IMG/VR virus record: IMGVR_UViG_3300032136_000007 | Coordinates: 1-53,030 of that record | Origin: a virus | Taxonomy: Duplodnaviria; Caudoviricetes | Strand: one strand, 5' to 3' | DNA: 53,030 bases | The notes under the pieces: model-generated | Seen by the model: only the letters and a program-made list of their open reading frames with translations | Databases searched by the model: none | What the model was told of the DNA's origin: nothing | In this document: positions 1-53,030 of the stretch, piece after piece | Layout: each line of letters begins with the position of its first letter | Position numbering within the stretch: the first letter of the stretch is position 1 | Program-made: the position numbers and the translations under genes

Positions 1-258
1 GAGGCAAAGGACAGCTACGAGACCTGGGACGAGGTGGGCAAGCTTCTGGAGCAGCGGCGGAGATTGGTGGAGAGCGAACGCCGTCGCTATGTGGAAATGC
101 AACAGGTGATCACGGCAGACCGGGCCATGCTCTTGATTTCTGCACTGGTAGACATTGTGAGGCAACACGTTGATGACCGCAGCATTTTGGCCGCAATCTC
201 GACAGACGTTGGAAAGCTCATTGCTGTCGATGTTCCAAACGGGACTGGTCGGGAATGA
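1..258 (+). CDS. terS: Terminase small subunit, C-terminal part (N-terminal part at the end of the window)
   Basis: Frame is open from base 1 (EAKDSYETWDEVGKLLEQRRRLVESERRR...), helical, and overlaps the start of the large terminase; complements the HGG-motif ORF truncated at 53030. Confidence 0.7.
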   Translation, partial: EAKDSYETWDEVGKLLEQRRRLVESERRRYVEMQQVITADRAMLLISALVDIVRQHVDDRSILAAISTDVGKLIAVDVPNGTGRE

Positions 259-1888
259 TGCGGACCCCGTCCCTGACCGGGTGACAGACCTGTATGCCTG
301 GACCACGACACATCGGGCTTTTCTGGCCGAGGATAAGCCCATCGACTTCAAGACACACCCCTACCTGATCGGCCTCTACAAACTGGATGCCCAACGGGTG
401 GTGATCTCCAAAGCGGCTCAGTTAGGCGTCTCAGAGTATGCCGTCTCCTATGCTCTTCATGCCGCCGACCAGCGCCGGGCCAATGTGCTCTACATCTTCC
501 CCAGCGACCGCACCATCAGCGACTTCTCCGCCGCCCGTATCGCCCCGGCCATCGAAGCCAGCACCTACTTGAAAATGATAGTTGAGAATCGAGAGGGGGG
601 GCGTCGAGGGGTTGACCAGACGCAACTCAAACGTATTCGTAATCGGTACCTGTATCTGCGCGGTGGCATGGTCAAGCCGGATGGTCGGGCGCCACAACTC
701 AAATCCATTGACGCCGACGTGCTGATCATGGACGAGTTTGACGAGATGGATCCCCGAGCGCCCAGCATTGCCCAGAAGCGTCTGGGACACAGTCGCATTG
801 CCGAGGAACGGCTGATCTCTACACCGTCCTATCCTGGAATGGGGGTGCACGCCAAGTTCTTGGAATCGGACCAACGCCACTGGTTCGTGGCGTGTCCTCA
901 TTGCAGACACAAGCAGACCATGACCCTAGCCCATGTGGTCACGGAGTTTGACCAGCTGGAGAGGCCCGTCCACTGGCACGGCCAGGACGAGAATCGGGCA
1001 TGGGTGGCCTGTGATCGATGCGGCGGGGAACTGGATCGGCTGGGGCCAGGGGAATGGGTAGCCCAGCACCCTGGCCGGGGGCTGGTGGGCTACCACATGA
1101 ACAAGCTATTCAGTCCCCATGTGGTGCTGGACGAGCTGATCGTCAACCTCCAGACCACGGACGAGACGAAGCGCAAGGAGGCCATGAACCAGGACTGGGG
1201 CCTGCCGTACAAGCCCAAGGGCGGCGGCCTGGACGACGAGATCCTGGACGGCTGTATGCGGGACTACGCCATGAAACCCGTGGCCGGGGAGAGAACGGTC
1301 ATGGGGGTGGATGTGGGCAAGGTTCTGAATGTTGTGATTCGTGGCCCGGAAGATAGTGAAACCGGGGAGCGTCCCTTGCGGTATGCCGGGGAGGTGGCGG
1401 GATTTGAAGAGGCGAGCCACCTGCTGCGGCGCTATCGGGTGAAGTGCTGCGTGGTGGACGCCAATCCGGAGGTACGGGAGGCCCGGCGTTTTCAGGCCAG
1501 CCAGCGGGCAGGGCTGGTGTGGGTCTGCTACTACAGCCTGGGCCATCAGGGGATGAAGACAGAGGAACCGTTGGATTGGAAAGACGATGACGGACGGGTG
1601 GATGTGGACCGTACCCGCATGATGGACGAGACGGTGAGCCGCTTTGTGGAGCAGGCGAACACCCTGCCGAGCAATGCTCAATCCATCCCCAACTACTACG
1701 ATCAGTTGAAGGCTCCCGTGCGCTTGACGGTGGCCAGGGGCGGGGATGGGGTGCAGGTCGCCCGCTACGTGGAGACCGGCGCAGACCACTACGCCCACGC
1801 CGAGACGTACTGCACGATTGCCAGTATGCGGCCGGCCGTGGTGCGACTGCACCGTGTTCCCCAGGCCAAGACGAGGGGCTGGCAATGA
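170..1888 (+). CDS. terL: Terminase large subunit, lambda GpA-like (probable start ATG 230)
   Basis: GpA-type Walker A SKAAQLGVSE, Walker B IMDEFDEM, ISTP motif, CPHC...CDRC zinc ribbon, C-terminal RNase H-like GVDVG...DHYAHA; directly upstream of the portal. Confidence 0.92.
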   Translation: MMTAAFWPQSRQTLESSLLSMFQTGLVGNDADPVPDRVTDLYAWTTTHRAFLAEDKPIDFKTHPYLIGLYKLDAQRVVISKAAQLGVSEYAVSYALHAADQRRANVLYIFPSDRTISDFSAARIAPAIEASTYLKMIVENREGGRRGVDQTQLKRIRNRYLYLRGGMVKPDGRAPQLKSIDADVLIMDEFDEMDPRAPSIAQKRLGHSRIAEERLISTPSYPGMGVHAKFLESDQRHWFVACPHCRHKQTMTLAHVVTEFDQLERPVHWHGQDENRAWVACDRCGGELDRLGPGEWVAQHPGRGLVGYHMNKLFSPHVVLDELIVNLQTTDETKRKEAMNQDWGLPYKPKGGGLDDEILDGCMRDYAMKPVAGERTVMGVDVGKVLNVVIRGPEDSETGERPLRYAGEVAGFEEASHLLRRYRVKCCVVDANPEVREARRFQASQRAGLVWVCYYSLGHQGMKTEEPLDWKDDDGRVDVDRTRMMDETVSRFVEQANTLPSNAQSIPNYYDQLKAPVRLTVARGGDGVQVARYVETGADHYAHAETYCTIASMRPAVVRLHRVPQAKTRGWQ

Positions 1889-2058
1889 AGCTGATCACAG
1901 CAGAGACCCGCAGGATCTTTGAGGAGTTGACCGACGTGCGCCTTGCTCGACGGGCCACGACCGATGCAATGGAGCGCATTCGACTGCGCAACCGACAGGG
2001 AGAGTTGACGCAACAGTATTGGCGTCTGTTCTGGCAAAGCCGGAAGGAGCAAACATGA
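1885..2058 (+). CDS. Small hypothetical protein (57 aa, MKLITAETRRIFEE...)
   Basis: ATGA overlaps with both the terL stop and the portal start, indicating translational coupling; below the ORF-track cutoff. Confidence 0.6.
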   Translation: MKLITAETRRIFEELTDVRLARRATTDAMERIRLRNRQGELTQQYWRLFWQSRKEQT

Positions 2059-4370
2059 GCGACAAGAATCTCAACATCAAGAAGGATGGGGTCCGGGCGC
2101 TGGCCGGAAAGCGGATCACTCTGGATCGCTACCAGTCCAACCAGAGTGCGCTGGGGCTATACGCCATCCAATCGCCAGATGAACCGGATCTGTTGTGGCA
2201 CCTGCGGCGGCTGGACCTCAACACGGTGTCGGCGTACAGCACGGACCAACTGATCGATCTGCTGGCCGACCTGTCTCCGGAGGTGGGCAAGGCGTTATGG
2301 GACTTCTTGCGTCTGTGTAATCCAGGGTGGGAAATCACGGCCTATCGGCTGGATTCCGATACGATCAACGCCCAGGCGCAGGCGGCCATCGATACCTTTC
2401 TGGACACGCTGACCGACCTCTACGGGTCAGTTGATGTACCGATCAACCGTATGTTTCTCAACGCCTTTCTGCGGGGTGCGATTGTGTGCGAGATGGTCCT
2501 GGATCAAGGGCGAACTGCCGTGGATCTGGCCGTCCCGGACCCGTGGGCCTTGCGCTTTCGGAGAGAGCCGGATGCTGTACGCGGCCAGGTGTGGCGGCTG
2601 GGCCAGTTCCAGGATGGCAAGTGGGTGAGCCTGGAACTGGACACGGTGCGCTATGCGCCCGTAGATCCCCACGCCAACAGTCCTTATGGTCGGCCCCTGG
2701 TCGGCCCGGCGCTCTTTTCGGCACTCTTCCTGCTGGGCATGTTGCACGATCTGCGCCGGGTGGTAGAGCAGCAGGGCTATCCTCGGCTGGATCTGGCGGT
2801 GGATATGGAGAAGTTGGTGAACATGATGCCCGACGATCTGGCGGACAGCCCGGAGGATGCCCAGGAGTGGATCAATGCAGCCTTCACCGAAATCCAAGAG
2901 GTGTACGGGAGCCTTGCGCCGGATGACGCCTACATCCACGGGGACAGCATCACGGTCAATCGGCCAGTGGGGGCGGTGGGGGCCGATGCGCTTGGGTCCA
3001 TCGACAACCTGATCCGCTCCCTGGAACGCATGGTGACTCGTGGCCTGAAGACCATGCCACTGATGATGGGGAGCAACGAGGCGGTCAGCGAAACCCACGC
3101 CAACCGGCAGTGGGAGATTATGGCGGCTGGCCTCAAGAGCATCCAGCATCTGGCAGAATCCCTGTTGGGCAATCTGTTGAAAGTGATGTGCGAGGCACAG
3201 GGCATCCAGACAACGGTGACGGTGCGCTTCGCAGAATTGCGGGCGGCGGAAGAGCTGCGGGATGCCCAGTCCGAGGCGATGAAGATTGCCAACGCCAAGA
3301 GCAAGTACGAGCAGGGATGGATCTCCCAGGACGAGGCGGCGCTGGAAGTGACTGGCCATGAGGCTGACCAGGAAGAGCCGAGGGGCCCATCAGACGGCCT
3401 GGCCGGCCTGGGCAGCATCCTGGCCGGTGGACCTGCCAACGACGGTGAAGAGCGCCGGGGGCCAGCCCTGGACATGGAGGTACGGTCCCGCAAGACGACC
3501 ATCCCAACCGGGGCAGACAAACCTCTGCCCGACGTGCCGGTGGAGCAGTTGGATGTGGACGAGATCCTGGCGGCTCTGGCTGAGTGGGACCGATTGAGCG
3601 AGGAAGAACATGCCGGGCTGTTGGCGGCCACACCGGACGGCAGCGAGGGTGACCTGTGGGCAGTTCTGGCCGGGCTGGTGGCGGCATCTCTCTGGCAGTA
3701 CCGGGCCTCTTCCCGTCGCTACGTGAACACGGCGACGGGTACGATGTTGACCCGCAACCAGTTGATCGACCTGCGAGACGCCTTCACGGTGCAGGTGCGG
3801 GCAGAAGCTCGGAACATCACGGCAGCCATGCTGGACGGAGAAAGCACGCTGCAACGCTGGCTGCTGGACATGCAGGACATGGTACGCAACACGCATACGA
3901 ACCAGTTCATGCTGGGCCGGGGCGGGGTAGGCATGGTCATGGAGGCAGACCTGCCCATGGTGGAGCAGGTGATCAATGACCAGTACGGCTATCTGCAGGG
4001 CTTTGCCGATGACATCGCCGCAGGGAATGTGAGCGATGGTCGTATGCTGGCCCGGGCGCAGATGTACGCCGACGCCGGGACGCAGAGCTACGAGCGGGGT
4101 CTGGCCCTGGCCTATGGGCTGCCGTCTCTGCCGGCCTATCCGGGCGACGGCGGCACACAGTGCCTGTCCAACTGCAAGTGTCGCTGGTCGATCACCGAGG
4201 ACGAGGAGGCGTGGTACTGCTACTGGACCCTGGGCATTGCCGAGCATTGTCCGGACTGCGTAGATCGGGCGTCCACATGGAATCCGTTGATCGTGCCCAA
4301 AGCGACGGCCAGAAATCGGGCCGATCTGGACACTGTGCTGGCCGGGATGGAGAACGGCCATGTCCATTGA
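2055..4370 (+). CDS. Portal protein with a fused C-terminal minor-head (MuF/SPP1 gp7-like) domain
   Basis: Follows the terminase, RBS AAGGAG before ATG 2055; portal-like N-terminal ~450 aa (PYGRPL, QQGYPRLD, GWISQDEAA); C-terminal CLSNCKC and EHCPDC motifs. Confidence 0.8.
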   Translation: MSDKNLNIKKDGVRALAGKRITLDRYQSNQSALGLYAIQSPDEPDLLWHLRRLDLNTVSAYSTDQLIDLLADLSPEVGKALWDFLRLCNPGWEITAYRLDSDTINAQAQAAIDTFLDTLTDLYGSVDVPINRMFLNAFLRGAIVCEMVLDQGRTAVDLAVPDPWALRFRREPDAVRGQVWRLGQFQDGKWVSLELDTVRYAPVDPHANSPYGRPLVGPALFSALFLLGMLHDLRRVVEQQGYPRLDLAVDMEKLVNMMPDDLADSPEDAQEWINAAFTEIQEVYGSLAPDDAYIHGDSITVNRPVGAVGADALGSIDNLIRSLERMVTRGLKTMPLMMGSNEAVSETHANRQWEIMAAGLKSIQHLAESLLGNLLKVMCEAQGIQTTVTVRFAELRAAEELRDAQSEAMKIANAKSKYEQGWISQDEAALEVTGHEADQEEPRGPSDGLAGLGSILAGGPANDGEERRGPALDMEVRSRKTTIPTGADKPLPDVPVEQLDVDEILAALAEWDRLSEEEHAGLLAATPDGSEGDLWAVLAGLVAASLWQYRASSRRYVNTATGTMLTRNQLIDLRDAFTVQVRAEARNITAAMLDGESTLQRWLLDMQDMVRNTHTNQFMLGRGGVGMVMEADLPMVEQVINDQYGYLQGFADDIAAGNVSDGRMLARAQMYADAGTQSYERGLALAYGLPSLPAYPGDGGTQCLSNCKCRWSITEDEEAWYCYWTLGIAEHCPDCVDRASTWNPLIVPKATARNRADLDTVLAGMENGHVH

Positions 4371-4662
4371 GCAGATCCGGGCGTTGCTGTCGGCAGAGGC
4401 CCAGGCGATGAAGGATCAGCGCATCCGGTTGTTGGCGCTGGTCGGGCTGGTGGAAACGTACTTGGAAGCGGCCACGGTACCGGACGATGAATCTGAACTG
4501 TGGATGGCAAGACGCCGGGCCTGGCTGATGGAGTTGGCGGCGATTGAGGTTTACCTGGGCTTGCCCAGGTCCGTACTGCCCAAGGCCGAGCGCCGGGCTG
4601 CACACAATGCAGACCGAAGGAATGGGCACGCACACGATCCAAGATCATCCAGACCCAGCTGA
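4360..4662 (+). CDS. Hypothetical protein
   Basis: Overlaps the portal stop, GGAG RBS, plausible helical protein. Confidence 0.55.
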   Translation: MSIEQIRALLSAEAQAMKDQRIRLLALVGLVETYLEAATVPDDESELWMARRRAWLMELAAIEVYLGLPRSVLPKAERRAAHNADRRNGHAHDPRSSRPS

Positions 4663-4682
4663 AGGATATAAGAGGGGGAACC

Positions 4683-4991
4683 ATGTTTGTAATGGGCCGC
4701 ATACGAATAGCTTTGGAGATTCAAGGGGATGTCGTACATCAGATCGAGGCAGCACTGAACAGCTTGTCATCGGTATCGGCCAGCGGCGGCACAACCACCG
4801 TGCCGACCGGAGTCAGCTTGCCTTGCGCACACCTGGGCAGCACGGATGTAGGAGCGCAGGGAGAGCGACAGGCAGCAGGGGAGGGATGGTGGCCCAGAAC
4901 CTTCGAGGGAAACGATATCGGGGTCCTGGCTATCACCAAGGAAGAGCTGCTGACAGCAGGGTTGGGCGAGACGGGGTTTCATTCGGGATAA
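4683..4991 (+). CDS. Hypothetical protein
   Basis: GAGGGGG RBS before ATG; fills the gap in the operon. Confidence 0.5.
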   Translation: MFVMGRIRIALEIQGDVVHQIEAALNSLSSVSASGGTTTVPTGVSLPCAHLGSTDVGAQGERQAAGEGWWPRTFEGNDIGVLAITKEELLTAGLGETGFHSG

Positions 4992-5051
4992 GAAGAGTTA
5001 TACAGAATAAAAATGCGTTTCCCCAGATGGGCGTCCCTCCCCCACAAGCTT

Positions 5052-5501
5052 TTACGGGGTTGGTAGGTAAACCCGGTTCATTGCCCGGTCACAGTCGGCC
5101 ATGAACGCTCTGCCCAGCTCTCGGTCTGACATGCTCCACCCAGCCAAGTGTAGGGCTTCTCTGGCTTCGGTTGCCCCTTCGATGCACACGTCGAACCCAG
5201 CTAACAGATCGGCGTGTGTACGCTTCATCAACGTGGGCGGCGTGGTGTTGGCAATAGCCCGCCGTCCCCGGTTCAGGGTGTTCAGAAAGTCTACAAAAGC
5301 CTGATCGGTTGGTCGGTTGGAGCGAATGGACGTATAGAGGGTTTGGGTGACCTCGGTGGCGTTGTCCAGATGGGGCATAATGAGATCGATATACGAGACG
5401 GCCATCTGTCGATCATTGGCATCTTGTACTTGCCCATAGAGCCAGAATCCGGCTACAACTAGAACGACAACGATCAAAACTGGGATGGTCTTTTTGTTCA
5501 T
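5052..5501 (-). CDS. Membrane-anchored or secreted protein, moron-like
   Basis: MNKK followed by a hydrophobic TM/signal segment; AGAAAGGA RBS; opposite strand to the structural operon. Confidence 0.75.
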   Translation of the reverse strand: MNKKTIPVLIVVVLVVAGFWLYGQVQDANDRQMAVSYIDLIMPHLDNATEVTQTLYTSIRSNRPTDQAFVDFLNTLNRGRRAIANTTPPTLMKRTHADLLAGFDVCIEGATEAREALHLAGWSMSDRELGRAFMADCDRAMNRVYLPTP

Positions 5502-5579
5502 GGAGGGAGATCCTTTCTTGTTTAGGTGAAACGGTTATATGTTACCACATCACCAAGATTTCTGTTTTGCATTTTCCCA

Positions 5580-5609
5580 TTGACACCGCACGAACATCCG
5601 TGCTATACT
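5580..5609 (+). promoter_or_regulatory. Sigma70-like promoter of the head operon containing a GAACATCCGTGC box
   Basis: TTGACA (5580-5585), 18 nt spacer, TG-n-TATACT (5604-5609). Confidence 0.75.
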
Positions 5610-5615
5610 CAAGCC

Positions 5616-5794
5616 ACGTTCGACCGTAGGTTCCTGGCAGGTGAAAGTCTGCTCCATGCAGTGTAGACGACGCATTGTCACCCCTTTGTGAGTCTCTAGC
5701 CTGCCAGGGACCGGTCGAATGTCCATATTACTGTCGCCCCCGGTGCGAACACCTGCGGCGAGATTGCCATCATTGGCAGTCTCGCCGCTTTTTT
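5616..5794 (+). ncRNA. Candidate structured RNA or attenuator leader
   Basis: Starts at the predicted +1; 5616-5626 pairs with 5712-5722 and 5629-5641 with 5700-5712; ends at an intrinsic terminator. Confidence 0.55.
5755..5794 (+). terminator. Intrinsic terminator in the leader of the head operon
   Basis: 15-bp stem GCGGCGAGATTGCCA/TGGCAGTCTCGCCGC with TCAT loop, followed by TTTTTT. Confidence 0.85.
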
Positions 5795-5824
5795 GTTGCC
5801 CATCACCAGTCAGGAGCCTTGTCC

Positions 5825-7072
5825 ATGAATCTCGACAACCAAATTTTTGAGCATCCCGCCAGGGTGCAGACGGTGGCCGAAGGTGGCGACTTGATGGCCC
5901 TGCTGACGGAGCGGCACGCTCTGGACGGGGATGCCCTGGCCGAGCACGCCCCGTTCTTCTTCCGGGCAGAGATTTCCAGCGACCGGCTGGACGCCTATTT
6001 CACCCGCATGCACCGCACCAGCCTGGTCAACTACGCCCAGGACGCCCAGGCAGGCGTCACGTTCCTGGACAGCCACAACCATCGCACGATGGGCTTTGGC
6101 CGGTCCCTGACGGGTGTCTTCCTGCCGGGCGATGACGTGCAGACGGTCCAGGCGGATTTCTACACCGTGCGGGGCCTGACGCTCAACGGGGTCAACACCG
6201 ACCACCTGATCGCCGGCATCCGCACGGGGCTGGTCAAAGATGTGTCCATTGGCTTCTATGGGGGCGAACACGTCTGCTCGGTGTGTGGGCTGGATCTGTG
6301 GGACTGGGACTGCCCGCACATTCCCGGCTTCAAATATCCTGGCGCCACGGATGAAGACGGGAATCGAGGGACCGAACAGGTGGCCTTTGCCTGGGTGTGG
6401 GAGGCCCGGCTTGCTGAGGTCTCTGCTGTCTACGATGGGGCCACGCCAGGGGCGGCCATCCTCAAAGCCCAGCAGGAGGCCGAGGCCGGACGGCTCAAGT
6501 CTGCACAGATTCGCATGATCGAAAACCGTTACCGTATTGCTCTTCCCGGACGCCGTCAATCGTGGGCCGGGGCAACTTTCTCACAGGAGGAAACCATGCC
6601 GATGGATGACAAGCAGCAGGACCAGAAGGACACCCAGCCCCAGGCCGACGAGCGTCTCCAGGTGCTGGAACGGGTGGAGGCAGCCCTGGCCGACATGGAC
6701 GGGGCCAACGTCGAAGCAAAGCTGGCCGGGCTGATGGCTGAACGCACTGCCCAGGCGCAGAGGGTCAAAGACCTCACCGCCGAGGTAGACCGGCTCAAGC
6801 CCCTGGCCGACGACGGGGCCACCTACCGGGCCGACCTGATCGACAACGCCCTGGCCGAAGGTGTTCGGGCCTACGGCGACAGCTTCGACGCCGACACCTA
6901 CAGCGCCCTTATGGGTCAATCCGATCTCGTTGTCATCAAGCGGCTGCGGGACGACTGGAAGGTCATCGGGGATGGTCGATTCCCCCACGGTCGCCAGACG
7001 AAGGACCAGCACGAAAACGGGGCCACCCCCTCCCCTGCCGGTGACATCCCCGCTCACGCTTTCCGGGCCTAG
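5825..7072 (+). CDS. Prohead protease with C-terminal scaffold domain
   Basis: AGGAG RBS before ATG 5825; LDSH, VSIGF, CSVCG...CPHIPG and EVSAVYDGA motifs; coiled-coil C-terminus; lies between portal and capsid. Confidence 0.8.
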   Translation: MNLDNQIFEHPARVQTVAEGGDLMALLTERHALDGDALAEHAPFFFRAEISSDRLDAYFTRMHRTSLVNYAQDAQAGVTFLDSHNHRTMGFGRSLTGVFLPGDDVQTVQADFYTVRGLTLNGVNTDHLIAGIRTGLVKDVSIGFYGGEHVCSVCGLDLWDWDCPHIPGFKYPGATDEDGNRGTEQVAFAWVWEARLAEVSAVYDGATPGAAILKAQQEAEAGRLKSAQIRMIENRYRIALPGRRQSWAGATFSQEETMPMDDKQQDQKDTQPQADERLQVLERVEAALADMDGANVEAKLAGLMAERTAQAQRVKDLTAEVDRLKPLADDGATYRADLIDNALAEGVRAYGDSFDADTYSALMGQSDLVVIKRLRDDWKVIGDGRFPHGRQTKDQHENGATPSPAGDIPAHAFRA

Positions 7073-7139
7073 AATCTCGGCTTCGAGATTTTAGCAAGAA
7101 TCTCAACAACAAGACGCATAGATCAGGAGGACTCAACTC

Positions 7140-7568
7140 ATGGCAGATCCACGCAAGACCGAATCGTTTGAGGGAATTGGGGCGGTGTACGCCACTTACC
7201 TCATCGACAACAGCACCATCACCTACAGCGCTAGCGAGACGAACGGCAGTGCCCAGGTGGGCTTGGCCGTGACCCTCAGCGCCGCCAAGACCGTTGCCCT
7301 GGCCGCCGACGCCGAGGCTGTCATCGGCAAGCTGATCCGGGTGGAAGCCGACAACCGGGCCGTGGTCCAGGTGGCCGGCTACATGACCTTGCCGGGCGGG
7401 GACAGCGCCACGCTGACCCTGGGCAGCAAGATCGTGGGCGACCTGGGCGCAGCCAGTGCCAAGGGCTACATCCGCAGTGCGGCCAGCGCCACCGCCGCCG
7501 AACTCGCCGTCCAGTCCGGTGTCATCCACGATGCCGGCACCACGACCGCCGTGGTCGTCAAGTTCTAG
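7140..7568 (+). CDS. Head decoration (capsid cement) protein
   Basis: 142 aa, Ala/Gly/Thr-rich, between protease and capsid, AGGAGG RBS. Confidence 0.7.
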   Translation: MADPRKTESFEGIGAVYATYLIDNSTITYSASETNGSAQVGLAVTLSAAKTVALAADAEAVIGKLIRVEADNRAVVQVAGYMTLPGGDSATLTLGSKIVGDLGAASAKGYIRSAASATAAELAVQSGVIHDAGTTTAVVVKF

Positions 7569-7622
7569 AAGTTCTGGGCCAGGCCTAGACTCTCACAATC
7601 CAGAATCAACAGGAGGAACATC

Positions 7623-8837
7623 ATGCAAGACAAGACCACACGACCCGGCCCGGCTGACCTGTTCGCACAGATGGGGCCGCAGATGTACCGGGCGGCCTAC
7701 AAAGAGGGCATGTCCCTCTCTGCATGGCTGGAAAAGCAAAATCCATCCGGGCAGTACAAGGACGGGCTGGACGCCTTCTCCCGGATGATGATGCAGGCCG
7801 GCATCGTCACCCGCAGCGACACCCAGGCAGGCTACCATGCCGACAAGTTCGAGAAGTTCTACGAGAACGAGCAGACCCGCAGTCTGCTGCCCGAGTGGTG
7901 GGCGCGGCGCTGGCGGGAAGCGGCTACCGGTCGTCCCGTCACCACCCGTGCCACCTATGGCAGCGACGACGCCGCGGTGGGGAGCCTGAACAACCCCTAC
8001 ATCGACAACGGGGTGGCCCGGTGGGATCAGCAGATCGCCCCGGCCATTCCGATCAGCCAACTCGTTGCCATCACCACGCCCATCGATGGCAACACCTATC
8101 GCAGCACCTACCTGACCAACAGCGCCGCCAACCAGCGGCTGGTGCGGGTGGGCGAGTCTGCGGACATCCCGACCGTCAAGCTGACTGAGAGCGACCGCAC
8201 GGTCACGCTCTACAAGTTTGGCCGGGGGCTGGAAGCCACCTACGAAAGTCTGCGCCGGATGCGCATCGACAAGGTGGCCATGCACATCGCTCGCATGGCG
8301 GTGCAGGCCGAGACGGACAAGCTGGCCGCTATCTTGGATGTCATCGTGAACGGCGACGGCAACTCCGGCACCAGCGCTACCAACTACAACCTGACCACCC
8401 TGGACAGTGCGGCCAGTGCGGGCACGCTCACGCTCAAGGGCTGGCTGGCCTTCAAGATGAAGTTTGCCAACCCCTACATGCTGACGACCGCCCTGGCGAC
8501 CGAGGCGACTGCTCTGCAGATGATGCTGCTGAACACCGGCAGCGGGAACACCCCCCTGGTCACTATCCAGGCGGCATCCGGGTTCGGTGGCTTCAACCAG
8601 ATCAACCCTGGCCTGCGGGACGGTGTGGCCCTGGGCTGGACCGCCGAGGCGCCGACGCTCAAGATCGTCGCCATTGACAACCGGTTCGCCATCGAGCGGG
8701 TCTACGAGATGGGGGCCAACGTCCAGGAGACGGAGCGCTTCATCCGCAACCAGACCGAACTGATGACCTTCTCCGAGGTTGAAGGCTACGCCGTCATCGA
8801 CGCCAATGCCATGCTGACCCTGAACGTCAACGCCTAA
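7623..8837 (+). CDS. Major capsid protein
   Basis: 404 aa, AGGAGG RBS, HK97-fold-like signatures (RVGESADIP...LYKFGRGLEATYE), strongly biased codon usage. Confidence 0.88.
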   Translation: MQDKTTRPGPADLFAQMGPQMYRAAYKEGMSLSAWLEKQNPSGQYKDGLDAFSRMMMQAGIVTRSDTQAGYHADKFEKFYENEQTRSLLPEWWARRWREAATGRPVTTRATYGSDDAAVGSLNNPYIDNGVARWDQQIAPAIPISQLVAITTPIDGNTYRSTYLTNSAANQRLVRVGESADIPTVKLTESDRTVTLYKFGRGLEATYESLRRMRIDKVAMHIARMAVQAETDKLAAILDVIVNGDGNSGTSATNYNLTTLDSAASAGTLTLKGWLAFKMKFANPYMLTTALATEATALQMMLLNTGSGNTPLVTIQAASGFGGFNQINPGLRDGVALGWTAEAPTLKIVAIDNRFAIERVYEMGANVQETERFIRNQTELMTFSEVEGYAVIDANAMLTLNVNA

Positions 8838-8851
8838 CCAGGAGGACACCC

Positions 8852-9259
8852 ATGTCCTATGTGACGATCCGTAGTGCGACTGGCGACAACCGGGTCGTGC
8901 TGTGGGAACGAGATCCGAAACATCCAGGTGGCGAGGTGTTCGTAGCTGGTGACAATCCTGTGGCCGTGTGCCTAACGGCTGCGGTGACTGATCGTATCCG
9001 GGACGGCTTGCTGGACGTGGTGGAAGTCGGAACGAGAGTGGACGCTGAGCCTGGGCCGGTGAAGGTCGAGCCGGTCCAGGCCGCCCCCCTGCTGAACGAT
9101 GTGGTGCCGGAGAAATGGCTTGACCTGCTGGCCGGCATCAACATCCACACCCTGTTCGATCTGGCCGACGCCGATCCTGACCTGCTGGTCGGCATTAAGG
9201 GGATTGGACCCAAAACCGCCGCCACCTGGATTGCTGACGCTCAGCATCTGCTGAATTAA
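8852..9259 (+). CDS. Helix-hairpin-helix domain protein
   Basis: C-terminal LADADPDLLVGIKGIGPKTA HhH motif; AGGAGG RBS. Confidence 0.75.
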   Translation: MSYVTIRSATGDNRVVLWERDPKHPGGEVFVAGDNPVAVCLTAAVTDRIRDGLLDVVEVGTRVDAEPGPVKVEPVQAAPLLNDVVPEKWLDLLAGINIHTLFDLADADPDLLVGIKGIGPKTAATWIADAQHLLN

Positions 9260-9281
9260 GACTAGAAAAGGGAGAACACGC

Positions 9282-9875
9282 ATGAAACTCAACAAGCAGA
9301 TCCATGCCGGACTGATGCTGGGCGTCATCCTGGTCCTGGCTCTGGCCGTGGGGCTGGCTGGCTGCTCTGCCGTGCCGGGCGAACCCGTGCATGTGGTCAT
9401 CGACAACGCCAGCGAGATTGGCGGTGTTGTTTTCGACCAGCCTGTCACCGTGCAGGACGAGGACGGGACCAGGGCGGCTTTGCAGAGTAACGCCAACGAG
9501 ACCGGATTCGGAGATTTGCAGGTCGCCGGCTACCTGGACGTGCGAGACACGCTCTATGTGGGCGACTGGACACACATATTCGCTCAGACGGCCATCAGCG
9601 TAACCGATGGGGCTGTCATCACGCCAACGGGCACCTACCAGCCCCTGACCAGCGCAGGCAGCGTTACGGCTACCTTGACGACCAGCTCGGACTACGTGAC
9701 TGCCGGGGATCTGCTGGTGCTGATCAACGCCAATGATACTGTGACTTCGACCGTGAATATCGTGGACAGTGGTACGGCCAAGCTGACGGCGGCTGCGGCC
9801 CTGGGCCAGTATGACAGCCTGACGCTGTGGTTCGACGGGACGAACTGGATCGAATTGAGCCGGGCCGATAACTAG
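9282..9875 (+). CDS. Putative lipoprotein with a beta-rich, head-fibre-like domain
   Basis: Basic N-terminus, hydrophobic stretch and LAGC lipobox; C-terminal DSLTLWFDGTNWIELSR. Confidence 0.6.
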   Translation: MKLNKQIHAGLMLGVILVLALAVGLAGCSAVPGEPVHVVIDNASEIGGVVFDQPVTVQDEDGTRAALQSNANETGFGDLQVAGYLDVRDTLYVGDWTHIFAQTAISVTDGAVITPTGTYQPLTSAGSVTATLTTSSDYVTAGDLLVLINANDTVTSTVNIVDSGTAKLTAAAALGQYDSLTLWFDGTNWIELSRADN

Positions 9876-9884
9876 GGGAACGCC

Positions 9885-10307
9885 GTGCCTATCCTGACCA
9901 GCGCTGACTATCCGGCCATCCGAGCGGCCCTGCATACGTCCATCACGGACACGATCCTACCCGACGCCACTATCGCCCTGGACATCTACCAGGGAGCGGC
10001 AGAGGCCGAGATCGTGCGCCGTGACCCGGATGCGCTGACCCGCACGGACGACGAGTTGACCCATATCGAGAATGCGGCGGTGCTGCTCACCGCCGCATTC
10101 CTCGCTCCAGCCGTGGAGTTGGTACAGTCCGAGTACATTCCGGGCGGGGGCTACCGCTACCAGAGGCCGGAGGTCAACTGGCAGGACCGGGCGGCTGTCC
10201 TACGCCAACGGGCCGAAACCGAACTGGCCGCCGTGCTGACGCCGACTACTGTGACCAGTGCGGCCCGGCCCACCCTTTTCGGCAAGGCATCGAGGACGTA
10301 TACCTGA
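9885..10307 (+). CDS. Head-tail adaptor/connector protein
   Basis: Size and synteny; helical gp6/gp15-like pattern. Confidence 0.6.
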   Translation: MPILTSADYPAIRAALHTSITDTILPDATIALDIYQGAAEAEIVRRDPDALTRTDDELTHIENAAVLLTAAFLAPAVELVQSEYIPGGGYRYQRPEVNWQDRAAVLRQRAETELAAVLTPTTVTSAARPTLFGKASRTYT

Positions 10308-10792
10308 TGGCCGAGTCGCTATGGGATGGGATTGACGCCTATCTGGTATCCGCTCTGACGGCTGATCTGGGCGCGGCGGCGGGCCATGCGAGCCTGGCCG
10401 TGCAGACGGTAGTCAACACGGCAGAGTGGGAGCCTCGGTCTTGGACATTCCCGGTGGCCATCGTCAACGGCGAAACGGTGTCCATTGCCGAGACCACGCA
10501 CTTTGACGGCAATCTCCATGGGGATCTGACCTATCAATATGTGCTGGCCGCCGTGGTGTCCACAACCTCCTATGCATCGGCCAGGGCCGGGGCCAAGGTG
10601 CTGGGCAAGCGGTTGATGGACAGCATGTTGGGCCGGGTCGCCCTGGGCGGACTGGCCGATGACGGGGGCACCGAGCGGGTGCAGGATACTCGGCTTGTGC
10701 GCATGGAACATTTCGTGTGGCCGGACCAGGGCAACCGGAATGTGTTCTACGGTATGGCCCGGCTGGACATGGACATCCACACGACAAGGTGA
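10307..10792 (+). CDS. Tail completion/terminator-like protein
   Basis: Overlapping stop/start, synteny upstream of the tail tube, FPVAIV motif. Confidence 0.55.
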   Translation: MAESLWDGIDAYLVSALTADLGAAAGHASLAVQTVVNTAEWEPRSWTFPVAIVNGETVSIAETTHFDGNLHGDLTYQYVLAAVVSTTSYASARAGAKVLGKRLMDSMLGRVALGGLADDGGTERVQDTRLVRMEHFVWPDQGNRNVFYGMARLDMDIHTTR

Positions 10793-10812
10793 GATATACG
10801 GCGAGGTGAGAC

Positions 10813-11217
10813 ATGTTGTTCTATCCGATGCACCCCTACCTGAATACCTGTGATGTCTTTGTCTACGGAGTCAGCAGCAAGCCCCTGGTCTACGGCCAGG
10901 GCTACGACGTGACGGACGAACGCATCATCCAGGCCTTGAGTCAAGATCCAAACTGGTCCCACACCCCCCCTCCCCACGAGCACGAGGTGGCTGCAGATTC
11001 GACAACAGTCCAGGACCGAATGAAGGATTTCCAGCAGATCAAGGGGATCGGCCCTCAGCGAGCAATGGCATTCAACGAGCTGAATATCTTCACCCTGCAA
11101 GATTTGGCGGACTACGACGCTCACACCCTGGCCCGGTTGCTAGACGGAAGCAGTCTATCCCAGGTGGTTCACTGGCAGGAACGGGCTATGAATCTGATTA
11201 TTGAGATTGGAGAATAA
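10813..11217 (+). CDS. Helix-hairpin-helix domain protein (DUF4332-like)
   Basis: DFQQIKGIGPQRA...IFTLQDLA HhH motif; GAGGTG RBS. Confidence 0.7.
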   Translation: MLFYPMHPYLNTCDVFVYGVSSKPLVYGQGYDVTDERIIQALSQDPNWSHTPPPHEHEVAADSTTVQDRMKDFQQIKGIGPQRAMAFNELNIFTLQDLADYDAHTLARLLDGSSLSQVVHWQERAMNLIIEIGE

Positions 11218-11218
11218 C

Positions 11219-12235
11219 ATGCAGCGAGAAACAAGCTCGTTTGCTCTCGGCTTTCAGGCAGCGAAGGGCTCTGCCGCCGCCAACTATGTGCGGGGCATTT
11301 TCACCAGCCATCGACATCTGGCGACCTACGATGTCATGCGGGTAGAGGGCGAACACCGGGGCTTGCATCAACGGCCCAGTGCCCACCAGTCCACGGCCCA
11401 GCGCACGGGCGTGATTGTCCCCTGGTCGGTATCGTTTGCCCTGCGTCCCTACCTGATCGGGCAGGCCCTGCTGATGGCGGGCTACAAGTGTGTCACGACA
11501 GAAAATGCGCCAGAAGCAGGGGCCTACACGCACACGTTCACCGAGGCCGATGTGGACGAGATCGGCTATGGCTCAATGCTGGAATACCTGGGCGAGGGGG
11601 CGGACCGCTACGGGGTGCGCTCTGTGGATGGCAAGGCGAACAACCTGCGCATCAATGCCAGTCGTGACGGGATCACGGTCGATGTGGGGGGCTTTGCCCT
11701 GACGCCGGGCGATGCCGTGGGGTCGGAGACAGAGACGGCAGAGGTGGATGTCCTGCTCAATCCGGCCACAGGGTCATTCACGCTCACGTCCTCGGACATC
11801 ACGGCGATGGGCACACCCCGGACCCACGAATGGACCCAGGACAACCCGCTCGACGACAGTGAGCAGCAATTACACTCCCTCTACCGGGCGTCTCTGGCCG
11901 AGAATGGACGGACCCGGAGTGGCAGCATGGGCGGGCTGGTCTTTGCCGAAGACGTGTTCCGGGAACTGGCCTATGCAGGCGGCAGCAGCCCGGTGATTGC
12001 CGTTCCGGAAGCACAGCTGTCCTGGTCCTTCGAGAGCCCGGGCGTGTTCGTCGGGACCACCAAATACAGCCTGACCTGGACCTACGCCAACTGCGAGGTG
12101 GCGTTGTCTCCGTTCGACGTGAGCGGCGACGGTCGGCTGCTCCACGATGTCACCTATACGGTACGGGACAGTGTGTCCGGTTCGCCGTCCACGGTGGTGC
12201 TGATCAACGACCTGGCAAGCTACGCCGGCAGCTAG
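11219..12235 (+). CDS. Major tail tube protein
   Basis: About 338 aa, beta-rich, YTHTFT motif, immediately upstream of chaperone and tape measure. Confidence 0.75.
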   Translation: MQRETSSFALGFQAAKGSAAANYVRGIFTSHRHLATYDVMRVEGEHRGLHQRPSAHQSTAQRTGVIVPWSVSFALRPYLIGQALLMAGYKCVTTENAPEAGAYTHTFTEADVDEIGYGSMLEYLGEGADRYGVRSVDGKANNLRINASRDGITVDVGGFALTPGDAVGSETETAEVDVLLNPATGSFTLTSSDITAMGTPRTHEWTQDNPLDDSEQQLHSLYRASLAENGRTRSGSMGGLVFAEDVFRELAYAGGSSPVIAVPEAQLSWSFESPGVFVGTTKYSLTWTYANCEVALSPFDVSGDGRLLHDVTYTVRDSVSGSPSTVVLINDLASYAGS

Positions 12236-12369
12236 TCTGACCGGCTGTAACGGGCTGTGCGGCGATTTCGGTCAATATCGCACAAGTGTTCGCTGCGCTC
12301 CAAATCGTTGAAAACAGCCTGTGTAGGGCCAGCCAGGGCCGGGAATAGGGACCATTGCAAGGAGCAACC

Positions 12370-13002
12370 ATGCCAATAGAGATTCTGTACAGGCTGCCAA
12401 CGGATGAAGATGGCGCACTGCTTGAGCAGCAGATCCGAGATTTGGATCTGCTGCTTTCACAATCCGAGGAAGACGCCGAGGCTGTGGCCGCACTGACCGA
12501 AAAACGACAGTCCCTGGTGGAGCAGTTGCCCGAGGTGGCATGGCTACGCCTGTGCGTCCGGGAGTTGTCTCGGATGGACTATGCCCACTACGAGACATTG
12601 TGGCAGGAAGGGGCGACGTGGTTCCAGGAGGAGACCGGCTACGATGTCACGGATGACATTGAGGAGCTGAGCGAGTTGGGCCGACTGCGGCGAGCGGTGT
12701 TGCTGCGGGCGGGGATGCTGGCGAGTCTGCGGCGCACCGTCAACTACAAGGCGGGCACCACGGAATATCACGCCGATACCTGCACAGTGCGGGCGGGCAC
12801 AGTACCCGGCCAGAACGATGCGTGGGAGGACAGCTACCTGCCCCTGGCTTGGATCACGGTGGACGGCTTTGTCAACGAGATGCCGGTGCAGCTCTTTGCC
12901 CATTGGAACGAGGCCGCCCATTCGCTCAACGCTGGGCTGCTGCCTCTGGCGCCGGATTTTTTAGCCGGACGCCGCGTAGTGACCAGGAGAAAGCCGACCT
13001 AG
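12370..13002 (+). CDS. Tail assembly chaperone (gpG-like)
   Basis: Between tail tube and tape measure; AAGGAG RBS; slippery T TTT TTA near the 3' end. Confidence 0.7.
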   Translation: MPIEILYRLPTDEDGALLEQQIRDLDLLLSQSEEDAEAVAALTEKRQSLVEQLPEVAWLRLCVRELSRMDYAHYETLWQEGATWFQEETGYDVTDDIEELSELGRLRRAVLLRAGMLASLRRTVNYKAGTTEYHADTCTVRAGTVPGQNDAWEDSYLPLAWITVDGFVNEMPVQLFAHWNEAAHSLNAGLLPLAPDFLAGRRVVTRRKPT

Positions 13003-13325
13003 CGGCAGTTCTGGATCGCCAACGGGAGCAGATGGACGATGCGCTCGATGTCTTACTGCACAAGGGTGATGAATCTGAGGATTCGGATTCTTGGACTGTG
13101 GCGGATCTGGAAGCGGAGCGGGGACGGTGGAAGCTGCTGAGGCCGGAACACATGGATCTGTTTGTGATGTGGCAGGCCATGAGCGGGATGGGTGGGGAGT
13201 CGCTCTACGATCTGTGGCGACTGTTCCAGGAGCCAGGCAGTGCGGCACTGCTGATAGATTTTTCCACACTCAACCGACGCTTGGCGAAGCTGAGACGACG
13301 AGAAAAGCGGCGCAAGCATGATTGA
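12957..13325 (+). CDS. Frameshift extension of the tail assembly chaperone (gpT-like, -1 frame)
   Basis: Slippery heptamer at 12957-12963 leads into the -1 open frame that ends at 13325. Confidence 0.65.
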   Translation, partial: FFSRTPRSDQEKADLAAVLDRQREQMDDALDVLLHKGDESEDSDSWTVADLEAERGRWKLLRPEHMDLFVMWQAMSGMGGESLYDLWRLFQEPGSAALLIDFSTLNRRLAKLRRREKRRKHD

Positions 13326-13809
13326 ACTACAAGCAACACCCGAAACACAACAGGCGCAGCGAGATTTCTTGGATCTGCTGGGCCGACTGCACCGGCCAAC
13401 TGTGGCCGTGCGCCGGGAGGTGGGCCGTTCGGTGCGCTTAGGCTTTTCGGAGAACTTTGTGCGCCAACGGGCGGGAGATGGGTCGGCCTGGGCTCCCCTT
13501 GCCCCGGCCACTATCCGGGATCGGATCCGACAGGGGTATGGGCCGGGGCCAAAGCTGTTCAGGACGGGCAGGCTTCTCAGATCCTATGTCGAGGAATTCC
13601 ACTCTGAACACGCTCAACGGTTCCGCATTCTGTCCAGTGGCTACCAGATGGAATACGGGTCCGACACCTACTATGCCCGGTTCCACGAATCGGGCACGCA
13701 GTCTATGCCGGCCCGCCCTGTCACGCTGCTGTCACGCCGGGCAGAGAACGGGGTCGAGGCCGCGTTGGACAACTATTTCGGCAGGGTCTTCCGAGCGGCT
13801 GGGTTCTAA
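13318..13809 (+). CDS. Phage virion morphogenesis protein (Mu gpG / P2 tail S-like)
   Basis: WAPLAPAT...LFRTGRL...YARFHESGT..MPARP signature. Confidence 0.8.
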   Translation: MIELQATPETQQAQRDFLDLLGRLHRPTVAVRREVGRSVRLGFSENFVRQRAGDGSAWAPLAPATIRDRIRQGYGPGPKLFRTGRLLRSYVEEFHSEHAQRFRILSSGYQMEYGSDTYYARFHESGTQSMPARPVTLLSRRAENGVEAALDNYFGRVFRAAGF

Positions 13810-13827
13810 TTCTGAGAATAGAGAATC

Positions 13828-15984
13828 ATGAGCAGGGAATTTCGCTATAGGGTCACAGTTGACACGGAGCAGGTGCGGGGTGCGGCCCGGACCATGCAGC
13901 GCACCTTTGAGCAGGAACTGAACCGGGTGCGGGTACAGGCCGGGGGCGGAACCACTGGACAAGCGGCAGCCGGGGGTGGGCTGCTGGGCGGGATGGGTGG
14001 CGCTTTGGTTGGGGGGCTGGCCGGTTTCGCTTCTGTGCAGGGCGCTCGGATGCTGGCCGCTGAAGTCAAACAGTGGTCAGAGTATGCGGCCACGGTCAAC
14101 TATACCAGCGAGGCGTTCAACCTGCTATCGGGGACCAGCGAGAACGCTGCGGCCAAACTCTATGCGGTGCAGTCGGCCAGTGGTGGGGCCGTCGACAGCT
14201 TACAGGCTATGAACATTGCCAACCGGGCCGGGGCGCTGGGCATGGCAACCACGGCGCAGGAGTTGGAGCGGGTCACACGGTTCGCCACCATCGCCGGGCG
14301 AGTGCTGGGCCTGGACACTGCGTCCGCATTGGACAACATGGCTCTGGCCGCGTCCAATCTGTCGTTCGTGCGCTTGGACCAGATGGGGATCAGCGCTAGC
14401 GAAACCCGCAAGATTTTCCAGGAGTTGCGGGGCGAATTGGGGGACAACAAGGCGTTCCTTGAGGCCATGCTGCAGGTGGGCGAGGCCACGTTTGCCGACC
14501 TGAGTGACTCTGCCCTGACAGTGGCCAGTGGCATCGGATTGATGACCACCCGGATACAGGAATTCAAGATTGCTGCTGCCGGGCAGGGTGGATGGCTGGA
14601 CGAGGATCTTCGCAATCTGTTCTTCCGGTTGGGTGGCAACGAAACCAGCGATCTGATTGCGCGGCTGCAGGAGCAGCAGGCCAGGAACAACAATCCTAAC
14701 TTTTGGGATCGGTTGGGCAGCCGGCTGGGGCCACCATCTGACATACGGTTTGGGGACGAGGGCCAATGGGAGCGTGTGGCGGACACTAAGGACCAGTCAG
14801 CCGCCATAGACGTACTCGCCCAGGCCATGCAGAATCTGGACCAAGCCGTCATCGATGGGGTGCCTGGCGCACAGGCGTACCAATCCGAACTGTGGGCCAT
14901 CGCCCGATCTGCCATCGAAGGGGCCATGTCCAACGAACAGATCGAGCGGCTGCAGACCATAACAGAATGGTGGCAGAATGCGGCATGGGCGGCGAGTGTG
15001 TACAACTCATACGCTTCCGCAGGACCAGCCCCGGCGATTTCTCCGAAAACCGGCGTTTTCGGGGACGAGGCATTCTCATTCATGCCCGGCCAGGGCTGGA
15101 CAAGCCTTGGCACCACGATGGGTCCAGAGGCGGCCCCAGCGGGCTATGGGCAAATCCCCTCGGGTTGGGGCGCAGAGGACTGGACCAACATGCTGGCGGA
15201 GGGGGCCAGGGAACGAGAGCGATTGGATCAGCAGTTGGCTTCGGACCAAACGCGGATCTGGCGGTCTGCCGTGGACGATATGGCCGGTGCGTTTGACCGG
15301 GCCATCAGTGGCATTCCGGGCCTGCCGGGGAAAGGACGGTCACCGACCACCCAGGAGCAGATGGACCGGGCGGCGGCGGGGTTGCCGCAGGATTTCGCTG
15401 ATGATTTCTTGCGTAGAGCCGAGGACGAACTGATCAACGGCGTTGATCGGGCTGACATCGACCGGGGATTCATCGAGCAGCTGCTTGGGGTCGGGGGCGG
15501 GATGCCGGGCGACGTGTTGTTCGGTTTGCTGTCCGAGCAGTACCAGAGCGGCCAACTGTTCGCCAACCCGTTCGCCCAGAGTAACATCGACCAGTTGATC
15601 AACTTCGACGCTGTGGGTCAGGGACTCCAAGACCAGCAAGACGCACAGACCGGAATGGCATTCGTTGAATCTCAACTAAAAGAACGATTCGGCGGCATGG
15701 ATTACGCAGGCCTCGGGCAGACGCTGACGACCGGGCTGTCGGACGTGTTCGCTGGGGGGCAGGTGGATTTTGCTGGCCAAACGGTGGGGGCGATCCAGGA
15801 CCAGTTTGCCACCGACACCGGGCGCACGGCGCTGACCGGGCTGGGGGTGACGATGGCAGAAAACCTGTTTGGCGGCTTCACTGGCGAGAACGGGGTGGCC
15901 TCGCAGCCCTGGGCGCACGCTATTGCTGCCTCGGTCAAGGCTGACATCATGGCCTGGCTTGAGCAACACATGGGGGCACAGTAG
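13828..15984 (+). CDS. Tape measure protein
   Basis: 718 aa, Ala/Gly-rich and helical, downstream of the chaperone. Confidence 0.8.
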   Translation: MSREFRYRVTVDTEQVRGAARTMQRTFEQELNRVRVQAGGGTTGQAAAGGGLLGGMGGALVGGLAGFASVQGARMLAAEVKQWSEYAATVNYTSEAFNLLSGTSENAAAKLYAVQSASGGAVDSLQAMNIANRAGALGMATTAQELERVTRFATIAGRVLGLDTASALDNMALAASNLSFVRLDQMGISASETRKIFQELRGELGDNKAFLEAMLQVGEATFADLSDSALTVASGIGLMTTRIQEFKIAAAGQGGWLDEDLRNLFFRLGGNETSDLIARLQEQQARNNNPNFWDRLGSRLGPPSDIRFGDEGQWERVADTKDQSAAIDVLAQAMQNLDQAVIDGVPGAQAYQSELWAIARSAIEGAMSNEQIERLQTITEWWQNAAWAASVYNSYASAGPAPAISPKTGVFGDEAFSFMPGQGWTSLGTTMGPEAAPAGYGQIPSGWGAEDWTNMLAEGARERERLDQQLASDQTRIWRSAVDDMAGAFDRAISGIPGLPGKGRSPTTQEQMDRAAAGLPQDFADDFLRRAEDELINGVDRADIDRGFIEQLLGVGGGMPGDVLFGLLSEQYQSGQLFANPFAQSNIDQLINFDAVGQGLQDQQDAQTGMAFVESQLKERFGGMDYAGLGQTLTTGLSDVFAGGQVDFAGQTVGAIQDQFATDTGRTALTGLGVTMAENLFGGFTGENGVASQPWAHAIAASVKADIMAWLEQHMGAQ

Positions 15985-15986
15985 AG

Positions 15987-16355
15987 ATGGCTGCACCATC
16001 ACTCAACGGGACGGCTGTTCCGCCCAGCATGGCGAACAGAGGTGTGTACCGGTTCCATCATCAGGAGATCGGCACAGTCAACGGAAACGGCGATGCTGTT
16101 CTGGCCGGGGCGCAGTCGGTCGTTTGGCAGTTCCGCCACATGGACGCCAGCGAGTTTGCATGGTGGACCACTACCCTGCTAGGCGGGGCTGCATCGCTGA
16201 CCTTGACCAGTGCGGAGTTGTGGGACCACACCGTCACCGAGCAGACGTTCACGGATGGCGTGGTCTACCTGCCGACCTATGAGGCATACCGGGGCGGACG
16301 ATTCTGGAATGTGACCGTACAGATGCGCCATCTACTTCCCCTGGTACTTTCGTGA
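15987..16355 (+). CDS. Distal tail / minor tail protein
   Basis: Synteny directly after the tape measure gene. Confidence 0.55.
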   Translation: MAAPSLNGTAVPPSMANRGVYRFHHQEIGTVNGNGDAVLAGAQSVVWQFRHMDASEFAWWTTTLLGGAASLTLTSAELWDHTVTEQTFTDGVVYLPTYEAYRGGRFWNVTVQMRHLLPLVLS

Positions 16356-16389
16356 TTCTGGTTTGATTCTGACTGTGGAGATTTAAGAC

Positions 16390-17475
16390 ATGGCAAGCAA
16401 TTTTATCCCGCTCTATCAAGACGGTTTCGACGTGCAATTTCCAGTTGGAGCGGTCGGGTTGTGGACGGCGATCGCCGGTTCTAACTCACGCATTGAGTAC
16501 ACCGATGCGATCGCTCGCTCTGGGATGGGGGCGTTACGGATCTGGAACAGTAGCGCCCTGACGGGGGGCGGCAAACTGTCTCGCACGGTCGCCAACACAA
16601 GCGACTTCTATGTAGGATTCGGGTTCTATATGGCGTCGGGCCAGGAACTGGACCAGTACAACGGCAGCAATGTCCTGGTTATGCGATTCAACGCCAGCAA
16701 TGGAGGCGGCCAGTGCGCCCTAACGGTCAACGACTCGACTTTGCAACTACAGGCTATCCGGGGACATGAAAACTCGGCCACACTGTTGCAGGCATCGACC
16801 TCATCCCTGTCCTATGACGCGTGGCACTACATTGAAGCCCATGTGGTCGTCAGCGACTCGGTGGGCGTGATGACGGTCAAGGTCAACGGGGCCACCTGGA
16901 TCGATGTGAGCGGCGAGGACACCAAGGCCCAGGCCGATGCCGGCATTGATTCTATCCAGATCGGAACCGGAAGCGGCCAAGGGGCAGGCTCGACCAAGCA
17001 CGACTTCTATTTCGATGACTACGTGTATGGGACGACTGATTTCCCTGGTCAGCCGGTGGTTATTCCTTTCGTACCGAATGCCGATGGAGCGCATAGCGCA
17101 TGGGCCTCCACGGATGTGGACATCCATAGCGCCATTGATGAACTGGGTACCTACGGGAATACACCGGACACAGCCAGCTATCTGACCGGCTCCAGTGTGT
17201 CGGACTCGGTCAGCGTGGGACTTACGGATCTGGGCCGCACAGGGCAGGTGCTGGGTGTACAGATCGCCACTTACCTGCAGAAAAGTGATACCGGCGCGGC
17301 GGAAGTGGACCAGTTTTTCCGTTTGTCTGGAACGGACCATGTAGAGGGTGCCATATCACCTAGCACTTCATGGAATTGGGCCATCCACATGAGTACGCAG
17401 AACCCGGACACCGTTGCTCCCTGGACGGTTTCGGGGGTCGATGCACTGGAATTGGGCTGGACAAAGACAACATGA
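16390..17475 (+). CDS. Minor tail protein with a LamG/concanavalin-like domain
   Basis: WHYIEAH...VKVNG...YFDD beta-sandwich pattern. Confidence 0.65.
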   Translation: MASNFIPLYQDGFDVQFPVGAVGLWTAIAGSNSRIEYTDAIARSGMGALRIWNSSALTGGGKLSRTVANTSDFYVGFGFYMASGQELDQYNGSNVLVMRFNASNGGGQCALTVNDSTLQLQAIRGHENSATLLQASTSSLSYDAWHYIEAHVVVSDSVGVMTVKVNGATWIDVSGEDTKAQADAGIDSIQIGTGSGQGAGSTKHDFYFDDYVYGTTDFPGQPVVIPFVPNADGAHSAWASTDVDIHSAIDELGTYGNTPDTASYLTGSSVSDSVSVGLTDLGRTGQVLGVQIATYLQKSDTGAAEVDQFFRLSGTDHVEGAISPSTSWNWAIHMSTQNPDTVAPWTVSGVDALELGWTKTT

Positions 17476-20400
17476 CCGACATCACTGTAGCCAGCGTAAT
17501 CGGCTACGCCGCCGTTGCTGAGACATCAGAGGTTCAGATTGCTTCGGTCGTCGGGTACGCTTCACTAGGACAGGCGACAGATGTAACCGTAGCATCGGCG
17601 ATCGGGTATGCCTCTATATTGCAGCCTTCATTTGTGGAGATTGCAGCGGTGATCGGGTATGCCTCGATTGTCCTGCCATCGGGCGGGGCGTTTGTACTTG
17701 GAGACGTAACCACGGAAACAGGTAGGGCAGGGACTGCTGCTGCGCATGGGGGACGAGTCATGCCAAGCGGCGCGGCAGTGACGCCTACTCCTACTCCTCT
17801 GACTACTCCCCAACTTCCCCAGCCAGGTCTGGACTTGTCGGGCCGGGCCGGGCTGACACAGATGCGTCTGTTTGTGGGTCCGCCCTGGCGCCGAAGTAAT
17901 GAGTCTGAGTTTTGGGATTTTAGCGGGTTGGACTTGACGGCCTACAGTCCCGCGGTCGGCAGCACGGTGGCCAGCAACGTCGGGTCATCTGACGCGTCTG
18001 TGACCGTGACAGATGCCACGGGCTGGCCGTTGACCGGTGGCGTGTGGCTGGGGCCGGGGGCGACAGGCGAGTCGTGGGCCTACGCCACCTACACCGGGCG
18101 GAGCGGCAACGTCTTGACCGGGCTGAGTCGGGATACCGTGGATGCGGAATACAGCGGCGAACACACAGCCGGGGCGGAAGCGCACTTCTGGTATCCACTC
18201 ACTATGGACGATGGCCGGTTCACCTACCGGGAAAGCATGGACCAGCGTGTGGCCACGTCCACCTGGTCCATGGACCTATCCGGCGTCAACTGTCCCGTGG
18301 GCGTGTTGCGGGCCGGGCATCTGGTTTTGGTCCAGATTCGGGAGATAAGTGGGGCGGGCTGGGGCAGTTGGACAACGTGGGCTATCGGCTGGCTCACGGG
18401 GGCGAACCCCACCGACGATGAAACCAAGACCCGAAGATGGACAGCTGGGGTGGGGGCATTGGACGCAGTAGCATTGCAAGCCAATGTCATCGGCCTGCAC
18501 GTAGGCGAGCGGGACGCTGCTGACGAGGGCAGTGCCTCGGCCAGTGGCACCCTGTCCCCAGTCTACAAAGCCATCGGGGACGGAACGGGAGAAGTGGACA
18601 GCGAAAACGACGTGGTCACGCCGGGCCGGGCCATTGACAGCAGCTTGACGACCGACTGGCACAGCGGGCGGTACTACGGCGAGGACAATCCTCTGCCCAG
18701 CCCTGGAGCCAGCGCCATTGACGGAGTGCGAGACGATGCTGCAATCACACAGGTGCATATCAACCCTTACACCGGCCAGGGCGACGGCTACAGGTGGGTG
18801 GAGATCACATGGATTAGCGATCTTTCTGGCGACTTTTGGCTTATTGCTGGCATTGATTACATGGTGCGCTTTGAGGATGGGTACGGGGCGGGCAAGCTAG
18901 ACTTCGGCTCGGGGGATCGGATAATCCTGGCCGAAAACCCGGACTTATTCAGCTCCGAAAACCCGGAGAACGAGGCCGCCGCGGTGCTGGACTTGGCCGA
19001 CTGGTCTGTCTGGCTGATGAACAATCAGAAGTACAGCGTGACCACAGGGGCCACAGGCGGCACGTTCACGCTCACCGTGGACGGGCAGACCACATCAGCG
19101 ATTGCCTATAACGCTACAGCCGCCACGGTGCAGAGTGCCTTGGCGGGGCTATCCAGCGTGGGGACCGACAACGTGCGGGTGGAGGGCAACGCCGGGGCCT
19201 GGGGCGTGACCTTCGTCAACGACCTGGGCCGTGAGTATGGGCCGGGCATGACCGGCGATGGGGCCGGACTCTCCGGGGGCACGCTTTCAGTCACTCAGAC
19301 ACAATCCCCAGCATTCCCCTGGGATACAGGGGCTGACGGTACGACGATTTTTGACCACGCGTCCGCTTCAGGTGGCATGTTGCGTCTGTTTCATGGCCCG
19401 ACCGGTACAGGGCACAGTCAAGTCGTATGGGGAACCACTGACCCCATGACGGCATGGTCCCCAACCTGGACAGGCAGTGCATTATCCGCACCGGGAGCGG
19501 GCGAAACCATGAGGATGCTGTTTTCGCCGTCCAGCCCTACGGTCACAGCAGACTTTTGGCAAGTGGGCCGGATCGCCACACCGGGCTATGCCGTCGAAGC
19601 GGCGGACAGTGCCTGGCTACTGATAGACCTGCCGACAATGGGCCTGAAACTGGCCGGAGACATCACGGACAGCAGCCCAGGGGCCGGGGACGCCTTAAGC
19701 ATCGAGAACGCAGCTGGGGCGAGCGCCGAGGGATTGCCGGCGAGCGGGACCATCCAAGTCGGAAACGAGCAGATCACCTACTCAGGGAGAGACTTTGACG
19801 CTGGGACTGTGACCGTCTCAGCTCGTGGGGCCAACGGGACAGCCGCCGCCGCCCACTTCGCCGATGACCCGCTCTACTTTGTGGACGGCGCGGGCGTGGC
19901 CACCGACGCCTACCCCATCGAGACGGTGCGCCTGCGCCGATCAACCGGACTGGCCGTGCCAGAAGATTTCGTGATCCGGGTGTCAGCCTTGTCCAGCGCC
20001 AGGAACCCGGAACAGGCCAACTACACGGTGGACTATGGCACCCTGGCCACGGTCACGGGCAATGCACTAGAATCTTACAGTCTGGATTTATCGGCCACGA
20101 CTCCGCGTATTCGCTGGCTGCTGGTAGAAGTGACGGCCATGACGGACGCGCCCAGCCGGGTGCGGATTGGCGAGGTGGATGCCGTGGTTGATCCTGGCGT
20201 GCTGGCTACGGGGACCACGTTGGCAAGCGGGACCGTGGCCGACGCAGTGGACGCACTGCTAGACCAAGCTGGCTTGCCTTCCGGTGTCCTGGTAGACGCC
20301 GGAGACACGCTGGAGCCCGACCAGTACACGACAGCGGGTGGGTCACTTTGGTCAATTTTAGCAGATTTGGCGGACTTTGCTGGGGCAAGGATCCGCATCG

Positions 20401-20894
20401 GACGGGATAGCAAACTTCATGTGAGCAACGATCCCTTCTGGCAGGGGACGCCGACGCCGGACGGAGCATGGGGCCGGGGTCAAGTGCGGCATGTTTCAGC
20501 CACCCGTGCGCCAGCACAAGCCATCGGGCAGCTTGAGCTGACATGGCGTAGGCCGGACGACCCTGCAGAGTACACTGTCTTGCAGCCAAGCACACAAAGC
20601 CGGACAGGGCAGACCGTGCAGGTGGGGCCATACGTGTACGCTGACGAAAGCGCAGCCACGGTCGCAGCCCTCAAGCGGTTCTGGCAAGCCCGCCGCCCCT
20701 ACTCGACCGTCATGGAGTTGGCCTTTCCGGGTACCAGCCTGACCACGGGGCAGGTCTACACACTGACTTGGGATCTTTCCGGGCGAACGGAGATTCGGGA
20801 TTACATGCTGCTTGGGTTAAATCTTGAGTTTAAGGATTATGCTTGGGCGACGGTGGTCACAGGCATCCAGATCGAGCGGGAGGACGAACGCTGA
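17472..20894 (+). CDS. Large tail tip / baseplate hub protein
   Basis: About 1140 aa, G/T/A/S-rich; contains a GGTFTLTVDGQTTSAIAYNATAATVQSAL module typical of tail proteins; ATGA overlap with the upstream gene. Confidence 0.75.
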   Translation: MTDITVASVIGYAAVAETSEVQIASVVGYASLGQATDVTVASAIGYASILQPSFVEIAAVIGYASIVLPSGGAFVLGDVTTETGRAGTAAAHGGRVMPSGAAVTPTPTPLTTPQLPQPGLDLSGRAGLTQMRLFVGPPWRRSNESEFWDFSGLDLTAYSPAVGSTVASNVGSSDASVTVTDATGWPLTGGVWLGPGATGESWAYATYTGRSGNVLTGLSRDTVDAEYSGEHTAGAEAHFWYPLTMDDGRFTYRESMDQRVATSTWSMDLSGVNCPVGVLRAGHLVLVQIREISGAGWGSWTTWAIGWLTGANPTDDETKTRRWTAGVGALDAVALQANVIGLHVGERDAADEGSASASGTLSPVYKAIGDGTGEVDSENDVVTPGRAIDSSLTTDWHSGRYYGEDNPLPSPGASAIDGVRDDAAITQVHINPYTGQGDGYRWVEITWISDLSGDFWLIAGIDYMVRFEDGYGAGKLDFGSGDRIILAENPDLFSSENPENEAAAVLDLADWSVWLMNNQKYSVTTGATGGTFTLTVDGQTTSAIAYNATAATVQSALAGLSSVGTDNVRVEGNAGAWGVTFVNDLGREYGPGMTGDGAGLSGGTLSVTQTQSPAFPWDTGADGTTIFDHASASGGMLRLFHGPTGTGHSQVVWGTTDPMTAWSPTWTGSALSAPGAGETMRMLFSPSSPTVTADFWQVGRIATPGYAVEAADSAWLLIDLPTMGLKLAGDITDSSPGAGDALSIENAAGASAEGLPASGTIQVGNEQITYSGRDFDAGTVTVSARGANGTAAAAHFADDPLYFVDGAGVATDAYPIETVRLRRSTGLAVPEDFVIRVSALSSARNPEQANYTVDYGTLATVTGNALESYSLDLSATTPRIRWLLVEVTAMTDAPSRVRIGEVDAVVDPGVLATGTTLASGTVADAVDALLDQAGLPSGVLVDAGDTLEPDQYTTAGGSLWSILADLADFAGARIRIGRDSKLHVSNDPFWQGTPTPDGAWGRGQVRHVSATRAPAQAIGQLELTWRRPDDPAEYTVLQPSTQSRTGQTVQVGPYVYADESAATVAALKRFWQARRPYSTVMELAFPGTSLTTGQVYTLTWDLSGRTEIRDYMLLGLNLEFKDYAWATVVTGIQIEREDER

Positions 20895-22798
20895 TGCCGG
20901 GGCGACTGTATTACGCTACGCTCAACCAACAGATGAGCCGTCAACTGGCCGAGGCGATGGGCCGGGCCTTCGAGGGCAAGCGGCGCACGGTGTCGGGCGT
21001 CTACCTGGGCCGGGGTATGATCCAGGTAGACGGACAGCGCTACCCCTTCCGAAACGAATCCGGGGTGGATGTGGTGGCCGGGGACACAATCGCGGTCGTC
21101 AACGTGGGCCGGACGGCATCGGCTGAGTATGCGCCTGCTGCGGGGGCGGGCACAAGCGGGGTGTCCGGGGGGACATCTACTGGAAGCGCACAGGCCGTCC
21201 TAGCGGACCACGACCATGCTGCGGGCTATGGTTCGGGTGGCAATCTAACCGGATACGCTCAAGCCGAGCATGAACATGCCGAGTACATACCGGCTGACGG
21301 GAGCGGGGCCGGGGCGACTGATGCAGTCCAAGCGTTCGTCGAGGGGATCGAGGTCAACACAATCCAGGGGGCGGACGGCCAGCAGTACCTGCAGTTCAAG
21401 AACAGCACGGGGACGGTGGTCGCTACAATCGATCTGGTAAATGCCTGGCTGTCTTTGGGCGAGTGGCCACCCGGCCAGAAATTGCACTTTGGCGACGGCC
21501 ATTTCCTGCTGGAGAACGGGGACGTCATATTCAAGCAGCACACGCAATGGTTGGGTGACTGGGGTCACGACCACTACAACGGTCCGTTTCAGGATCCGAT
21601 TTTTACGTGGGGTCGCATCGTGGAAGGGGGCGACGGGGCACCCAACATGCGTTGCATCGTCACGGACAATAACCATCCAGACGAACACTGGTGCTTTGGG
21701 TTCGACACGGAGGGGATCGTCGCGAGTGTACGACGAGGGACTGATTTAGGTAGCCACTTCGAGGGCTTTCAGTCCGGGAACGAGTTCCCCACATTCCGGC
21801 TCAACGCATACCCGACCATGCGCCTCGAGATGGGGCCATCTGACGACAGCGGACCGCCTGACGTGGCCGTGGCCCGGCTGGGCGCTGGTCTGATTGGCTG
21901 GCTGACCGATGGCGTACCCAGGCTGTGGGCTGGGGCCGATGGAGAATTGTACATAGAGGAAGCCAGCGCCGCGCCAACAGCATCCCCAATGACGGGCGTT
22001 GTGATGTTCGTTGACCCCGCCGATGGAGAACTGAAATACCGGGGGCCGTCCGGTCTGGTCGATCTCAGCCAGGCCGGCGCGGGCGGCGGAGGCGGAGGGA
22101 CACCCGCCTACACTTTCTGGGACCCTGCGGCTCCACCAGCCAGCCCAGACACGGACGACGACGAATTTGCCGATGGCACCTTGACAGGATGGACGGAATG
22201 GGACCAGGGCAACCATACAGATGTGTCAGAAGGAAACGGGTTCCTCACACTCAAACAGACAAGTACCGGGGTGGCATGGGGCGGAGTCTTCAAGACGGCT
22301 CCGGCGCACACCGATTGGACTGCTACTACCAGATTGCGTTTGACAGCGCGAAAGGTCAATTACAATAGTGTTGGATTGGCGGTATTCCAGGCGGCGACCA
22401 CGGACCCATCTGGTAGCGATTTTTACTGGATTGGGTATTCGCTGGATTCTGGGGACCGACCGATCAAGGCGCAGCGTTGGAATGGCTATAATTCGTATGG
22501 TCAGGCGTATTTTGAGGACGGAGATTTCATGGGCGAAAGCGGCATATGGGTCCGCTTCCGTTATGAGTCAGCCGGATCCACGCTCTATTTTGAGTCAAGC
22601 GAAGATGGTATAGGCTGGAATAGATTGTACTCGTTGACTCCCGCTTGGGCTATTGCAGAGATCGGGCTGGTGATGCTCAATGAGAACACAGGCGCAGACG
22701 CTTACGCCCGATTCGATTTCTTCCGAGTAACAAACTCGGCGGATAACGGCCAGATCACTGCCGGGCGCATGGTCGAGTCTGGTCCGGCAGCGACTTAA
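20894..22798 (+). CDS. Tail fibre / receptor-binding protein
   Basis: His-rich HDHA/HEHA segments, poly-Gly linker, C-terminal lectin-like domain (DDEFADGTL...FESSEDGIGW...FDFFRV). Confidence 0.7.
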   Translation: MPGRLYYATLNQQMSRQLAEAMGRAFEGKRRTVSGVYLGRGMIQVDGQRYPFRNESGVDVVAGDTIAVVNVGRTASAEYAPAAGAGTSGVSGGTSTGSAQAVLADHDHAAGYGSGGNLTGYAQAEHEHAEYIPADGSGAGATDAVQAFVEGIEVNTIQGADGQQYLQFKNSTGTVVATIDLVNAWLSLGEWPPGQKLHFGDGHFLLENGDVIFKQHTQWLGDWGHDHYNGPFQDPIFTWGRIVEGGDGAPNMRCIVTDNNHPDEHWCFGFDTEGIVASVRRGTDLGSHFEGFQSGNEFPTFRLNAYPTMRLEMGPSDDSGPPDVAVARLGAGLIGWLTDGVPRLWAGADGELYIEEASAAPTASPMTGVVMFVDPADGELKYRGPSGLVDLSQAGAGGGGGGTPAYTFWDPAAPPASPDTDDDEFADGTLTGWTEWDQGNHTDVSEGNGFLTLKQTSTGVAWGGVFKTAPAHTDWTATTRLRLTARKVNYNSVGLAVFQAATTDPSGSDFYWIGYSLDSGDRPIKAQRWNGYNSYGQAYFEDGDFMGESGIWVRFRYESAGSTLYFESSEDGIGWNRLYSLTPAWAIAEIGLVMLNENTGADAYARFDFFRVTNSADNGQITAGRMVESGPAAT

Positions 22799-22847
22799 AT
22801 TGAAACCCCAAAACCTTATCAACCGGAGTACCACACAGGAGGGCATT

Positions 22848-23255
22848 ATGCCACAGGAAAAGACGTATGAGTTCAAGATGGCCGAGGGGGATTTCGAGTT
22901 CCTTTTCGATCACGCAGCGCAAGAGGCCAGCAAAGCCCAGTGGAGCAAGGACGAACTGGACGACATCCTCGCCACTCACGTCGCCGGGACTTCCGGCCTG
23001 TCAGCGAGCGTCAACTGGACGAACCTCACCCTCGGCATGGCGTGGAGCGGCGGAGCCAAACCCTTTGGGCTGGCTCTCTACCAAAGCAATATGTCGAACC
23101 TGATCGTGTTCGCCGCACGCGACTGCGCCGGTGACGGGGACTTGGAGGCGAAGCTGGAGCAGATCGCCGACATCTACGACGGGGCGACCAGTGGCCAAAG
23201 CACATCGGTCAACTGGACCGCGTCCCCGGTGACAGTCTCGGTCAACTGGACGTAG
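22848..23255 (+). CDS. Hypothetical protein with three SVNWT repeats
   Basis: AGGAGG RBS before ATG 22848; internal repeats. Confidence 0.7.
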   Translation: MPQEKTYEFKMAEGDFEFLFDHAAQEASKAQWSKDELDDILATHVAGTSGLSASVNWTNLTLGMAWSGGAKPFGLALYQSNMSNLIVFAARDCAGDGDLEAKLEQIADIYDGATSGQSTSVNWTASPVTVSVNWT

Positions 23256-23266
23256 AGTAGAGCGAC

Positions 23267-23312
23267 ATACTACTCGTGCGGCACCCCTAGACGGGTGCCG
23301 CACGAGTAGTAT
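23267..23312. repeat. Perfect 20-bp inverted repeat
   Basis: ATACTACTCGTGCGGCACCC-CTAGAC-GGGTGCCGCACGAGTAGTAT. Confidence 0.95.
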
Positions 23313-23343
23313 TCTGTCCACATCTATCACGAAAGGCAAAGCC

Positions 23344-23637
23344 ATGCAGCACAAACCTTTGGGCCTGGTCTGGTCATCCATCCTCGTCGTTATTCTCGTC
23401 TTCGCCGGTTGGCTGGATGACCAGTTTTTTCAGAGTGGTATCCGCGAATGGCTTCCGGGCTTCATCAACTCCGCCCAGACCGTCCTGGGCATCGTCGGCC
23501 TGGCTCTTGGGTTGGCCTACACGGTCTACATGGAGTTGCAGGATCAGAAGTTGCGGGACTTCGGGCCGGATCATGTTGGCACTCGTGCAGTTGGTGAGTC
23601 GATGGAGACAAAGCCACTATGGAAAAGAATACTGTGA
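23344..23637 (+). CDS. Holin-like protein with two TM segments
   Basis: 97 aa, two hydrophobic helices, charged C-terminus, located after the tail genes. Confidence 0.55.
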   Translation: MQHKPLGLVWSSILVVILVFAGWLDDQFFQSGIREWLPGFINSAQTVLGIVGLALGLAYTVYMELQDQKLRDFGPDHVGTRAVGESMETKPLWKRIL

Positions 23638-24026
23638 CTCGGCTGCTCATTGTGGAGGACGACCCACGTCAACGCTTCTTATACCGAAGGGTGTTGGGCG
23701 GCTGCTGTGACGAGATCGTTGAGGCGTCAGATGGGTTTGAGGCGCAGGAGCACGACTGGACCAAATTTGACGTTGTGCTGCTAGATTTGCTCATGCCCGG
23801 CATGGATGGAATGGCTACCCTAGCTTGGGCTGCGCAGACGTTCGGGGAAGACTTGCCGCCTGTCGTAATTTTTACCGCCCTGTCAAACGGCCCGCTGCGG
23901 GCCATCGCCAATTCGCTGCCACAAAACGTGACGATACAGCAAAAGGGGATGGGCAAGCGGGAAAGTGTGTTGAAGAATATCACGGAGACGGTTGTTGATG
24001 CAGTTGCTAATCATCGCACCTCGTAG
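23634..24026 (+). CDS. Stand-alone CheY-like response regulator receiver
   Basis: LLIVEDD acidic pocket, DVVLLDLLMPGMDG (phospho-Asp), PVVIFTA, terminal K; GTGA overlap with the upstream gene. Confidence 0.9.
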   Translation: MTRLLIVEDDPRQRFLYRRVLGGCCDEIVEASDGFEAQEHDWTKFDVVLLDLLMPGMDGMATLAWAAQTFGEDLPPVVIFTALSNGPLRAIANSLPQNVTIQQKGMGKRESVLKNITETVVDAVANHRTS

Positions 24027-24627
24027 CTCACTGGACGTTTTCGCAGAAGTTTTAGAGGCGGCAGGGGAAAGCAATAACATTCTGCATGGCAATGTAAGCA
24101 GCCGGGAGGCATTGGACCATGTAGCAAGCGGCCAATATGACCGAATATATTTTGCTGGCGATGGGGACAAAACTCGCCTCGTTTTCAGCGATGGCTTGCT
24201 AGACGGAGCACTGCTGGCTGATGCCGTGCGCCATGCCGGAACGATAGAGCTGGCTATTTTCAATTCGTGCGAGTCATTGGGTATGGCTCTAGCTGCGTAC
24301 ATGGCCGGAGCGTCTTACGTGATCGGCTGGCAAGATGAAGTTCAGGACAAAGCGGCCAGCACGTTCGGCAGTACGTTTTGGGCATCTTACAAGATGGGGT
24401 CGAAGATCCAGCGCGCCTACTGGACTGGACGCGAGGCGGTGATTCGCAACTACCCGGGTCAGCCAACGCCGATCCTGCTCAACGGGCAGGGTGTCCGATT
24501 TCGCCAGGAAGTGGCCGAATTGCGCCAACAGATCGACCGACTAATGAGCATGGTGAAAGCGTTGATCGTGGCTTTGGCCGTGACTCTAGCAATCGGTGCG
24601 GCTGATATTTTCTGGCTGCACTGGTAG
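23998..24627 (+). CDS. CHAT (caspase-like) domain protein with coiled coil and C-terminal TM; catalytic His apparently replaced
   Basis: YFAGDG (canonical HFxGHG), LAIFNSCES (canonical LNAC), AGASYVIG, VQDKAA..F...FW; C-terminal hydrophobic anchor. Confidence 0.7.
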   Translation: MQLLIIAPRSSLDVFAEVLEAAGESNNILHGNVSSREALDHVASGQYDRIYFAGDGDKTRLVFSDGLLDGALLADAVRHAGTIELAIFNSCESLGMALAAYMAGASYVIGWQDEVQDKAASTFGSTFWASYKMGSKIQRAYWTGREAVIRNYPGQPTPILLNGQGVRFRQEVAELRQQIDRLMSMVKALIVALAVTLAIGAADIFWLHW

Positions 24628-24733
24628 GACTTGGTTAAAGGCCACGCCCCACCAGAACAGGCCGGACCACTGAACCAGTACTCCCCCGGCTGCGGTGCCC
24701 ACAGCCATAGCCAAAGCCGAAGCTGCGGGTCGA

Positions 24734-25699
24734 TCAAAGCGTGTTGTCATTGCTTGTTCCTTTCAATTGAGATTCAACAGTGCCGGGGTATTCATCCCAA
24801 GTTTTGCGATCCAGTATTCGTCCAGCCATTTTCTTTCCCACCCGTATCATCATCGTTGTGTCGCCGTGCAAGTCTCCTGCTTTGCCTGTCGCCCAGGGCC
24901 AGGACCAACTCTGATGTTCCATCATTCCCTGTGTGACGTGCGATGATACAATCCACTCGCCCCACTGCTTGAAGTGAAATGGAATCCCAGCAGCCACGCA
25001 TTGATCTCGGATAGAACGAACCCAATTCGGGTGCATGGGCCGGGCATTGTTGCCAGACTCACCGCCGACGATGACCCAGTGAATTAGCCTCCATTCTGGC
25101 AACGTCTTTATGATTTCGTTTGATTTCGTACTTGTCCACAATGCACCAGCTTCCTTCAAGTCAACTGGCCCCAGCAAAGGCTCCATGCTCAAGAACCGAA
25201 CGGCAGCCCGCACTTTCAGCAGGTGCGGAATGCGCTTCTCGGCTTGCTCCTGGTTCTCGACGCTGGTACCGATCCATACGTTGATCGGCAACCATTTCCC
25301 CCAGCGTTGCGAGATCATATCGTTCACATTTTCCGGTCGTTTGGTCAACAGCAACCAATCGAGATTGGGTGTCTGCTCGATCAGTGAAAATAGATCGTTG
25401 CGCCATTCTCCCAGGTCAGAACGTTGATCCAACTTGTCCTCCATCACATCGGCCAATGATGCACAGAAGACCCGATACCGCACCCCTTCCTCTTTGGCTC
25501 GTTTGTTCCACTGCAACGGCTTGCGCCAATTGGCGGCGCTGGTTCGGACCCTGGTCCCCTGCGGTCCCCATTGCACTTTGCCCCACCGTTTATCCATCAA
25601 GGTTTCGGCGTAGCAGTGCTGACAGCCAGGCGAGACCTTGGAGCATCCGACCCAGGGATTGAACGTGTGATCTGTCCATTCGATTTTGCTGTTTTCCAT
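24734..25699 (-). CDS. DUF5131 / phage Gp37-Gp68 family protein
   Basis: SKIEWTDHTFNPWVGCSKVSPGCQHCYA, LLLTKRP, RFLSMEPLLG, WVIVGGESG, FHFKQWG. Confidence 0.93.
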   Translation of the reverse strand: MENSKIEWTDHTFNPWVGCSKVSPGCQHCYAETLMDKRWGKVQWGPQGTRVRTSAANWRKPLQWNKRAKEEGVRYRVFCASLADVMEDKLDQRSDLGEWRNDLFSLIEQTPNLDWLLLTKRPENVNDMISQRWGKWLPINVWIGTSVENQEQAEKRIPHLLKVRAAVRFLSMEPLLGPVDLKEAGALWTSTKSNEIIKTLPEWRLIHWVIVGGESGNNARPMHPNWVRSIRDQCVAAGIPFHFKQWGEWIVSSHVTQGMMEHQSWSWPWATGKAGDLHGDTTMMIRVGKKMAGRILDRKTWDEYPGTVESQLKGTSNDNTL

Positions 25700-25729
25700 G
25701 TTCTTCTTCCTTTCTGTTGATTCTTGGTT

Positions 25730-26242
25730 TCAAGATTTATCGTTCAGGAGCCAGTCCCTGACCGGTTGCTCAAGATGTTCCACCAGCGCCAGGGCCAAGT
25801 CGTCCTCGACGTACCACGCCCAGGCGTCTCCCCACTTCACCCGCAAGACCTGTCCCGTGGCCGGGTCTACATGGTCGGCCAGGATGCTTGGCGGGATGTC
25901 GTGGTGCGCCATTCTCCATGACACCTGATGCCCCTGGCTGCGCATCTTCGCCGCCACTTCGTCCAGACTGTGGGACGGATACGGCTGCGGTCTCCAATTG
26001 TCGCCCAGGTTCCATCGTTTGCGATAGGCCGACGCCGACCGTTCACTCTCCCAGGCCAGGGTCATCCCGCCACTGTCCGGTTGGCCGGGATGGTCCTCGC
26101 AGAAGGTGATGTTCCGAGCCAAATCCACCAGCACGTACAGGAGTTGACTCCCATGTCCGCGGGCGGACTCGGTGGCCAGGGCTAGGGCATCCCTGCGGCT
26201 GGTGTTGTGAGCGGTCAGTCTACGGCGTACCATCAGTCTCAA
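25730..26242 (-). CDS. Hypothetical protein
   Basis: Part of a tightly packed leftward operon. Confidence 0.55.
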   Translation of the reverse strand: MRLMVRRRLTAHNTSRRDALALATESARGHGSQLLYVLVDLARNITFCEDHPGQPDSGGMTLAWESERSASAYRKRWNLGDNWRPQPYPSHSLDEVAAKMRSQGHQVSWRMAHHDIPPSILADHVDPATGQVLRVKWGDAWAWYVEDDLALALVEHLEQPVRDWLLNDKS

Positions 26243-26676
26243 ATCCCTCCGAACAAAGACAGCTGTTTGGGGGCCGTCATGCTATCGAGCCAGCGCCCGA
26301 TGTTTTTGATCTGAGTGATGTCCCTCTTGCTCAAGCTGGGATCGCCCAAACGTTCAGTCAGTTGACCTTCCACATAAGCGATAGCCGCGTTAAGCGCGTC
26401 CTGCCGGGTCAGGAACGGGTCGCACCACATGATCGAGAACGGTGCGAATTGGCCGGTGCTGTACAGTGCGATGGACACCGTGTAGGTCCATCGCCCATCA
26501 TTCAGCGATCCAATTTTGATCACCGTCTCCCCCATATTCGCACGGTCGGGGCACGCTAAGGTTTCTGTATGAACAATGGACTCGTCCAGGCGTTCATTGG
26601 CGGCGGCGGCGGTCAGGCAATCCGGCCAGCCCCACGCAAGGGCTCGCTTGTTGGCGATTTGGTCCAGATGATTCAT
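26239..26676 (-). CDS. Hypothetical protein ending in QLSLF (beta-clamp-binding-like motif)
   Basis: Overlaps neighbouring genes; C-terminal KQLSLFGGI. Confidence 0.65.
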   Translation of the reverse strand: MNHLDQIANKRALAWGWPDCLTAAAANERLDESIVHTETLACPDRANMGETVIKIGSLNDGRWTYTVSIALYSTGQFAPFSIMWCDPFLTRQDALNAAIAYVEGQLTERLGDPSLSKRDITQIKNIGRWLDSMTAPKQLSLFGGI

Positions 26677-26927
26677 TTGAGCAACCAGTACAACGCAAAA
26701 CCAGTAGCGAAGGCTGCAATGACCGACGCAATGACTGACGCAAACTTGGACGGTGGCGACGGGTTGGGCACGTACTGCCCATATTCAAGCAGCTTTTTCG
26801 CCCGCTCCCACTCCTCGACCTGAATGGCAAGGGTCAGAGCATATACAAACGGGGCGGTTACGCACCCGGCGCAGATCGCAAAAATGGCCGTTACAAACTG
26901 GTATACCTGCACTAGAAAGTCACTCAT
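26673..26927 (-). CDS. Small membrane protein
   Basis: Two hydrophobic helices; ATGA overlaps on both sides. Confidence 0.6.
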   Translation of the reverse strand: MSDFLVQVYQFVTAIFAICAGCVTAPFVYALTLAIQVEEWERAKKLLEYGQYVPNPSPPSKFASVIASVIAAFATGFALYWLLK

Positions 26928-27505
26928 TCTGTATCCTCCGGCATGTGCTCCAACAGTGTCTCGATCATGCCGCCCACAACCGGGATGCGTTTTTGCATGG
27001 CATCGCTTTGCCCCTGTAATTGCTTGATGACCCGTCTGGTCTGTTCCGGCGCAGCAGAGAAATCGAAACTGAGGAACGGCAGCCCCAGGGCTTCCCCCGG
27101 TCCTCGCAGCCGTGCGCCATACTTCCCGTCTCGGAACACGACCGGATAGACAAAGTTCATGCCGTTGAACAGAGTATAGAGGGCATCGGTCAGTCGCACA
27201 TGGTCACCGGGGTCTGCTGGCTGTCCGTCAGCATACCAGAAGCCACCCCACTGGATACGCCCAGCAGCATTGATGCTACCCATGCCACGATCCGGGGACA
27301 CGGTAGATACATGGTCCACATGCACCAACACCGTGTCCAGGTCGTCCAGGTACTTGGCGATCCGGTCGGCCAGCTTTTGGGCATCGGGCTTCATCTTCTG
27401 CAGAATCTGGTCAACCTGCTGCCCTGCCTCTCGTTCCGCTTCTTCGGCGGCAGACAGGTCGGCAACGTGCTGCCGGACCAGTTCAATCAGTGGTTTCGTT
27501 CGCAT
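26924..27505 (-). CDS. Hypothetical protein (MRTKPLIE...)
   Basis: AGAAAGG RBS before ATG 27505; the upstream in-frame extension looks non-coding. Confidence 0.65.
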   Translation of the reverse strand: MRTKPLIELVRQHVADLSAAEEAEREAGQQVDQILQKMKPDAQKLADRIAKYLDDLDTVLVHVDHVSTVSPDRGMGSINAAGRIQWGGFWYADGQPADPGDHVRLTDALYTLFNGMNFVYPVVFRDGKYGARLRGPGEALGLPFLSFDFSAAPEQTRRVIKQLQGQSDAMQKRIPVVGGMIETLLEHMPEDTE

Positions 27506-27738
27506 GGTCAGACCCTTTCTGTAAATCTTGGTTTTGAGATTCATGGCTTGTGGCGGTGATGTGGCCGGGGCGGAGGATACCCCTGGCCCACCTCTACCCA
27601 AAAGGAGAAAGACTGGCGCTCTACGCCGATGCTGCTGGCGTCTCCCCTGGCGGCAGTCCCCAGGCGATACCGGCGATGTGGCAGGATCGTGAGGCCACGG
27701 TGCTTCACTGCCGATAGGTGCGCCGTCTGGTGATGTCG

Positions 27739-28335
27739 TCAACGTTCTGGATAAACGACCCAGCCCTTGCCCAAATTGTCCCATAGGCATGGAACCTTGG
27801 TGGGCCCAAGCACTTCTTGCAGGTCATCGGTACGGACGGCTGGTCCCTCATAGAACCATCGCCCCCGGTAGTGCTCCACTTCGAGGCCGGCTACCCCCAT
27901 GTCGTGACTGAACTGTTCGGCACTAGACAGTGGTCGATCAGGCTGTTCGGGGTCCAGGCCGACGAAACGCATTTCCACACTGCTCACGGGCAGCTCGTCG
28001 GACATCTCGCCCCAACTGGTGGCAAGATCACGAACCTCGTCCAACAGACTGCCAAGCGTGAATTCTTCAAACTCGGCGGCTGGTAAGCCATACTGATCAC
28101 TGCCATTGATGGTAAACATGAGTTCTGTTCCTGGCGGGTACGGGTGAGGTTCTTTGTCCAGTTCACCCATATTGGCGGTGAGCAGCTCGTAGAGTTCCAG
28201 CTTGATTTCCAAGATGGTATCTTCAACGCTTGTGTCCCCGGCTTCAAGCCGGACATAGCACTTGCGCAATTCCTGGTTGAGTTCCTGGTAGCGCTCATGC
28301 TCTTGTGTTCCCCAGATGATGGTAGGAGCTGGCAT
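27739..28335 (-). CDS. Hypothetical acidic protein
   Basis: AGAAAGGA RBS; C-terminal YRGRWFYEGPAV...WDNLGKGWVVYP. Confidence 0.7.
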   Translation of the reverse strand: MPAPTIIWGTQEHERYQELNQELRKCYVRLEAGDTSVEDTILEIKLELYELLTANMGELDKEPHPYPPGTELMFTINGSDQYGLPAAEFEEFTLGSLLDEVRDLATSWGEMSDELPVSSVEMRFVGLDPEQPDRPLSSAEQFSHDMGVAGLEVEHYRGRWFYEGPAVRTDDLQEVLGPTKVPCLWDNLGKGWVVYPER

Positions 28336-28392
28336 GGTTTATTCCTTTCTGTGAGAAGATGATTTGTTGTCGCCCTGTCCGTTCCTGGCGGC

Positions 28393-28926
28393 TCAGATGC
28401 GCAGAAAATCGTTGGCCCACTGGAAACTGCACCCTGCGGCCTCAGCTGCAGCTTTATCCTCTGACCGGTCGCCAACGTAGAGTGTGTTCTGGGCAGACAC
28501 GCCGGCCAATTCGATAATGTGCAGCAGCATGCCGGGGGCGGGCTTGCGCCAATCGTGCCGCCATGCCGGGTTGCCGACCAGTGTGCGAGGTGGAGGGTTC
28601 CAGATACCCAGACTGTTACGGTAGGCGTAGGCCGCTGCCATCGCAATCGGCTGATCTGCGTCCAGTTGAGCGACCACGTTCTGTAGTCGTTGGGTTACGG
28701 TCTCTGGTGTGGGCATGGTGGCCGGGTTTAACCCCCTGGCGGTGAGCCAGTTGTAGAGGCCGGTGTCCTGCTCCGCCCACTCTCGCAGGCCGACACGCCC
28801 TTGGTTGGTTGCGATAGCCCAAGGTACGCCCAGGGTTTGCATCTTGCGTTTTGCCAGAGCGTAGGGCGCATGGGCGTCAAGCGGCACCAACGTCCCGTCC
28901 AGGTCGAAGATGATCAAGTCATACAT
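28393..28926 (-). CDS. HAD-superfamily phosphatase (class IIIA-like)
   Basis: IFDLDGTL, ATNQ, RKPAPGML, YVGDRSEDKAAA motifs. Confidence 0.9.
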   Translation of the reverse strand: MYDLIIFDLDGTLVPLDAHAPYALAKRKMQTLGVPWAIATNQGRVGLREWAEQDTGLYNWLTARGLNPATMPTPETVTQRLQNVVAQLDADQPIAMAAAYAYRNSLGIWNPPPRTLVGNPAWRHDWRKPAPGMLLHIIELAGVSAQNTLYVGDRSEDKAAAEAAGCSFQWANDFLRI

Positions 28927-29128
28927 GGTCGTTTCCCTGTTCTGTGTTGGCCGTGTCCACGCCCAGCAATGTACATTGGTAACAGCGGGGCTTGCCATCT
29001 ACGTGCTCGTCGATCTGTTCTCCACGCAGAGACCGGCACCGGTAGGGTCCCGTGCGGGCAATATGTACAGCACATCGGGTGCGGGTGTAGCCATCTGCGC
29101 TGGTATAGGTGTAGGTCGGAATAGGCAT
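28919..29128 (-). CDS. Small Cys-containing hypothetical protein
   Basis: AAAGGA RBS before ATG 29128; CAVH and CYQC motifs. Confidence 0.5.
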   Translation of the reverse strand: MPIPTYTYTSADGYTRTRCAVHIARTGPYRCRSLRGEQIDEHVDGKPRCYQCTLLGVDTANTEQGNDHV

Positions 29129-29144
29129 GGTGCGGTCCTTTTCC

Positions 29145-29237
29145 TGTTCGGTGTTCGGCCTGTTCGGGTGTTCTGTCGGCTGAACTGCCATGCTTTTGAG
29201 TATCAAGACGTATGACGAACAGGCTGAACACCGAACA
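29145..29237. repeat. 22-bp inverted repeat built of GAACA/TGTTC units around a 49-bp spacer
   Basis: TGTTCGGTGTTCGGCCTGTTCG (29145-29166) vs CGAACAGGCTGAACACCGAACA (29216-29237), one mismatch. Confidence 0.9.
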
Positions 29238-29801
29238 TTAGTGCAAATGGCTGGCCTGTGGCTGAACCGTTTGTGTCGCCTTCGCCTTGGGTTGTCTGGC
29301 TTGACGATAGCCGGTCCACAGCTTTGTCAGTAAACGGCTGGTCGTGTAGTTTTGGCTCCCAGGTGCATACGGTGTGACCCTGACCTCGCCCGGCACGATA
29401 TTGCCGTCATCATCCCTGTTGATTTCAACGGTCGCCATGTTCTGGCGGGAATTTTCCGTACTGCCGTTGACGGCGATAATCTCGCGGCGATCTTGCGCCA
29501 ATCTGGGGGAAGGGGCATTGGGATCTTGTGTGATCCACGCTTCCAGTACAGAGTAGACGGCGACGAGAACCAGGCCAGGGTGCTTTTCGGCAAACATGCG
29601 GCCCAACGCTGTCATCAATTCGGATTTCCCCTCCGGCATGTAGTCAAGTTGGTACAGGTGTGCAGCCAAGCCAGGCTTGTCGTTGGCTATGAACAGACAG
29701 AAAATCATCGGTCCCAATTCTGGCTGAGGAACTCCCAACAACTCGAGCACTGTTTCGACCTGCATCTGCAAGCCATCATTGAAGGTCTTGTCGCTAATCA
29801 T
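29238..29801 (-). CDS. Hypothetical protein (MISDKTFND...)
   Basis: AAGGAG RBS; overlaps the upstream gene stop. Confidence 0.65.
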   Translation of the reverse strand: MISDKTFNDGLQMQVETVLELLGVPQPELGPMIFCLFIANDKPGLAAHLYQLDYMPEGKSELMTALGRMFAEKHPGLVLVAVYSVLEAWITQDPNAPSPRLAQDRREIIAVNGSTENSRQNMATVEINRDDDGNIVPGEVRVTPYAPGSQNYTTSRLLTKLWTGYRQARQPKAKATQTVQPQASHLH

Positions 29802-30324
29802 TGTCGTTCTCGTCTCCTTGGATGTCATCATCCAGGTCCGTGTCGGTGTCGTCGGTTGACGGTACGGGGTCGTCCCATCCGGTGGCCAGGAACAATGTCG
29901 CTGTCCCTCCCCGGCCACTAGCGGGAGCCTTGCCGACTTTGTCGGCCCGGTCTTCTCTCATCAGTTGGTTGAGGTTGTTGAAGACCGTCTGATACGGGAT
30001 GCCGGTTTCTAAGGCGATCTGTGCGCCTGTTTTGGGTGTGTCTACTATGGACATCCAGACCGTACCTTTGGTGCCTAGCACGGTTTGGAGGCTGCTGAGG
30101 GCGGCCAGTTTTCGGCTGGCGGGATGATCCAGATCCAGGCTATCCAGAAAGCGACTGACGTGGGGCTGTTCAGCGTAGGCGGCGACTTCGTTCAGCCGCT
30201 CGGTGATGGTAAGCATGTCATCCATCAGTTGCACGTGCATGTCCGGGACGTGGGCCAGGGCTGCGCAGGTCTCTGCAACAACCCTGGCCAAGACGGTCCC
30301 CAGGGTGAAGGTGGCGCTGACCAT
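29794..30324 (-). CDS. Winged-helix DNA-binding protein
   Basis: PKTGAQIALETGIPYQTVFNNLNQL HTH-like segment plus GRGG wing. Confidence 0.6.
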   Translation of the reverse strand: MVSATFTLGTVLARVVAETCAALAHVPDMHVQLMDDMLTITERLNEVAAYAEQPHVSRFLDSLDLDHPASRKLAALSSLQTVLGTKGTVWMSIVDTPKTGAQIALETGIPYQTVFNNLNQLMREDRADKVGKAPASGRGGTATLFLATGWDDPVPSTDDTDTDLDDDIQGDENDND

Positions 30325-31715
30325 CAGGCCACCTCCGCATCCGGGCTGACGAACCGGCCACGGTCGGCCAGGCCCAGGTCCACCCCTTGAATTTCAGTGT
30401 TCAGATTTAAGGTGCGGCGGGCCATCTGGATGCCGTCAGGCGTGGGCATGTCGGAAATGCCCAGGCTACGGGTGCTGGCGGGGCGCTCGCCCAGGTCCAG
30501 CAGGGTCTGGCGGGTGAGGGTGACGATGGCGGCCAGTTGGTTCTGCACTTGGCCCAGATCACGGGCGGACGAGTCGGGCAGGATGACGCTCTCTCGTAAC
30601 TGCTGAATCATCTGAGCGGCGTCGGCGTCATCGAAGAAGTTCAGTTTTTCGATCTGCTGAATCATGTTCTTGACCTGGACGACCGTGCGGGCGTGCATGC
30701 CGTCTTTGCCCTGGAGCTTGGCGAGCACGTCCCGACAGGTGTCGAAGATGAGGCCGGTCAGTTGGCCCCGGATGTCGGCCATGAAGCCGTTGACGAGCTG
30801 CTCTTTCTGCTTGCGGGCAGATTCCACGATGTCCCGGTTCATGGCTTCCATCATCTGGACCTTGACGTCGGCTGCGGACTGGCTGGCCCGAACTTCGGCC
30901 TGGATTTTTTGATTCTCGGCCCATTCCCGCTCTCGCCGGAGACGAGCTTGGGCCTGAGCTTCCTCGATGCTGAGGTCCGTCTGGATTCGGATGTTCTGCG
31001 CTTTGGCGGCGTCCTCGGCCAGGAGCGAGGGCAGGGGGATGTAGTACAGTTCCAGCTCGAAGCCAAAGCTGTCTTGGATCTGTCCCTTGCTGGGGATGCG
31101 ATTGAGGATGGATGTGACCAGATTGACCACAAACTGCTCTTCCGTCTGGTCGCCCAGGCTGGCCGGGGCGACCTGGGCGAGACGCTGATAGGCCATCCGG
31201 GCGGCCCGGCGATACTGGCTGCGCATCTGCTCGACCCAGCCGTCGTAGCTGGCCAGGATCTCGTCTCGCAGTGCGAAGTACTCTCGCTCCAACTGGTCTA
31301 GATCGTTCTTCACGTCCTGGTATGCGGTGACCGGGACGAACTGTCCCCAGTAGGTGGTGTAGCTGGCGTTGCCCAGGCGGGTGCGGGCCTTGCTGTCCAG
31401 ATTGTCCAGCTTGCGTAGGGTGACCTTGGGCATGAGCATCTTTTCGCCCAGGCTCATCAGGTCGTTGAGGCTCTGGGAATGTTCGGTGTCTATGCCAAGA
31501 TCCTTGGCATCCAGGCGGGTCTTGCCCCGCCAGCGGCGAATGTGCAGCCGGGCAATGACACCGGCCCGCATGTGCTGTGTCCAGTCGGTGTCGAGGCGTT
31601 TGACGGTCTGGCCCGTTTCGTCCTCAATACGCTGAATGTCCTGCTCAATTAGGCTACTGGATTTACCTTGTGCCACGATCCACTCCTGTGTTACACTGCT
31701 GTTGTTGATGCTCAT
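30324..31715 (-). CDS. DUF3150-like protein with coiled-coil C-terminus
   Basis: LHIRRWRGKTRL..KDLG...SLGEK.L.PK..L..L..L...AR..L...FVP pattern; AAAGGAG RBS. Confidence 0.6.
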   Translation of the reverse strand: MSINNSSVTQEWIVAQGKSSSLIEQDIQRIEDETGQTVKRLDTDWTQHMRAGVIARLHIRRWRGKTRLDAKDLGIDTEHSQSLNDLMSLGEKMLMPKVTLRKLDNLDSKARTRLGNASYTTYWGQFVPVTAYQDVKNDLDQLEREYFALRDEILASYDGWVEQMRSQYRRAARMAYQRLAQVAPASLGDQTEEQFVVNLVTSILNRIPSKGQIQDSFGFELELYYIPLPSLLAEDAAKAQNIRIQTDLSIEEAQAQARLRREREWAENQKIQAEVRASQSAADVKVQMMEAMNRDIVESARKQKEQLVNGFMADIRGQLTGLIFDTCRDVLAKLQGKDGMHARTVVQVKNMIQQIEKLNFFDDADAAQMIQQLRESVILPDSSARDLGQVQNQLAAIVTLTRQTLLDLGERPASTRSLGISDMPTPDGIQMARRTLNLNTEIQGVDLGLADRGRFVSPDAEVA

Positions 31716-31759
31716 GACATCAACTCCTTTCTTTCTGGCGCCGACCTGTGCTTCCCACA

Positions 31760-32017
31760 CTAGGTCGGCGCATTCTTTTTCTGCGTCTCTGTCCACACCC
31801 CTACTAACTTCGGCTCATATTGGAATGTCCATAGGAGCGTCGGTCCGGTTGGGTCTACGATCTGTCCCCATGCCAGCTCGTCCATGTTGGTTGACTCGAC
31901 CCTGGCATCGAAGAGGGCCTTGGCCGTCTCTGCATCGTCAAAGGACCCCATCAGATCTTGGATCCCGCCGCGGGGCGGCTCTGGACCCCCAAACAGCAAA
32001 ACGGTCATTGTCTGCAT
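31760..32017 (-). CDS. Small hypothetical protein
   Basis: First gene after the promoter at 32060-32088; AAAGGA RBS. Confidence 0.65.
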   Translation of the reverse strand: MQTMTVLLFGGPEPPRGGIQDLMGSFDDAETAKALFDARVESTNMDELAWGQIVDPTGPTLLWTFQYEPKLVGVWTETQKKNAPT

Positions 32018-32059
32018 CCTTTCTTTCTGTTGTGAATGTGCGTTGTGCTTCCCAGTAGA

Positions 32060-32088
32060 AGTATAACGAATTTTCTGCGTATTGTCAA
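32060..32088 (-). promoter_or_regulatory. Sigma70-like early promoter
   Basis: TTGACA-17 nt-TATACT on the minus strand; ACAAAGATAAAAC box at 32105-32117. Confidence 0.8.
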
Positions 32089-32131
32089 ATTTAGATACGA
32101 TAAAACAAAGATAAAACTTTATTAAACGGAG

Positions 32132-32170
32132 AAAAAGCAGGGGAAGCCTTTTCGCTGGCTCCCCCGCTTT
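32132..32170 (-). terminator. Intrinsic terminator after the AAA+ gene
   Basis: Imperfect GC-rich stem directly after the stop, with an A-run on + (U-tract on -). Confidence 0.65.
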
Positions 32171-32173
32171 GTG

Positions 32174-33964
32174 CTAGAGCAGGTTCAGGCTGCGCTCCCC
32201 GGCATCCCTGGTCTGCTCGATTTGGGCGTCCAGAGCGGTGCGGTTGGCCAGCAGTTTGCGGTACTTGGCGGGGAGCAGGTCGGTGTCGTTGGTCTCCTTG
32301 ATGGCCAGAAGGGTCATAAACTGGATGTCGGCGGTGCTTGGGCTGAGGCGCTTGAAGGCCTGGACCAGGGCATCCTGAGGGGAGAGCGCTTCGTCCTCGA
32401 CCAGTTCGATGGCCTTGACTGCTGCCGCTTCGATCTCGGCCCCGGTCCAGCCATCACAGGCTTCGGCCAGGGGGGACATGTCAAGATTCTCAATGTCCAG
32501 ACCGTAGGCGGAGGCCATGACCCGGATGATGCTGGCCCGCTCGTCCTCGTCGGGGACCAGGAACGGGATCTTCTTGTCGAAGCGACCGGGGCGGCGCAGG
32601 GCGGCATCCATGAGGTCGGGCCGGTTGGTGGCGGCCAGGAAGACGACCTTGCCCCGGTGGGTGGTGTCGGACATGAACTCCAACAACCGCTTGAAGATGC
32701 GACTGCCAACCCCGCTGTCTCCGCCCTCGCTGCGAGAGACGGTCTGGTCAATCTCGTCAATGAAGACGATGGTGGGGGAGAGGCTTTCAATGGCCTGGAT
32801 TGCTTTCTCCAGGTTGCGCTCACTGTTGCCCACGTACTGGCCCAGGATGCGGGACATGTTCAGGCTGACAGCGTTGATGCCCGCTTCTTTGGCCACGGCC
32901 ACGGCGACGGCGCTCTTGCCGGTCCCCGCGGGGCCGGTCATGAGGACACCCATCGGGACTCGGCTGTAACGGCCATCCTGGATGGGCTGGATGACGCTGC
33001 GGTTGAAGAAGGCCTTGACGTGCTCCAGCCCGCCGATGCGCTCCCAGCCATAGGTCGGCTCGATCATTTCCAGCACGTCCGCAAACTCGCTGGCGATGAT
33101 GCTGTCCTTGCGTTCCTTGACCAACTCCCAGGTCAGCGCCCCGGTCTGTCGGGCACGGAGCAGGATGTCCCGGATGTGAACTAGGCCGAGTCCGGCAGTG
33201 CCGTTGGCGAGGCGGGTGGCGTTGATCTTCCACTCAAACCCCCGGAAGGCATCCGTGGCGCTCAATCGGTTGATGTACTGGCTACGCTCCCGCAGATTGG
33301 GCAGGTCTACGCTGATGCTCTCGTAGCGGTTGCTGGCGGCGACTAGGGCGGGGTGCAGATTGCCCAGGCTGTCGGTGACCAGGATCACGCATTGGCCATG
33401 GGCGGCCAGATCCGGGTCGCTGCCCCACCCGGCCAGAGTGATGAGGCTTTCTCGGTCCTCCGGACTGAGCATGTAGGCGTCGGCATTGGGGGCCAGGGTT
33501 TCGGGGTGGTTGATGATCACGGTGCAGCGGATGGTGGAATCGTGAAGCAGGGTGTTGAGCAGGGGCAATACCTGGCCGGGACGACGAGGGAGTTCCTCGT
33601 CGGTCTGCTGCCCACCGTTGCTGCCCAGAAGGGCGGCCAACACATCGTCCTGCCCGCCCTGGGCTTCCTGCTGCCCTAGCCCGATCATGTCCATGAACTT
33701 CTGGCGCATGGAGTCCAGCGGGAAGCGTAACCCGTTGGCCCGGTCGTAGGTGACCACGATGTCCATGAGACTTCCCTGCTCGGTCTGGCTGCCGATGAGA
33801 ACTTTGGTGATGTAGTCCTGGACGGAGACGCCGGAGGTGGTGACGTCGTTGGTGTTGAAGTGGAAGATGAAGGCGTGGGCGACCTGGCTGGTGTACTGAC
33901 GCTGCCAGGTCTTGGCCCACTTGGGAGCGGAGCCGTTGGTCTGCTGAGTGGTCTGCTGAGTCAT
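32174..33964 (-). CDS. AAA+ ATPase (Ycf46/CDC48-like; degenerate N-terminal and intact C-terminal AAA domain)
   Basis: IGGLE, GPAGTGKS, FIDEID, AATNRPDLMDAALRRPGRFD, GWTGAEIE. Confidence 0.92.
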   Translation of the reverse strand: MTQQTTQQTNGSAPKWAKTWQRQYTSQVAHAFIFHFNTNDVTTSGVSVQDYITKVLIGSQTEQGSLMDIVVTYDRANGLRFPLDSMRQKFMDMIGLGQQEAQGGQDDVLAALLGSNGGQQTDEELPRRPGQVLPLLNTLLHDSTIRCTVIINHPETLAPNADAYMLSPEDRESLITLAGWGSDPDLAAHGQCVILVTDSLGNLHPALVAASNRYESISVDLPNLRERSQYINRLSATDAFRGFEWKINATRLANGTAGLGLVHIRDILLRARQTGALTWELVKERKDSIIASEFADVLEMIEPTYGWERIGGLEHVKAFFNRSVIQPIQDGRYSRVPMGVLMTGPAGTGKSAVAVAVAKEAGINAVSLNMSRILGQYVGNSERNLEKAIQAIESLSPTIVFIDEIDQTVSRSEGGDSGVGSRIFKRLLEFMSDTTHRGKVVFLAATNRPDLMDAALRRPGRFDKKIPFLVPDEDERASIIRVMASAYGLDIENLDMSPLAEACDGWTGAEIEAAAVKAIELVEDEALSPQDALVQAFKRLSPSTADIQFMTLLAIKETNDTDLLPAKYRKLLANRTALDAQIEQTRDAGERSLNLL

Positions 33965-34029
33965 GGTGCGATCCTTTCTTTCTGGTAGTTGAGATTCAAA
34001 TGCGACACAGTGTCGTATTTGGTTTGAGC

Positions 34030-34275
34030 TTATCCGTGGTGGTGGCCGGTGTGTGTCGTGTCGTGGAGCCGGTCCAGCACCTTGTCGGCACCGGTGCGGT
34101 GATTCTCGACTTGTCCAATCTGCGGTAGGCTAAACCCTTCAGCTTCCAGGGTTGAGAGCAGCTTGGCGATATTCTCGGCCCCCTCCTGGAAGGAGCCGTC
34201 CTCTGCGAAGAAGCCGATGTCGAATCCACCGTCGTCATTGCTCAGAATAGCGATCTTGAATGTCTGCTGGCTCAT
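34030..34275 (-). CDS. DUF2997-like small protein
   Basis: Beta-beta-alpha pattern (IAI..DDGG.DI...G...G...AKLL..LE), His-rich tail; adjacent to the Ycf46-like AAA. Confidence 0.5.
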   Translation of the reverse strand: MSQQTFKIAILSNDDGGFDIGFFAEDGSFQEGAENIAKLLSTLEAEGFSLPQIGQVENHRTGADKVLDRLHDTTHTGHHHG

Positions 34276-34284
34276 TGTGTTCTC

Positions 34285-34653
34285 CTATCGGGTGGTGACG
34301 GTGAGGATCATACCTCGTCCGTCCTGGACGTATTCGGCTTTCTGGACGCTCGCCTTAGCTTGCATGGCCTTGGCGATGAGGGCGAGGGCGGCTTTGTTGA
34401 GCTTACCGATCACTTCGTTGTGAAACACCTGGGCTTCGGCCCGATTCCCGTTGCTGTTGGAGATCTGAACCTCGGCCTTGCCGTCCTTGTCGTAGACCCG
34501 CACGTCGTTGACGCCAACCTGGAAGATGAAGGCGTACTGTCCGTTCACCGTGTATCCTCGTTGGGGGTAGAGGGCCTTGAGCAGTTCCACGGTCTGCTTG
34601 TAGGTGAGGGCAGCAACCTTTGCCCTGGCTGTTGCTACGGAATTACATGCCAT
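34285..34653 (-). CDS. DUF1257/Ycf35-like protein
   Basis: Size, N-terminal MAC.S motif, C-terminal QDGRGMILTV strand; synteny with the AAA gene. Confidence 0.45.
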   Translation of the reverse strand: MACNSVATARAKVAALTYKQTVELLKALYPQRGYTVNGQYAFIFQVGVNDVRVYDKDGKAEVQISNSNGNRAEAQVFHNEVIGKLNKAALALIAKAMQAKASVQKAEYVQDGRGMILTVTTR

Positions 34654-34656
34654 CGT

Positions 34657-34875
34657 TCATGCCTCCTCGATTTCAATAGGCTGGTCGAACTGAATAAACT
34701 CTTCGACCAGGAAGCCAACCACCATACAATATTCAATCTCGTTTCCATGGCGCTGATAGGGAGTGCTGAGAACGTATATCGTCTCTCCCTGGCTCTGGAA
34801 TGTGCGTTGGACAAGGAACTCGCCCCCATCGTCTTCATTCACCGCTATGGTCCGAATTCTTCCAATTGCCTGCAT
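34657..34875 (-). CDS. Small hypothetical protein
   Basis: AAGGAG RBS; first gene behind a consensus promoter. Confidence 0.65.
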   Translation of the reverse strand: MQAIGRIRTIAVNEDDGGEFLVQRTFQSQGETIYVLSTPYQRHGNEIEYCMVVGFLVEEFIQFDQPIEIEEA

Positions 34876-34920
34876 TGCTCTGCTCCTTGGGTTTCGATTG
34901 TTCTGTCTCTTCTCACCCTA

Positions 34921-34963
34921 ATTATAAAGTCTAATCTTTTGTTTGTCAAGTTATATCTTTGTT
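34921..34963 (-). promoter_or_regulatory. Perfect-consensus sigma70 promoter with adjacent operator box
   Basis: TTGACA (34949-34944), 17 nt, TATAAT (34926-34921); ACAAAGATATAAC abuts the -35. Confidence 0.9.
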
Positions 34964-35009
34964 AAACTGTGAAGCAATTGCAATAAGTCTGATTATTGTG
35001 GTATTTGGC

Positions 35010-35972
35010 TCAGAATAGGGAGAGTTGCGTGAGATTTTCTGGAAGGGGTTCGGGGGCAGGGATACGAATGGGGAAAGGGGAGAGGGCTTGATCGGGCGAC
35101 GAACCAGACGGCAGGGAGAGGGGCGGAGATGTCGGGAATTCGTAGGTGGGCATGGTTGGTAAGACCAGGGTCGATGCCCGTAGCCCATACAGGTGGCAGT
35201 TCAGTTCGGCCATCTTCACGCACAGCCGGTCAATATCCTGACCAAAAAACTGGACCATGCCCAGGGTCCGCATCCAGGCGGGGAACATGCGGGCGGCGGC
35301 CAGCAGCTGGATGCCGGAGCCACAGGCGGGGTCATGGACGGTGATCGGTTCGTAATACGGTTCGACGACTGGCCACACTTGGCTGATGAAGTGGGCTTGC
35401 GCTTGCTCCTCGGGGAGGATGATGCCGGTGAGGGTGACGGCTGTCAGCCATGCGGAAGTGGCCGGGTTTTGCATGGCTTTATCTTTGGCGGCGATGAGAC
35501 GGTCCTGGACCATCCGAGAACCGTCATCGATCGTCACTTGAGCCATTGCCCAAGAGAGGGACCAGGGCGTAAAAAACTGCCCGTTCCATCCGCCTTGCTC
35601 CAATTCCTGGTAGACCCAGCCCACCACATCGGGACCGCCGCCAGGGTTGCCCGGATAGCTGGTCAGAGCTTGCTCCGGCGATACGTCGAGGCCCTTGGGA
35701 GCCACGTCAAGCATAAGATGGTAGGCATCACGGAAACGATCAAAGTAGCCCCCGGTCGTCCCGTAGATGCTTCTGAGCTTGGCCCACAGATCGGCGGTCG
35801 GTTCGTCGTCCTCGGCTGGGCGGCCAGTCTCGGCCAGGGCTTTCAGGTGTGCCGGCATCATGCGTTGTGTAGCGATGCAGATGTCCAGCCAATCCTCGAA
35901 TACGTCTCCGATGCGGCGGCCAGCAGCCGTGTTCTGTTCCAGGAGGCGACAGATTTGCTTGATAGTCGTCAT
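35010..35972 (-). CDS. N6-adenine DNA methyltransferase-like protein (SAM-binding motifs, no NPPY)
   Basis: GQFFTP, VHDPACGSG, FFGQDID..CVKMAELN; ends in a Pro-rich tail with QLSLF. Confidence 0.75.
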   Translation of the reverse strand: MTTIKQICRLLEQNTAAGRRIGDVFEDWLDICIATQRMMPAHLKALAETGRPAEDDEPTADLWAKLRSIYGTTGGYFDRFRDAYHLMLDVAPKGLDVSPEQALTSYPGNPGGGPDVVGWVYQELEQGGWNGQFFTPWSLSWAMAQVTIDDGSRMVQDRLIAAKDKAMQNPATSAWLTAVTLTGIILPEEQAQAHFISQVWPVVEPYYEPITVHDPACGSGIQLLAAARMFPAWMRTLGMVQFFGQDIDRLCVKMAELNCHLYGLRASTLVLPTMPTYEFPTSPPLSLPSGSSPDQALSPFPIRIPAPEPLPENLTQLSLF

Positions 35973-36274
35973 CGCACTCTTGTTTCTTGACTGTGAGACG
36001 CAAGCCAGGCGCGTGCGGCCTGGATCGTCTGACGCTGCACCTGCTCAACGATGAGGATGCTGGGGATTTCGGCGGCGTGGTAGGGCCAACGAAAGCGCAC
36101 ATCTTTGCGGGTGAGAGCCAGACAGTTCAGACGGTCGATGCGAGCTTTGCTGCGCAGCCGATAGGTGCGGGGGCGCAGGATCGAATTCTGCTGTCGGATG
36201 AAGGTCACCCGCGTCGGCAGATGGGTGCTCGGACTGGGCGAGTGATAGATGATTGTGCGGATGGGCATCTTCAT
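35969..36274 (-). CDS. Basic hypothetical protein
   Basis: ATGA overlaps within the operon. Confidence 0.5.
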   Translation of the reverse strand: MKMPIRTIIYHSPSPSTHLPTRVTFIRQQNSILRPRTYRLRSKARIDRLNCLALTRKDVRFRWPYHAAEIPSILIVEQVQRQTIQAARAWLASHSQETRVR

Positions 36275-36549
36275 GCTGGACACTCGCTCAGCACGGCGGG
36301 CGACAGGTGGGCGGGCACGCCATTGCGCTCTTTGGGGACAAGACAAGTTTGGCCTTCCAGCCGCTCGTTGGTCCCATAGACAAACTCGAACGTGTGCATG
36401 TAGCACCACACGCCCCGGCCAGGGGTTTTGACGCCAGGTTTGCCACAGGCTGGGCAGACCTCAACCGGCTGCGTGTTCAGGTACAGATCCCCCGGTTTGT
36501 AGTTGCCGGGGATCTGGACGGTGATGGATGAAACCAGACTACCGCTCAC
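36271..36549 (-). CDS. Small zinc-finger-like protein
   Basis: CPACG...H...C; overlapping start/stop. Confidence 0.55.
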   Translation of the reverse strand: MSGSLVSSITVQIPGNYKPGDLYLNTQPVEVCPACGKPGVKTPGRGVWCYMHTFEFVYGTNERLEGQTCLVPKERNGVPAHLSPAVLSECPA

Positions 36550-37643
36550 GATTCACGCTCCTTGGCGATCTCTTTGCGAATGCCTGCCGTGAGTCGACCT
36601 ATCTCTTTGATGGTCAGCTGGGCGATGTCCTGGGTTGTGCCAGTGCTGATGCTATCCGCCAGTTTGCGCTGTTTTTCGGGCCAGCCATCCCCGTAGTGCT
36701 GCCGTCCGACCGTATTCAACTCGGCAAGCGCCTTTCCCTTGGGCGTGAGAACCGGTTGCGGGCTTGCTTCTGATTGTTCAGATTCTGGTTCCTCGGGATG
36801 GCTGTACGGATCGGGGGACAGAGGGTCGTAGGGCTCGCCGTTCTCATCGTAGAGTTGGGGAAGGGCGGGGCGGTCCATGTCCAGGGTGTCGCCCTCCCAC
36901 TCGTCTACGATTTCGCCGTCCTCTGTGACGGTGCGCCCATCCACCAGTAGGCGGTCACCGGGCAGTTGCAGCGCCCGCTGGCGCATACCGGCCAACTGTA
37001 GCCGGACCCACTGGGGATCCGGTTCGATGAACAGCAGCCACTTCTCGAAGCGACGACGTCCACCGTCATCGGTTGGGGTGCTGATCATCTTGGGGCGGCG
37101 GCTCAACACGAAGGGAACGCCTTGCAAGTTGCCACGTATGGCGTAGACGGCGTTGAGGTTGGCCGAAAGCTCCATGATGTCGTTGATGCTGCCGGTGAGG
37201 ACGGTCACATAGGCAAAGCGGCGCAGCTCGGGGATGATGATGGAGAGGCGTCCGATAGGTTTACATCCTGGCTCCTTGCGGGTGCGTTCCTTTTCCCCGG
37301 TGGCATAGGGACAGGGGTGAGGCTCGGTGCTGTAGGCGCCATTTGCTGTCATGTGGAGAGACATAGTTTCGCCGTCGCAGCGATGGACCAGACCTCCGGC
37401 TCGATACTCTTCTTGCCATGCCGGGAAGTTTTCGTCCGGGGTGGAGTAGGGCAGATAGCAGTTGATGCTCTGCGGTTGCGCGCCGTAGGCGTCTAGGAAG
37501 TCGGCGGCGGCTTGGGCGTCGTCGGTGTCGAACCGGAAGTAAGTCAGATCTTTGCCCGGCGACTTCTCGCCCTTGGGCGCACCCTTGCGCAGCGTGCCGA
37601 TGCGGGGAAAGCTGGCCTCGGTAGCCAGTCGTTTGATAGGCAT
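36546..37643 (-). CDS. Gp3-like / recombination directionality factor-like protein
   Basis: MPIK.L....FPRIG.LRKG...KDL.YFRF, HRCDGE, CP...CKP.GRL..IIPEL, T.SIN, L.GVPF.L.R pattern. Confidence 0.75.
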   Translation of the reverse strand: MPIKRLATEASFPRIGTLRKGAPKGEKSPGKDLTYFRFDTDDAQAAADFLDAYGAQPQSINCYLPYSTPDENFPAWQEEYRAGGLVHRCDGETMSLHMTANGAYSTEPHPCPYATGEKERTRKEPGCKPIGRLSIIIPELRRFAYVTVLTGSINDIMELSANLNAVYAIRGNLQGVPFVLSRRPKMISTPTDDGGRRRFEKWLLFIEPDPQWVRLQLAGMRQRALQLPGDRLLVDGRTVTEDGEIVDEWEGDTLDMDRPALPQLYDENGEPYDPLSPDPYSHPEEPESEQSEASPQPVLTPKGKALAELNTVGRQHYGDGWPEKQRKLADSISTGTTQDIAQLTIKEIGRLTAGIRKEIAKERES

Positions 37644-37645
37644 GT

Positions 37646-37924
37646 CTATTCTGCTCCTTCGTATTCGGTGATGACCTGCCGCACGGTGACGGGCAGGCCC
37701 ATGAAGATGCTCTGTGTCCGGGCTTCGTTCTTGGTGACCAGGGGCAGGGCCTGGGCCTTGACGTTATTCTTGGCCATGTCCCACAGGGCGGTCATGGCCG
37801 CCGCCTCATCCTCGCCCTCTTCCAGGTCGGCCCAGAGGGTACAGTCGATGGTAGCGCTGTTGTAGTCGCCCAGGTTGAATTTGCGTCCGTAGGTGACTGA
37901 CACGGTTTTGAGTTTCATGCTCAA
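37646..37924 (-). CDS. Hypothetical protein
   Basis: VSVTYGRKFNLGDYNS motif common in phage early proteins; AAAGGA RBS. Confidence 0.65.
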   Translation of the reverse strand: MSMKLKTVSVTYGRKFNLGDYNSATIDCTLWADLEEGEDEAAAMTALWDMAKNNVKAQALPLVTKNEARTQSIFMGLPVTVRQVITEYEGAE

Positions 37925-37978
37925 TCCTTTCGGTTATTGCATTTCAAAATTGGTCGTCTTGATTCTGGACGTTCAGAT

Positions 37979-38242
37979 TCAACAGCCGATGACCCGATCC
38001 CCGTAGGCGTTGTAGGTGGGCATGTCGGCTTCGGCTTCCGCATTCAGGGCGTCCGTCCACCCCTGGCGCCCTTTCTCGTTCTGGCAGGCACAGTAGGGTT
38101 CGCCTCGGTCGTACAGGGTCATCCCGGTCAAGTATGCCTTGAACGCCTGGCCGAACGGGGTAAGCGGCTGATCCTCAGTCGTGACCGGGTCCGGCTCCGC
38201 CACGATCCAGGGGGTGAGTGTCGTCTGATTCTGTGGTATCAT
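37979..38242 (-). CDS. Hypothetical protein
   Basis: First gene behind the leftward promoter; AGAAAGGA RBS. Confidence 0.65.
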   Translation of the reverse strand: MIPQNQTTLTPWIVAEPDPVTTEDQPLTPFGQAFKAYLTGMTLYDRGEPYCACQNEKGRQGWTDALNAEAEADMPTYNAYGDRVIGC

Positions 38243-38280
38243 GATCTGGAATCCTTTCTTGGTGAGAGTGATTCGATTGG

Positions 38281-38314
38281 CCCCGGATGGTGTTCCCGCA
38301 CCGTCCGGGGTTTT
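38281..38314. terminator. GC-rich hairpin in the leftward leader (terminator-like on +)
   Basis: CCCCGGATGGTG-TTCCCG-CACCGTCCGGGG-TTTT. Confidence 0.6.
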
Positions 38315-38335
38315 GTGTTTCGGTGTTACAATACG

Positions 38336-38444
38336 ATTATATAACGATTTATCTTTATTGTCAAAAGAAAGATTGTGTTATATCAATATTGACTTTTATA
38401 CGACAAAGATATAACTTGACTTTGCATACAAGGGGTGATAGACT
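38336..38444. promoter_or_regulatory. Divergent promoter pair (immunity region) with operator boxes
   Basis: Leftward TTGACA (38364-38359)-17-TATAAT (38341-38336); rightward TTGACT (38416-38421)-17-TAGACT (38439-38444); AAAGATA boxes at 38346-38358 (-) and 38403-38415 (+). Confidence 0.85.
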
Positions 38445-38498
38445 ATGTCTGTCGGAGTTAACCAGCAAAGTTTGATGTGATGAAAGAGGGGTAAGCGA

Positions 38499-38816
38499 AT
38501 GGCAGAAATGGGATTGTTGGCGTTTGAGGCTATGGTCCAGCGAGGCAATGTGGCAATTCGGGTGAACGAGGCTCGGCTTGCCGCCTATCGGGAGCTGGCC
38601 GGGATCTCGTCATGGAAAGACTTGTCCGAGGTATGTGGTCTGACGGTGGAGACCATCAAGCAGGCCCGCTATGGCAGCAACTTCACCGTGGAGACCTGGA
38701 TGCGCCTGGCCTATGGGGTGGCCCGACATCCGCTGGACATTGTGGATATCATATGGCCGGAGGAACTCAGCCCAAAAGCTACAGCCCCGACCGAGGCTGA
38801 GTTGGCATACGCCTAG
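38499..38816 (+). CDS. HTH (Cro/CI-like) transcriptional regulator, probable repressor
   Basis: GISSWKDLSEVCGLTVETIKQARYG...FTVETW.RLA HTH; divergent from the early operon and next to attP/int. Confidence 0.7.
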   Translation: MAEMGLLAFEAMVQRGNVAIRVNEARLAAYRELAGISSWKDLSEVCGLTVETIKQARYGSNFTVETWMRLAYGVARHPLDIVDIIWPEELSPKATAPTEAELAYA

Positions 38817-38985
38817 GATCGGGGCTGAGCGGGCAACAAAAAAGCCCGCCTCCCCGATTCAGGAAAGACGAGCTCTTTTGCCGAAGATCACCTGGCTTGC
38901 TTGGCGGCGTGGACAGGTGATCATTGTAACCCACTGGGAGTTACGTATGGTTTTCGCATGGAACCGAACCAGGGTTCAATTCTAT

Positions 38986-39035
<50 letters not shown>

Positions 39036-39081
39036 TGAATCTTCTGTTTGCTTTCTCTCCTTCCTTGCCCCGACCAGCTTG

Positions 39082-40146
39082 CTACCATTCCGGAATGTGG
39101 ATGTGCTCAACCGGCGATGTGTAGTGCCGCGCCAGTCGGCTCAGCAGCTTGGCAGGATTGCGCAGATCCAGGTAATGCGTTGCCGTGGTGTCATCGCTAG
39201 GGATAGCGTGACCCAACTGCAAGCGCAGCATGAGCAATCCCATACCGCTATCTTCCGGTTGGTGATCGATCCACCAGTCACTGAATGTGCGACGAAAGTC
39301 GTGTGCCGAAACCGCAAAGCCAACCCTACTGGCCAGGGTGCGAATTCGGTTCTTGATGGCCGTGTCCGTGATGCCCAAAAGCCGTTCTTCCTGGGCATCA
39401 GCATTGGCGACCAGATGCAGCTTGAGCAGGAATCCGGTCGTCTGACCAAACACAACACGCCGTCCCCTTCCTCTCCCCTCTGCATCGTACTTGACTTTGT
39501 GCAGGTGCAGACTCCCGGTCATATCCCTGGCAAATGTTATCTCAGATTTGAGGGCTTCGGCAGCCTCAAACTGGCGACAGCCGGTCCCCAAAAGCAAAGC
39601 AAGCATGGCTTGATCTCGAACCCGCAATACACCGGAACAGGCATCGAACAGGGTTTGACACTGTTCGAGGGCCAGGTAGCGCTGTTTAGGCTCTGGCGGC
39701 GGGGGCAGTGGCATCCACGAAGAGATGTCGATGGGCAGGCGTTGAGAAGTATACAGCCAGCGCAGGAACATGCGGACGCGTGTGGCCGTGGAGTGGATGG
39801 TGGCCAGGGCTGGAGGCTTACCCCGGCTGGTGCGGTAGTCGCGCATCAACCAGCTATAGCAGGCCTGCAAGGCATCCTGGGTCAGCGTGTAGCGATGTGA
39901 GGGTCCGTAGTGGCTCCACCATTGCAGGAATGGAGCCAAATGATGTCCGTAGTTGATAGTGGTTTGTTCTGCTTTGGTTGTGCGGATGTGATCGAGATAG
40001 ACAGTGACCAGATCCGCTAACAGCGCAGCGTCAATGGGAGGTGTTGTTCCCTCCCAGGCGATAGAAAGCACACTTGTCTCCTTGTTTGTGGCTGGGGTTG
40101 GGGACGGAGCCAAGGAAATAGTGTGCGCGGAATTGATAGATAACAC
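39082..40146 (-). CDS. int: Tyrosine integrase (probable start GTG 40071)
   Basis: LLGTGCR (R), HDFRR (HxxR), LGH, TTATHY (Y); N-terminal core-binding region. Confidence 0.92.
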   Translation of the reverse strand: MLSINSAHTISLAPSPTPATNKETSVLSIAWEGTTPPIDAALLADLVTVYLDHIRTTKAEQTTINYGHHLAPFLQWWSHYGPSHRYTLTQDALQACYSWLMRDYRTSRGKPPALATIHSTATRVRMFLRWLYTSQRLPIDISSWMPLPPPPEPKQRYLALEQCQTLFDACSGVLRVRDQAMLALLLGTGCRQFEAAEALKSEITFARDMTGSLHLHKVKYDAEGRGRGRRVVFGQTTGFLLKLHLVANADAQEERLLGITDTAIKNRIRTLASRVGFAVSAHDFRRTFSDWWIDHQPEDSGMGLLMLRLQLGHAIPSDDTTATHYLDLRNPAKLLSRLARHYTSPVEHIHIPEW

Positions 40147-40191
40147 AAGTGCACCCCTTTCTATGAGTCCTTTCTAGTATACGGAGGAAAG

Positions 40192-40509
40192 ATGCAAATT
40201 GACCGCAAACTGACCCGAAATTACCTAGCATTGGTGATCTTTGGGATGGCCTACAACCGGCTGGCCGCTTACCTAGGGCGCAGATATGGCGACCATGGCT
40301 ATACCGCATGGCTGGTGGTCGTTGGCGTAGCCGTGACCATATTGGGCGCTCTGCCGCAGATTGGACTACGGGCTGGGCTACATTTGCTCCTGGCCTTCAT
40401 CGCCAGTGGCACACCGATGATTGCTGGGGACGTACTACGGCACCTACAGGATGAATCGGACGTGGCTTGGCTTGTGGACGAGATCCGCAATGGCAACCTA
40501 CCGTCCTGA
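40192..40509 (+). CDS. Small membrane protein (about 3 TM)
   Basis: GGAGG RBS; three hydrophobic segments. Confidence 0.7.
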   Translation: MQIDRKLTRNYLALVIFGMAYNRLAAYLGRRYGDHGYTAWLVVVGVAVTILGALPQIGLRAGLHLLLAFIASGTPMIAGDVLRHLQDESDVAWLVDEIRNGNLPS

Positions 40510-40873
40510 ACCGGGCGGCTACAAAGACGCCGGGCTAGTACGCACCTGCATAAAGACCAACAGTGAGATCCATCGCATGGTCAAGCTACAGATGGACGAG
40601 TATCCCACCGCACGCAGTCGGCAACTACTGGTGGCTGCTATGTCCTTATTGACCCATCAGCACGGATGGCTAAACAAAATGCTAGACGACATCACCATCA
40701 TGCCGGATGAGCCAATTCGAGTGAATGAGTTGCTGAACCAGATCAATCTTTGGCTACTGAATGCACGCCCTACCCCGAGGGCATTGGTCTACTTGAGTGG
40801 GACAGCCTTTGAACTGCGAACACAAGCTGAAGCCTTGCTCAGCCTGAAGACAATTCGAGGACAGCATGAGTGA
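40490..40873 (+). CDS. Hypothetical protein
   Basis: Overlaps both neighbours. Confidence 0.55.
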   Translation: MATYRPEPGGYKDAGLVRTCIKTNSEIHRMVKLQMDEYPTARSRQLLVAAMSLLTHQHGWLNKMLDDITIMPDEPIRVNELLNQINLWLLNARPTPRALVYLSGTAFELRTQAEALLSLKTIRGQHE

Positions 40874-42170
40874 CTTCATCCCGAACAGTACACAGATGCC
40901 CAATCTCTACCTGGACCGACTCCTGGCCTTGTTGAGCGGAAATGAGTGGAAGGTTGTCAGCTACATGGCTCGCCGCCTCTTTGGGTTCCAAAAGCGCCGG
41001 GATCGGATTTCCATTGGCCAGATATGCAATGGGGTGAAGAACCGCAAGACCGGCCAGCAACTGGACTACGGAACAGGTCTCAATAACGCCACGGTGCTGC
41101 GGGCCTTGGCCGAGTTGGAGACGTACGGGATCGCTCGTCAGTCCGCACCCGCAGATAAGGCAAAGAACATCGCTACGGAGTGGGAGCTGCAACTGAATAG
41201 CGACCAAGTGGATTGGGCCGGTCTGGAAGCACGACAGGAGGCGGGGAAAAAGAGGACCCGAAAGCGGACAAAAGCTGGACGAAAAGCGGCGAACGAAGGA
41301 CCTGGTCCATCCAATAGACCAGGGGCAAATGAAGAACCTGGTCTATCCAATAGACCAGGTCACCTGGTCCATCCAATAGACCAGGTTGATGCCAAACCTA
41401 GTCCATCCAATAGACCACCCCTGGTCCATCCAATAGACGGACAAAAGAAAGGGGAAACAAAGATAGATGGTGATGGTATATCCCAAGAAGAGAATCGCCC
41501 GTTTAATCCGCCAAAGATTCGGGGCAAGGCAGAACGGTATTCAGCGTTGCGAGCTGAGCCGGAGTTGAGAGATCGGGCACAAGTTGCGATGCAGCTGCTA
41601 GGCGTCACGCATTTTGGGAAGATGTTCTCCAAGCGGAAAGAGGCTACTGGACGCAAGATCTTGACCGATCAGGACTGGCAAGAGATCTTGGACTGGTGTG
41701 CTTACTACGAGGGCCGGGTTAGCACCGGGAAAATTCAGATGGATGATGTCGCTCGCCTCCTAGTTGCCAACATTCGAGACGCAGATCCGGTGCCGATTCA
41801 GCGAGAGGCAATACAGATGGCAAACGGCTGGGCCAATCATGTCAGACATGACAGTAATACAGACGGCATGATTCTGGACAATGAGGAAGATGTCGACGAT
41901 GTGGATGATGGGCAGTCGGAACAGGGGGGGATCTGGGGAGAGGCGATGCGGACGCTACGTAGGTCCATGACTCGCCATACATATGCCATCATTCGAGGGG
42001 CGACACTGGTGGAGCAGGGCGAAGGGCGATTGATCGTATCAGTGACAAGCCCAGAAGCGCTTCAGAAGCTGCACGCCATACGGCAGAATGTGGAGAGCGT
42101 TGTGTCACGTATTGCACAACAGCGCATGGATGTTGAGTTTCGAATTGGAGAGCATCGTGGGCAAGCATAG
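40866..42170 (+). CDS. Replication initiator (lambda O-like N-terminus, DnaA N-terminal-like C-terminus)
   Basis: PNSTQMPN.YLD.LL..LSG.EWKV..Y.AR..FGF.K..D.IS; internal iterons; C-terminal IWGEAM..LR..M....Y...I domain. Confidence 0.82.
   Translation: MSDFIPNSTQMPNLYLDRLLALLSGNEWKVVSYMARRLFGFQKRRDRISIGQICNGVKNRKTGQQLDYGTGLNNATVLRALAELETYGIARQSAPADKAKNIATEWELQLNSDQVDWAGLEARQEAGKKRTRKRTKAGRKAANEGPGPSNRPGANEEPGLSNRPGHLVHPIDQVDAKPSPSNRPPLVHPIDGQKKGETKIDGDGISQEENRPFNPPKIRGKAERYSALRAEPELRDRAQVAMQLLGVTHFGKMFSKRKEATGRKILTDQDWQEILDWCAYYEGRVSTGKIQMDDVARLLVANIRDADPVPIQREAIQMANGWANHVRHDSNTDGMILDNEEDVDDVDDGQSEQGGIWGEAMRTLRRSMTRHTYAIIRGATLVEQGEGRLIVSVTSPEALQKLHAIRQNVESVVSRIAQQRMDVEFRIGEHRGQA
41301..41438. 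repeat. Five palindromic iterons, putative replication origin
   Basis: CCT(G/A)GTC(C/T)ATCCAATAGAC at 41301, 41337, 41363, 41397 and 41420. Confidence 0.88.
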
Positions 42171-42639
42171 TTCAGGGTGGATCGCTCGCAAAGCCGGGCA
42201 GCAGTGGGAAGATGCATTGGAAGTCTATCATCAATGGCTAGGTGCCCAGGGCCTAGCCGTGGTCCACAAGACTGGTCCTCAGATTGTGTTCGTCAAGCAG
42301 CGGGGACAGGTGGGTCCCCGGGTGACGGGGCCGGGGCCAGCCGATTACGTGGGCGTGCTCAACTCCGGTGTGTTCGTGGGCTTTGAGGCCAAATCGACTA
42401 GCAGCACGTCGGGCTACTCTATCCCAGCCAAGGCCATGCACCAGCTGCATTGGCTCAATGACATTCGCTCCACGACTGGGGGCTGGGCCAAGGTCTTTTA
42501 CATCGTCCGCTATCGCAAGTTGGATGAAACCTGCATTCACCGAGTCCAGGACATCTTCCCCGGCTCTCGCATTCGCCGGCCCCAGGGGATACTCGTCCCG
42601 GACGGAATCAGTTGGCTAGATGTGCTGAATCGACTGTAG
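42157..42639 (+). CDS. RecU-like Holliday junction resolvase
   Basis: G..WE..L, AVVHK, ADYVG, GFEAKST, HQL..L. Confidence 0.8.
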   Translation: MGKHSSGWIARKAGQQWEDALEVYHQWLGAQGLAVVHKTGPQIVFVKQRGQVGPRVTGPGPADYVGVLNSGVFVGFEAKSTSSTSGYSIPAKAMHQLHWLNDIRSTTGGWAKVFYIVRYRKLDETCIHRVQDIFPGSRIRRPQGILVPDGISWLDVLNRL

Positions 42640-42677
42640 TTCTAAATTCTCTATTCACAGAAAGAAAGGGACCGATC

Positions 42678-43460
42678 ATGTATCACATTGCATTTGCCCT
42701 GTTGGGCGGGGGGACTGGGAAGAGCACCTCCGCCGTCAACGTGGGCCACGCTCTTGCCATGCAGGGCTTGCGTACCCTGATCGTGGACGCTGACCGACAG
42801 GGACAGTGCGCCGTGTTCCTGGGGCGCAACCCGGAGCCTGGGATCCACCAGTGGCTTGGCGGGAACCTCATGGGGCTCAAGGAGCCGTTGGAGAACATCG
42901 TGCGGCAGACGGGCCGGGGGCAATTGGACCTGCTGCCGGGCAGCCAGCAGACCGAAATGCTGCAACGCATGTTGGTGGCCTTCGATAGCCCTCCCCGCTG
43001 GCTCAAAGATCAGCTGGAGGCCGACCGGGAGTTCTTCGCCCATTATGACGTGGTGGTGTGGGACACGGCTCCCACGGGGCGGCTGCTGGACATGGTGCTG
43101 CATCTGGCTGACATCGCCGTGCTGCCGGTGCCGGCAGATCTCAAAGGTCAATCCAGCCTGGCCGACACGCTGGCCATCTTGCCGGCCAGCACAGAGCGCA
43201 TCGTCCTGCCGACACGGGTGCCCACTGCGCAGCGGGTGTCTACCGACTTTCTGCGGGGCTATCAGGTGGACTATCCAGGGACCATGTACACCGACGATGA
43301 GGGCAAGGCGCTCTATGTTCCGGAGCGGGCATCGGTGCGTACATCCCAGGCGTTGGGCCAGACCATTTTCGAGTATGGTCCCAACTCGGACGTGGCGGAG
43401 GTCTACCGGCGATTGGCCTACTATCTTGGCCTGCGGGCGTATCAGGCGGTGCGGGCATGA
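42678..43460 (+). CDS. parA: ParA-family ATPase
   Basis: GGGTGKSTSAVN, LIVDADRQG, LDLLPG, YDVVVWDTAP, IFEYGPNS. Confidence 0.88.
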   Translation: MYHIAFALLGGGTGKSTSAVNVGHALAMQGLRTLIVDADRQGQCAVFLGRNPEPGIHQWLGGNLMGLKEPLENIVRQTGRGQLDLLPGSQQTEMLQRMLVAFDSPPRWLKDQLEADREFFAHYDVVVWDTAPTGRLLDMVLHLADIAVLPVPADLKGQSSLADTLAILPASTERIVLPTRVPTAQRVSTDFLRGYQVDYPGTMYTDDEGKALYVPERASVRTSQALGQTIFEYGPNSDVAEVYRRLAYYLGLRAYQAVRA

Positions 43461-44167
43461 GCAGTCTATATCGTACTCGACCAGGACAAGGGCAAGGGCG
43501 GACTGCCGTGGTTGACAGTGTGACCGACCAGACTGACGCCCTGCTCTATGACTATAGCCAGATTGACAATCTAGCGACCCGAACCCTCGCTCAGCAAGCC
43601 GCCAGCCAGATTCGCCCCATCCTACGGCGCACAGTGGTCAACGCCTGGACGGTCGGGGATATCTGCAACCGGGTCAAGGCGCAACTGCCTCATGGTCAAT
43701 TTCTGGAATGGGCCAAGGCAGAGTTTGACCCGGATGATCCAGCCTACCGGGGCATCCGCATCAGTATCCGGTCCCTGCAACGATGGATGAATCTGGCCGA
43801 CCAGATCGCCTTGCCCGTGGTGCAGTCGTCCGGTATGAGTCTGGCCGGGCTACTGGAGACGACCGCTCCCTCCACGCCAGAAGAAGTGCGAGAGCAGGTA
43901 TTGGAGGCGGCCCAGGCGGGTAATCCGCCCACCAAGGCCCAGGTCAAAAAGATGAAGAGCGCCCAAGAAACTGAAGAGTCAGGTGGAAGCCAAAAGGACC
44001 GGAGTGCGATGGATGCATCCGAACTGGTGACCATCACGTTACGGCGGGATCTGGCATGGCAATTGTTGGCCTATCTGCAGGGTGACACGGCTCTGGACTT
44101 CGTTGATGAACGAGCCATCACACGGGTGTTGCTAGCCGTGTTGGACGACGAGTTTAAGGAGGAATGA
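43457..44167 (+). CDS. DUF3102-like protein
   Basis: VG.I...VK..LPHGQFLEW...EF...S.RS.QRWM.LA; coupled to parA. Confidence 0.7.
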   Translation: MSSLYRTRPGQGQGRTAVVDSVTDQTDALLYDYSQIDNLATRTLAQQAASQIRPILRRTVVNAWTVGDICNRVKAQLPHGQFLEWAKAEFDPDDPAYRGIRISIRSLQRWMNLADQIALPVVQSSGMSLAGLLETTAPSTPEEVREQVLEAAQAGNPPTKAQVKKMKSAQETEESGGSQKDRSAMDASELVTITLRRDLAWQLLAYLQGDTALDFVDERAITRVLLAVLDDEFKEE

Positions 44168-44168
44168 T

Positions 44169-44696
44169 ATGTGGCGTAACCGTAACGAAACAGTCGCAAT
44201 TGCGGTGCTGATCCTGGTAACGCTTGTTGCCCTGGCGCTGATGCTGACGTTTCCGGTGGATGCACAGGCCGGGGAGCCGGGGGGACTGACCGAGGACCAA
44301 CTGTATGCGGCCCAGGTTGCAGCAGGGGAAGCACCGGCCTCGCTGATGGGGGAGGGGGCTTACACGTTTCTGCTTTGCACCATCGAGAACCGGGTCAACA
44401 GTCCCCGCTTCCCGGACACGTTCCGGGGAGTGGTGGAACATGGCTTCTACGCCCCGCCGAGAACCCTGACATGGATGGAGCATCAGATCGCTGCCCTGTA
44501 CTGGACTGACACATCGGGGTTGTACGACTGCGTAGGTGTTGAGGATGTGTTCTATGTCATCAGCGAACAAGACCGGCAGCGCTTGGGCTTTCCGGAGGGC
44601 GACTTCTGGTTTGGCCGAGAGCTGCCCAGCGGCTACTTGCTGGCCTTGCACTTCTACCGGGACTGGCCGCGACCGGAAAGGGATGAGAAACCGTGA
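44169..44696 (+). CDS. SleB-like cell wall hydrolase with signal peptide
   Basis: N-terminal TM/signal ending AQA; VAAGEA (catalytic Glu), IENRVNSPRFPDTFRGVV. Confidence 0.75.
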   Translation: MWRNRNETVAIAVLILVTLVALALMLTFPVDAQAGEPGGLTEDQLYAAQVAAGEAPASLMGEGAYTFLLCTIENRVNSPRFPDTFRGVVEHGFYAPPRTLTWMEHQIAALYWTDTSGLYDCVGVEDVFYVISEQDRQRLGFPEGDFWFGRELPSGYLLALHFYRDWPRPERDEKP

Positions 44697-44911
44697 TCAG
44701 CAAAGCGAGACAAGCCTACCTGGACAAGATGTCAGAGCGCATGTGGATTCGTTATTTGGACACCGGAACTTTGGCCTACTTACCTCGCTATCGGGCTGAG
44801 TGGCTGATCGCTTATAGCGTGGCCGTTCCACATCTGTCCGTAGTGCCACCATCGCAATGCAGAATCATTGGAGGCGAGGATGAACGGGGAGAAACCGATA
44901 GCCTGGTCTGA
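44693..44911 (+). CDS. Hypothetical protein
   Basis: GTGA overlap with the upstream gene. Confidence 0.45.
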   Translation: MISKARQAYLDKMSERMWIRYLDTGTLAYLPRYRAEWLIAYSVAVPHLSVVPPSQCRIIGGEDERGETDSLV

Positions 44912-45152
44912 GGAACAAACAGCGCACATTTTGGAAGCCCTGGACCGGATGATTGCCGAGGGCGAATGGGCCAGAGAAGTTCGGGATCTGTTGACGGGGC
45001 AGCAACGGCGCAAACCGCAGATGGGCAAGGTCGTTGTGCCCGGCCCTGTGCCCGAGCAGGGCGGCGGTGCGGAGAATGAAGTACAGGTGCAGTATCAATA
45101 CAACCATCAGATGTACACCAAGCAAATCAAACCACAGGAGAACAAGCCATGA
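44868..45152 (+). CDS. Hypothetical protein
   Basis: Operon continuity, GAGG RBS. Confidence 0.5.
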   Translation: MEARMNGEKPIAWSEEQTAHILEALDRMIAEGEWAREVRDLLTGQQRRKPQMGKVVVPGPVPEQGGGAENEVQVQYQYNHQMYTKQIKPQENKP

Positions 45153-45505
45153 CAACCCAACGCAGCATTTTCGTGTATCCCGACCCGGCCACCGTCGATG
45201 TGGACGAGGCTACCTTGACCCCGTTTCAGTTGGTCCTGTTCATCTTGGCCCTATACCTGCGGGCCGACACATCCCAGGTGCAGCCGGACCAACTGCTCAC
45301 CGACGAGGGGAGCATCTTCCCGGCCAGACTGGAAGATGGCACCCCCTGGCAAGCGTTCGTGCGCATCAAGGAGGACCGGGTACAGGTGGGGAGGGTGAGA
45401 GAGCCGGGCGAGGCATTCGACAACTTGATGCTGTGGGAGGCATCGCAAGCCCAAGAGCAGATTGCCCACATCGAGCCTACTGCCCTGCTGCCGGTTCCAG
45501 CCTGA
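45149..45505 (+). CDS. Hypothetical protein
   Basis: AGGAG RBS, ATGA overlap. Confidence 0.6.
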   Translation: MTTQRSIFVYPDPATVDVDEATLTPFQLVLFILALYLRADTSQVQPDQLLTDEGSIFPARLEDGTPWQAFVRIKEDRVQVGRVREPGEAFDNLMLWEASQAQEQIAHIEPTALLPVPA

Positions 45506-45674
45506 TCCATGGATAGCAGTACGCAAGATTGACAGGCCCACAACGTAGACGGTCCACGGTCGCCAACCTGCCCGGTGCGACCGTGGACCTAGGGACGGGT
45601 GTCCCGGCCACATTGTACCAGCTGGGGCACCCTTTGAAAATTCTGAATAAATAGATTTTAGGACGGGTATCCCC

Positions 45675-47735
45675 ATGTACGACTATGGTCCGCCAGTAGT
45701 GGAAGAGAAGCAGAGCAAGACCGCTGACCTGATTCGGGCTGCTATCGGCCTGGCGCTATTCGTTGGATTGACCGTGGGGATCGTGATGGTGATCAGTCCC
45801 CTGGCTGGCTGGCTGAATCGCAAGTTGTCGACGGGTTGGGAGTTGGAACTACAGCGGGAGCGAGCGCAGCAGTGGCATGAGTTGATCATGATTGGTCAGC
45901 AGGTCGTCATCGCTGTACTGTTGGTCGGGGTTGTGGCATTGATCTTGCTCGGTGTCGTCTCGCTGATTCTCAAGATAGACCGTGCGCGGCGGATGGTCTA
46001 TGCCAAGGATGGCGTCTACCCGGTTGAACGGCGAACGGTTGGCGGTGGCTGGAAGCGTGTGTTGCGCAAGTTGCTGGGCCGGCCTGTCCCGCCGATCCGA
46101 GAGATTGTGATCGATCACAATCTCTCACCAGTCCATGTGCGGGTCTATGGGGATGAAGATGGTCTACTGACTTTTCAGGGTAGTCCAGACTGGCAGGACG
46201 AGCGTAACCGACTCGCTTCTGTCCAGGCAACAAAGCAGGCCCGAAACATTCAGGCGCTGACCCACGGGGGCGGGACACATCTGCATCGACCAACCGCTGG
46301 GGCAATGCGGGCGCTGATGGAGCAACGGCAGCCAAAGCAGATGGGCTATGCTCCAAGTCCACCAGACATCGACGACGACCTACCGGTGCAAATTGTTCAG
46401 CCGACCCTTCTGGAAGCAGTCAAACAATCCGACGATCCTGACGAGTTGGTACTGGCCTATGATCCGGACACGGGCGATCCGGTCTACTGGTCGGTTCGTT
46501 ATGATCCGGGGATGGCTGTTCATGGGGCACAGCGCCAGGGTAAGACCTATCTCGCCCTGGTTCCCATGCTGGCCGCAGCCGCCCAGGACTGGCACGTCAT
46601 CGTCCTGGACCCGGAGGGCGGCAAGGACTTCCGGCCCTTCGCCCACGTGTTCGAGTGGCACGCCACGTCCACACAGATGGTCGTGCCGCAGCTGCAGGTC
46701 ATCATGCAGGAGTTTGACCGTCGCCATGCGCTGCTGGATGAAGCCCAGGTGGGCGACTTCCGGGCGTTGCCGGAAGGCACCCTGCGCCGCACCCTGCTGG
46801 TCATGGAGGAATTCAAGAAACTGCGGGCCAGTATGGATGCCATGACTTTGCGCACCTTCGACGGACTGGTGTCCGAACTAGTGACCCGCGGGGCCAAGGT
46901 GGGGATCTACCTAATGGTCCTTGCCCAGGACAAGGGCAAGGACATGGGTGGATGGCCAGAAACCCTGGACGTCAACCTCACGGGCAAGGCGACCGTGCGC
47001 CAGGGCAAGAAAGGCTACGGGAACGTGGGCTACTTCAATGCCCACAAGCTCGGCCCTCGCGAGGTCGGCTATCAGGACACGGTTGTCAAAGCGTTCGAGG
47101 TGGCCGGCCCCAGTCTCAAGCGACTGGAAGCCCGCATCCGCCCTCCGACCCCGCTCATCCCCGATGACCTGCCGGGGCTTGAATCTCAAAATCAAGACCC
47201 ATTGCCGGGAAGGGAGATCGTGCATGTGCCAGATATTCAAGACGTTGACGAGTCGTTGCAGTGGGACGATGTGGTGGACCAGTGGTTCGCTGCCAACCCG
47301 CAGGCGTTGGAAGGGCCACCCAACGGGATCAACGATCTGGCCCGGACTATCGCCGCGGCGGACGGGTATCCCCCGGACCCGGACCACGTATCGGGATGGC
47401 CGTTCAATTGGCGGCAGAAGCAGTCCGTGGCTCACGAGTACTACCATCGACGCCGGGCACAGCACGAAGCAGGGGAGTGGTCCCCGTCGTCGCCTGCTCA
47501 TGTGGCTGCTACCGAAACGCCTGGGTTGGACAATGCGCCTGGGGACGAGCAATCTGTCCCGGCCCCTGGTCATGGTGCGCCAGAAGCCGAGACAACAGAC
47601 CTGAGCAAGATCGGCACCTACTTGCTGCTGGACTGGCTGGAAACCTATCCTCTGGACAGCGAGGCCGGCCAGCGCATCTATCGAGAGTTGGATCGGCGCA
47701 AGGTGCCCGGTCTGCCCAGGCTGCAAAGCGTGTAG
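45675..47735 (+). CDS. Membrane-anchored FtsK/SpoIIIE/TraB-like ATPase
   Basis: Two N-terminal TM helices; VHGAQRQGKT Walker A, VIVLDPEGG, EFDRRH..L, LLVMEEF Walker B, RGAKVGIYLMVLAQ. Confidence 0.8.
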   Translation: MYDYGPPVVEEKQSKTADLIRAAIGLALFVGLTVGIVMVISPLAGWLNRKLSTGWELELQRERAQQWHELIMIGQQVVIAVLLVGVVALILLGVVSLILKIDRARRMVYAKDGVYPVERRTVGGGWKRVLRKLLGRPVPPIREIVIDHNLSPVHVRVYGDEDGLLTFQGSPDWQDERNRLASVQATKQARNIQALTHGGGTHLHRPTAGAMRALMEQRQPKQMGYAPSPPDIDDDLPVQIVQPTLLEAVKQSDDPDELVLAYDPDTGDPVYWSVRYDPGMAVHGAQRQGKTYLALVPMLAAAAQDWHVIVLDPEGGKDFRPFAHVFEWHATSTQMVVPQLQVIMQEFDRRHALLDEAQVGDFRALPEGTLRRTLLVMEEFKKLRASMDAMTLRTFDGLVSELVTRGAKVGIYLMVLAQDKGKDMGGWPETLDVNLTGKATVRQGKKGYGNVGYFNAHKLGPREVGYQDTVVKAFEVAGPSLKRLEARIRPPTPLIPDDLPGLESQNQDPLPGREIVHVPDIQDVDESLQWDDVVDQWFAANPQALEGPPNGINDLARTIAAADGYPPDPDHVSGWPFNWRQKQSVAHEYYHRRRAQHEAGEWSPSSPAHVAATETPGLDNAPGDEQSVPAPGHGAPEAETTDLSKIGTYLLLDWLETYPLDSEAGQRIYRELDRRKVPGLPRLQSV

Positions 47736-47760
47736 ATTTGAACATCTTTCCGGTTCCCCA

Positions 47761-47789
47761 TTGTATTGACAGAACATTCGTGCTAGAAT
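47761..47789 (+). promoter_or_regulatory. Promoter containing a GAACATTCGTGC box
   Basis: TTGTAT-17-TAGAAT with extended TG; shares its motif with the promoter at 5580. Confidence 0.65.
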
Positions 47790-47796
47790 CTGACCT

Positions 47797-48003
47797 ATGA
47801 GACCCAAGTTGTCATCCGAGGCTATTGAAGCCATTGAAGAGATGTTGAGTCGGGCGGTCCAGGCCTCGCCGGATGGGTTTGCCCAGGTGTGGATGACAAT
47901 TCACCTGGAGCCGGTAGGGGAGGGGCGTTCGGTAGTGCGCCAGTTGTCGCTCAATCCGGTGCCGGGGATGACGGTGCGTCTGCCGAGGAGCAAGCGGGGG
48001 TAG
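47797..48003 (+). CDS. Small, probably leaderless protein (possibly DUF2292/YezD-like)
   Basis: ATG 8 nt after the -10 box; alpha-beta-beta pattern (G.A.V.M.IH). Confidence 0.5.
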   Translation: MRPKLSSEAIEAIEEMLSRAVQASPDGFAQVWMTIHLEPVGEGRSVVRQLSLNPVPGMTVRLPRSKRG

Positions 48004-48259
48004 GTTTAGAGTCTTCTCAACTGAATACGCCTGACAGAAGCCAAGAGGCCGGGGCGCAAGCGGGAGACGATCATCGTCTTCGCTTGTGTCCTGGCCTTCG
48101 TTATTGAGGGTGCACGATGAAACCAGTAGACCCCTACACCCGGGCGGATGGCTGAAGTAAGTTCAGCGACCAACTGCCCTATCTGCTGGACGGTATGATT
48201 GATCGCATCCGCTCGGTTACCGAAGAACCGAGCGGTAAAGTTATAGAAGGGATTATTTG

Positions 48260-49063
48260 ATGGCCGCTAAACAAAAAGAGCAACAGCCAGATTTTACGTT
48301 TGACGTGACGGACGTTGAGATTTGGGATATTGGCAGGGTGATTCCCTATCCGACGAACCCGAAAATTCATGACGACCATGCCGTCGCAGAAATGGCCGGG
48401 ATGATCAAAGAATTTGGTTGGACCTACCCGATCCTCGTGGATGATGAGGGGGTGATTCTGGCTGGCCACAAGCGGCGCAAGGCTGCGATCATGCTAGGGT
48501 TGTCCAGAGTACCAGTCCTGGTCAAGCAAGGGCTGACCAGCGCCCAGAAGCGGGCCTACCGTATTGCAGACAATCGGCTCACGGAGAATAGCCCCTGGGA
48601 CAACAGTGCTTTGATTCTAGAACTGGAAGTGTTTCGAGACGAAACGGGCGGTCTGGAATTTACGGGGTTCACCGACGCCGACCTAAGCAATCTCAAGATT
48701 TTTGAGGACGACGATGAAGCAGGAGAGGGGGAGAACGGTGGCGCTTCCGATGGCTCTCTCTTGGAGTTGATTGATGTCACCATAGACGAGCCGAAACACG
48801 AAGTTAAGCCGGGAGAAGTTTGGGAATGTGGTCGGCATATTCTCGTGTGTGCCGAGGTAGTCGATGGATGGGCGACCTGGGTCTCTTTCCTCGCTGGCGA
48901 TGAAACCCTATTTGCTCCGTATGCTGGACCCTTTGTCCCGTTGAGCTTGAAATCAGAGGTCCACCAAATCGTGATGGTACAACCAGATCCTTACATCGCT
49001 GGCCATATCCTTGATCGGTACAGCGAGGTCAAGGGAGAGGATGTTATCAAGCGGCATGATTAG
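48260..49063 (+). CDS. ParB/Srx N-terminal domain fused to a collapsed methyltransferase-like remnant
   Basis: PYPTNPKIH, IKEFGWTYPILVD..GVILAGHKR..AA, AYRIADNRL; C-terminal GEVWECGRHILVC and DPYIAGHILDRY. Confidence 0.8.
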   Translation: MAAKQKEQQPDFTFDVTDVEIWDIGRVIPYPTNPKIHDDHAVAEMAGMIKEFGWTYPILVDDEGVILAGHKRRKAAIMLGLSRVPVLVKQGLTSAQKRAYRIADNRLTENSPWDNSALILELEVFRDETGGLEFTGFTDADLSNLKIFEDDDEAGEGENGGASDGSLLELIDVTIDEPKHEVKPGEVWECGRHILVCAEVVDGWATWVSFLAGDETLFAPYAGPFVPLSLKSEVHQIVMVQPDPYIAGHILDRYSEVKGEDVIKRHD

Positions 49064-50120
49064 GACTGGGGGAAGTTGGAATCCAGAACAGCGTCAATTG
49101 TACTTCATGGCTGGGAGCTATCCGCAGGAATCCATAATGGTCACGAGAACAGAAACGGATGGAGTTTGGAACCGTGAGCGAAACCAGTATTTTTTGGCCA
49201 CAAATCAAGATATGACAAAACATATCATTCACACAGGCGGTTCATGGTCGGAGGAGCAGAGGAATCGTTATTTCCTGGCTACCGACACCAATAAAACCAT
49301 GGATCTAATGCAGAATGGGCGATTGATCTATCACCATCTTTTGGTTGCGGTCAATGAGATTGACGAACGCACGGAGCAGGTGATGAATCAGGCCAGTAGC
49401 CTTGGGGCGCAATGGTTCATCGATTCAGGAATCTTCAACCTCACCAACGATCACATGCGCGCCCACGGGATTACTATGGATCGGGCCTTGGCCCTGGCCC
49501 CGGAAGAAATCGACGGGTTTGATCTCCTGTTCGAGAAGTACGTTGAGATCCTCAGCCGATGGAAAGACCGATGTTGGGGATACATTGAGCTGGACCAGGG
49601 AGGAAAAGAAAACAAGATCAGGACCAGAACCAAGCTCGAAAAAATGGGCTTCCGTCCAATCCCTGTTTACCATCCTTTCAATGATGGATGGGACTATTTT
49701 GACTACTTGGCAGAGCGGTACGACCGTATTTGTTTTGGGAATGTGGTCCAGGCTAGTAACGCAGTTCGAAAGCGGTTGTTGGCTACCATTTGGCAGCGAA
49801 AGCAGAAGTACCCGGATCTTTGGGTGCATTTGCTGGGTGTCACCCCAAACCAATTCCTCAACGCCTATCCGGTGGATTCGGGAGACTCGTCAAGCTGGCT
49901 CGGGTCGGTTCGGTGGTCAGGATACACACCAAGAGCGGCACTTCGTACGTTCGGGCTGATGCCGAAAAATTTCCAATATGCACTTGGTGAGGTCGATATG
50001 CCGGGCCGGGAATATGCCAAGGCGGTTGCCATGTCCGCCTATGGGTCATCGATGGCGATCCGAGGGTGGCGCAGCTACATTGAGAGATTGAACGAATTCG
50101 GCGTGGAGGTTCATCCATGA
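49056..50120 (+). CDS. dpdA: DpdA / TGT-like deoxyribosyltransferase
   Basis: FIDSG, ELD, PIPVYH, VHLLG and DSSSW TGT-barrel motifs; clustered with queD/queE/folE. Confidence 0.75.
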   Translation: MIRTGGSWNPEQRQLYFMAGSYPQESIMVTRTETDGVWNRERNQYFLATNQDMTKHIIHTGGSWSEEQRNRYFLATDTNKTMDLMQNGRLIYHHLLVAVNEIDERTEQVMNQASSLGAQWFIDSGIFNLTNDHMRAHGITMDRALALAPEEIDGFDLLFEKYVEILSRWKDRCWGYIELDQGGKENKIRTRTKLEKMGFRPIPVYHPFNDGWDYFDYLAERYDRICFGNVVQASNAVRKRLLATIWQRKQKYPDLWVHLLGVTPNQFLNAYPVDSGDSSSWLGSVRWSGYTPRAALRTFGLMPKNFQYALGEVDMPGREYAKAVAMSAYGSSMAIRGWRSYIERLNEFGVEVHP

Positions 50121-50482
50121 ATCAATCTGTGGTCCTCTATGCGGTGGTGCGCTTCACCGTGCCTGGTTTCCACAGGTGGCCGGGAGCGCCAGCGTCTCGA
50201 AGCTATCTCCGCGAGCGGCATCGACACCTGTTTTACATGGAAGTGAAACTGGAGACATTTCACGAGGAACGAGAAGTAGAGTTCCATGACCTCTTGGCTG
50301 AAAGCAAGGATTTGTTCCCAGGTGGAGAGCTTGATGACCGGTCTTGCGAGACGATGGCTAGAACCATGGTAAATCAAATCTCCGGCCTGTACCCAGGCCG
50401 AAGATTGGAGGTTTCGGTTTTCGAGGACAATGAGGTGGGAGCGGTGGTTACAGTAGAACCTCAACGTAACCAGGGCGGGTAA
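50117..50482 (+). CDS. dpdL: DpdL-like T-fold protein (putative CDG decarboxylase)
   Basis: GFHRWP, LRERHRHLF (LxxxHRHxF), REVEF, SCE, VFEDNEVGA. Confidence 0.7.
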   Translation: MNQSVVLYAVVRFTVPGFHRWPGAPASRSYLRERHRHLFYMEVKLETFHEEREVEFHDLLAESKDLFPGGELDDRSCETMARTMVNQISGLYPGRRLEVSVFEDNEVGAVVTVEPQRNQGG

Positions 50483-50840
50483 TCGTAACCGTTCCGCCGA
50501 ACTCGTTGAAGTAAACATACTCGCCGGTCTCGATGTTGAACTCGGTGTCTTCAACTTCGAAGGTTTCGCTGATTTCGTGCTCGAAGAAAACCTGATCGGC
50601 CCAGGCCCAATCGCCGGCGGGCTTAGGAGTGAGTTTCAAGAGCGCCAGCCCACCAGGGCGAAGATGGCGAATCCCGTTGTCGTTGGGGGCGAGTTTCAAT
50701 GTCGGGCTGATAGCTTCGAGCCTCAAGGTGTACAGGTCGCCTTCCTGGTCAGTACATTCCAGAATGGAACCATCAGGGGCGGCGAACCGTGCGCCAATAA
50801 ACAGGTCATTAGGAGTGGCAAATTTGGTGGAGCTAGTCAT
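50448..50840 (-). CDS. Hypothetical protein inserted antisense in the modification cluster
   Basis: AAAGGAG RBS; acidic, beta-rich; overlaps the dpdL 3' end by 35 nt. Confidence 0.7.
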   Translation of the reverse strand: MTSSTKFATPNDLFIGARFAAPDGSILECTDQEGDLYTLRLEAISPTLKLAPNDNGIRHLRPGGLALLKLTPKPAGDWAWADQVFFEHEISETFEVEDTEFNIETGEYVYFNEFGGTVTITRPGYVEVLL

Positions 50841-50981
50841 GGAAATTCTCCTTTGTTGTTTGAAATTGGTAGAGTTGCCTGCACGCCTATTGTCCCATAT
50901 ATTCGCCTAGAAGACTACATTGAATATAGATAAAATAAAGATAAATCTGTGTTTTGTCGTCTTAAATCTGAGGAGGTTGTT

Positions 50982-51377
50982 TTGTACATCATCACTAAGC
51001 AATTCCATTTCAGTGCGGCTCATGCGCTCTATGGGCTGCCTCCGGGACATCAATGTTCAGTCTTCTACCCGGATGGCCGAACAGGGCGCATCCACGGTCA
51101 TAACTATGTCGTGGAGGTGGAGTTATCTGCCGAGGTTGTGGATGCCCTGGGGTTTGTTGTGGACTATGGGGATCTAGCTCCGCTGAAGACCTACATTGAC
51201 CGAGAGCTCGATCACCAGAATCTGAACGAGGTTCTGCGGGCAAAGCTGCCGAATGGACAGACGAGCGCCGAGAATCTTGCTCGCCATTTGTTTGACTGGT
51301 GCCAGGATCGTTGGCCGCAGACCTCGGCGGTGCGGGTGAGCGAGACTCCCAAGACCTGGGCGGAGTATCGGCCATGA
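50982..51377 (+). CDS. queD: 6-carboxytetrahydropterin synthase QueD
   Basis: FSAAH, C...HGHNY, GFVVDYG, LDHQNLN, TSAENLA, VSETPKTWAEY; AGGAGG RBS with TTG start. Confidence 0.93.
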   Translation: MYIITKQFHFSAAHALYGLPPGHQCSVFYPDGRTGRIHGHNYVVEVELSAEVVDALGFVVDYGDLAPLKTYIDRELDHQNLNEVLRAKLPNGQTSAENLARHLFDWCQDRWPQTSAVRVSETPKTWAEYRP

Positions 51378-52066
51378 TGTATCTAGTCAACGACATTTAT
51401 GCAACTGTTCAGGGTGAAGGGGTTCAAACAGGCGTGCCAATGGTCCTCTTGCGCCTCCACGGTTGTGGGGTGGGGTGTCCCTGGTGTGACACCAAGGAGA
51501 CGTGGAGCATCCAGCCGAAGAATGAACTTCTGGTAAAGGAATTGGACCTCTCCCCGATCTTGGGAGCGAATGCCCATTATGCGCGGCTGTCTGGTACGGA
51601 GATTGCCGTCTACATACGGAGGTCGTTCCCGGCCTTTCGTGAGGGATGGGTGTTGGTCACCGGAGGGGAGCCAGCAGACCAGGATCTGAGGGGATTGGTA
51701 TCCGCCCTGCATGATGTTGGCTTTCGTGTTGCCCTGGAAACTAGCGGAACCGCTATGGGCCATGTCAACGCTCGATTTGATTGGGTTTGTGTGTCCCCAA
51801 AGATTGACATGCCGGGCGGACGAACAGTCCTCGGCGCAGCCTTGGCAGAAGCGGACGAAATCAAACAGGTGGTGGGTTCACTAAAAGACCTTGAACGGTT
51901 GGACTCTCTACTAGAAGCACACGGCATGAATCTCAAACTTGGAGTACAGGTATGTCTACAGCCAGTCAGTCAAAGCAAGAAGGCGACAGAACTTTGTCTC
52001 GAAACGGTACAGGAGAAGGGGTGGAGGTTGTCAATCCAGACCCACAAGTACATCGGGGTGTCGTAG
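51374..52066 (+). CDS. queE: 7-carboxy-7-deazaguanine synthase QueE (radical SAM)
   Basis: TVQGEG, RLHGCGVGCPWCDT, VTGGEP, ETSG, VSPK, LQP, WRLSIQTHK. Confidence 0.95.
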   Translation: MMYLVNDIYATVQGEGVQTGVPMVLLRLHGCGVGCPWCDTKETWSIQPKNELLVKELDLSPILGANAHYARLSGTEIAVYIRRSFPAFREGWVLVTGGEPADQDLRGLVSALHDVGFRVALETSGTAMGHVNARFDWVCVSPKIDMPGGRTVLGAALAEADEIKQVVGSLKDLERLDSLLEAHGMNLKLGVQVCLQPVSQSKKATELCLETVQEKGWRLSIQTHKYIGVS

Positions 52067-52602
52067 ATCACGACCGGTTGCTATGGTTGGGCCGGGAAAC
52101 GTTGATCGCTCTGGGCGAAGACCCTGACCGACCCGGATTAGTTGGAACGCCGAGACGTTGGGCGAATATGTGGCGGGAATTCATCGCCTACGACCCTGGC
52201 AAAACGGAGACCGCATTTGAATCGGTCGAGGTAGATCAAATGGTGGTGGTGTCCGGGATGCGAGTGTGGAGCATGTGCGAGCATCACCTGTTGCCATTTT
52301 GGGCGGACATCAGCATTGCGTATATCGCCGGGGAAAAGGTTCTTGGGCTGTCAAAATTTGCCCGCATTGCCCACCAGTTCGCCCACCAACTACAGATTCA
52401 GGAGCGAATGGTCCAGCAGATAGCCGATGAGGTATGTCGGCTTACGGGGTCGGCGGACGTTGCGGTGTTAGCACGAGGTCAACACCTTTGCATGATTATG
52501 AGAGGAATCAAGACGGACGGGTTGATGACCACCTCGGTCATGCGTGGATTGTTCCGGGAGACCGATGCCAGAGCCGAGTTTCTATCTCTGGCCAACAGCT
52601 AA
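51952..52602 (+). CDS. folE: GTP cyclohydrolase I (alternative start GTG 52021)
   Basis: GEDPDRPGL.GTP.R, SMCEHHLLPF, GLSKFAR, LQIQER, HLCMIMRG. Confidence 0.96.
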   Translation: MSTASQSKQEGDRTLSRNGTGEGVEVVNPDPQVHRGVVDHDRLLWLGRETLIALGEDPDRPGLVGTPRRWANMWREFIAYDPGKTETAFESVEVDQMVVVSGMRVWSMCEHHLLPFWADISIAYIAGEKVLGLSKFARIAHQFAHQLQIQERMVQQIADEVCRLTGSADVAVLARGQHLCMIMRGIKTDGLMTTSVMRGLFRETDARAEFLSLANS

Positions 52603-52639
52603 GACCTCATGGATAACCGGATCACCCCTTGGATGAAAC

Positions 52640-53030
52640 ATGGGCCAATGCACAGCCAAGTCCAAACGCAGCGGCGAGCGATGCAAGAACAATGCCATGA
52701 AAGGCAAGACGGTCTGCCATATCCATGGCGGCAAGTCGCTGTCCGGGCCGGCCTCACCATCCTTCAAGACGGGGCGGTACAGCAAGTTCCTGCCGTCCCG
52801 CCTGGCCGACCGCTACCAGGAGGCGCGCACGGACGACGAGCTGCTCAGCCTGCGGGAAGAGATTGCGTTGCTGGATGCGCGTATGGCGGATTTGCTGGGC
52901 CAGGTCAGCACGGGCGAGGCGGGAGAACATTGGCGCAAACTGAACGATCTCTACCAGTTCATCTTGCGGGCAGGGCGCTCCAAGGACACGGAAGGGCTCA
53001 ATACGGGGATGGCCCGGATGGGCACGGTGT
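52640..53030 (+). CDS. terS: Terminase small subunit, N-terminal part (HGGxSTG-like motif), runs off the window
   Basis: MGQCTAKSKRSGERCKNNAMKGKTVCHIHGGKS...FKTGRYSK...LLSLREEIALLDAR; no stop before 53030. Confidence 0.75.
   Translation, partial: MGQCTAKSKRSGERCKNNAMKGKTVCHIHGGKSLSGPASPSFKTGRYSKFLPSRLADRYQEARTDDELLSLREEIALLDARMADLLGQVSTGEAGEHWRKLNDLYQFILRAGRSKDTEGLNTGMARMGTV

What the first reader, a model, noticed from the sequence alone, without database searches (positions are those of the whole stretch)
5616..5794. About 180-nt structured RNA with its own promoter and terminator in front of the head operon
Seen: transcription would start at a long closing helix (5616-5641 with 5700-5722, G-U pairs favouring the + strand). 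It encloses TGAAA, a GTCTGC/GTAGAC hairpin whose loop (TGCAGTG) can pair with downstream CATTGT (possible pseudoknot) and a TCAC/GTGA hairpin. A 15-bp intrinsic terminator then ends about 30 nt before the protease ATG, so the capsid/tail operon needs read-through or another promoter. Inference: an undescribed phage sRNA (for example a packaging-associated RNA, given its position between portal and protease) or an antitermination/riboswitch-like late switch. I do not recognise it as a known family.
Basis: partly seen in the sequence, partly recalled or inferred. Interest (0 to 1): 0.75.

Follow-up and report, generated by a model that had tools for sequence, protein, structure and literature searches.

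The report
Terminated leader RNA gating phage head genes
A strong promoter, a folded RNA of about 180 bases and a strong stop signal sit directly in front of this uncultured phage's head genes, and comparison with relatives suggests a read-through switch of a familiar kind built from undescribed parts.

Summary
The sequence features are real. There is a near-consensus promoter (5580-5609) and a 5' hairpin topped by a small three-way junction (5616-5722). A 15-bp terminator (5755-5788 plus U-run) ends about 30 nt before the protease-like gene's ATG (5825). No Rfam family matches.

Seven of 34 related sources, the window included, carry the same promoter-leader-terminator layout before this gene.

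The part conserved across six lineages is not the junction. It is a 28-nt imperfect hairpin (5734-5761) whose 3' strand is also the base of the terminator's 5' arm. It shows four compensatory pairs, and one change is matched in both alternative partners.

The junction occurs in only one other contig, with three compensatory pairs. It is absent from the window's nearest relative.

Best reading: this is the terminated leader of the head-tail operon, a late gate opened by holding the antiterminator hairpin. The factor is unknown. One candidate is a small helical protein (4360-4662) that travels with the cassette.

The riboswitch, packaging-RNA and proposed pseudoknot readings are not supported. 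No transcript data exist.

The parts
5580..5609 (+). Near-consensus sigma-70/sigma-A type promoter: TTGACA, 18-nt spacer, TG-extended TATACT. Inferred start near A5616.
   Evidence: One search gives 11 of 12 matches. It is homologous to promoters in L036/L004, L037 and L038. The start site is inferred, not measured.
5616..5722 (+). 5' domain. Lower stem 5616-5625/5713-5722, bulge 5626-5628, upper stem P1 5629-5641/5700-5712. The stem encloses a three-way junction.
   Evidence: Folds. Comparison with L037 gives 3 compensatory pairs (5629-5712, 5639-5702, 5650-5660), one broken pair (5631-5710) and a conserved U-G at 5632-5709.
5642..5699 (+). Junction core: J1/2 UGAAAGU 5642-5648; P2 5649-5652/5658-5661 with loop UCCAU; J2/3 UGU 5662-5664; P3 5665-5668/5692-5695 with a variable tip (5678-5681/5688-5691); J3/1 CUAG 5696-5699.
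   Evidence: 31 of 35 nt from 5633 to 5667 are identical to L037, and 3 of the 4 differences lie in compensated pairs. The P3 register is ambiguous, AGAC/GUCU or UAGA/UCUA.
5734..5761 (+). Imperfect hairpin, the candidate antiterminator: UCGCC-C-C-C-GGUG(cgaa)CACC-U-G-C-GGCGA. Its 3' strand 5755-5761 is also the base of the terminator's 5' arm.
   Evidence: Six lineages fold alone into the same shape. On alignment A5, 91.7% of cells pair, 4 pairs change on both sides, 1 of 500 shuffles is as good, and slid controls pair at 37-63%. It forms in nascent-length folds before the terminator's 3' arm exists.
5755..5798 (+). Intrinsic terminator: 15-bp stem 5755-5769/5774-5788, loop UCAU, then U-run 5789-5794 (UUUUUUGUUG).
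   Evidence: Covariation across 4 lineages: 6 pairs changed on both sides, 98.2% paired, 0 of 500 shuffles as good.
5812..7072 (+). Shine-Dalgarno AGGAG (5812-5816) and the gene for a 415-aa prohead-protease-like protein (ATG 5825), the first gene of the head-tail block.
   Evidence: (28.6% identity to an annotated head maturation protease).
4360..4662 (+). Small protein P0001 (100 aa): helical hairpin plus a basic C-terminal tail. It is a candidate trans factor by association only.
   Evidence: Homologues lie upstream of the cassette in the L036/L004 group, the L037 contig (L069), L038 and L042. In L048 the homologue lies between promoter and terminator. AF2 model pLDDT 84.7. No family or fold match.
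5052..5501 (-). Divergent 149-aa gene with an N-terminal hydrophobic segment. It looks like moron-type cargo, and this position holds different genes in relatives.
   Evidence: L037 carries a methylase-like ORF and another minus-strand ORF here instead.

Best explanation
The RNA of about 180 nt is the terminated leader transcript of the head-tail operon.

How it would work:
1. A host-type, near-consensus promoter fires at about 5616.
2. The transcript starts with a long 5' hairpin capped by a small three-way junction.
3. It then forms a 28-nt imperfect hairpin (5734-5761).
4. It then reaches a strong intrinsic terminator whose 5' arm base (5755-5761) is the same RNA as the 3' strand of that hairpin. 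The two structures are therefore mutually exclusive.
5. The full terminator is 7-12 kcal/mol more stable, so the default is termination about 30 nt before the protease start. This gives a short RNA and silent head genes.
6. Expression of the head and tail genes needs the upstream hairpin to be held, most likely by an RNA-binding phage protein. The terminator's lower stem then cannot form, and the remaining upper hairpin sits 5-9 nt from the U-run.

What is shown: the sequence elements, their conservation and the covariation.

What is inferred: the transcription start, termination in vivo, the existence of a factor, and its identity. P0001 is a guess from gene association.

The three-way junction is a real conserved RNA fold, but it is an accessory 5' module rather than the core of the switch. 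It may stabilise the 5' end or act in trans.
For: - The layout of promoter (at least 10 of 12 matches) plus strong terminator close upstream of the protease gene occurs in 7 of 34 sources examined: window, L036, L037, L038, L042, L048, L049. Two more (L050, L051) have a terminator and a weaker promoter-like site that I read by eye.
- Genes upstream of the cassette differ between lineages, while its position before the protease is kept.
- Terminator covariation: 6 pairs with both-side changes, 0 of 500 shuffles as good.
- Hairpin 5734-5761: same register and shape in six lineages; 91.7% of cells paired against 37-63% when slid; 4 compensatory pairs; 1 of 500 shuffles as good.
- In L038 the terminator arm change G to A is matched both in the terminator's 3' arm (C to U) and in the upstream strand (C to U).
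- Nascent-length folds show the hairpin forming first.
- With the hairpin enforced, the residual stem is separated from the U-run.
- There is no promoter room between terminator and ATG, so read-through is logically required.
- No other strong + strand terminator was found inside the 5.8-22 kb late block, which fits a local rather than a processive device.
Against: - There is no transcript evidence: no RNA run holds this sequence.
- A generic test, whether any upstream pairing captures the terminator base, was not significant: 76-182 of 300 shuffles did as well in the eight lineages where any pairing was seen, and L038 showed none in the MFE fold.
- The lower stem, which is the part that matters, has only one double compensatory change plus wobble-compatible changes. 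Two lineages lose the terminal pair.
- There are only six lineages, and the alignment windows were chosen by me from coordinates found by eye.
- The covariance model's scores for L042, L049 and L048 (31, 25.5 and 19.9 bits) are close to what palindromic terminators alone give on the wrong strand (18-26 bits).
- No known antiterminator domain was found in the 49 window ORFs scanned with Pfam. The tail-region ORFs were not scanned.
- P0001 has no informative fold or family match.
- Relatives in Bacillus and Peribacillus plasmid prophages have the same gene order with no cassette.
Confidence: 0.5

Rival explanations
1. A lambda PR'-6S-tR' type gate. A DNA-binding, Q-like factor or another processive modification of RNA polymerase lets it ignore the terminator. 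The leader RNA and its hairpins would be by-products.
For: - The overall layout matches: a constitutive-looking promoter, a short terminated RNA, then late genes.
- The motif GAACAYCYG occurs both in the promoter spacer (5592-5600) and just before the terminator (5747-5755), and both copies are kept in L037.
- A small gene directly upstream (P0001) mirrors the position of Q, which I recall from own knowledge.
Against: - No Q-family domain was found in the 49 ORFs scanned.
- By reading, I found no conserved -10-like pause element in the first 30 transcribed nt of the four close lineages.
- This reading does not explain the covariation of the hairpin that overlaps the terminator.
- The motif count in the window, 4 against 2.04 expected, is not significant on its own.
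Confidence: 0.2
2. A stand-alone small RNA gene acting in trans. The 5' domain would be the working part, and hairpin plus terminator a conserved 3' scaffold. The head genes would be transcribed from far upstream.
For: - It has its own strong promoter and terminator.
- The 5' region varies between lineages on a conserved 3' end: a three-way junction in the window and L037, another long hairpin in L038, and an unstructured CA-rich stretch in L036/L004.
- I recall a precedent from own knowledge: StxS, an sRNA made from the terminated late leader of Stx phages.
Against: - The cassette keeps a fixed place 27-41 nt before the protease ATG in the six aligned lineages while upstream neighbours change.
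- Any upstream transcription must still cross the same terminator.
- No target was found. The best antisense match in the window is 13 nt (5731-5743 with 18054-18066), and about one 12-mer match is expected by chance.
- The host genome is unknown.
Confidence: 0.12
3. An unregulated attenuator. The 5' hairpin stabilises the mRNA and the terminator is simply leaky. This would fix a ratio between short and full-length transcripts and boost head-gene dosage relative to terminase and portal.
For: - 5'-terminal hairpins recur at or near +1 in the window, L038 and L042.
- No factor has been identified.
- The hairpin that forms first could slow terminator folding kinetically.
Against: A 15-bp, 10 G-C stem with six U's looks efficient. 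A consensus promoter with constitutive leak would express head genes at all times, including in a lysogen. The phage has ParA/ParB-like, HTH and RDF-like genes that suggest a temperate life.
Confidence: 0.12
4. A riboswitch. The three-way junction would be a ligand-binding aptamer that controls the terminator.
For: - Junction strands are conserved, two stems show compensatory changes, and the P3 tip is variable.
- It lies upstream of a terminator.
- The phage carries 7-deazaguanine pathway genes, so a pathway metabolite is conceivable.
Against: - I found no conserved alternative pairing linking P1 to the terminator or to the 5734-5761 hairpin. They are 12-20 nt apart.
- The nearest relative keeps the hairpin and terminator but has no junction.
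- Only 2 sequences carry the junction.
- No Rfam match was found even at E up to 10.
Confidence: 0.05
5. A packaging-associated RNA like phi29 pRNA, or a DNA-level palindrome such as a MITE or a protein-binding site.
For: It lies between the portal and protease genes, and it contains a long inverted repeat.
Against: - No Rfam pRNA match.
- There is no second copy in the window.
- All 22 hits to the arm pattern in 185,579 species genomes lack the interior, and the number is close to chance.
- A conserved U-G pair and the better + strand energy favour RNA.
Confidence: 0.02

Closest known systems
Lambda-type late control: PR' promoter, 6S RNA, tR' terminator and Q (recalled from own knowledge)
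   Same: A constitutive-looking promoter is followed within about 180 nt by a strong terminator directly before late structural genes. A short terminated RNA is the default product.
   Different: No Q homologue was found and no conserved pause element was seen. The cassette sits between portal and protease, not before the lysis and terminase genes. A conserved RNA hairpin overlaps the terminator, which points to an RNA-level device.
BglG/SacY/LicT antiterminators with RAT hairpins overlapping a terminator (recalled from own knowledge)
   Same: A hairpin of about 28 nt with internal mismatches shares its 3' strand with the terminator's 5' arm. The terminator is the more stable fold, so a bound protein would be needed for read-through.
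   Different: No CAT or PRD domain protein was found in the 49 ORFs scanned. I did not test sequence similarity to RAT. The context is a phage late operon, not a sugar operon.
Cis-acting RNA antiterminators of mobile elements: conAn of pLS20 (PMC8191782; abstract and section 22 read), canT of Tn916 (PMC11658703; abstract and section 16 read), HK022 put (recalled)
   Same: A structured leader RNA lies between a promoter and a terminator at the head of a long operon of a mobile element. In conAn it works with a small protein encoded next to it.
   Different: Those elements are 300-450 nt long (put about 70 nt, recalled) and act processively on many terminators. Here the structured 5' domain is missing from the nearest relative that keeps the terminator, and only one strong terminator needs to be passed.
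StxS, a small RNA from the terminated late leader of Stx phages (recalled from own knowledge)
   Same: The terminated late-leader transcript could itself have a function in lysogens.
   Different: No target, chaperone site or expression data exist here.

Membership tests
Any Rfam 15 family (riboswitches, ribozymes, pRNA, Y RNA-like and others) | Covariance-model score at or above the family's gathering threshold | tested here: not met
   The whole window gave 0 matches. In 5450-5900 at E up to 10 there were only three chance-level hits of 14-18 bits against thresholds of 43-52. Eight related loci gave 0 matches.
Lambda Q / PR' / tR' cassette | Promoter followed by a terminator directly before late genes | tested here: met
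   at sequence level only.
Lambda Q / PR' / tR' cassette | A Q-family antiterminator protein encoded in the genome | tested here: not met
   No such Pfam domain in the 49 ORFs scanned. ORFs between 9.2 and 22.8 kb were not scanned.
Lambda Q / PR' / tR' cassette | Q-binding element and a sigma-dependent promoter-proximal pause | tested here: inconclusive
   By reading I saw no conserved -10-like element in the initial transcribed region. A repeated GAACAYCYG motif includes one copy in the promoter spacer. This needs biochemistry.
BglG/SacY/LicT-RAT type antitermination | A hairpin whose 3' strand overlaps the terminator's 5' arm, mutually exclusive with the terminator | tested here: met
   with moderate covariation support.
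BglG/SacY/LicT-RAT type antitermination | A CAT RNA-binding domain protein with PRD domains | tested here: not met
   None among the 49 ORFs scanned. A host-encoded factor cannot be checked because the host is unknown.
Riboswitch | Aptamer coupled to the expression platform by a conserved alternative pairing | tested here: not met
   Stepwise folds of the window and L037 show no shared competing structure that involves P1. L036/L004 lacks the junction yet keeps the platform.
Riboswitch | Ligand binding | not testable with these tools
   Needs in-line probing or ITC.
Processive RNA antiterminators (put, EAR, conAn2, canT) | The RNA element is present wherever the terminator it overcomes is present | tested here: not met
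   The three-way junction is in 2 of the 4 close lineages that share the terminator. The small hairpin 5734-5761 is in all 4 and in 2 more distant ones.
phi29-type packaging RNA | Match to the pRNA model and association with the portal in proheads | tested here: not met
   No Rfam match. Association with proheads is not testable here.

The most novel reading that the evidence does not exclude
The cassette may be a new two-part late switch of Bacillota-like phages. A previously unnamed family of small helical-hairpin proteins with a basic tail (P0001, 4360-4662) would bind the conserved imperfect hairpin 5734-5761 and block the terminator. The three-way junction at the 5' end would be a new RNA module that gives the terminated leader a second job, for example as a trans-acting or protein-sequestering RNA made constitutively in lysogens.
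Probability: 0.15. Interest if true: 0.7.

Novelty: new variant of a known kind. Interest (0 to 1): 0.45.

Why it matters
Late-gene timing by antitermination is textbook for lambdoid phages of enterobacteria. As far as I recall it is poorly documented for phages related to those of Bacillota. Two literature searches listed RNA-based antiterminators in Gram-positive conjugative elements but no description of a phage head-operon cassette like this one; I read only the listing and two papers.

If the hairpin-terminator overlap works as proposed, it gives a compact switch of about 70 nt that can be tested directly, together with a candidate new RNA-binding protein family. It also shows how a strong promoter can be inserted to boost capsid gene dosage without early expression.

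The three-way junction adds one more orphan phage RNA fold, but with only two examples its weight is small.

Tried and rejected
- Rfam, whole window and a permissive local scan: nothing. Related loci: nothing. tRNA or tmRNA: none.
- blastn of the region against 50,697 phage records: no match.
- Exact 24-mer of the junction in IMG/VR: 0 hits. Two looser junction patterns found only the L037 contig plus one AT-rich chance hit, L070.
- MITE idea: the arm pattern gave 22 single hits in genome contigs. None shared the interior, and the number is near chance. There is no second copy in the window.
- RNA expression: no RNA holder was listed. The only run is a DNA run that may be the source sample.
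- Generic shuffle test for pairing between upstream sequence and the terminator base: not significant.
- Covariance model R1: it recovers L042, L049 and L048, but at scores close to terminator-only background. It found no further lineages in L071-L080.
- P0001:
  - No Pfam or PHROG family.
  - Only 2 homologous clusters among 5.8 billion proteins.
  - No Foldseek match at E up to 0.001.
  - The protein atlas gave only generic helical hairpins.
  - No similarity to the small ORF at the same place in a B. cereus plasmid prophage.
  - A viral scan with the family alignment returned only lineages already known.
- Search for trans targets inside the window: best match 13 nt, at chance level.
- A short ORF starting in the P2 loop (ATG 5655; 11 codons in the window, 9 in L037) was rejected. 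There is no clear Shine-Dalgarno sequence, and its second codon changes through the compensatory stem substitution (read).
- Apparent similarity between the window's lower stem and the L038 long hairpin (GUUCGACCG against GUUCAGACCGG) was not recovered by MAFFT and is left open.
- Supplementary files of the two papers were not seen.

Full report
**What is in the sequence**

The window is a 53,030-base IMG/VR virus record, rated linear and about 95% complete. Around the finding it encodes:
- a large terminase (170-1888);
- a portal fused to a second PHROG family of unknown function (phrog_24776) (2019-4370);
- a 100-aa protein, P0001 (4360-4662);
- a divergent 149-aa gene (5052-5501, minus strand);
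- after a 323-nt gap, a 415-aa protein related to prohead proteases (ATG 5825);
- the major capsid protein (7623-8837).

The gap holds TTGACA-18-TATACT with a TG extension at 5580-5609, an 11 of 12 match. In my scan of both strands only five sites in the window reach 10 of 12.

The stretch 5612-5730 folds at -53.1 kcal/mol (z -5.98; 0 of 200 shuffles as good). The opposite strand is weaker at -44.8 (z -3.62). A 15-bp terminator (5755-5788) with a U-run follows. AGGAG lies at 5812-5816 and the ATG at 5825.

**Known families**

Rfam 15 gives nothing for the window. A permissive scan of 5450-5900 gives only chance-level hits. Eight related loci give nothing. There are no tRNA or tmRNA genes.

**Relatives**

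The protease protein found 8 viral loci and 33 metagenome loci. Several are the same contigs in both collections.

My script examined 34 sources: the window plus the 33 metagenome loci.
- 7 of 34 have both a promoter of at least 10 of 12 matches and a strong terminator-like hairpin close upstream of the protease match: window, L036 (the L002-L005 group), L037, L038, L042, L048 and L049.
- L050 and L051 have a terminator further upstream, and I read weaker promoter-like sites there by eye.
- The remaining 25 show no such pair. Two of them (L059, L060) have under 100 nt of upstream sequence.

Bacillus and Peribacillus plasmid prophages with 31-33% identical proteases have the same gene order, with only about 20-nt gaps and no cassette.

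A protease tree of 26 rows was built, leaving out L046 and the fragmentary L062-L068. It places the window next to L036, then L037 and L038. The deeper branching is unresolved, so one origin of the cassette is neither shown nor excluded.

**The three-way junction**

Only L037 (65% identical protease; the same contig as L069) carries a homologue.
- 31 of 35 nt from 5633 to 5667 are identical, and three of the four differences lie in compensated pairs.
- Over 20-21 predicted pairs there are 3 double compensatory changes (5629-5712, 5639-5702, 5650-5660), one broken pair and a conserved U-G.
- The junction strands UGAAAGU, UGU and CUAG are invariant, and the P3 tip differs by a 14-nt indel.

The window's nearest relative (L036/L004 group) has only 29 unstructured nt in place of the whole 5' domain. 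L038 has a different long hairpin. The junction is therefore a real, constrained RNA fold, but it is lineage-restricted and dispensable for whatever the cassette does.

**The conserved core**

The window, L037, L036 and L038 share the last 60-70 nt, and L042 and L048 share it in recognisable form. This core is a small hairpin followed by the terminator.

The terminator covaries strongly across four lineages: 6 pairs with both-side changes, 98.2% of cells paired, 0 of 500 shuffles as good, and 29-48% paired when slid.

Stepwise folding of nascent lengths showed that the small hairpin extends downward. UCGCC (5734-5738) pairs with GGCGA (5757-5761), which is the base of the terminator's 5' arm.

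All six lineages fold alone into the same shape. It consists of a 4-5 bp stem, a 1x1 mismatch, one pair, a second 1x1 mismatch, a 3-4 bp stem and a loop, at -6.4 to -13.1 kcal/mol.

On the six-row alignment:
- 91.7% of cells pair, against 37-63% when slid;
- 4 pairs show both-side changes;
- 1 of 500 shuffles reaches the observed score.

In L038 the arm change G to A is matched in the terminator's 3' arm and also in the upstream strand. This is what two competing pairings predict.

The terminator conformer is 7-12 kcal/mol more stable. With the hairpin enforced, the remaining upper stem stands 5-9 nt from the U-run. Termination should therefore be the default, and something must hold the hairpin for read-through.

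**Weaknesses**

- A generic shuffle test of whether anything upstream captures the terminator base was not significant. In the eight lineages where any pairing was seen, 76-182 of 300 shuffles did as well, and L038 showed no such pairing in the MFE fold.
- The lower stem has a single double change.
- There are only six lineages, and I chose the alignment windows myself.
- The covariance model's scores for the distant lineages are close to terminator-only background.
- No RNA data exist.

**The factor**

Pfam scans of 49 window ORFs found no Q, N, CAT, ANTAR or NusG-like domain. The tail-region ORFs were not scanned.

P0001 homologues lie upstream of the cassette in the L036 group, the L037 contig (5.6 kb upstream, with cargo genes in between), L038 and L042. 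A 24% identical relative in L048 lies between the promoter and the terminator. No homologue was found within the fetched flanks of cassette-less loci.

The family is tiny. It models as a helical hairpin with a low-confidence basic tail and has no informative structural match. The link to the cassette is by association only.

**Coding checked**

The in-frame TTG 5675 extension is not conserved coding. The conserved terminator motif falls in frames 1, 2, 0, 2, 2, 1 relative to the start codon I assigned across six lineages. In five of them that assigned start is an ATG preceded by a Shine-Dalgarno sequence; my L048 start coordinate was a few bases off, so its frame value is only approximate.

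**Comparison with what is known**

The layout works like lambda's PR'-6S-tR' gate. The hairpin-terminator overlap works like the RAT-terminator overlap of the BglG/SacY/LicT systems. Both comparisons are recalled from my own knowledge.

RNA-based antiterminators with a helper protein are described for Gram-positive conjugative elements: conAn (PMC8191782; abstract and section 22 read) and canT (PMC11658703; abstract and section 16 read).

Membership in any of these families fails on the protein component or on element distribution. I therefore file this as a new variant of a known kind of switch.

Earlier notes of this scan describe similar promoter-leader-terminator units in other phages. They are leads that I did not test.

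**Verdict**

The best reading is a terminated late-operon leader with a hairpin-overlap antiterminator (confidence 0.5). The three-way junction is an accessory module of unknown role. Interest is moderate.

Noticed in passing
window 50949-52602: Adjacent ORFs match PTPS/QueD (E 6.6e-31), a weak radical-SAM hit that could be QueE, and GTP cyclohydrolase I (E 1.2e-51). This gene set suggests 7-deazaguanine modification of the phage DNA.
   Followed up: no
window 41285-41437: Five tandem copies of a 23-36 nt unit (CCTGGTCCATCCAATAGACC core) lie inside the ORF 40866-42170, which has a weak Phage_rep_O match. They look like origin iterons.
   Followed up: no
window 5592-5600 and 5747-5755: The motif GAACAYCYG occurs in the promoter spacer and again just before the terminator, and both copies are kept in L037. 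The window-wide count of 4 against 2.04 expected is not significant on its own.
   Followed up: partly
window 23619-24627: A stand-alone response-regulator receiver domain protein is followed by a CHAT-domain protein at the end of the late block. This is unusual cargo for a phage.
   Followed up: no
window 42612-43460, 45675-47735, 48257-49063, 36546-37643: ParA-like, FtsK-like and ParB-like proteins and an RDF-like (Gp3-like) protein are present. No integrase was seen in the ORFs scanned, so the phage may be maintained as a plasmid prophage, like its Bacillus and Peribacillus relatives.
   Followed up: partly
window 38364, 34949, 32088 (minus strand): Three consensus or near-consensus promoters (12, 12 and 11 of 12 matches) face leftward in intergenic gaps. 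They are probably the early leftward promoters.
   Followed up: no
L037 1-2178 (same contig as L069): Between the P0001 homologue and the cassette this relative carries about 5.6 kb of other genes. They include a methyltransferase-like ORF and a minus-strand 173-aa ORF. The site just upstream of the promoter is therefore a hot spot for cargo insertion.
   Followed up: partly
L042 about 2180-2400: The 270-nt leader of this more distant relative starts with a hairpin at +1, contains CCCAGTACCACC repeats, and has a Shine-Dalgarno-preceded 8-codon mini-ORF before its hairpin and terminator.
   Followed up: no
window 29145-29237: A 22-nt inverted repeat, 95% complementary, with arms 49 nt apart.
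   Followed up: no

What the first reader, a model, noticed from the sequence alone, without database searches (positions are those of the whole stretch)
23344..24627. Lysis slot holds holin + CheY-like receiver + membrane-anchored caspase-like CHAT protein, and no endolysin
Seen: three overlapping, coupled genes end the late operon: a 2-TM protein, an intact stand-alone receiver (DD, phospho-D, T and K all present) and a CHAT-like domain with coiled coil and C-terminal TM. The CHAT Cys (NSC) is retained but the His motif reads FAGDG. No histidine kinase and no classical endolysin are visible in the near-complete genome. Inference: a possibly undescribed lysis-control or anti-defence system. 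The receiver could tap host kinase signalling to time lysis, and the pseudo-caspase could act as a second holin/antiholin or as a decoy against host CHAT/caspase immune proteases.
Basis: partly seen in the sequence, partly recalled or inferred. Interest (0 to 1): 0.85.

Follow-up and report, generated by a model that had tools for sequence, protein, structure and literature searches.

The report
Phage receiver plus membrane-anchored mini-caspase pair
An uncultivated phage carries a phospho-receiver gene coupled to a small caspase-like protein anchored in the membrane; the pair recurs in other phages and its job, perhaps in cell lysis or in phage-host conflict, is unknown.

Summary
The sequence facts hold. 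Three overlapping + strand ORFs (23344-24627) encode a 97-aa 2-TM protein, a stand-alone receiver and a 209-aa CHAT domain with a coiled-coil stalk and a C-terminal TM helix.

- **Fold:** the caspase/CHAT fold is confirmed. The model has pLDDT 95 and its best PDB match is the SAVED-CHAT filament.
- **Active site:** the Cys is kept, but the catalytic His is Asp.
- **Family:** the CHAT-TM protein belongs to a large, apparently undescribed and mostly viral family of 200-250-aa tail-anchored mini-CHATs. The Cys is invariant in 134 of 134. His is present in 123 of 134 and was replaced by Asp several separate times.
- **Partners:** the receiver sits directly upstream in 6 of 13 related loci. The 2-TM ORF is an ORFan and is not part of the conserved unit.
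- **Operon structure:** a unique 20-bp perfect hairpin separates the trio from the tail-fibre genes.
- **Endolysin and kinase:** none was found in this phage or in five other carriers.
- **Position:** the family sits at varied genome positions, as accessory (moron-like) genes do.

Best reading: a phospho-gated, membrane-tethered caspase-like accessory module of unknown target. A lysis role stays open but is unshown.

The parts
23267..23312 (+). Perfect 20-bp stem, 6-nt loop hairpin between the stop of the 151-aa ORF (23255) and the 2-TM start. It is terminator-like but has no clear U tract.
   Evidence: I3, 100% complementary. (dG -47.9 kcal/mol, z -8.37, 0 of 200 shuffles fold as well). (the stem sequence occurs only here).
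23344..23637 (+). 97-aa protein with two hydrophobic helices. Holin-like in size and topology only. Lineage-specific ORFan.
   Evidence: hydropathy; C-terminal tail has net charge 0. (Phage_holin_10 E 0.028, below cut-off). (only itself found). SD-like GAAAGG upstream.
23619..24026 (+). Stand-alone receiver (CheY-like) domain, 135 aa. Phospho-acceptor Asp56 codon at 23784-23786. Overlaps the 2-TM ORF by 19 nt.
   Evidence: PF00072, E 2.5e-11. (D56 invariant in 8 of 8; ED pair, T/S86 and Lys conserved). (AF2 pLDDT 87.3, five strand-helix units).
23998..24627 (+). Mini-CHAT (caspase-like, clan CD) domain, residues ~1-165, followed by one long helix (164-208) that forms a stalk plus a C-terminal TM anchor. 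Overlaps the receiver gene by 29 nt.
   Evidence: PF12770 above cut-off. (8tl0_A, E 2.7e-16). (pLDDT 95, pTM 0.81). (8tl0, E 4e-10, TMq 0.67; then gingipain, caspases, craspase, DdvA, separase). (start at ATG 23998).
24160..24162 (+). Asp55 codon at the position of the catalytic His (family motif hFaGHG; here YFAGDG).
   Evidence: The column aligns to the His of 8tl0 'HFIGHG'. The dyad of that protein is H375/C422 (passages); the match to that numbering by spacing is my inference.
24268..24270 (+). Cys91 codon (NSCES), the catalytic-Cys position. Invariant in the family.
   Evidence: 134 of 134. (aligned to 'LNACCT' of 8tl0).
24553..24621 (+). C-terminal hydrophobic anchor (about residues 186-208). 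Only 2 residues follow it, so the CHAT domain should face the cytoplasm (inference).
20843..23255 (+). Upstream context: a 651-aa tail-fibre-like protein with a weak concanavalin-like C-terminus, and a 151-aa protein of no known family. This is the end of the structural gene block.
24734..25699 (-). Downstream convergent gene, DUF5131 family. It marks the switch to the leftward operon.
   Evidence: E 3.5e-89. (phrog_2045). (PADLOC candidates PDC-M41B / PDC-M30B).

Best explanation
**Committed reading.** The conserved unit is a two-gene phage accessory (moron-type) module: a receiver domain translationally coupled to a tail-anchored mini-CHAT.

**How it is built.** The caspase-like domain is held on the cytoplasmic face of the host membrane by a helical stalk and one C-terminal TM helix. 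Most family members keep the His-Cys dyad and are probably active membrane-tethered cysteine proteases.

**How it is controlled (inferred).** In the branch that includes this phage, the receiver is an intact phospho-acceptor with no phage kinase. It most likely gates the CHAT protein according to a host kinase or acetyl-phosphate.

**This phage's copy.** The catalytic His is Asp, so this copy probably works without canonical proteolysis, either by binding its target or with altered chemistry.

**Target and role.** The target is unknown. I read the module as a conflict or host-manipulation device acting at the inner membrane (superinfection exclusion, defence or counter-defence), rather than as the core lysis machinery.

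**Shown:** the folds, the motifs, the gene coupling, recurrence of the pair, the viral distribution and the varied positions.
**Inferred:** the topology, the phospho-gating, the target class and the role.
For: **Fold and residues.**
- establish the CHAT fold.
- The closest solved relative is the immune protease SAVED-CHAT (8tl0).
- The ESM Atlas structural neighbours are CHAT effectors fused to AAA_35, TIR, NACHT, nSTAND or EAD domains.

**Family.**
- 255 representatives at E<=1e-3.
- Nearly all of the first 70 checked carry a hydrophobic peak near the C-terminus.
- Cys is present in 134 of 134 and His in 123 of 134.
- The nearest Atlas clusters are 75-95% viral among the few members with a taxon.
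- No match in 185,579 species genomes with alignment A1.

**Pairing.**
- A receiver lies directly upstream and overlapping in L002-L006.
- A receiver-like ORF lies upstream in L017 (own receiver profile, E 8.4e-6).
- That makes 6 of 13 loci, spread over two CHAT subclades.

**Accessory-gene behaviour.** Positions vary:
- right after TerL (L007, L008);
- between head and tail genes (L009, L012);
- a 2-TM ORF, then CHAT-TM, then TerL (L010);
- between a dCTP-deaminase-like gene and a possible packaging block, with no Pfam family for its largest ORF (L006);
- between tail-fibre-like genes and a large serine recombinase (L017).

**Other support.**
- The unique hairpin decouples the trio from the structural genes.
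- Provirus record G001 also carries a CHAT-NACHT protein 3.8 kb away.
- The receiver residues and fold are intact.
- No HATPase_c was found.
Against: - No PADLOC model hits the pair. Five full-text searches found no description of it. The conflict role therefore rests on resemblance alone.
- In L007-L009 and L012 the gene overlaps or abuts structural or packaging genes on the same strand. This suggests late lytic expression rather than expression from a prophage.
- No endolysin family was found in any of 6 carrier records. That is what a lysis role would predict.
- The window module, L005 and L017 occupy the slot after the tail-fibre genes, where many temperate phages keep lysis genes (recalled knowledge).
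- Small 2-TM ORFs flank the CHAT-TM gene in 3 of 14 cases: the window, L010 and L013.
- No substrate, binding or topology result exists.
Confidence: 0.45

Rival explanations
1. **Lysis or lysis-timing module.** The 2-TM protein acts as a holin. The membrane-tethered CHAT protein, gated by the receiver, triggers, delays or replaces the endolysin step. It could do this by cleaving or binding an envelope-maintenance or holin-control protein at the inner membrane. This would apply to phage lineages that lack a classical endolysin.
For: - 13 informative peptidoglycan-hydrolase or peptidoglycan-binding Pfam families gave 0 hits in six frames of the window and five other carriers. CheckV completeness of the six records is 95, 86, 75, 62, 51 and 27%. 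The CHAT positive control rang in 5 of 5.
- Pfam on 56 window ORFs and PHROGs on 26 found no lysin.
- The module follows tail-fibre-like genes in the window, L005 and L017.
- A small 2-TM ORF abuts the CHAT-TM gene in the window, L010 and L013.
Against: - The 2-TM ORF is an ORFan. The three flanking 2-TM ORFs are unrelated to one another.
- There is no holin family hit above cut-off.
- 10 of 13 related loci have no adjacent small TM ORF.
- The L009 and L012 copies sit between head and tail genes, and the L007 and L008 copies sit after TerL.
- The predicted topology puts the CHAT domain in the cytoplasm, away from the cell wall.
- A strong hairpin precedes the trio.
- No matched set of phages without CHAT was searched, so the absence of lysins is not shown to be an association. 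Most ORFs in these divergent phages have no family at all.
Confidence: 0.25
2. **Host-physiology takeover.** This would be analogous to the cyanobacterial membrane CHAT protease HetF. The tethered CHAT acts on a host divisome or cell-envelope-synthesis protein to arrest division or remodel the envelope during infection. The receiver reads the host's signalling state.
For: - HetF is a CHAT protein with one TM segment. It localises to the division site and interacts with FtsI (passages). The abstract of PMC9457339 in the listing reports its protease activity on PatU3.
- The mini-CHAT has the same broad layout: a CHAT domain followed by one TM helix.
Against: - HetF did not appear among the sequence or fold hits, and its CHAT region is far larger (aa 1-555).
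- The nearest relatives of the phage protein are immune-type CHAT domains.
- No division-related gene is linked to the module.
Confidence: 0.12
3. **Decaying or neutral passenger in this phage.** The window copy lost its catalytic His and no longer has a selected function. The trio is a remnant.
For: - The catalytic His is Asp and the first His of the motif is Tyr.
- Non-His members have somewhat longer terminal branches: median 0.84 against 0.67, one-sided Mann-Whitney p 0.056.
Against: - All three frames are open with coupled starts.
- Cys is invariant even in non-His members.
- The replacement is Asp in 8 of 9 non-His members of the 75-sequence tree. Well-supported branches force at least 5 separate changes. 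This points to selection for Asp, not drift.
- The model is confident throughout.
- The receiver keeps every phospho-transfer residue.
Confidence: 0.1

Closest known systems
SAVED-CHAT protease of a type III-B CRISPR/CBASS hybrid (PDB 8tl0; bioRxiv 10.1101/2023.06.23.546230, passages read)
   Same: - It is the best sequence match (E 2.7e-16) and the best fold match (E 4e-10, TMq 0.67).
- The family motifs hFaGHG and NaC(x)S align to its HFIGHG and LNACCT. These correspond by spacing to the published dyad H375/C422, whose double mutant is inactive.
   Different: - SAVED-CHAT has an N-terminal cA3-sensing SAVED domain, is soluble and forms filaments.
- The phage protein has only the ~165-aa CHAT core plus a stalk and a TM anchor, and is viral.
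- The window copy has Asp at the His position.
[quoted passage not shown] 2020, PMC7159879, passages read)
   Same: - A small membrane protein gene lies 5' of a gene with an N-terminal caspase-superfamily domain.
- About a third of those caspase proteins carry TM helices.
- The authors predict that it acts at the membrane.
   Different: - EACC1 is a conserved single-TM domain. The window's 5' ORF has two TM helices, has no family and is not conserved.
- System 4 is described in bacterial genomes (actinobacteria, some proteobacteria) with variable C-terminal effector domains.
- Here the partner is a receiver and the carrier is a phage.
DdvA, a transmembrane anti-sigma factor with a TPR-CHAT domain (PDB 8rw5; PMC11506125, passages read)
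   Same: - A single-pass membrane protein with a CHAT domain, among the fold hits (rank 24).
- It is proposed to couple a signal to proteolysis at the membrane.
   Different: - In DdvA the TPR-CHAT is periplasmic, C-terminal and large, and the cytoplasmic end binds an ECF sigma factor.
- The phage protein has no TPR and no sigma partner, and its CHAT domain is N-terminal and predicted to be cytoplasmic.
HetF of Anabaena, a membrane CHAT protease (PMC8406250, passages read)
   Same: A CHAT domain followed by one TM segment, with membrane localisation.
   Different: - HetF is much larger (CHAT region aa 1-555, plus TPR), is cellular and is divisome-associated.
- No detectable specific relationship was found here.
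Canonical phage lysis cassette (holin, endolysin, spanin; recalled textbook knowledge)
   Same: - Small 2-TM ORF.
- Overlapping genes.
- Position after the tail-fibre genes.
   Different: - No endolysin and no holin family match.
- The 2-TM ORF is not conserved with the pair.
- A receiver and a caspase-like protein are not known lysis components. Two full-text searches found none described.

Membership tests
CHAT / clan CD caspase-like peptidases (PF12770) | Profile match above the curated cut-off | tested here: met
   30.8 bits against a cut-off of 24; six-frame match, E 1e-8, over the cut-off.
CHAT / clan CD caspase-like peptidases (PF12770) | Caspase-hemoglobinase fold | tested here: met
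   (pLDDT 95). (8tl0, gingipain, caspases, legumain, separase and craspase, all with probability 1.00).
CHAT / clan CD caspase-like peptidases (PF12770) | Catalytic Cys | tested here: met
   Cys91 in NSCES. The column is invariant in 134 of 134 and aligns to the 8tl0 Cys.
CHAT / clan CD caspase-like peptidases (PF12770) | Catalytic His | tested here: not met
   Asp55 (YFAGDG). The column is His in 123 of 134, Asp in 8, Gln in 1, Glu in 1 and a gap in 1. The window protein is therefore a fold member but not a canonical active-site member.
Response-regulator receiver (PF00072) | Profile match above the cut-off and a (beta-alpha)5 fold | tested here: met
   (44.2 bits against 30.2). (five strand-helix units, pLDDT 87.3).
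Response-regulator receiver (PF00072) | Phospho-acceptor Asp, acidic pair, Thr/Ser and Lys | tested here: met
   D56 invariant in 8 of 8; E13-D14, T86 (S in two relatives) and the Lys after beta5 are conserved. Their placement at the strand ends in the model is my reading.
Response-regulator receiver (PF00072) | Cognate histidine kinase or phosphodonor | tested here: not met
   No HATPase_c in six frames of the window or four other carriers. None in 56 ORFs. A host donor cannot be tested here.
Holin (class II-like) | Small protein with two TM helices | tested here: met
Holin (class II-like) | Membership of a described holin family | tested here: not met
   Phage_holin_10 at 14.9 bits against a cut-off of 27; no annotated PHROG; no homologue.
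Holin (class II-like) | Adjacent endolysin; PMF-dependent hole formation | tested here: not met
   No adjacent lysin. Hole formation cannot be tested with these tools.
EACC1-caspase 'System 4' (Kaur et al. 2020) | 5' gene encoding the conserved single-TM EACC1 domain | tested here: not met
   Pfam at E<=1 gave only four weak, unrelated hits for the 97-aa ORF. The ORF has two TM helices. That Pfam holds an EACC1 model is recalled, not checked.
EACC1-caspase 'System 4' (Kaur et al. 2020) | 3' gene with an N-terminal caspase domain, often with TM helices | tested here: met
Known anti-phage defence systems (PADLOC 2.0) | Match to any defence-protein model | tested here: not met
   nothing for the CHAT-TM protein or two homologues. 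Only chance-level hits for the 2-TM ORF (E 0.021) and the receiver (E 0.005).

The most novel reading that the evidence does not exclude
Some lineages of tailed phages that encode no recognisable peptidoglycan hydrolase may end infection with a caspase-like programme instead. A tail-anchored mini-CHAT protease at the inner membrane would kill or open the host cell. In one branch it would be gated by a phage receiver domain that eavesdrops on host two-component phosphorylation, which would make lysis timing responsive to host signalling. Asp-for-His variants such as this one would be dominant regulators (antiholin-like) or altered-chemistry forms.
Probability: 0.15. Interest if true: 0.9.

Novelty: new variant of a known kind. 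Interest (0 to 1): 0.62.

Why it matters
Caspase-like CHAT proteases are known as effectors of bacterial immunity (craspase, SAVED-CHAT, gasdermin-activating proteases). Here a stripped-down, membrane-anchored version turns out to be a sizeable family carried mainly by phages, and in several lineages it is wired to a phospho-receiver.

- **If it acts against host or rival-phage proteins,** it would be a protease-based counter-defence or exclusion device that can read host signalling.
- **If it acts in lysis,** it would be a new way for tailed phages to leave cells, in lineages where no endolysin can be found.
- **The recurrent His-to-Asp change with an invariant Cys** is a clean natural experiment on clan CD active-site chemistry or on the evolution of pseudo-enzymes.

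Tried and rejected
**Searches for relatives that found nothing**
- Close relatives in isolated phages. None by megablast of 10 kb. None by tblastn with three family members.
- TerL and the major capsid protein are under 30% identical to any isolate, so the host stays unknown.
- The window CHAT protein alone and alignment A1 found nothing in IMG/VR. A1 found nothing in the species genomes, and neither did TerL.
- Alignment A6 found nothing in IMG/VR.

**Checks that were negative**
- Fused receiver-CHAT forms: none among the 159 proteins fetched.
- tRNAs: none in the window or in record G001.
- Host genes at the ends of provirus G001 were looked at and gave no clear host assignment.
- Host domain: 17 of 29 gene starts have SD-like motifs within 20 nt, several of them AGGAGG. 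A lipobox lipoprotein is also present. This weakly favours a bacterial host, and I dropped the idea of an archaeal host.

**Complex prediction**
- The receiver with the CHAT soluble domain was sent to the complex predictor. The result was 'no answer' (score 0.01, mark 0.32). It is not evidence either way.

**Literature**
- Five full-text searches found no description of a phage receiver plus CHAT-TM module.
- One preprint notes an uncharacterised CHAT-domain gene in a B1 mycobacteriophage (passage).
- Supplementary files of papers were not consulted. The source data of Kaur et al. could list related architectures.
Full report
**What is there**

The window is a linear IMG/VR virus record of 53,030 bp, estimated 95% complete. 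Its first 23 kb hold a rightward structural block:
- GpA-type terminase;
- capsid protein;
- Phage_tail_S protein;
- a minor tail protein;
- a 1174-aa and a 651-aa tail-fibre-like protein.

The block is followed by three overlapping + strand ORFs and then by a convergent DUF5131 gene. The three ORFs are:

| ORF | Length | Nature |
|---|---|---|
| 23344-23637 | 97 aa | two hydrophobic helices |
| 23619-24026 | 135 aa | receiver |
| 23998-24627 | 209 aa | CHAT domain with C-terminal TM helix |

A TTG at 23992 would give 211 aa, but homologues align to the ATG. The overlaps are 19 and 29 nt.

**The CHAT protein**

Pfam CHAT is matched above its cut-off. A profile of 70 family members hits the CHAT domain of PDB 8tl0 at E 2.7e-16. 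The next hits (legumain, caspase-3) are at E>0.1.

The AlphaFold model, built from the 70-sequence alignment, has pLDDT 95 and pTM 0.81. It shows a compact alpha/beta domain to about residue 161, followed by one long helix at 164-208.

Foldseek against the PDB ranks the activated SAVED-CHAT filament first (E 4e-10, TMq 0.67). After it come gingipain, caspases, a C11 protease, craspase, legumain, the transmembrane anti-sigma factor DdvA, and separase.

The motif NSCES aligns to the Cys of 8tl0, and YFAGDG aligns to its HFIGHG. The published dyad of that enzyme is H375/C422, 47 residues apart, and the H375A/C422A double mutant is inactive (passages). The aligned residues are also 47 apart. The offset of 20 in numbering is my inference.

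**The family**

The exhaustive representative search found 255 proteins at E<=1e-3, 45 at <=1e-10 and 7 at <=1e-30. Most are 200-250 aa long. Of the first 70 checked, nearly all have their strongest hydrophobic stretch within the last ~30 residues.

I aligned the 134 fetched members of 180-320 aa. The 25 proteins outside that length range were left out. In this set:
- Cys is invariant, 134 of 134;
- the His column is His in 123, Asp in 8, Gln in 1, Glu in 1 and a gap in 1.

On a FastTree of the first 75 members by id, 9 are non-His (8 Asp, 1 Gln). The tree needs 9 changes, and well-supported branches force at least 5. The loss is therefore recurrent and almost always to Asp.

Non-His members have somewhat longer terminal branches: median 0.84 against 0.67, one-sided Mann-Whitney p 0.056. 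This is a trend only.

The ESM Atlas lists the nearest clusters (54-245 members, 63-91% carrying Pfam CHAT) as 75-95% viral among the few members with a taxon. Its structural neighbours from cells are CHAT domains fused to AAA_35, TIR, NACHT, nSTAND or EAD modules. In BFVD the two best matches are uncharacterised phage proteins, followed by giant-virus caspases.

No isolated phage record carries the family by tblastn. Alignment A1 found nothing in 185,579 species genomes.

**The receiver**

Pfam Response_reg scores E 2.5e-11. The big protein search found only three relatives besides the query itself.

In an alignment of 8 (the window, those three, and four translated from loci):
- Asp56 is invariant;
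- the acidic pair, the Thr/Ser at residue 86 and the Lys after strand 5 are conserved.

The model is a complete five-unit receiver fold with pLDDT 87.3. No kinase domain was found (Pfam scans).

**Is the trio a unit?**

Thirteen related loci were recovered. L002/L003 and L007/L008 are near-duplicates of each other.

A receiver gene lies directly upstream of, and overlapping, the CHAT-TM gene in L002-L006. In L017 a receiver-like ORF occupies the same place. My profile of the receiver family scores it at E 8.4e-6, though Pfam gives nothing at E<=0.001. That makes 6 of 13 loci, and L017 belongs to a different CHAT subclade. L017's CHAT is also an Asp variant (HFAGDS). The other 7 loci have no receiver.

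The 97-aa 2-TM ORF, by contrast, found only itself in the 5.8-billion-protein search. It is absent upstream of the receiver in L004, L005, L006 and L017. Small 2-TM ORFs abut the CHAT-TM gene in L010 (77 aa, upstream) and L013 (101 aa, downstream). The three show no similarity to one another, and none matches a holin family. The L010 ORF has a sub-threshold hit to a cyanobacterial 2-TM domain.

The conserved unit is therefore receiver plus CHAT-TM in one part of the family, and CHAT-TM alone elsewhere.

**Position and transcription**

Positions of the CHAT-TM gene vary:

| Locus | Position |
|---|---|
| L007, L008 | overlapping the end of TerL |
| L009, L012 | between head and tail genes, abutting (L012) or overlapping (L009) its neighbours |
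| L010 | 2-TM ORF, CHAT-TM, a small Cys-rich ORF, then TerL |
| L006 | between a dCTP-deaminase-like gene and a possible packaging block (no family found for its largest ORF) |
| L005 | after tail-fibre-like genes |
| L017 | between a tail-fibre-like gene and a convergent large serine recombinase |

In the window, a 20-bp perfect hairpin at 23267-23312 lies between the last structural ORF and the trio. Its dG is -47.9 kcal/mol with z -8.4. Apart from a 17-nt palindrome at 46099-46126, it is the only perfect inverted repeat of 16 nt or more in the 53 kb. It lacks a clear U tract, so whether it terminates, attenuates or stabilises transcripts is open.

Varied positions, patchy presence and a flanking hairpin are typical of accessory (moron) genes. 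That generalisation is established knowledge recalled from memory, not tested here. Provirus record G001 also carries a CHAT-NACHT protein on the opposite strand, 3.8 kb from its mini-CHAT.

**Endolysin**

- Pfam on 56 window ORFs and PHROGs on 26 gave no lysin.
- Six-frame searches used 15 families. Searches covered Amidase_2, Phage_lysozyme, GH25, SLT, Amidase_3, Peptidase_M15_4, GH19, PG_binding_1, NLPC_P60 and Peptidase_M23. Searches covered CHAP, GH108, VanY, Peptidase_M15_3 and Glucosaminidase.
- These gave 0 of 5 records each time. The first ten used G000-G004 and the last five used G000-G003 plus G005.
- For GH19 and GH108 the tool's controls rang nowhere, so those two show nothing.
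- The same method found CHAT in 5 of 5 records.

This is notable, but three things limit it. The records are 27-95% complete. These phages are so divergent that most ORFs match nothing. And no matched control set of phages was run.

**Reading**

Shown here:
- a caspase-fold domain with Cys but Asp for His;
- an intact receiver coupled to it;
- recurrence of the pair in other phages;
- a broad, mostly viral family of tail-anchored mini-CHATs;
- no detectable kinase or lysin.

Inferred:
- cytoplasmic orientation (no signal peptide, and only two residues beyond the anchor);
- phospho-gating by a host donor;
- action at the inner membrane.

I rank an accessory conflict or host-manipulation module first (0.45) and a lysis or lysis-timing role second (0.25). 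A HetF-like action on host division or envelope proteins gets 0.12, and decay gets 0.10.

The closest described arrangements are:
- the soluble immune protease SAVED-CHAT;
- the bacterial 'System 4' pair of EACC1 plus caspase-TM;
- the membrane CHAT proteins DdvA and HetF.

None has this architecture, a receiver partner or a viral home. Five full-text searches found no description of it. PADLOC has no model for it.

**Limits**

- The contig carrying P0010, the other close Asp variant (52.7 kb), could not be fetched.
- The host is unknown.
- Supplementary files of papers were not seen.

Noticed in passing
window 41299-41387: A cluster of imperfect inverted or repeated 25-26-nt units (AACCTGGTCTATCCAATAGACCAGGT type) lies inside the 434-aa ORF 40866-42170, which has a weak Phage_rep_O hit (E 0.0023). 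It looks like an iteron-type replication origin within the initiator gene.
   Followed up: no
window 49011-50120 and 51299-52066: A queuine tRNA-ribosyltransferase-like (DpdA-type) ORF (phrog_887, E 4e-25) and a weak radical-SAM ORF lie nearby. This hints at 7-deazaguanine modification of the phage DNA.
   Followed up: no
window 42612-43460, 48257-49063, 45675-47735: ParA-like ATPase, weak ParB_N and weak FtsK/SpoIIIE ORFs. No integrase was seen in the 56 ORFs scanned, although a Gp3-like recombination directionality factor is present (36546-37643). The phage may be maintained as a plasmid-like prophage.
   Followed up: no
window 9282-9875: A 197-aa ORF with a lipoprotein-type signal (…LAVGLAGC…) sits in the middle of the head gene block, right after the capsid gene and an HhH protein. 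It has no family apart from a weak phage-depolymerase C-terminal hit.
   Followed up: partly
window 24734-25699 (-): The DUF5131 gene convergent with the CHAT-TM gene matches two PADLOC candidate defence models, PDC-M41B and PDC-M30B, at E ~1e-57.
   Followed up: no
L009:3-2459 (-) = G001:C1 about 19947-22403: A large CHAT-NACHT (NLR-like) protein in an open frame of at least 1231 aa is encoded on the opposite strand inside the structural region of a provirus record. The same record also carries a mini-CHAT-TM 3.8 kb away.
   Followed up: partly
window 8852-9259 and 10813-11217: Two small helix-hairpin-helix (HHH_5) proteins are encoded within the head/connector gene block, which is unusual for structural modules.
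   Followed up: no
L002:1181-1483 (-) and L005:7008-7262 (-): A similar small ORF (MPG[IV]T[KR]SR…SARSHIARA…RRAR) lies convergent just downstream of the receiver+CHAT-TM pair in two loci, so it is a conserved neighbour. It has no Pfam family.
   Followed up: partly

What the first reader, a model, noticed from the sequence alone, without database searches (positions are those of the whole stretch)
44169..47735. Secreted SleB-like hydrolase and membrane FtsK/TraB-like translocase in a complete tailed phage: possible cell-to-cell DNA spread
Seen: the replication block carries ParA, a signal-peptide SleB-like lytic transglycosylase and a 2-TM FtsK-family ATPase. Established: a single TraB (FtsK-like) protein transfers dsDNA in Streptomyces plasmids and actinomycete integrative elements. 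Inference: the phage may move its DNA across septa or between cells of a filamentous host without virions. Alternatively the SleB protein is a displaced, secreted endolysin.
Basis: partly seen in the sequence, partly recalled or inferred. Interest (0 to 1): 0.7.

Follow-up and report, generated by a model that had tools for sequence, protein, structure and literature searches.

The report
Phage wall hydrolase beside membrane FtsK-like pump
An uncultured tailed phage encodes an exported SleB-type cell-wall cutter and, 1 kb downstream, a membrane-anchored FtsK-type DNA-pump ATPase of an unstudied phage subfamily; both genes are real, but nothing tested here shows that they move phage DNA between cells.

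Summary
Both genes are real and lie at the stated coordinates, in an IMG/VR tailed-phage record estimated 95% complete.

- **Hydrolase (44169-44696):** 175 aa, one N-terminal hydrophobic segment with an AxA-type site. It misses the curated Hydrolase_2 cut-off, but its model superposes on SleB catalytic domains (Z 10.3 and 9.9; next hit 2.2).
- **ATPase (45675-47735):** 686 aa, two N-terminal TM helices, an FtsK/SpoIIIE motor and a conserved C-terminal domain. It belongs to a large unnamed metagenomic family (2091 representatives at E<=1e-3).
- **Phylogeny:** this family sits apart from TraB, TcpA, FtsK and cultured-phage FtsK-likes. AU tests reject neither a TraB nor a TcpA sister position.
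- **Pairing:** found only in one small syntenic clade (5 of 5 assessable contigs). It was not found at 5 more distant viral loci (4 distinct phages).
- **Other points:** the hydrolase is the only recognisable wall hydrolase in the phage. The host is unknown, and no clt-like repeat array or other transfer gene was recognised.

Best reading: an exported endolysin next to an uncharacterised membrane DNA translocase. Cell-to-cell spread is unsupported but not excluded. This scan noted analogous hydrolase/FtsK modules on other genomes; the PaV-LD module is not homologous beyond the ATPase superfamily.

The parts
44169..44696 (+). 175-aa exported SleB-fold (Hydrolase_2-like) peptidoglycan hydrolase. 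The SleB-type catalytic domain spans residues 36-164 (nt 44274-44660). Glu54 (nt 44328-44330) is invariant.
   Evidence: ORF. Model pLDDT 84.6. VIA-align Z 10.3 and 9.9 to SleB catalytic domains. Foldseek top 3 PDB hits are SleB. BFVD top hits are phage cell-wall hydrolase/SleB proteins. ESM Atlas hits are Hydrolase_2 clusters. E54 is invariant in 12 sequences.
44190..44246 (+). N-terminal hydrophobic segment (residues 8-26) of the hydrolase, followed by PVDAQA. It is either a Sec signal peptide or a signal anchor.
   Evidence: Hydropathy 2.96. Helix 3-26 followed by a disordered linker in the model. A-x-A-type motif in most of the 12 rows. Three homologues (P0008, P0013, P0014) carry an N-terminal extension of roughly 60-100 residues before this segment, which would make it an anchor if their called starts are right.
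44693..45505 (+). Three small soluble ORFs (72, 94 and 118 aa) between hydrolase and ATPase. They are conserved in close relatives and have no family match.
   Evidence: ORFs. tblastn matches in L005 (all three) and L006 (orf118). No Pfam or PHROG hit. No TM segment. Start/stop overlaps of 4, 44 and 4 nt.
45551..45589 (.). Perfect 13-bp inverted repeat with a 13-nt loop, in the 169-bp gap upstream of the ATPase gene. Possibly a terminator, an operator or a protein-binding site.
   Evidence: It is not followed by a T-run and was not called by the terminator scan.
45675..47735 (+). 686-aa membrane-anchored FtsK/SpoIIIE-family P-loop ATPase. TM1 nt 45738-45794; TM2 nt 45903-45959; conserved linker; Walker A nt 46524-46547; Walker B-like LLVMEE nt 46797-46811; conserved C-terminal domain (residues ~525-600) nt 47247-47474.
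46099..46126 (.). Perfect 28-bp palindrome inside the ATPase gene, encoding the conserved peptide EIVIDHNL. It is the only palindrome with arms of 9 nt or more in the 53-kb window.
   Evidence: In L004 and L005 one base of the 3' arm differs, breaking one of the central 12 arm pairs; it is degraded in L006.
42612..44167 (+). ParA-type ATPase (42612-43460) and a 236-aa protein (43457-44167), translationally coupled to the hydrolase gene.
   Evidence: Homologues of the 236-aa protein occur in L005, L006 and L010.
47797..48003 (+). 68-aa ORF downstream of the ATPase gene, 83% identical to its counterpart in L006.
   Evidence: No family match.

Best explanation
Two neighbouring but separable functions.

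(1) The 175-aa protein is exported by its N-terminal signal or anchor. It cuts peptidoglycan with a SleB/CwlJ-type catalytic domain (Glu54 inferred as the catalytic acid) and most likely serves as the phage's endolysin.

(2) The 686-aa protein belongs to a large, phage-associated, uncharacterised branch of the FtsK/SpoIIIE pumps. Two N-terminal helices hold it in the cytoplasmic membrane. The motor presumably forms the usual hexameric ring and translocates double-stranded DNA. The conserved C-terminal domain is proposed to select the phage's own DNA.

I take its most likely job to be intracellular: keeping or clearing replicating or lysogenic phage DNA at the membrane or division septum, alongside the ParA, RecU and integrase functions encoded around it.

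Shown: the genes, the hydrolase fold, the ATPase motifs and membrane segments, and synteny in relatives. Inferred: enzymatic activity, hexamer formation, DNA pumping, DNA recognition and the biological role.
For: Hydrolase:
- SleB fold at Z 10.3 and 9.9, against 2.2 for the next entry.
- Consistent Hydrolase_2/SleB matches in PDB, BFVD and the ESM Atlas.
- It is the only wall hydrolase recognised among the roughly 60 ORFs scanned.
- Amidase_2, Amidase_3, Phage_lysozyme, SLT and GH25 are absent in six frames of the record.
- Hydrolase_2 is a regular lysin domain. Signal peptides were predicted for 27.9% of lysins of Gram-negative phages and 7.5% of Gram-positive ones (PMC8223927, passages).
- In phage PaV-LD, the hydrolase and holin that flank an FtsK/SpoIIIE gene behaved as bacteriolytic proteins (record; PMC9096620 abstract).

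ATPase:
- Pfam and PHROG matches. Walker A, the acidic pair E378/E379 and Q418 are invariant or nearly so across 45 relatives.
- The two-TM-plus-motor architecture recurs across the family.
- The gene lies in the replication/partition block RepO-RecU-ParA.
- The more distant relatives that could be placed lie on IMG/VR viral contigs beside methylase and DnaC/IstB-like genes.
- FtsK/SpoIIIE homologues are already widely annotated in cultured phages. A search with the E. coli FtsK motor matched 577 phage records, some only over the gamma domain. Their function is untested (PMC4113786 and PMC4569894, passages).
Against: - The hydrolase gene is not in a lysis cassette. It is translationally coupled inside the early RepO-RecU-ParA operon. 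The only small two-TM holin-like ORF seen (23344-23637) lies about 20.5 kb away.
- Hydrolase and ATPase co-occur on 5 of 5 contigs where both could be assessed: the window, L005, L006, and the contigs holding P0005+P0010 and P0004+P0011.
- An analogous hydrolase-plus-FtsK arrangement occurs in PaV-LD and was noted by this scan on other genomes.
- An unrecognised endolysin could hide among the many ORFs without a match, for example 22800-23255. The complete relative G007 shows none of the six hydrolase families either, so absence of a match is weak evidence.
- ParA is not a neighbour of the ATPase in the distant loci.
- The C-terminal domain shows no significant likeness to FtsK gamma (probability 0.1%).
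Confidence: 0.5

Rival explanations
1. Conjugation-like spread. The membrane ATPase recognises a site on the phage genome and pumps double-stranded phage DNA into a neighbouring cell or compartment, as Streptomyces TraB does. The exported SleB-type enzyme opens the wall locally, as wall hydrolases do in Gram-positive conjugation systems.
For: - The architecture (membrane anchor, FtsK-type motor, conserved C-terminal domain) parallels what is described for TraB (PMC4447253 and PMC5365140, passages).
- The best-scoring named relatives are conjugative. PDB 6o1w, 'DNA translocase coupling protein', scores E 1.4e-5. pCW3 TcpA scores 78.7 bits with the family profile, the highest of the 13 references.
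- AU tests do not reject a sister position to Tra (p 0.122) or to TcpA/B (p 0.161).
- Hydrolase and ATPase co-occur on 5 of 5 assessable contigs.
- The hydrolase sits in an early operon rather than a lysis cassette.
- Possible cis sites lie in or near the ATPase gene: a perfect 28-bp palindrome, a 13-bp-arm hairpin, and a 14-mer motif with 6 matches against 0.66 expected.
- L009 carries a second FtsK_SpoIIIE protein near the membrane one, reminiscent of TcpA plus TcpB.
Against: - The ML tree puts the family outside the clade that holds Tra, TcpA/B, FtsK and phage FtsK-likes.
- The family profile scores pIJ101 Tra at 37.4 bits, lower than E. coli FtsK at 47.5.
- The C-terminal domain is not significantly similar to that of pIJ101 Tra.
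- No cluster of 4 or more copies of any 8-mer within 300 bp was found other than the replication iterons.
- No relative of this hydrolase family lies within 10 kb of the ATPase at 5 distant loci (4 distinct phages). No Hydrolase_2, Amidase_2/3, Phage_lysozyme, SLT or GH25 match was found in those records (G006 only for Hydrolase_2).
- No relaxase, VirB4-like ATPase or other transfer gene was recognised among the ORFs scanned.
- The host is unknown and nothing shows it is filamentous.
- The phage has a full virion module.
Confidence: 0.1
2. The ATPase is an accessory or host-interaction gene that does not act on the phage's own DNA transfer or segregation. Examples would be superinfection exclusion at the membrane, interference with host division or chromosome handling, or counter-defence. 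The hydrolase is again the endolysin.
For: - PHROG 1358 is filed under 'moron, auxiliary metabolic gene and host takeover'.
- Neighbours vary between lineages, which is typical of accessory genes.
- P0005 carries a motor region closer to another subclade, while its N- and C-terminal parts resemble P0002. That pattern suggests frequent exchange.
Against: - The family keeps a conserved long linker and a C-terminal domain with an HTH-like stretch, which suggests DNA recognition.
- The position in the replication block is conserved in the close clade.
- No defence-family library was searched for this protein.
Confidence: 0.15
3. Hydrolase and ATPase form one envelope-spanning device used for something other than cell-to-cell spread. 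One example is localised wall remodelling at the site where phage DNA is handled or released.
For: Conserved co-occurrence in the close clade. Both proteins are membrane-targeted. An analogous module occurs in PaV-LD.
Against: The linkage is confined to syntenic relatives, so it carries no independent evidence of function. It is absent in the distant loci. There is no known precedent.
Confidence: 0.08

Closest known systems
TcpA, the FtsK/SpoIIIE-type coupling protein of Clostridium perfringens plasmid pCW3. In record NC_010937 it is the CDS at 25899-27482, just downstream of tcpM. PDB 6o1w is named 'DNA translocase coupling protein'. The name TcpA for these entries is recalled; a paper title naming TcpA was seen in a reference list.
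   Same: Two N-terminal hydrophobic segments followed by an FtsK-type P-loop motor. It is the best-scoring named relative: 78.7 bits with the family profile and the best PDB match, E 1.4e-5.
   Different: It is not grouped with the family in the ML tree; the AU test is undecided. TcpA works within a multi-gene Tcp locus (relaxase, VirB4-like ATPase, glucosaminidase) that has no recognised counterpart here. The linker and C-terminal domain are unrelated.
Streptomyces TraB/Tra (pSVH1, pIJ101): single-protein dsDNA conjugative translocases.
   Same: Membrane-associated FtsK-like motor with a C-terminal DNA-recognition part. No relaxase is needed (PMC4447253 and PMC5365140, passages).
   Different: pIJ101 Tra scores only 37.4 bits, below E. 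coli FtsK, and lies in a separate clade. The C-terminal domains are not significantly alike. No array of direct 8-bp repeats was found. The setting is a tailed phage, not a plasmid or AICE with spd and traR genes.
FtsK/SpoIIIE-like proteins of cultured phages: PHROG 1358, Mycobacterium phage Courthouse gp201, Bacillus phages BCP78 and Gemini, Geobacillus phage PT9.1, and Thermobifida phage P1312 ORF63.
   Same: A phage-borne FtsK-family ATPase outside the packaging module, with untested function.
   Different: tblastn with the window protein finds none of them. They cluster with cellular FtsK rather than with this family. Gemini and PT9.1 pair the ATPase with a 'replication/relaxation protein', which is absent here.
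Planktothrix phage PaV-LD block ORF127L (FtsK/SpoIIIE) to ORF122L (endolysin), including ORF123 (M23 endopeptidase) and ORF124 (holin).
   Same: A membrane-associated FtsK-like ATPase a few small genes away from anchored wall hydrolases, close to a Holliday-junction resolvase gene, in a phage of a filamentous host.
   Different: It is not homologous beyond the ATPase superfamily: ORF127L scores 30.3 bits with the family profile, and there is no match to the SleB-like profile or to the small ORFs. Its hydrolases are of other types and were studied as lysis proteins (PMC9096620 abstract).
SleB/CwlJ spore-cortex lytic enzymes (PDB 4f55, 4fet) and phage Hydrolase_2 lysins.
   Same: Catalytic-domain fold. 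An invariant Glu sits at the end of the first domain helix, in the AAGEAP motif. The protein is small and single-domain, like phage 'cell wall hydrolase SleB' proteins.
   Different: It is below the curated Pfam and TIGR cut-offs. It lacks SleB's N-terminal peptidoglycan-binding domain and has an N-terminal signal or anchor instead.

Membership tests
FtsK/SpoIIIE family (Pfam PF01580) | Match to the curated motor-domain model at or above the gathering score | tested here: met
   24.5 bits against a cut-off of 24, E 2.1e-5, residues 251-379. 27 of 45 family members match at E<=0.001.
FtsK/SpoIIIE family (Pfam PF01580) | Walker A GxxxxGK[ST], an acidic Walker B pair, and a conserved Gln after the following strand | tested here: met
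   G284, G289, K290 and E379 are invariant and Q418 nearly invariant across 45 sequences. T291 and E378 are invariant in the 10-sequence set. Assigning these residues to named motifs is my reading.
Streptomyces TraB-type conjugative translocase | Groups with TraB/Tra in a phylogeny of the motor domain | tested here: inconclusive
   The ML tree places the family outside the reference clade that holds both Tra proteins (SH-aLRT 90). The AU test of family plus Tra as one clade gave p 0.122. Only two Tra sequences were sampled.
Streptomyces TraB-type conjugative translocase | C-terminal DNA-recognition domain that binds direct 8-bp repeats of a clt locus | tested here: inconclusive
   A conserved C-terminal domain exists. 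It has no significant hhalign match to the pIJ101 Tra C-terminus. No cluster of 4 or more exact 8-mers per 300 bp was found apart from the ori iterons. DNA binding cannot be tested with these tools.
Streptomyces TraB-type conjugative translocase | Carried on a conjugative plasmid or AICE together with spd spread genes and a GntR-type TraR | tested here: not met
   The carrier is a tailed phage with TerL, portal and capsid genes. No GntR regulator was recognised among the ORFs scanned. Spd proteins have no model that I could apply.
TcpA-type coupling protein (pCW3) | Two N-terminal TM segments followed by an FtsK-like motor | tested here: met
   TM helices at 22-40 and 77-95, Walker A at 284. 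Best named match by profile score and in the PDB.
TcpA-type coupling protein (pCW3) | Embedded in a transfer locus with a relaxase, a VirB4-like ATPase and channel proteins | tested here: not met
   None was recognised among the ORFs scanned with Pfam or PHROGs. The only other large ATPase, at 32174-33964, is a classical AAA protein.
TcpA-type coupling protein (pCW3) | Groups with TcpA in a phylogeny | tested here: inconclusive
   Not grouped in the ML tree. AU p 0.161.
Cellular FtsK | Four-TM N-terminal domain and a gamma winged-helix domain | tested here: not met
   Two TM segments only. hhalign against E. coli FtsK gamma gave probability 0.1% over 11 columns.
SleB/CwlJ cell-wall hydrolases (Pfam PF07486 Hydrolase_2; TIGR02869) | Match to the curated sequence model above the cut-off | tested here: not met
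   14.3 bits against 27. 13.9 bits in the six-frame search. TIGR02869: 16 bits against 236.5. No profile hit to SleB in the PDB by sequence.
SleB/CwlJ cell-wall hydrolases (Pfam PF07486 Hydrolase_2; TIGR02869) | Catalytic-domain fold | tested here: met
   Z 10.3 (112 of 122 residues, rmsd 3.1 A) and Z 9.9 to SleB catalytic domains; next entry 2.2. Foldseek probability 0.90 for 4f55.
SleB/CwlJ cell-wall hydrolases (Pfam PF07486 Hydrolase_2; TIGR02869) | Catalytic glutamate | tested here: inconclusive
   Glu54 is invariant in 12 sequences and lies early in the aligned range. No residue-level superposition was available. That SleB needs a catalytic Glu comes from PMC12331253 (passage).
Phage endolysin (functional class) | The phage's peptidoglycan-degrading enzyme, exported or holin-dependent, usually next to a holin | tested here: inconclusive
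   It is the only recognised wall hydrolase and has an N-terminal export segment. However, no holin is adjacent: the nearest small two-TM ORF is at 23344-23637.

The most novel reading that the evidence does not exclude
A tailed phage carries a minimal, TraB-like, single-motor system for moving its own double-stranded genome through the envelope into adjacent cells without virions. The membrane FtsK-like ATPase would recognise a cis site, for which the 28-bp palindrome inside its own gene, the upstream hairpin or the 14-mer motif are candidates. The exported SleB-type transglycosylase would open the wall.
Probability: 0.08. Interest if true: 0.85.

Novelty: new variant of a known kind. Interest (0 to 1): 0.35.

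Why it matters
Phage-encoded FtsK/SpoIIIE homologues are annotated in hundreds of cultured phages, yet none has a tested function in the papers I saw. This window points to a separate, large and apparently phage-associated branch: 2091 representatives at E<=1e-3. It has a fixed architecture of two TM helices, a long conserved linker, the motor and its own C-terminal domain.

If that branch pumps phage DNA at the membrane, it bears on two questions. One is how temperate phages segregate or keep their genomes. The other, in the boldest reading, is whether phages can spread without particles.

The hydrolase also extends the SleB/CwlJ fold to sequences that the curated models miss. That is useful for lysin annotation in uncultured phages.

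Tried and rejected
- **Shallow-alignment model:** AlphaFold2 of the hydrolase on a 3-sequence alignment gave pLDDT 50.7 and was not used.
- **Sequence searches of the PDB for the hydrolase:** the single sequence and the profiles A2 and A4 gave no SleB hit.
- **Similarity of the ATPase to cultured collections:** blastn of the region against phages, and tblastn of the ATPase against cultured phages and PLSDB plasmids, gave no match.
- **Genome contexts:** two scans of genome contigs for relatives of the ATPase confirmed no locus, so no bacterial genome context or host was obtained. Alignment A5 was too diverse for the locus finder.
- **Hydrolase-side scans:** scans of viral and metagenome contigs returned only contigs already known, plus one that ends before the ATPase position.
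- **Sequencing runs:** no RNA holder listed. Two DNA runs labelled sediment metagenome were returned, one of them a possible source.
- **Complex prediction:** ATPase residues 1-130 with the mature hydrolase gave no answer, score 0.00.
- **TdtA of Thermus transjugation:** considered and set aside. It is described as a HerA-type ATPase with a NurA neighbour (PMC5365140, passages).
- **ESM Atlas lead 'pRL2-11':** an Actinomycetota cluster scoring 0.95. pRL2 appears in papers on Streptomyces linear plasmids (listing only). The gene's function was not found and the lead was not pursued.
- **ORF 22800-23255 as a hidden endolysin:** no informative PDB, Pfam or PHROG match.
- **Unavailable resources:** Contexts of most of the 2091 family members could therefore not be examined.

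Full report
**Setting.** The window is a whole IMG/VR virus record of 53,030 bp, estimated 95% complete. It encodes a large terminase (170-1888), portal (2019-4370), major head protein (7623-8837) and tail proteins. It also encodes a tyrosine integrase (39082-40146, minus strand), a Gp3-like recombination directionality factor (36546-37643, minus strand), an O-like replication initiator (40866-42170), a RecU-type resolvase (42088-42639) and a ParA ATPase (42612-43460). The description 'tailed temperate phage with a replication/partition block' holds. No tRNA gene was found.

**The hydrolase (44169-44696).** The 175-aa product has one strongly hydrophobic segment, residues 8-26, followed by PVDAQA. 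An A-x-A-type motif at this place recurs in most rows of a 12-sequence alignment, by my reading.
- Curated sequence models barely see it: Hydrolase_2 at 14.3 bits against a cut-off of 27, 13.9 bits in six frames, and TIGR02869 SleB at E 0.0082. Sequence and profile searches of the PDB found nothing relevant.
- Only 11 relatives were found among 5.8 billion clusters, and none carries a Pfam label.
- A model built on 3 sequences was useless (pLDDT 50.7). With 12 sequences it reached pLDDT 84.6.
- Foldseek's three best PDB matches are SleB catalytic domains (E 0.05 to 0.27). Most named BFVD matches are phage 'cell wall hydrolase / SleB' proteins (best E 0.014, none at or below 0.001).
- VIA-align gives Z 10.3 (rmsd 3.1 A, 112 residues) and Z 9.9 for the two SleB entries, against 2.2 for the next one.
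- The ESM Atlas independently lists Hydrolase_2 clusters (feature score 0.93; TM 0.54-0.57).

I accept a SleB/CwlJ-type catalytic domain for residues 36-164. Glu54 is invariant and is the likely catalytic acid by position, which is an inference. That SleB depends on a catalytic glutamate comes from a passage of PMC12331253.

**The ATPase (45675-47735).** The 686-aa product has the following parts:
- TM helices at 22-40 and 77-95.
- A conserved linker of about 150 residues.
- Walker A GAQRQGKT at 284-291.
- An acidic pair, E378/E379.
- A conserved Gln418.
- A conserved C-terminal domain (about 525-600) with an HTH-like stretch, GINDLARTIA.

It reaches the Pfam FtsK_SpoIIIE cut-off narrowly (24.5 bits against 24) and matches PHROG 1358 (E 3.1e-11).

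Four close relatives exist (38-51% identity). A profile of the five found 2091 representatives at E<=1e-3, 297 at 1e-10 and 78 at 1e-30 among 1.84 billion proteins. Most full-length hits that I inspected are 500-650 aa, and most share the N-terminal hydrophobic segments and a Walker A near residue 240. Of 45 aligned members, 27 match FtsK_SpoIIIE and 10 match DUF87/HerA.

Of 30 clusters looked up, two carry an organism name: a Caldilineaceae MAG and a Rhizobiales/Hyphomicrobiales MAG. The family's host range therefore seems broad, and the window's host is unknown.

**Which FtsK relatives?** The profile's best solved match is 6o1w, 'DNA translocase coupling protein' (E 1.4e-5), followed by EccC proteins. 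I fetched named references from public records: pCW3 TcpA, TcpB and TcpF; pIJ101 Tra and a Streptomyces californicus homologue; E. coli FtsK; four phage FtsK-likes; an Enterococcus plasmid protein; and R388 TrwB and TrwK.

With the 45-sequence family profile, the scores in bits were:

| Reference | Bits |
|---|---|
| TcpA (pCW3) | 78.7 |
| Courthouse gp201 | 71.0 |
| PT9.1 gp25 | 58.4 |
| BCP78 FtsK-like | 54.5 |
| E. coli FtsK | 47.5 |
| Gemini gp67 | 45.2 |
| Enterococcus plasmid protein | 44.8 |
| pIJ101 Tra | 37.4 |
| TcpB (pCW3) | 36.7 |
| S. californicus Tra | 29.5 |
| TrwB (R388) | 12.7 |
| TcpF (pCW3, VirB4-like) | 10.4 |
| TrwK (R388, VirB4) | 6.4 |

I built a quick ML tree of the motor region from 34 family members and the 13 references. 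The 34 were chosen from the 150 listed hits as near-full-length proteins with a Walker A match.
- All family members fall on one side of a branch (SH-aLRT 76).
- The ten FtsK, TcpA/B, Tra and phage references form their own clade (SH-aLRT 90).
- The window groups with P0002-P0004 (SH-aLRT 100).
- AU tests do not reject family plus Tra (p 0.122) or family plus TcpA/B (p 0.161).

The ATPase is therefore a deep, separate branch of the superfamily. The C-terminal domain has no significant likeness to FtsK gamma or to the pIJ101 Tra C-terminus.

**Is the pair a module?**
- In L005 and L006 the hydrolase gene lies upstream of the ATPase gene (about 1.9 kb in L006, about 3 kb in L005), with homologues of the small ORFs between them.
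- P0005 with P0010, and P0004 with P0011, share contig lengths. I take each pair to lie on one contig. With the window, that makes 5 of 5 contigs where both could be assessed.
- These are syntenic relatives, so the linkage is not independent evidence of shared function.
- Five more distant viral loci were found (24-31% identity; L010 and L011 are identical, so 4 distinct phages). The hydrolase profile finds nothing within 10 kb in any of them. Hydrolase_2 is not detected in their records. Their neighbours are methyltransferases, a DnaC/IstB-like ATPase and, in L009, a second FtsK_SpoIIIE protein.
- Scans starting from the hydrolase gave no new informative contig.

**Endolysin question.**
- Across about 60 ORFs scanned with Pfam and/or PHROGs, no other wall hydrolase was recognised.
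- Six-frame searches for Amidase_2, Amidase_3, Phage_lysozyme, SLT and GH25 were negative in the window. They were also negative in six relatives, including the complete G007, so such negatives are weak.
- Hydrolase_2 is a regular lysin domain, and signal peptides are common in lysins (PMC8223927, passages).
- Against a plain lysis role, the gene is translationally coupled within the RepO-RecU-ParA operon (gaps of -28, -4, +1 and -4 nt). The only small two-TM, holin-like ORF (23344-23637) lies behind the tail genes.

**Cis elements.**
- The 169-bp gap before the ATPase gene holds a perfect 13-bp-arm hairpin at 45551-45589.
- Inside the gene, 46099-46126 is a perfect 28-bp palindrome encoding EIVIDHNL. 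It is the only palindrome with arms of 9 nt or more in the window. L004 and L005 keep it except for one base of the 3' arm.
- GGACGGGTATCCCC occurs 6 times at up to 2 mismatches, against 0.66 expected; 0 of 100 shuffles reached 6.
- No local cluster of 4 or more copies of an 8-mer was found, apart from iterons at about 41288-41431 inside the O-like gene, which is the likely origin.

**Literature and earlier notes.**
- TraB is an FtsK-like pump that binds direct 8-bp repeats in clt and works with Spd proteins (PMC4447253, passages).
- Phage FtsK/SpoIIIE homologues are widely annotated, with only suggested roles (PMC4113786 and PMC4569894, passages). My search with the E. coli FtsK motor matched 577 phage records, some only over the gamma domain.
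- This scan had noted four analogous 'FtsK-like plus wall hydrolase' modules on other genomes.
- I checked one of them. PaV-LD has ORF127L (FtsK/SpoIIIE) four genes from an M23 peptidase and an endolysin. It shares only superfamily-level similarity with the window's ATPase and nothing else. Its ORF123 and ORF124 were studied as bacteriolytic endopeptidase and holin (PMC9096620, abstract).

**Verdict.** The most economical reading is an exported SleB-type endolysin next to a membrane-anchored DNA translocase of an uncharacterised phage-associated subfamily, whose role I place in intracellular handling of phage DNA (confidence 0.5). Cell-to-cell transfer remains possible at about 0.1 or less. 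It would need a host, a cis site and a transfer assay.

Noticed in passing
window 41288-41431: Iteron-like direct repeats (units of 36 and 26 bp sharing ACCTGGTCCATCCAATAGACCAGG; 5 local copies of several 8-mers) inside the O-like replication initiator gene. This is probably the phage origin, as in lambda-type O genes.
   Followed up: partly
window 46099-46126: Perfect 28-bp palindrome with GATCGATC at its centre, encoding the conserved peptide EIVIDHNL of the ATPase. It is the only palindrome with arms of 9 nt or more in 53 kb. L004 and L005 keep it except for one base of the 3' arm. It may be chance codon symmetry or a cis site.
   Followed up: partly
window 5923, 40594, 42585(-), 45593, 45661, 47360: The motif GGACGGGTATCCCC occurs 6 times at up to 2 mismatches, against 0.66 expected by shuffling. 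Two exact copies exist: one abuts the ATPase start codon and one lies inside the C-terminal-domain coding region.
   Followed up: partly
window 49011-52602: By my reading of the translations only, and not confirmed by any family search, the genes before the small terminase look like a 7-deazaguanine (preQ0/queuosine-type) DNA-modification set (QueD-, QueE- and GTP cyclohydrolase I-like). ORF 49011-50120 had no Pfam or NCBIfam match. ORF 48257-49063 weakly matches ParB-family NCBIfam models, below their cut-offs.
   Followed up: no
window 23619-25699 and 32174-33964: Unusual cargo lies behind the tail module: a response-regulator receiver domain protein, a CHAT-domain protein and a DUF5131 protein (E 3.5e-89). 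Further on there is a classical AAA ATPase and a DUF3150 protein.
   Followed up: no
P0005 (relative on a 52,723-bp contig): The N- and C-terminal parts are close to P0002, but the motor region groups with another subclade (P0017, SH-aLRT 96). This suggests the motor has been exchanged between lineages while the lineage-specific ends were kept.
   Followed up: partly
L009 9527-11368 and 12745-13938: A distant relative phage carries the membrane FtsK-like gene plus a second, shorter FtsK_SpoIIIE protein (Pfam E 2.1e-22) 1.4 kb downstream. The pairing is reminiscent of TcpA plus TcpB on pCW3.
   Followed up: no
L005 6069-7415 and L010 598-1698: Homologues of the window's 236-aa protein (43457-44167) carry a long C-terminal extension with an LNPPY motif. 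By recall this looks like a DNA methyltransferase motif. The window and L006 copies lack it.
   Followed up: no
L019 (Bacillus phage Gemini) and L020 (Geobacillus phage PT9.1): In these cultured phages the FtsK/SpoIIIE ATPase gene is directly followed by a gene annotated 'replication/relaxation protein'. This is another recurrent phage pairing of an FtsK-like ATPase with a plasmid-type function.
   Followed up: no
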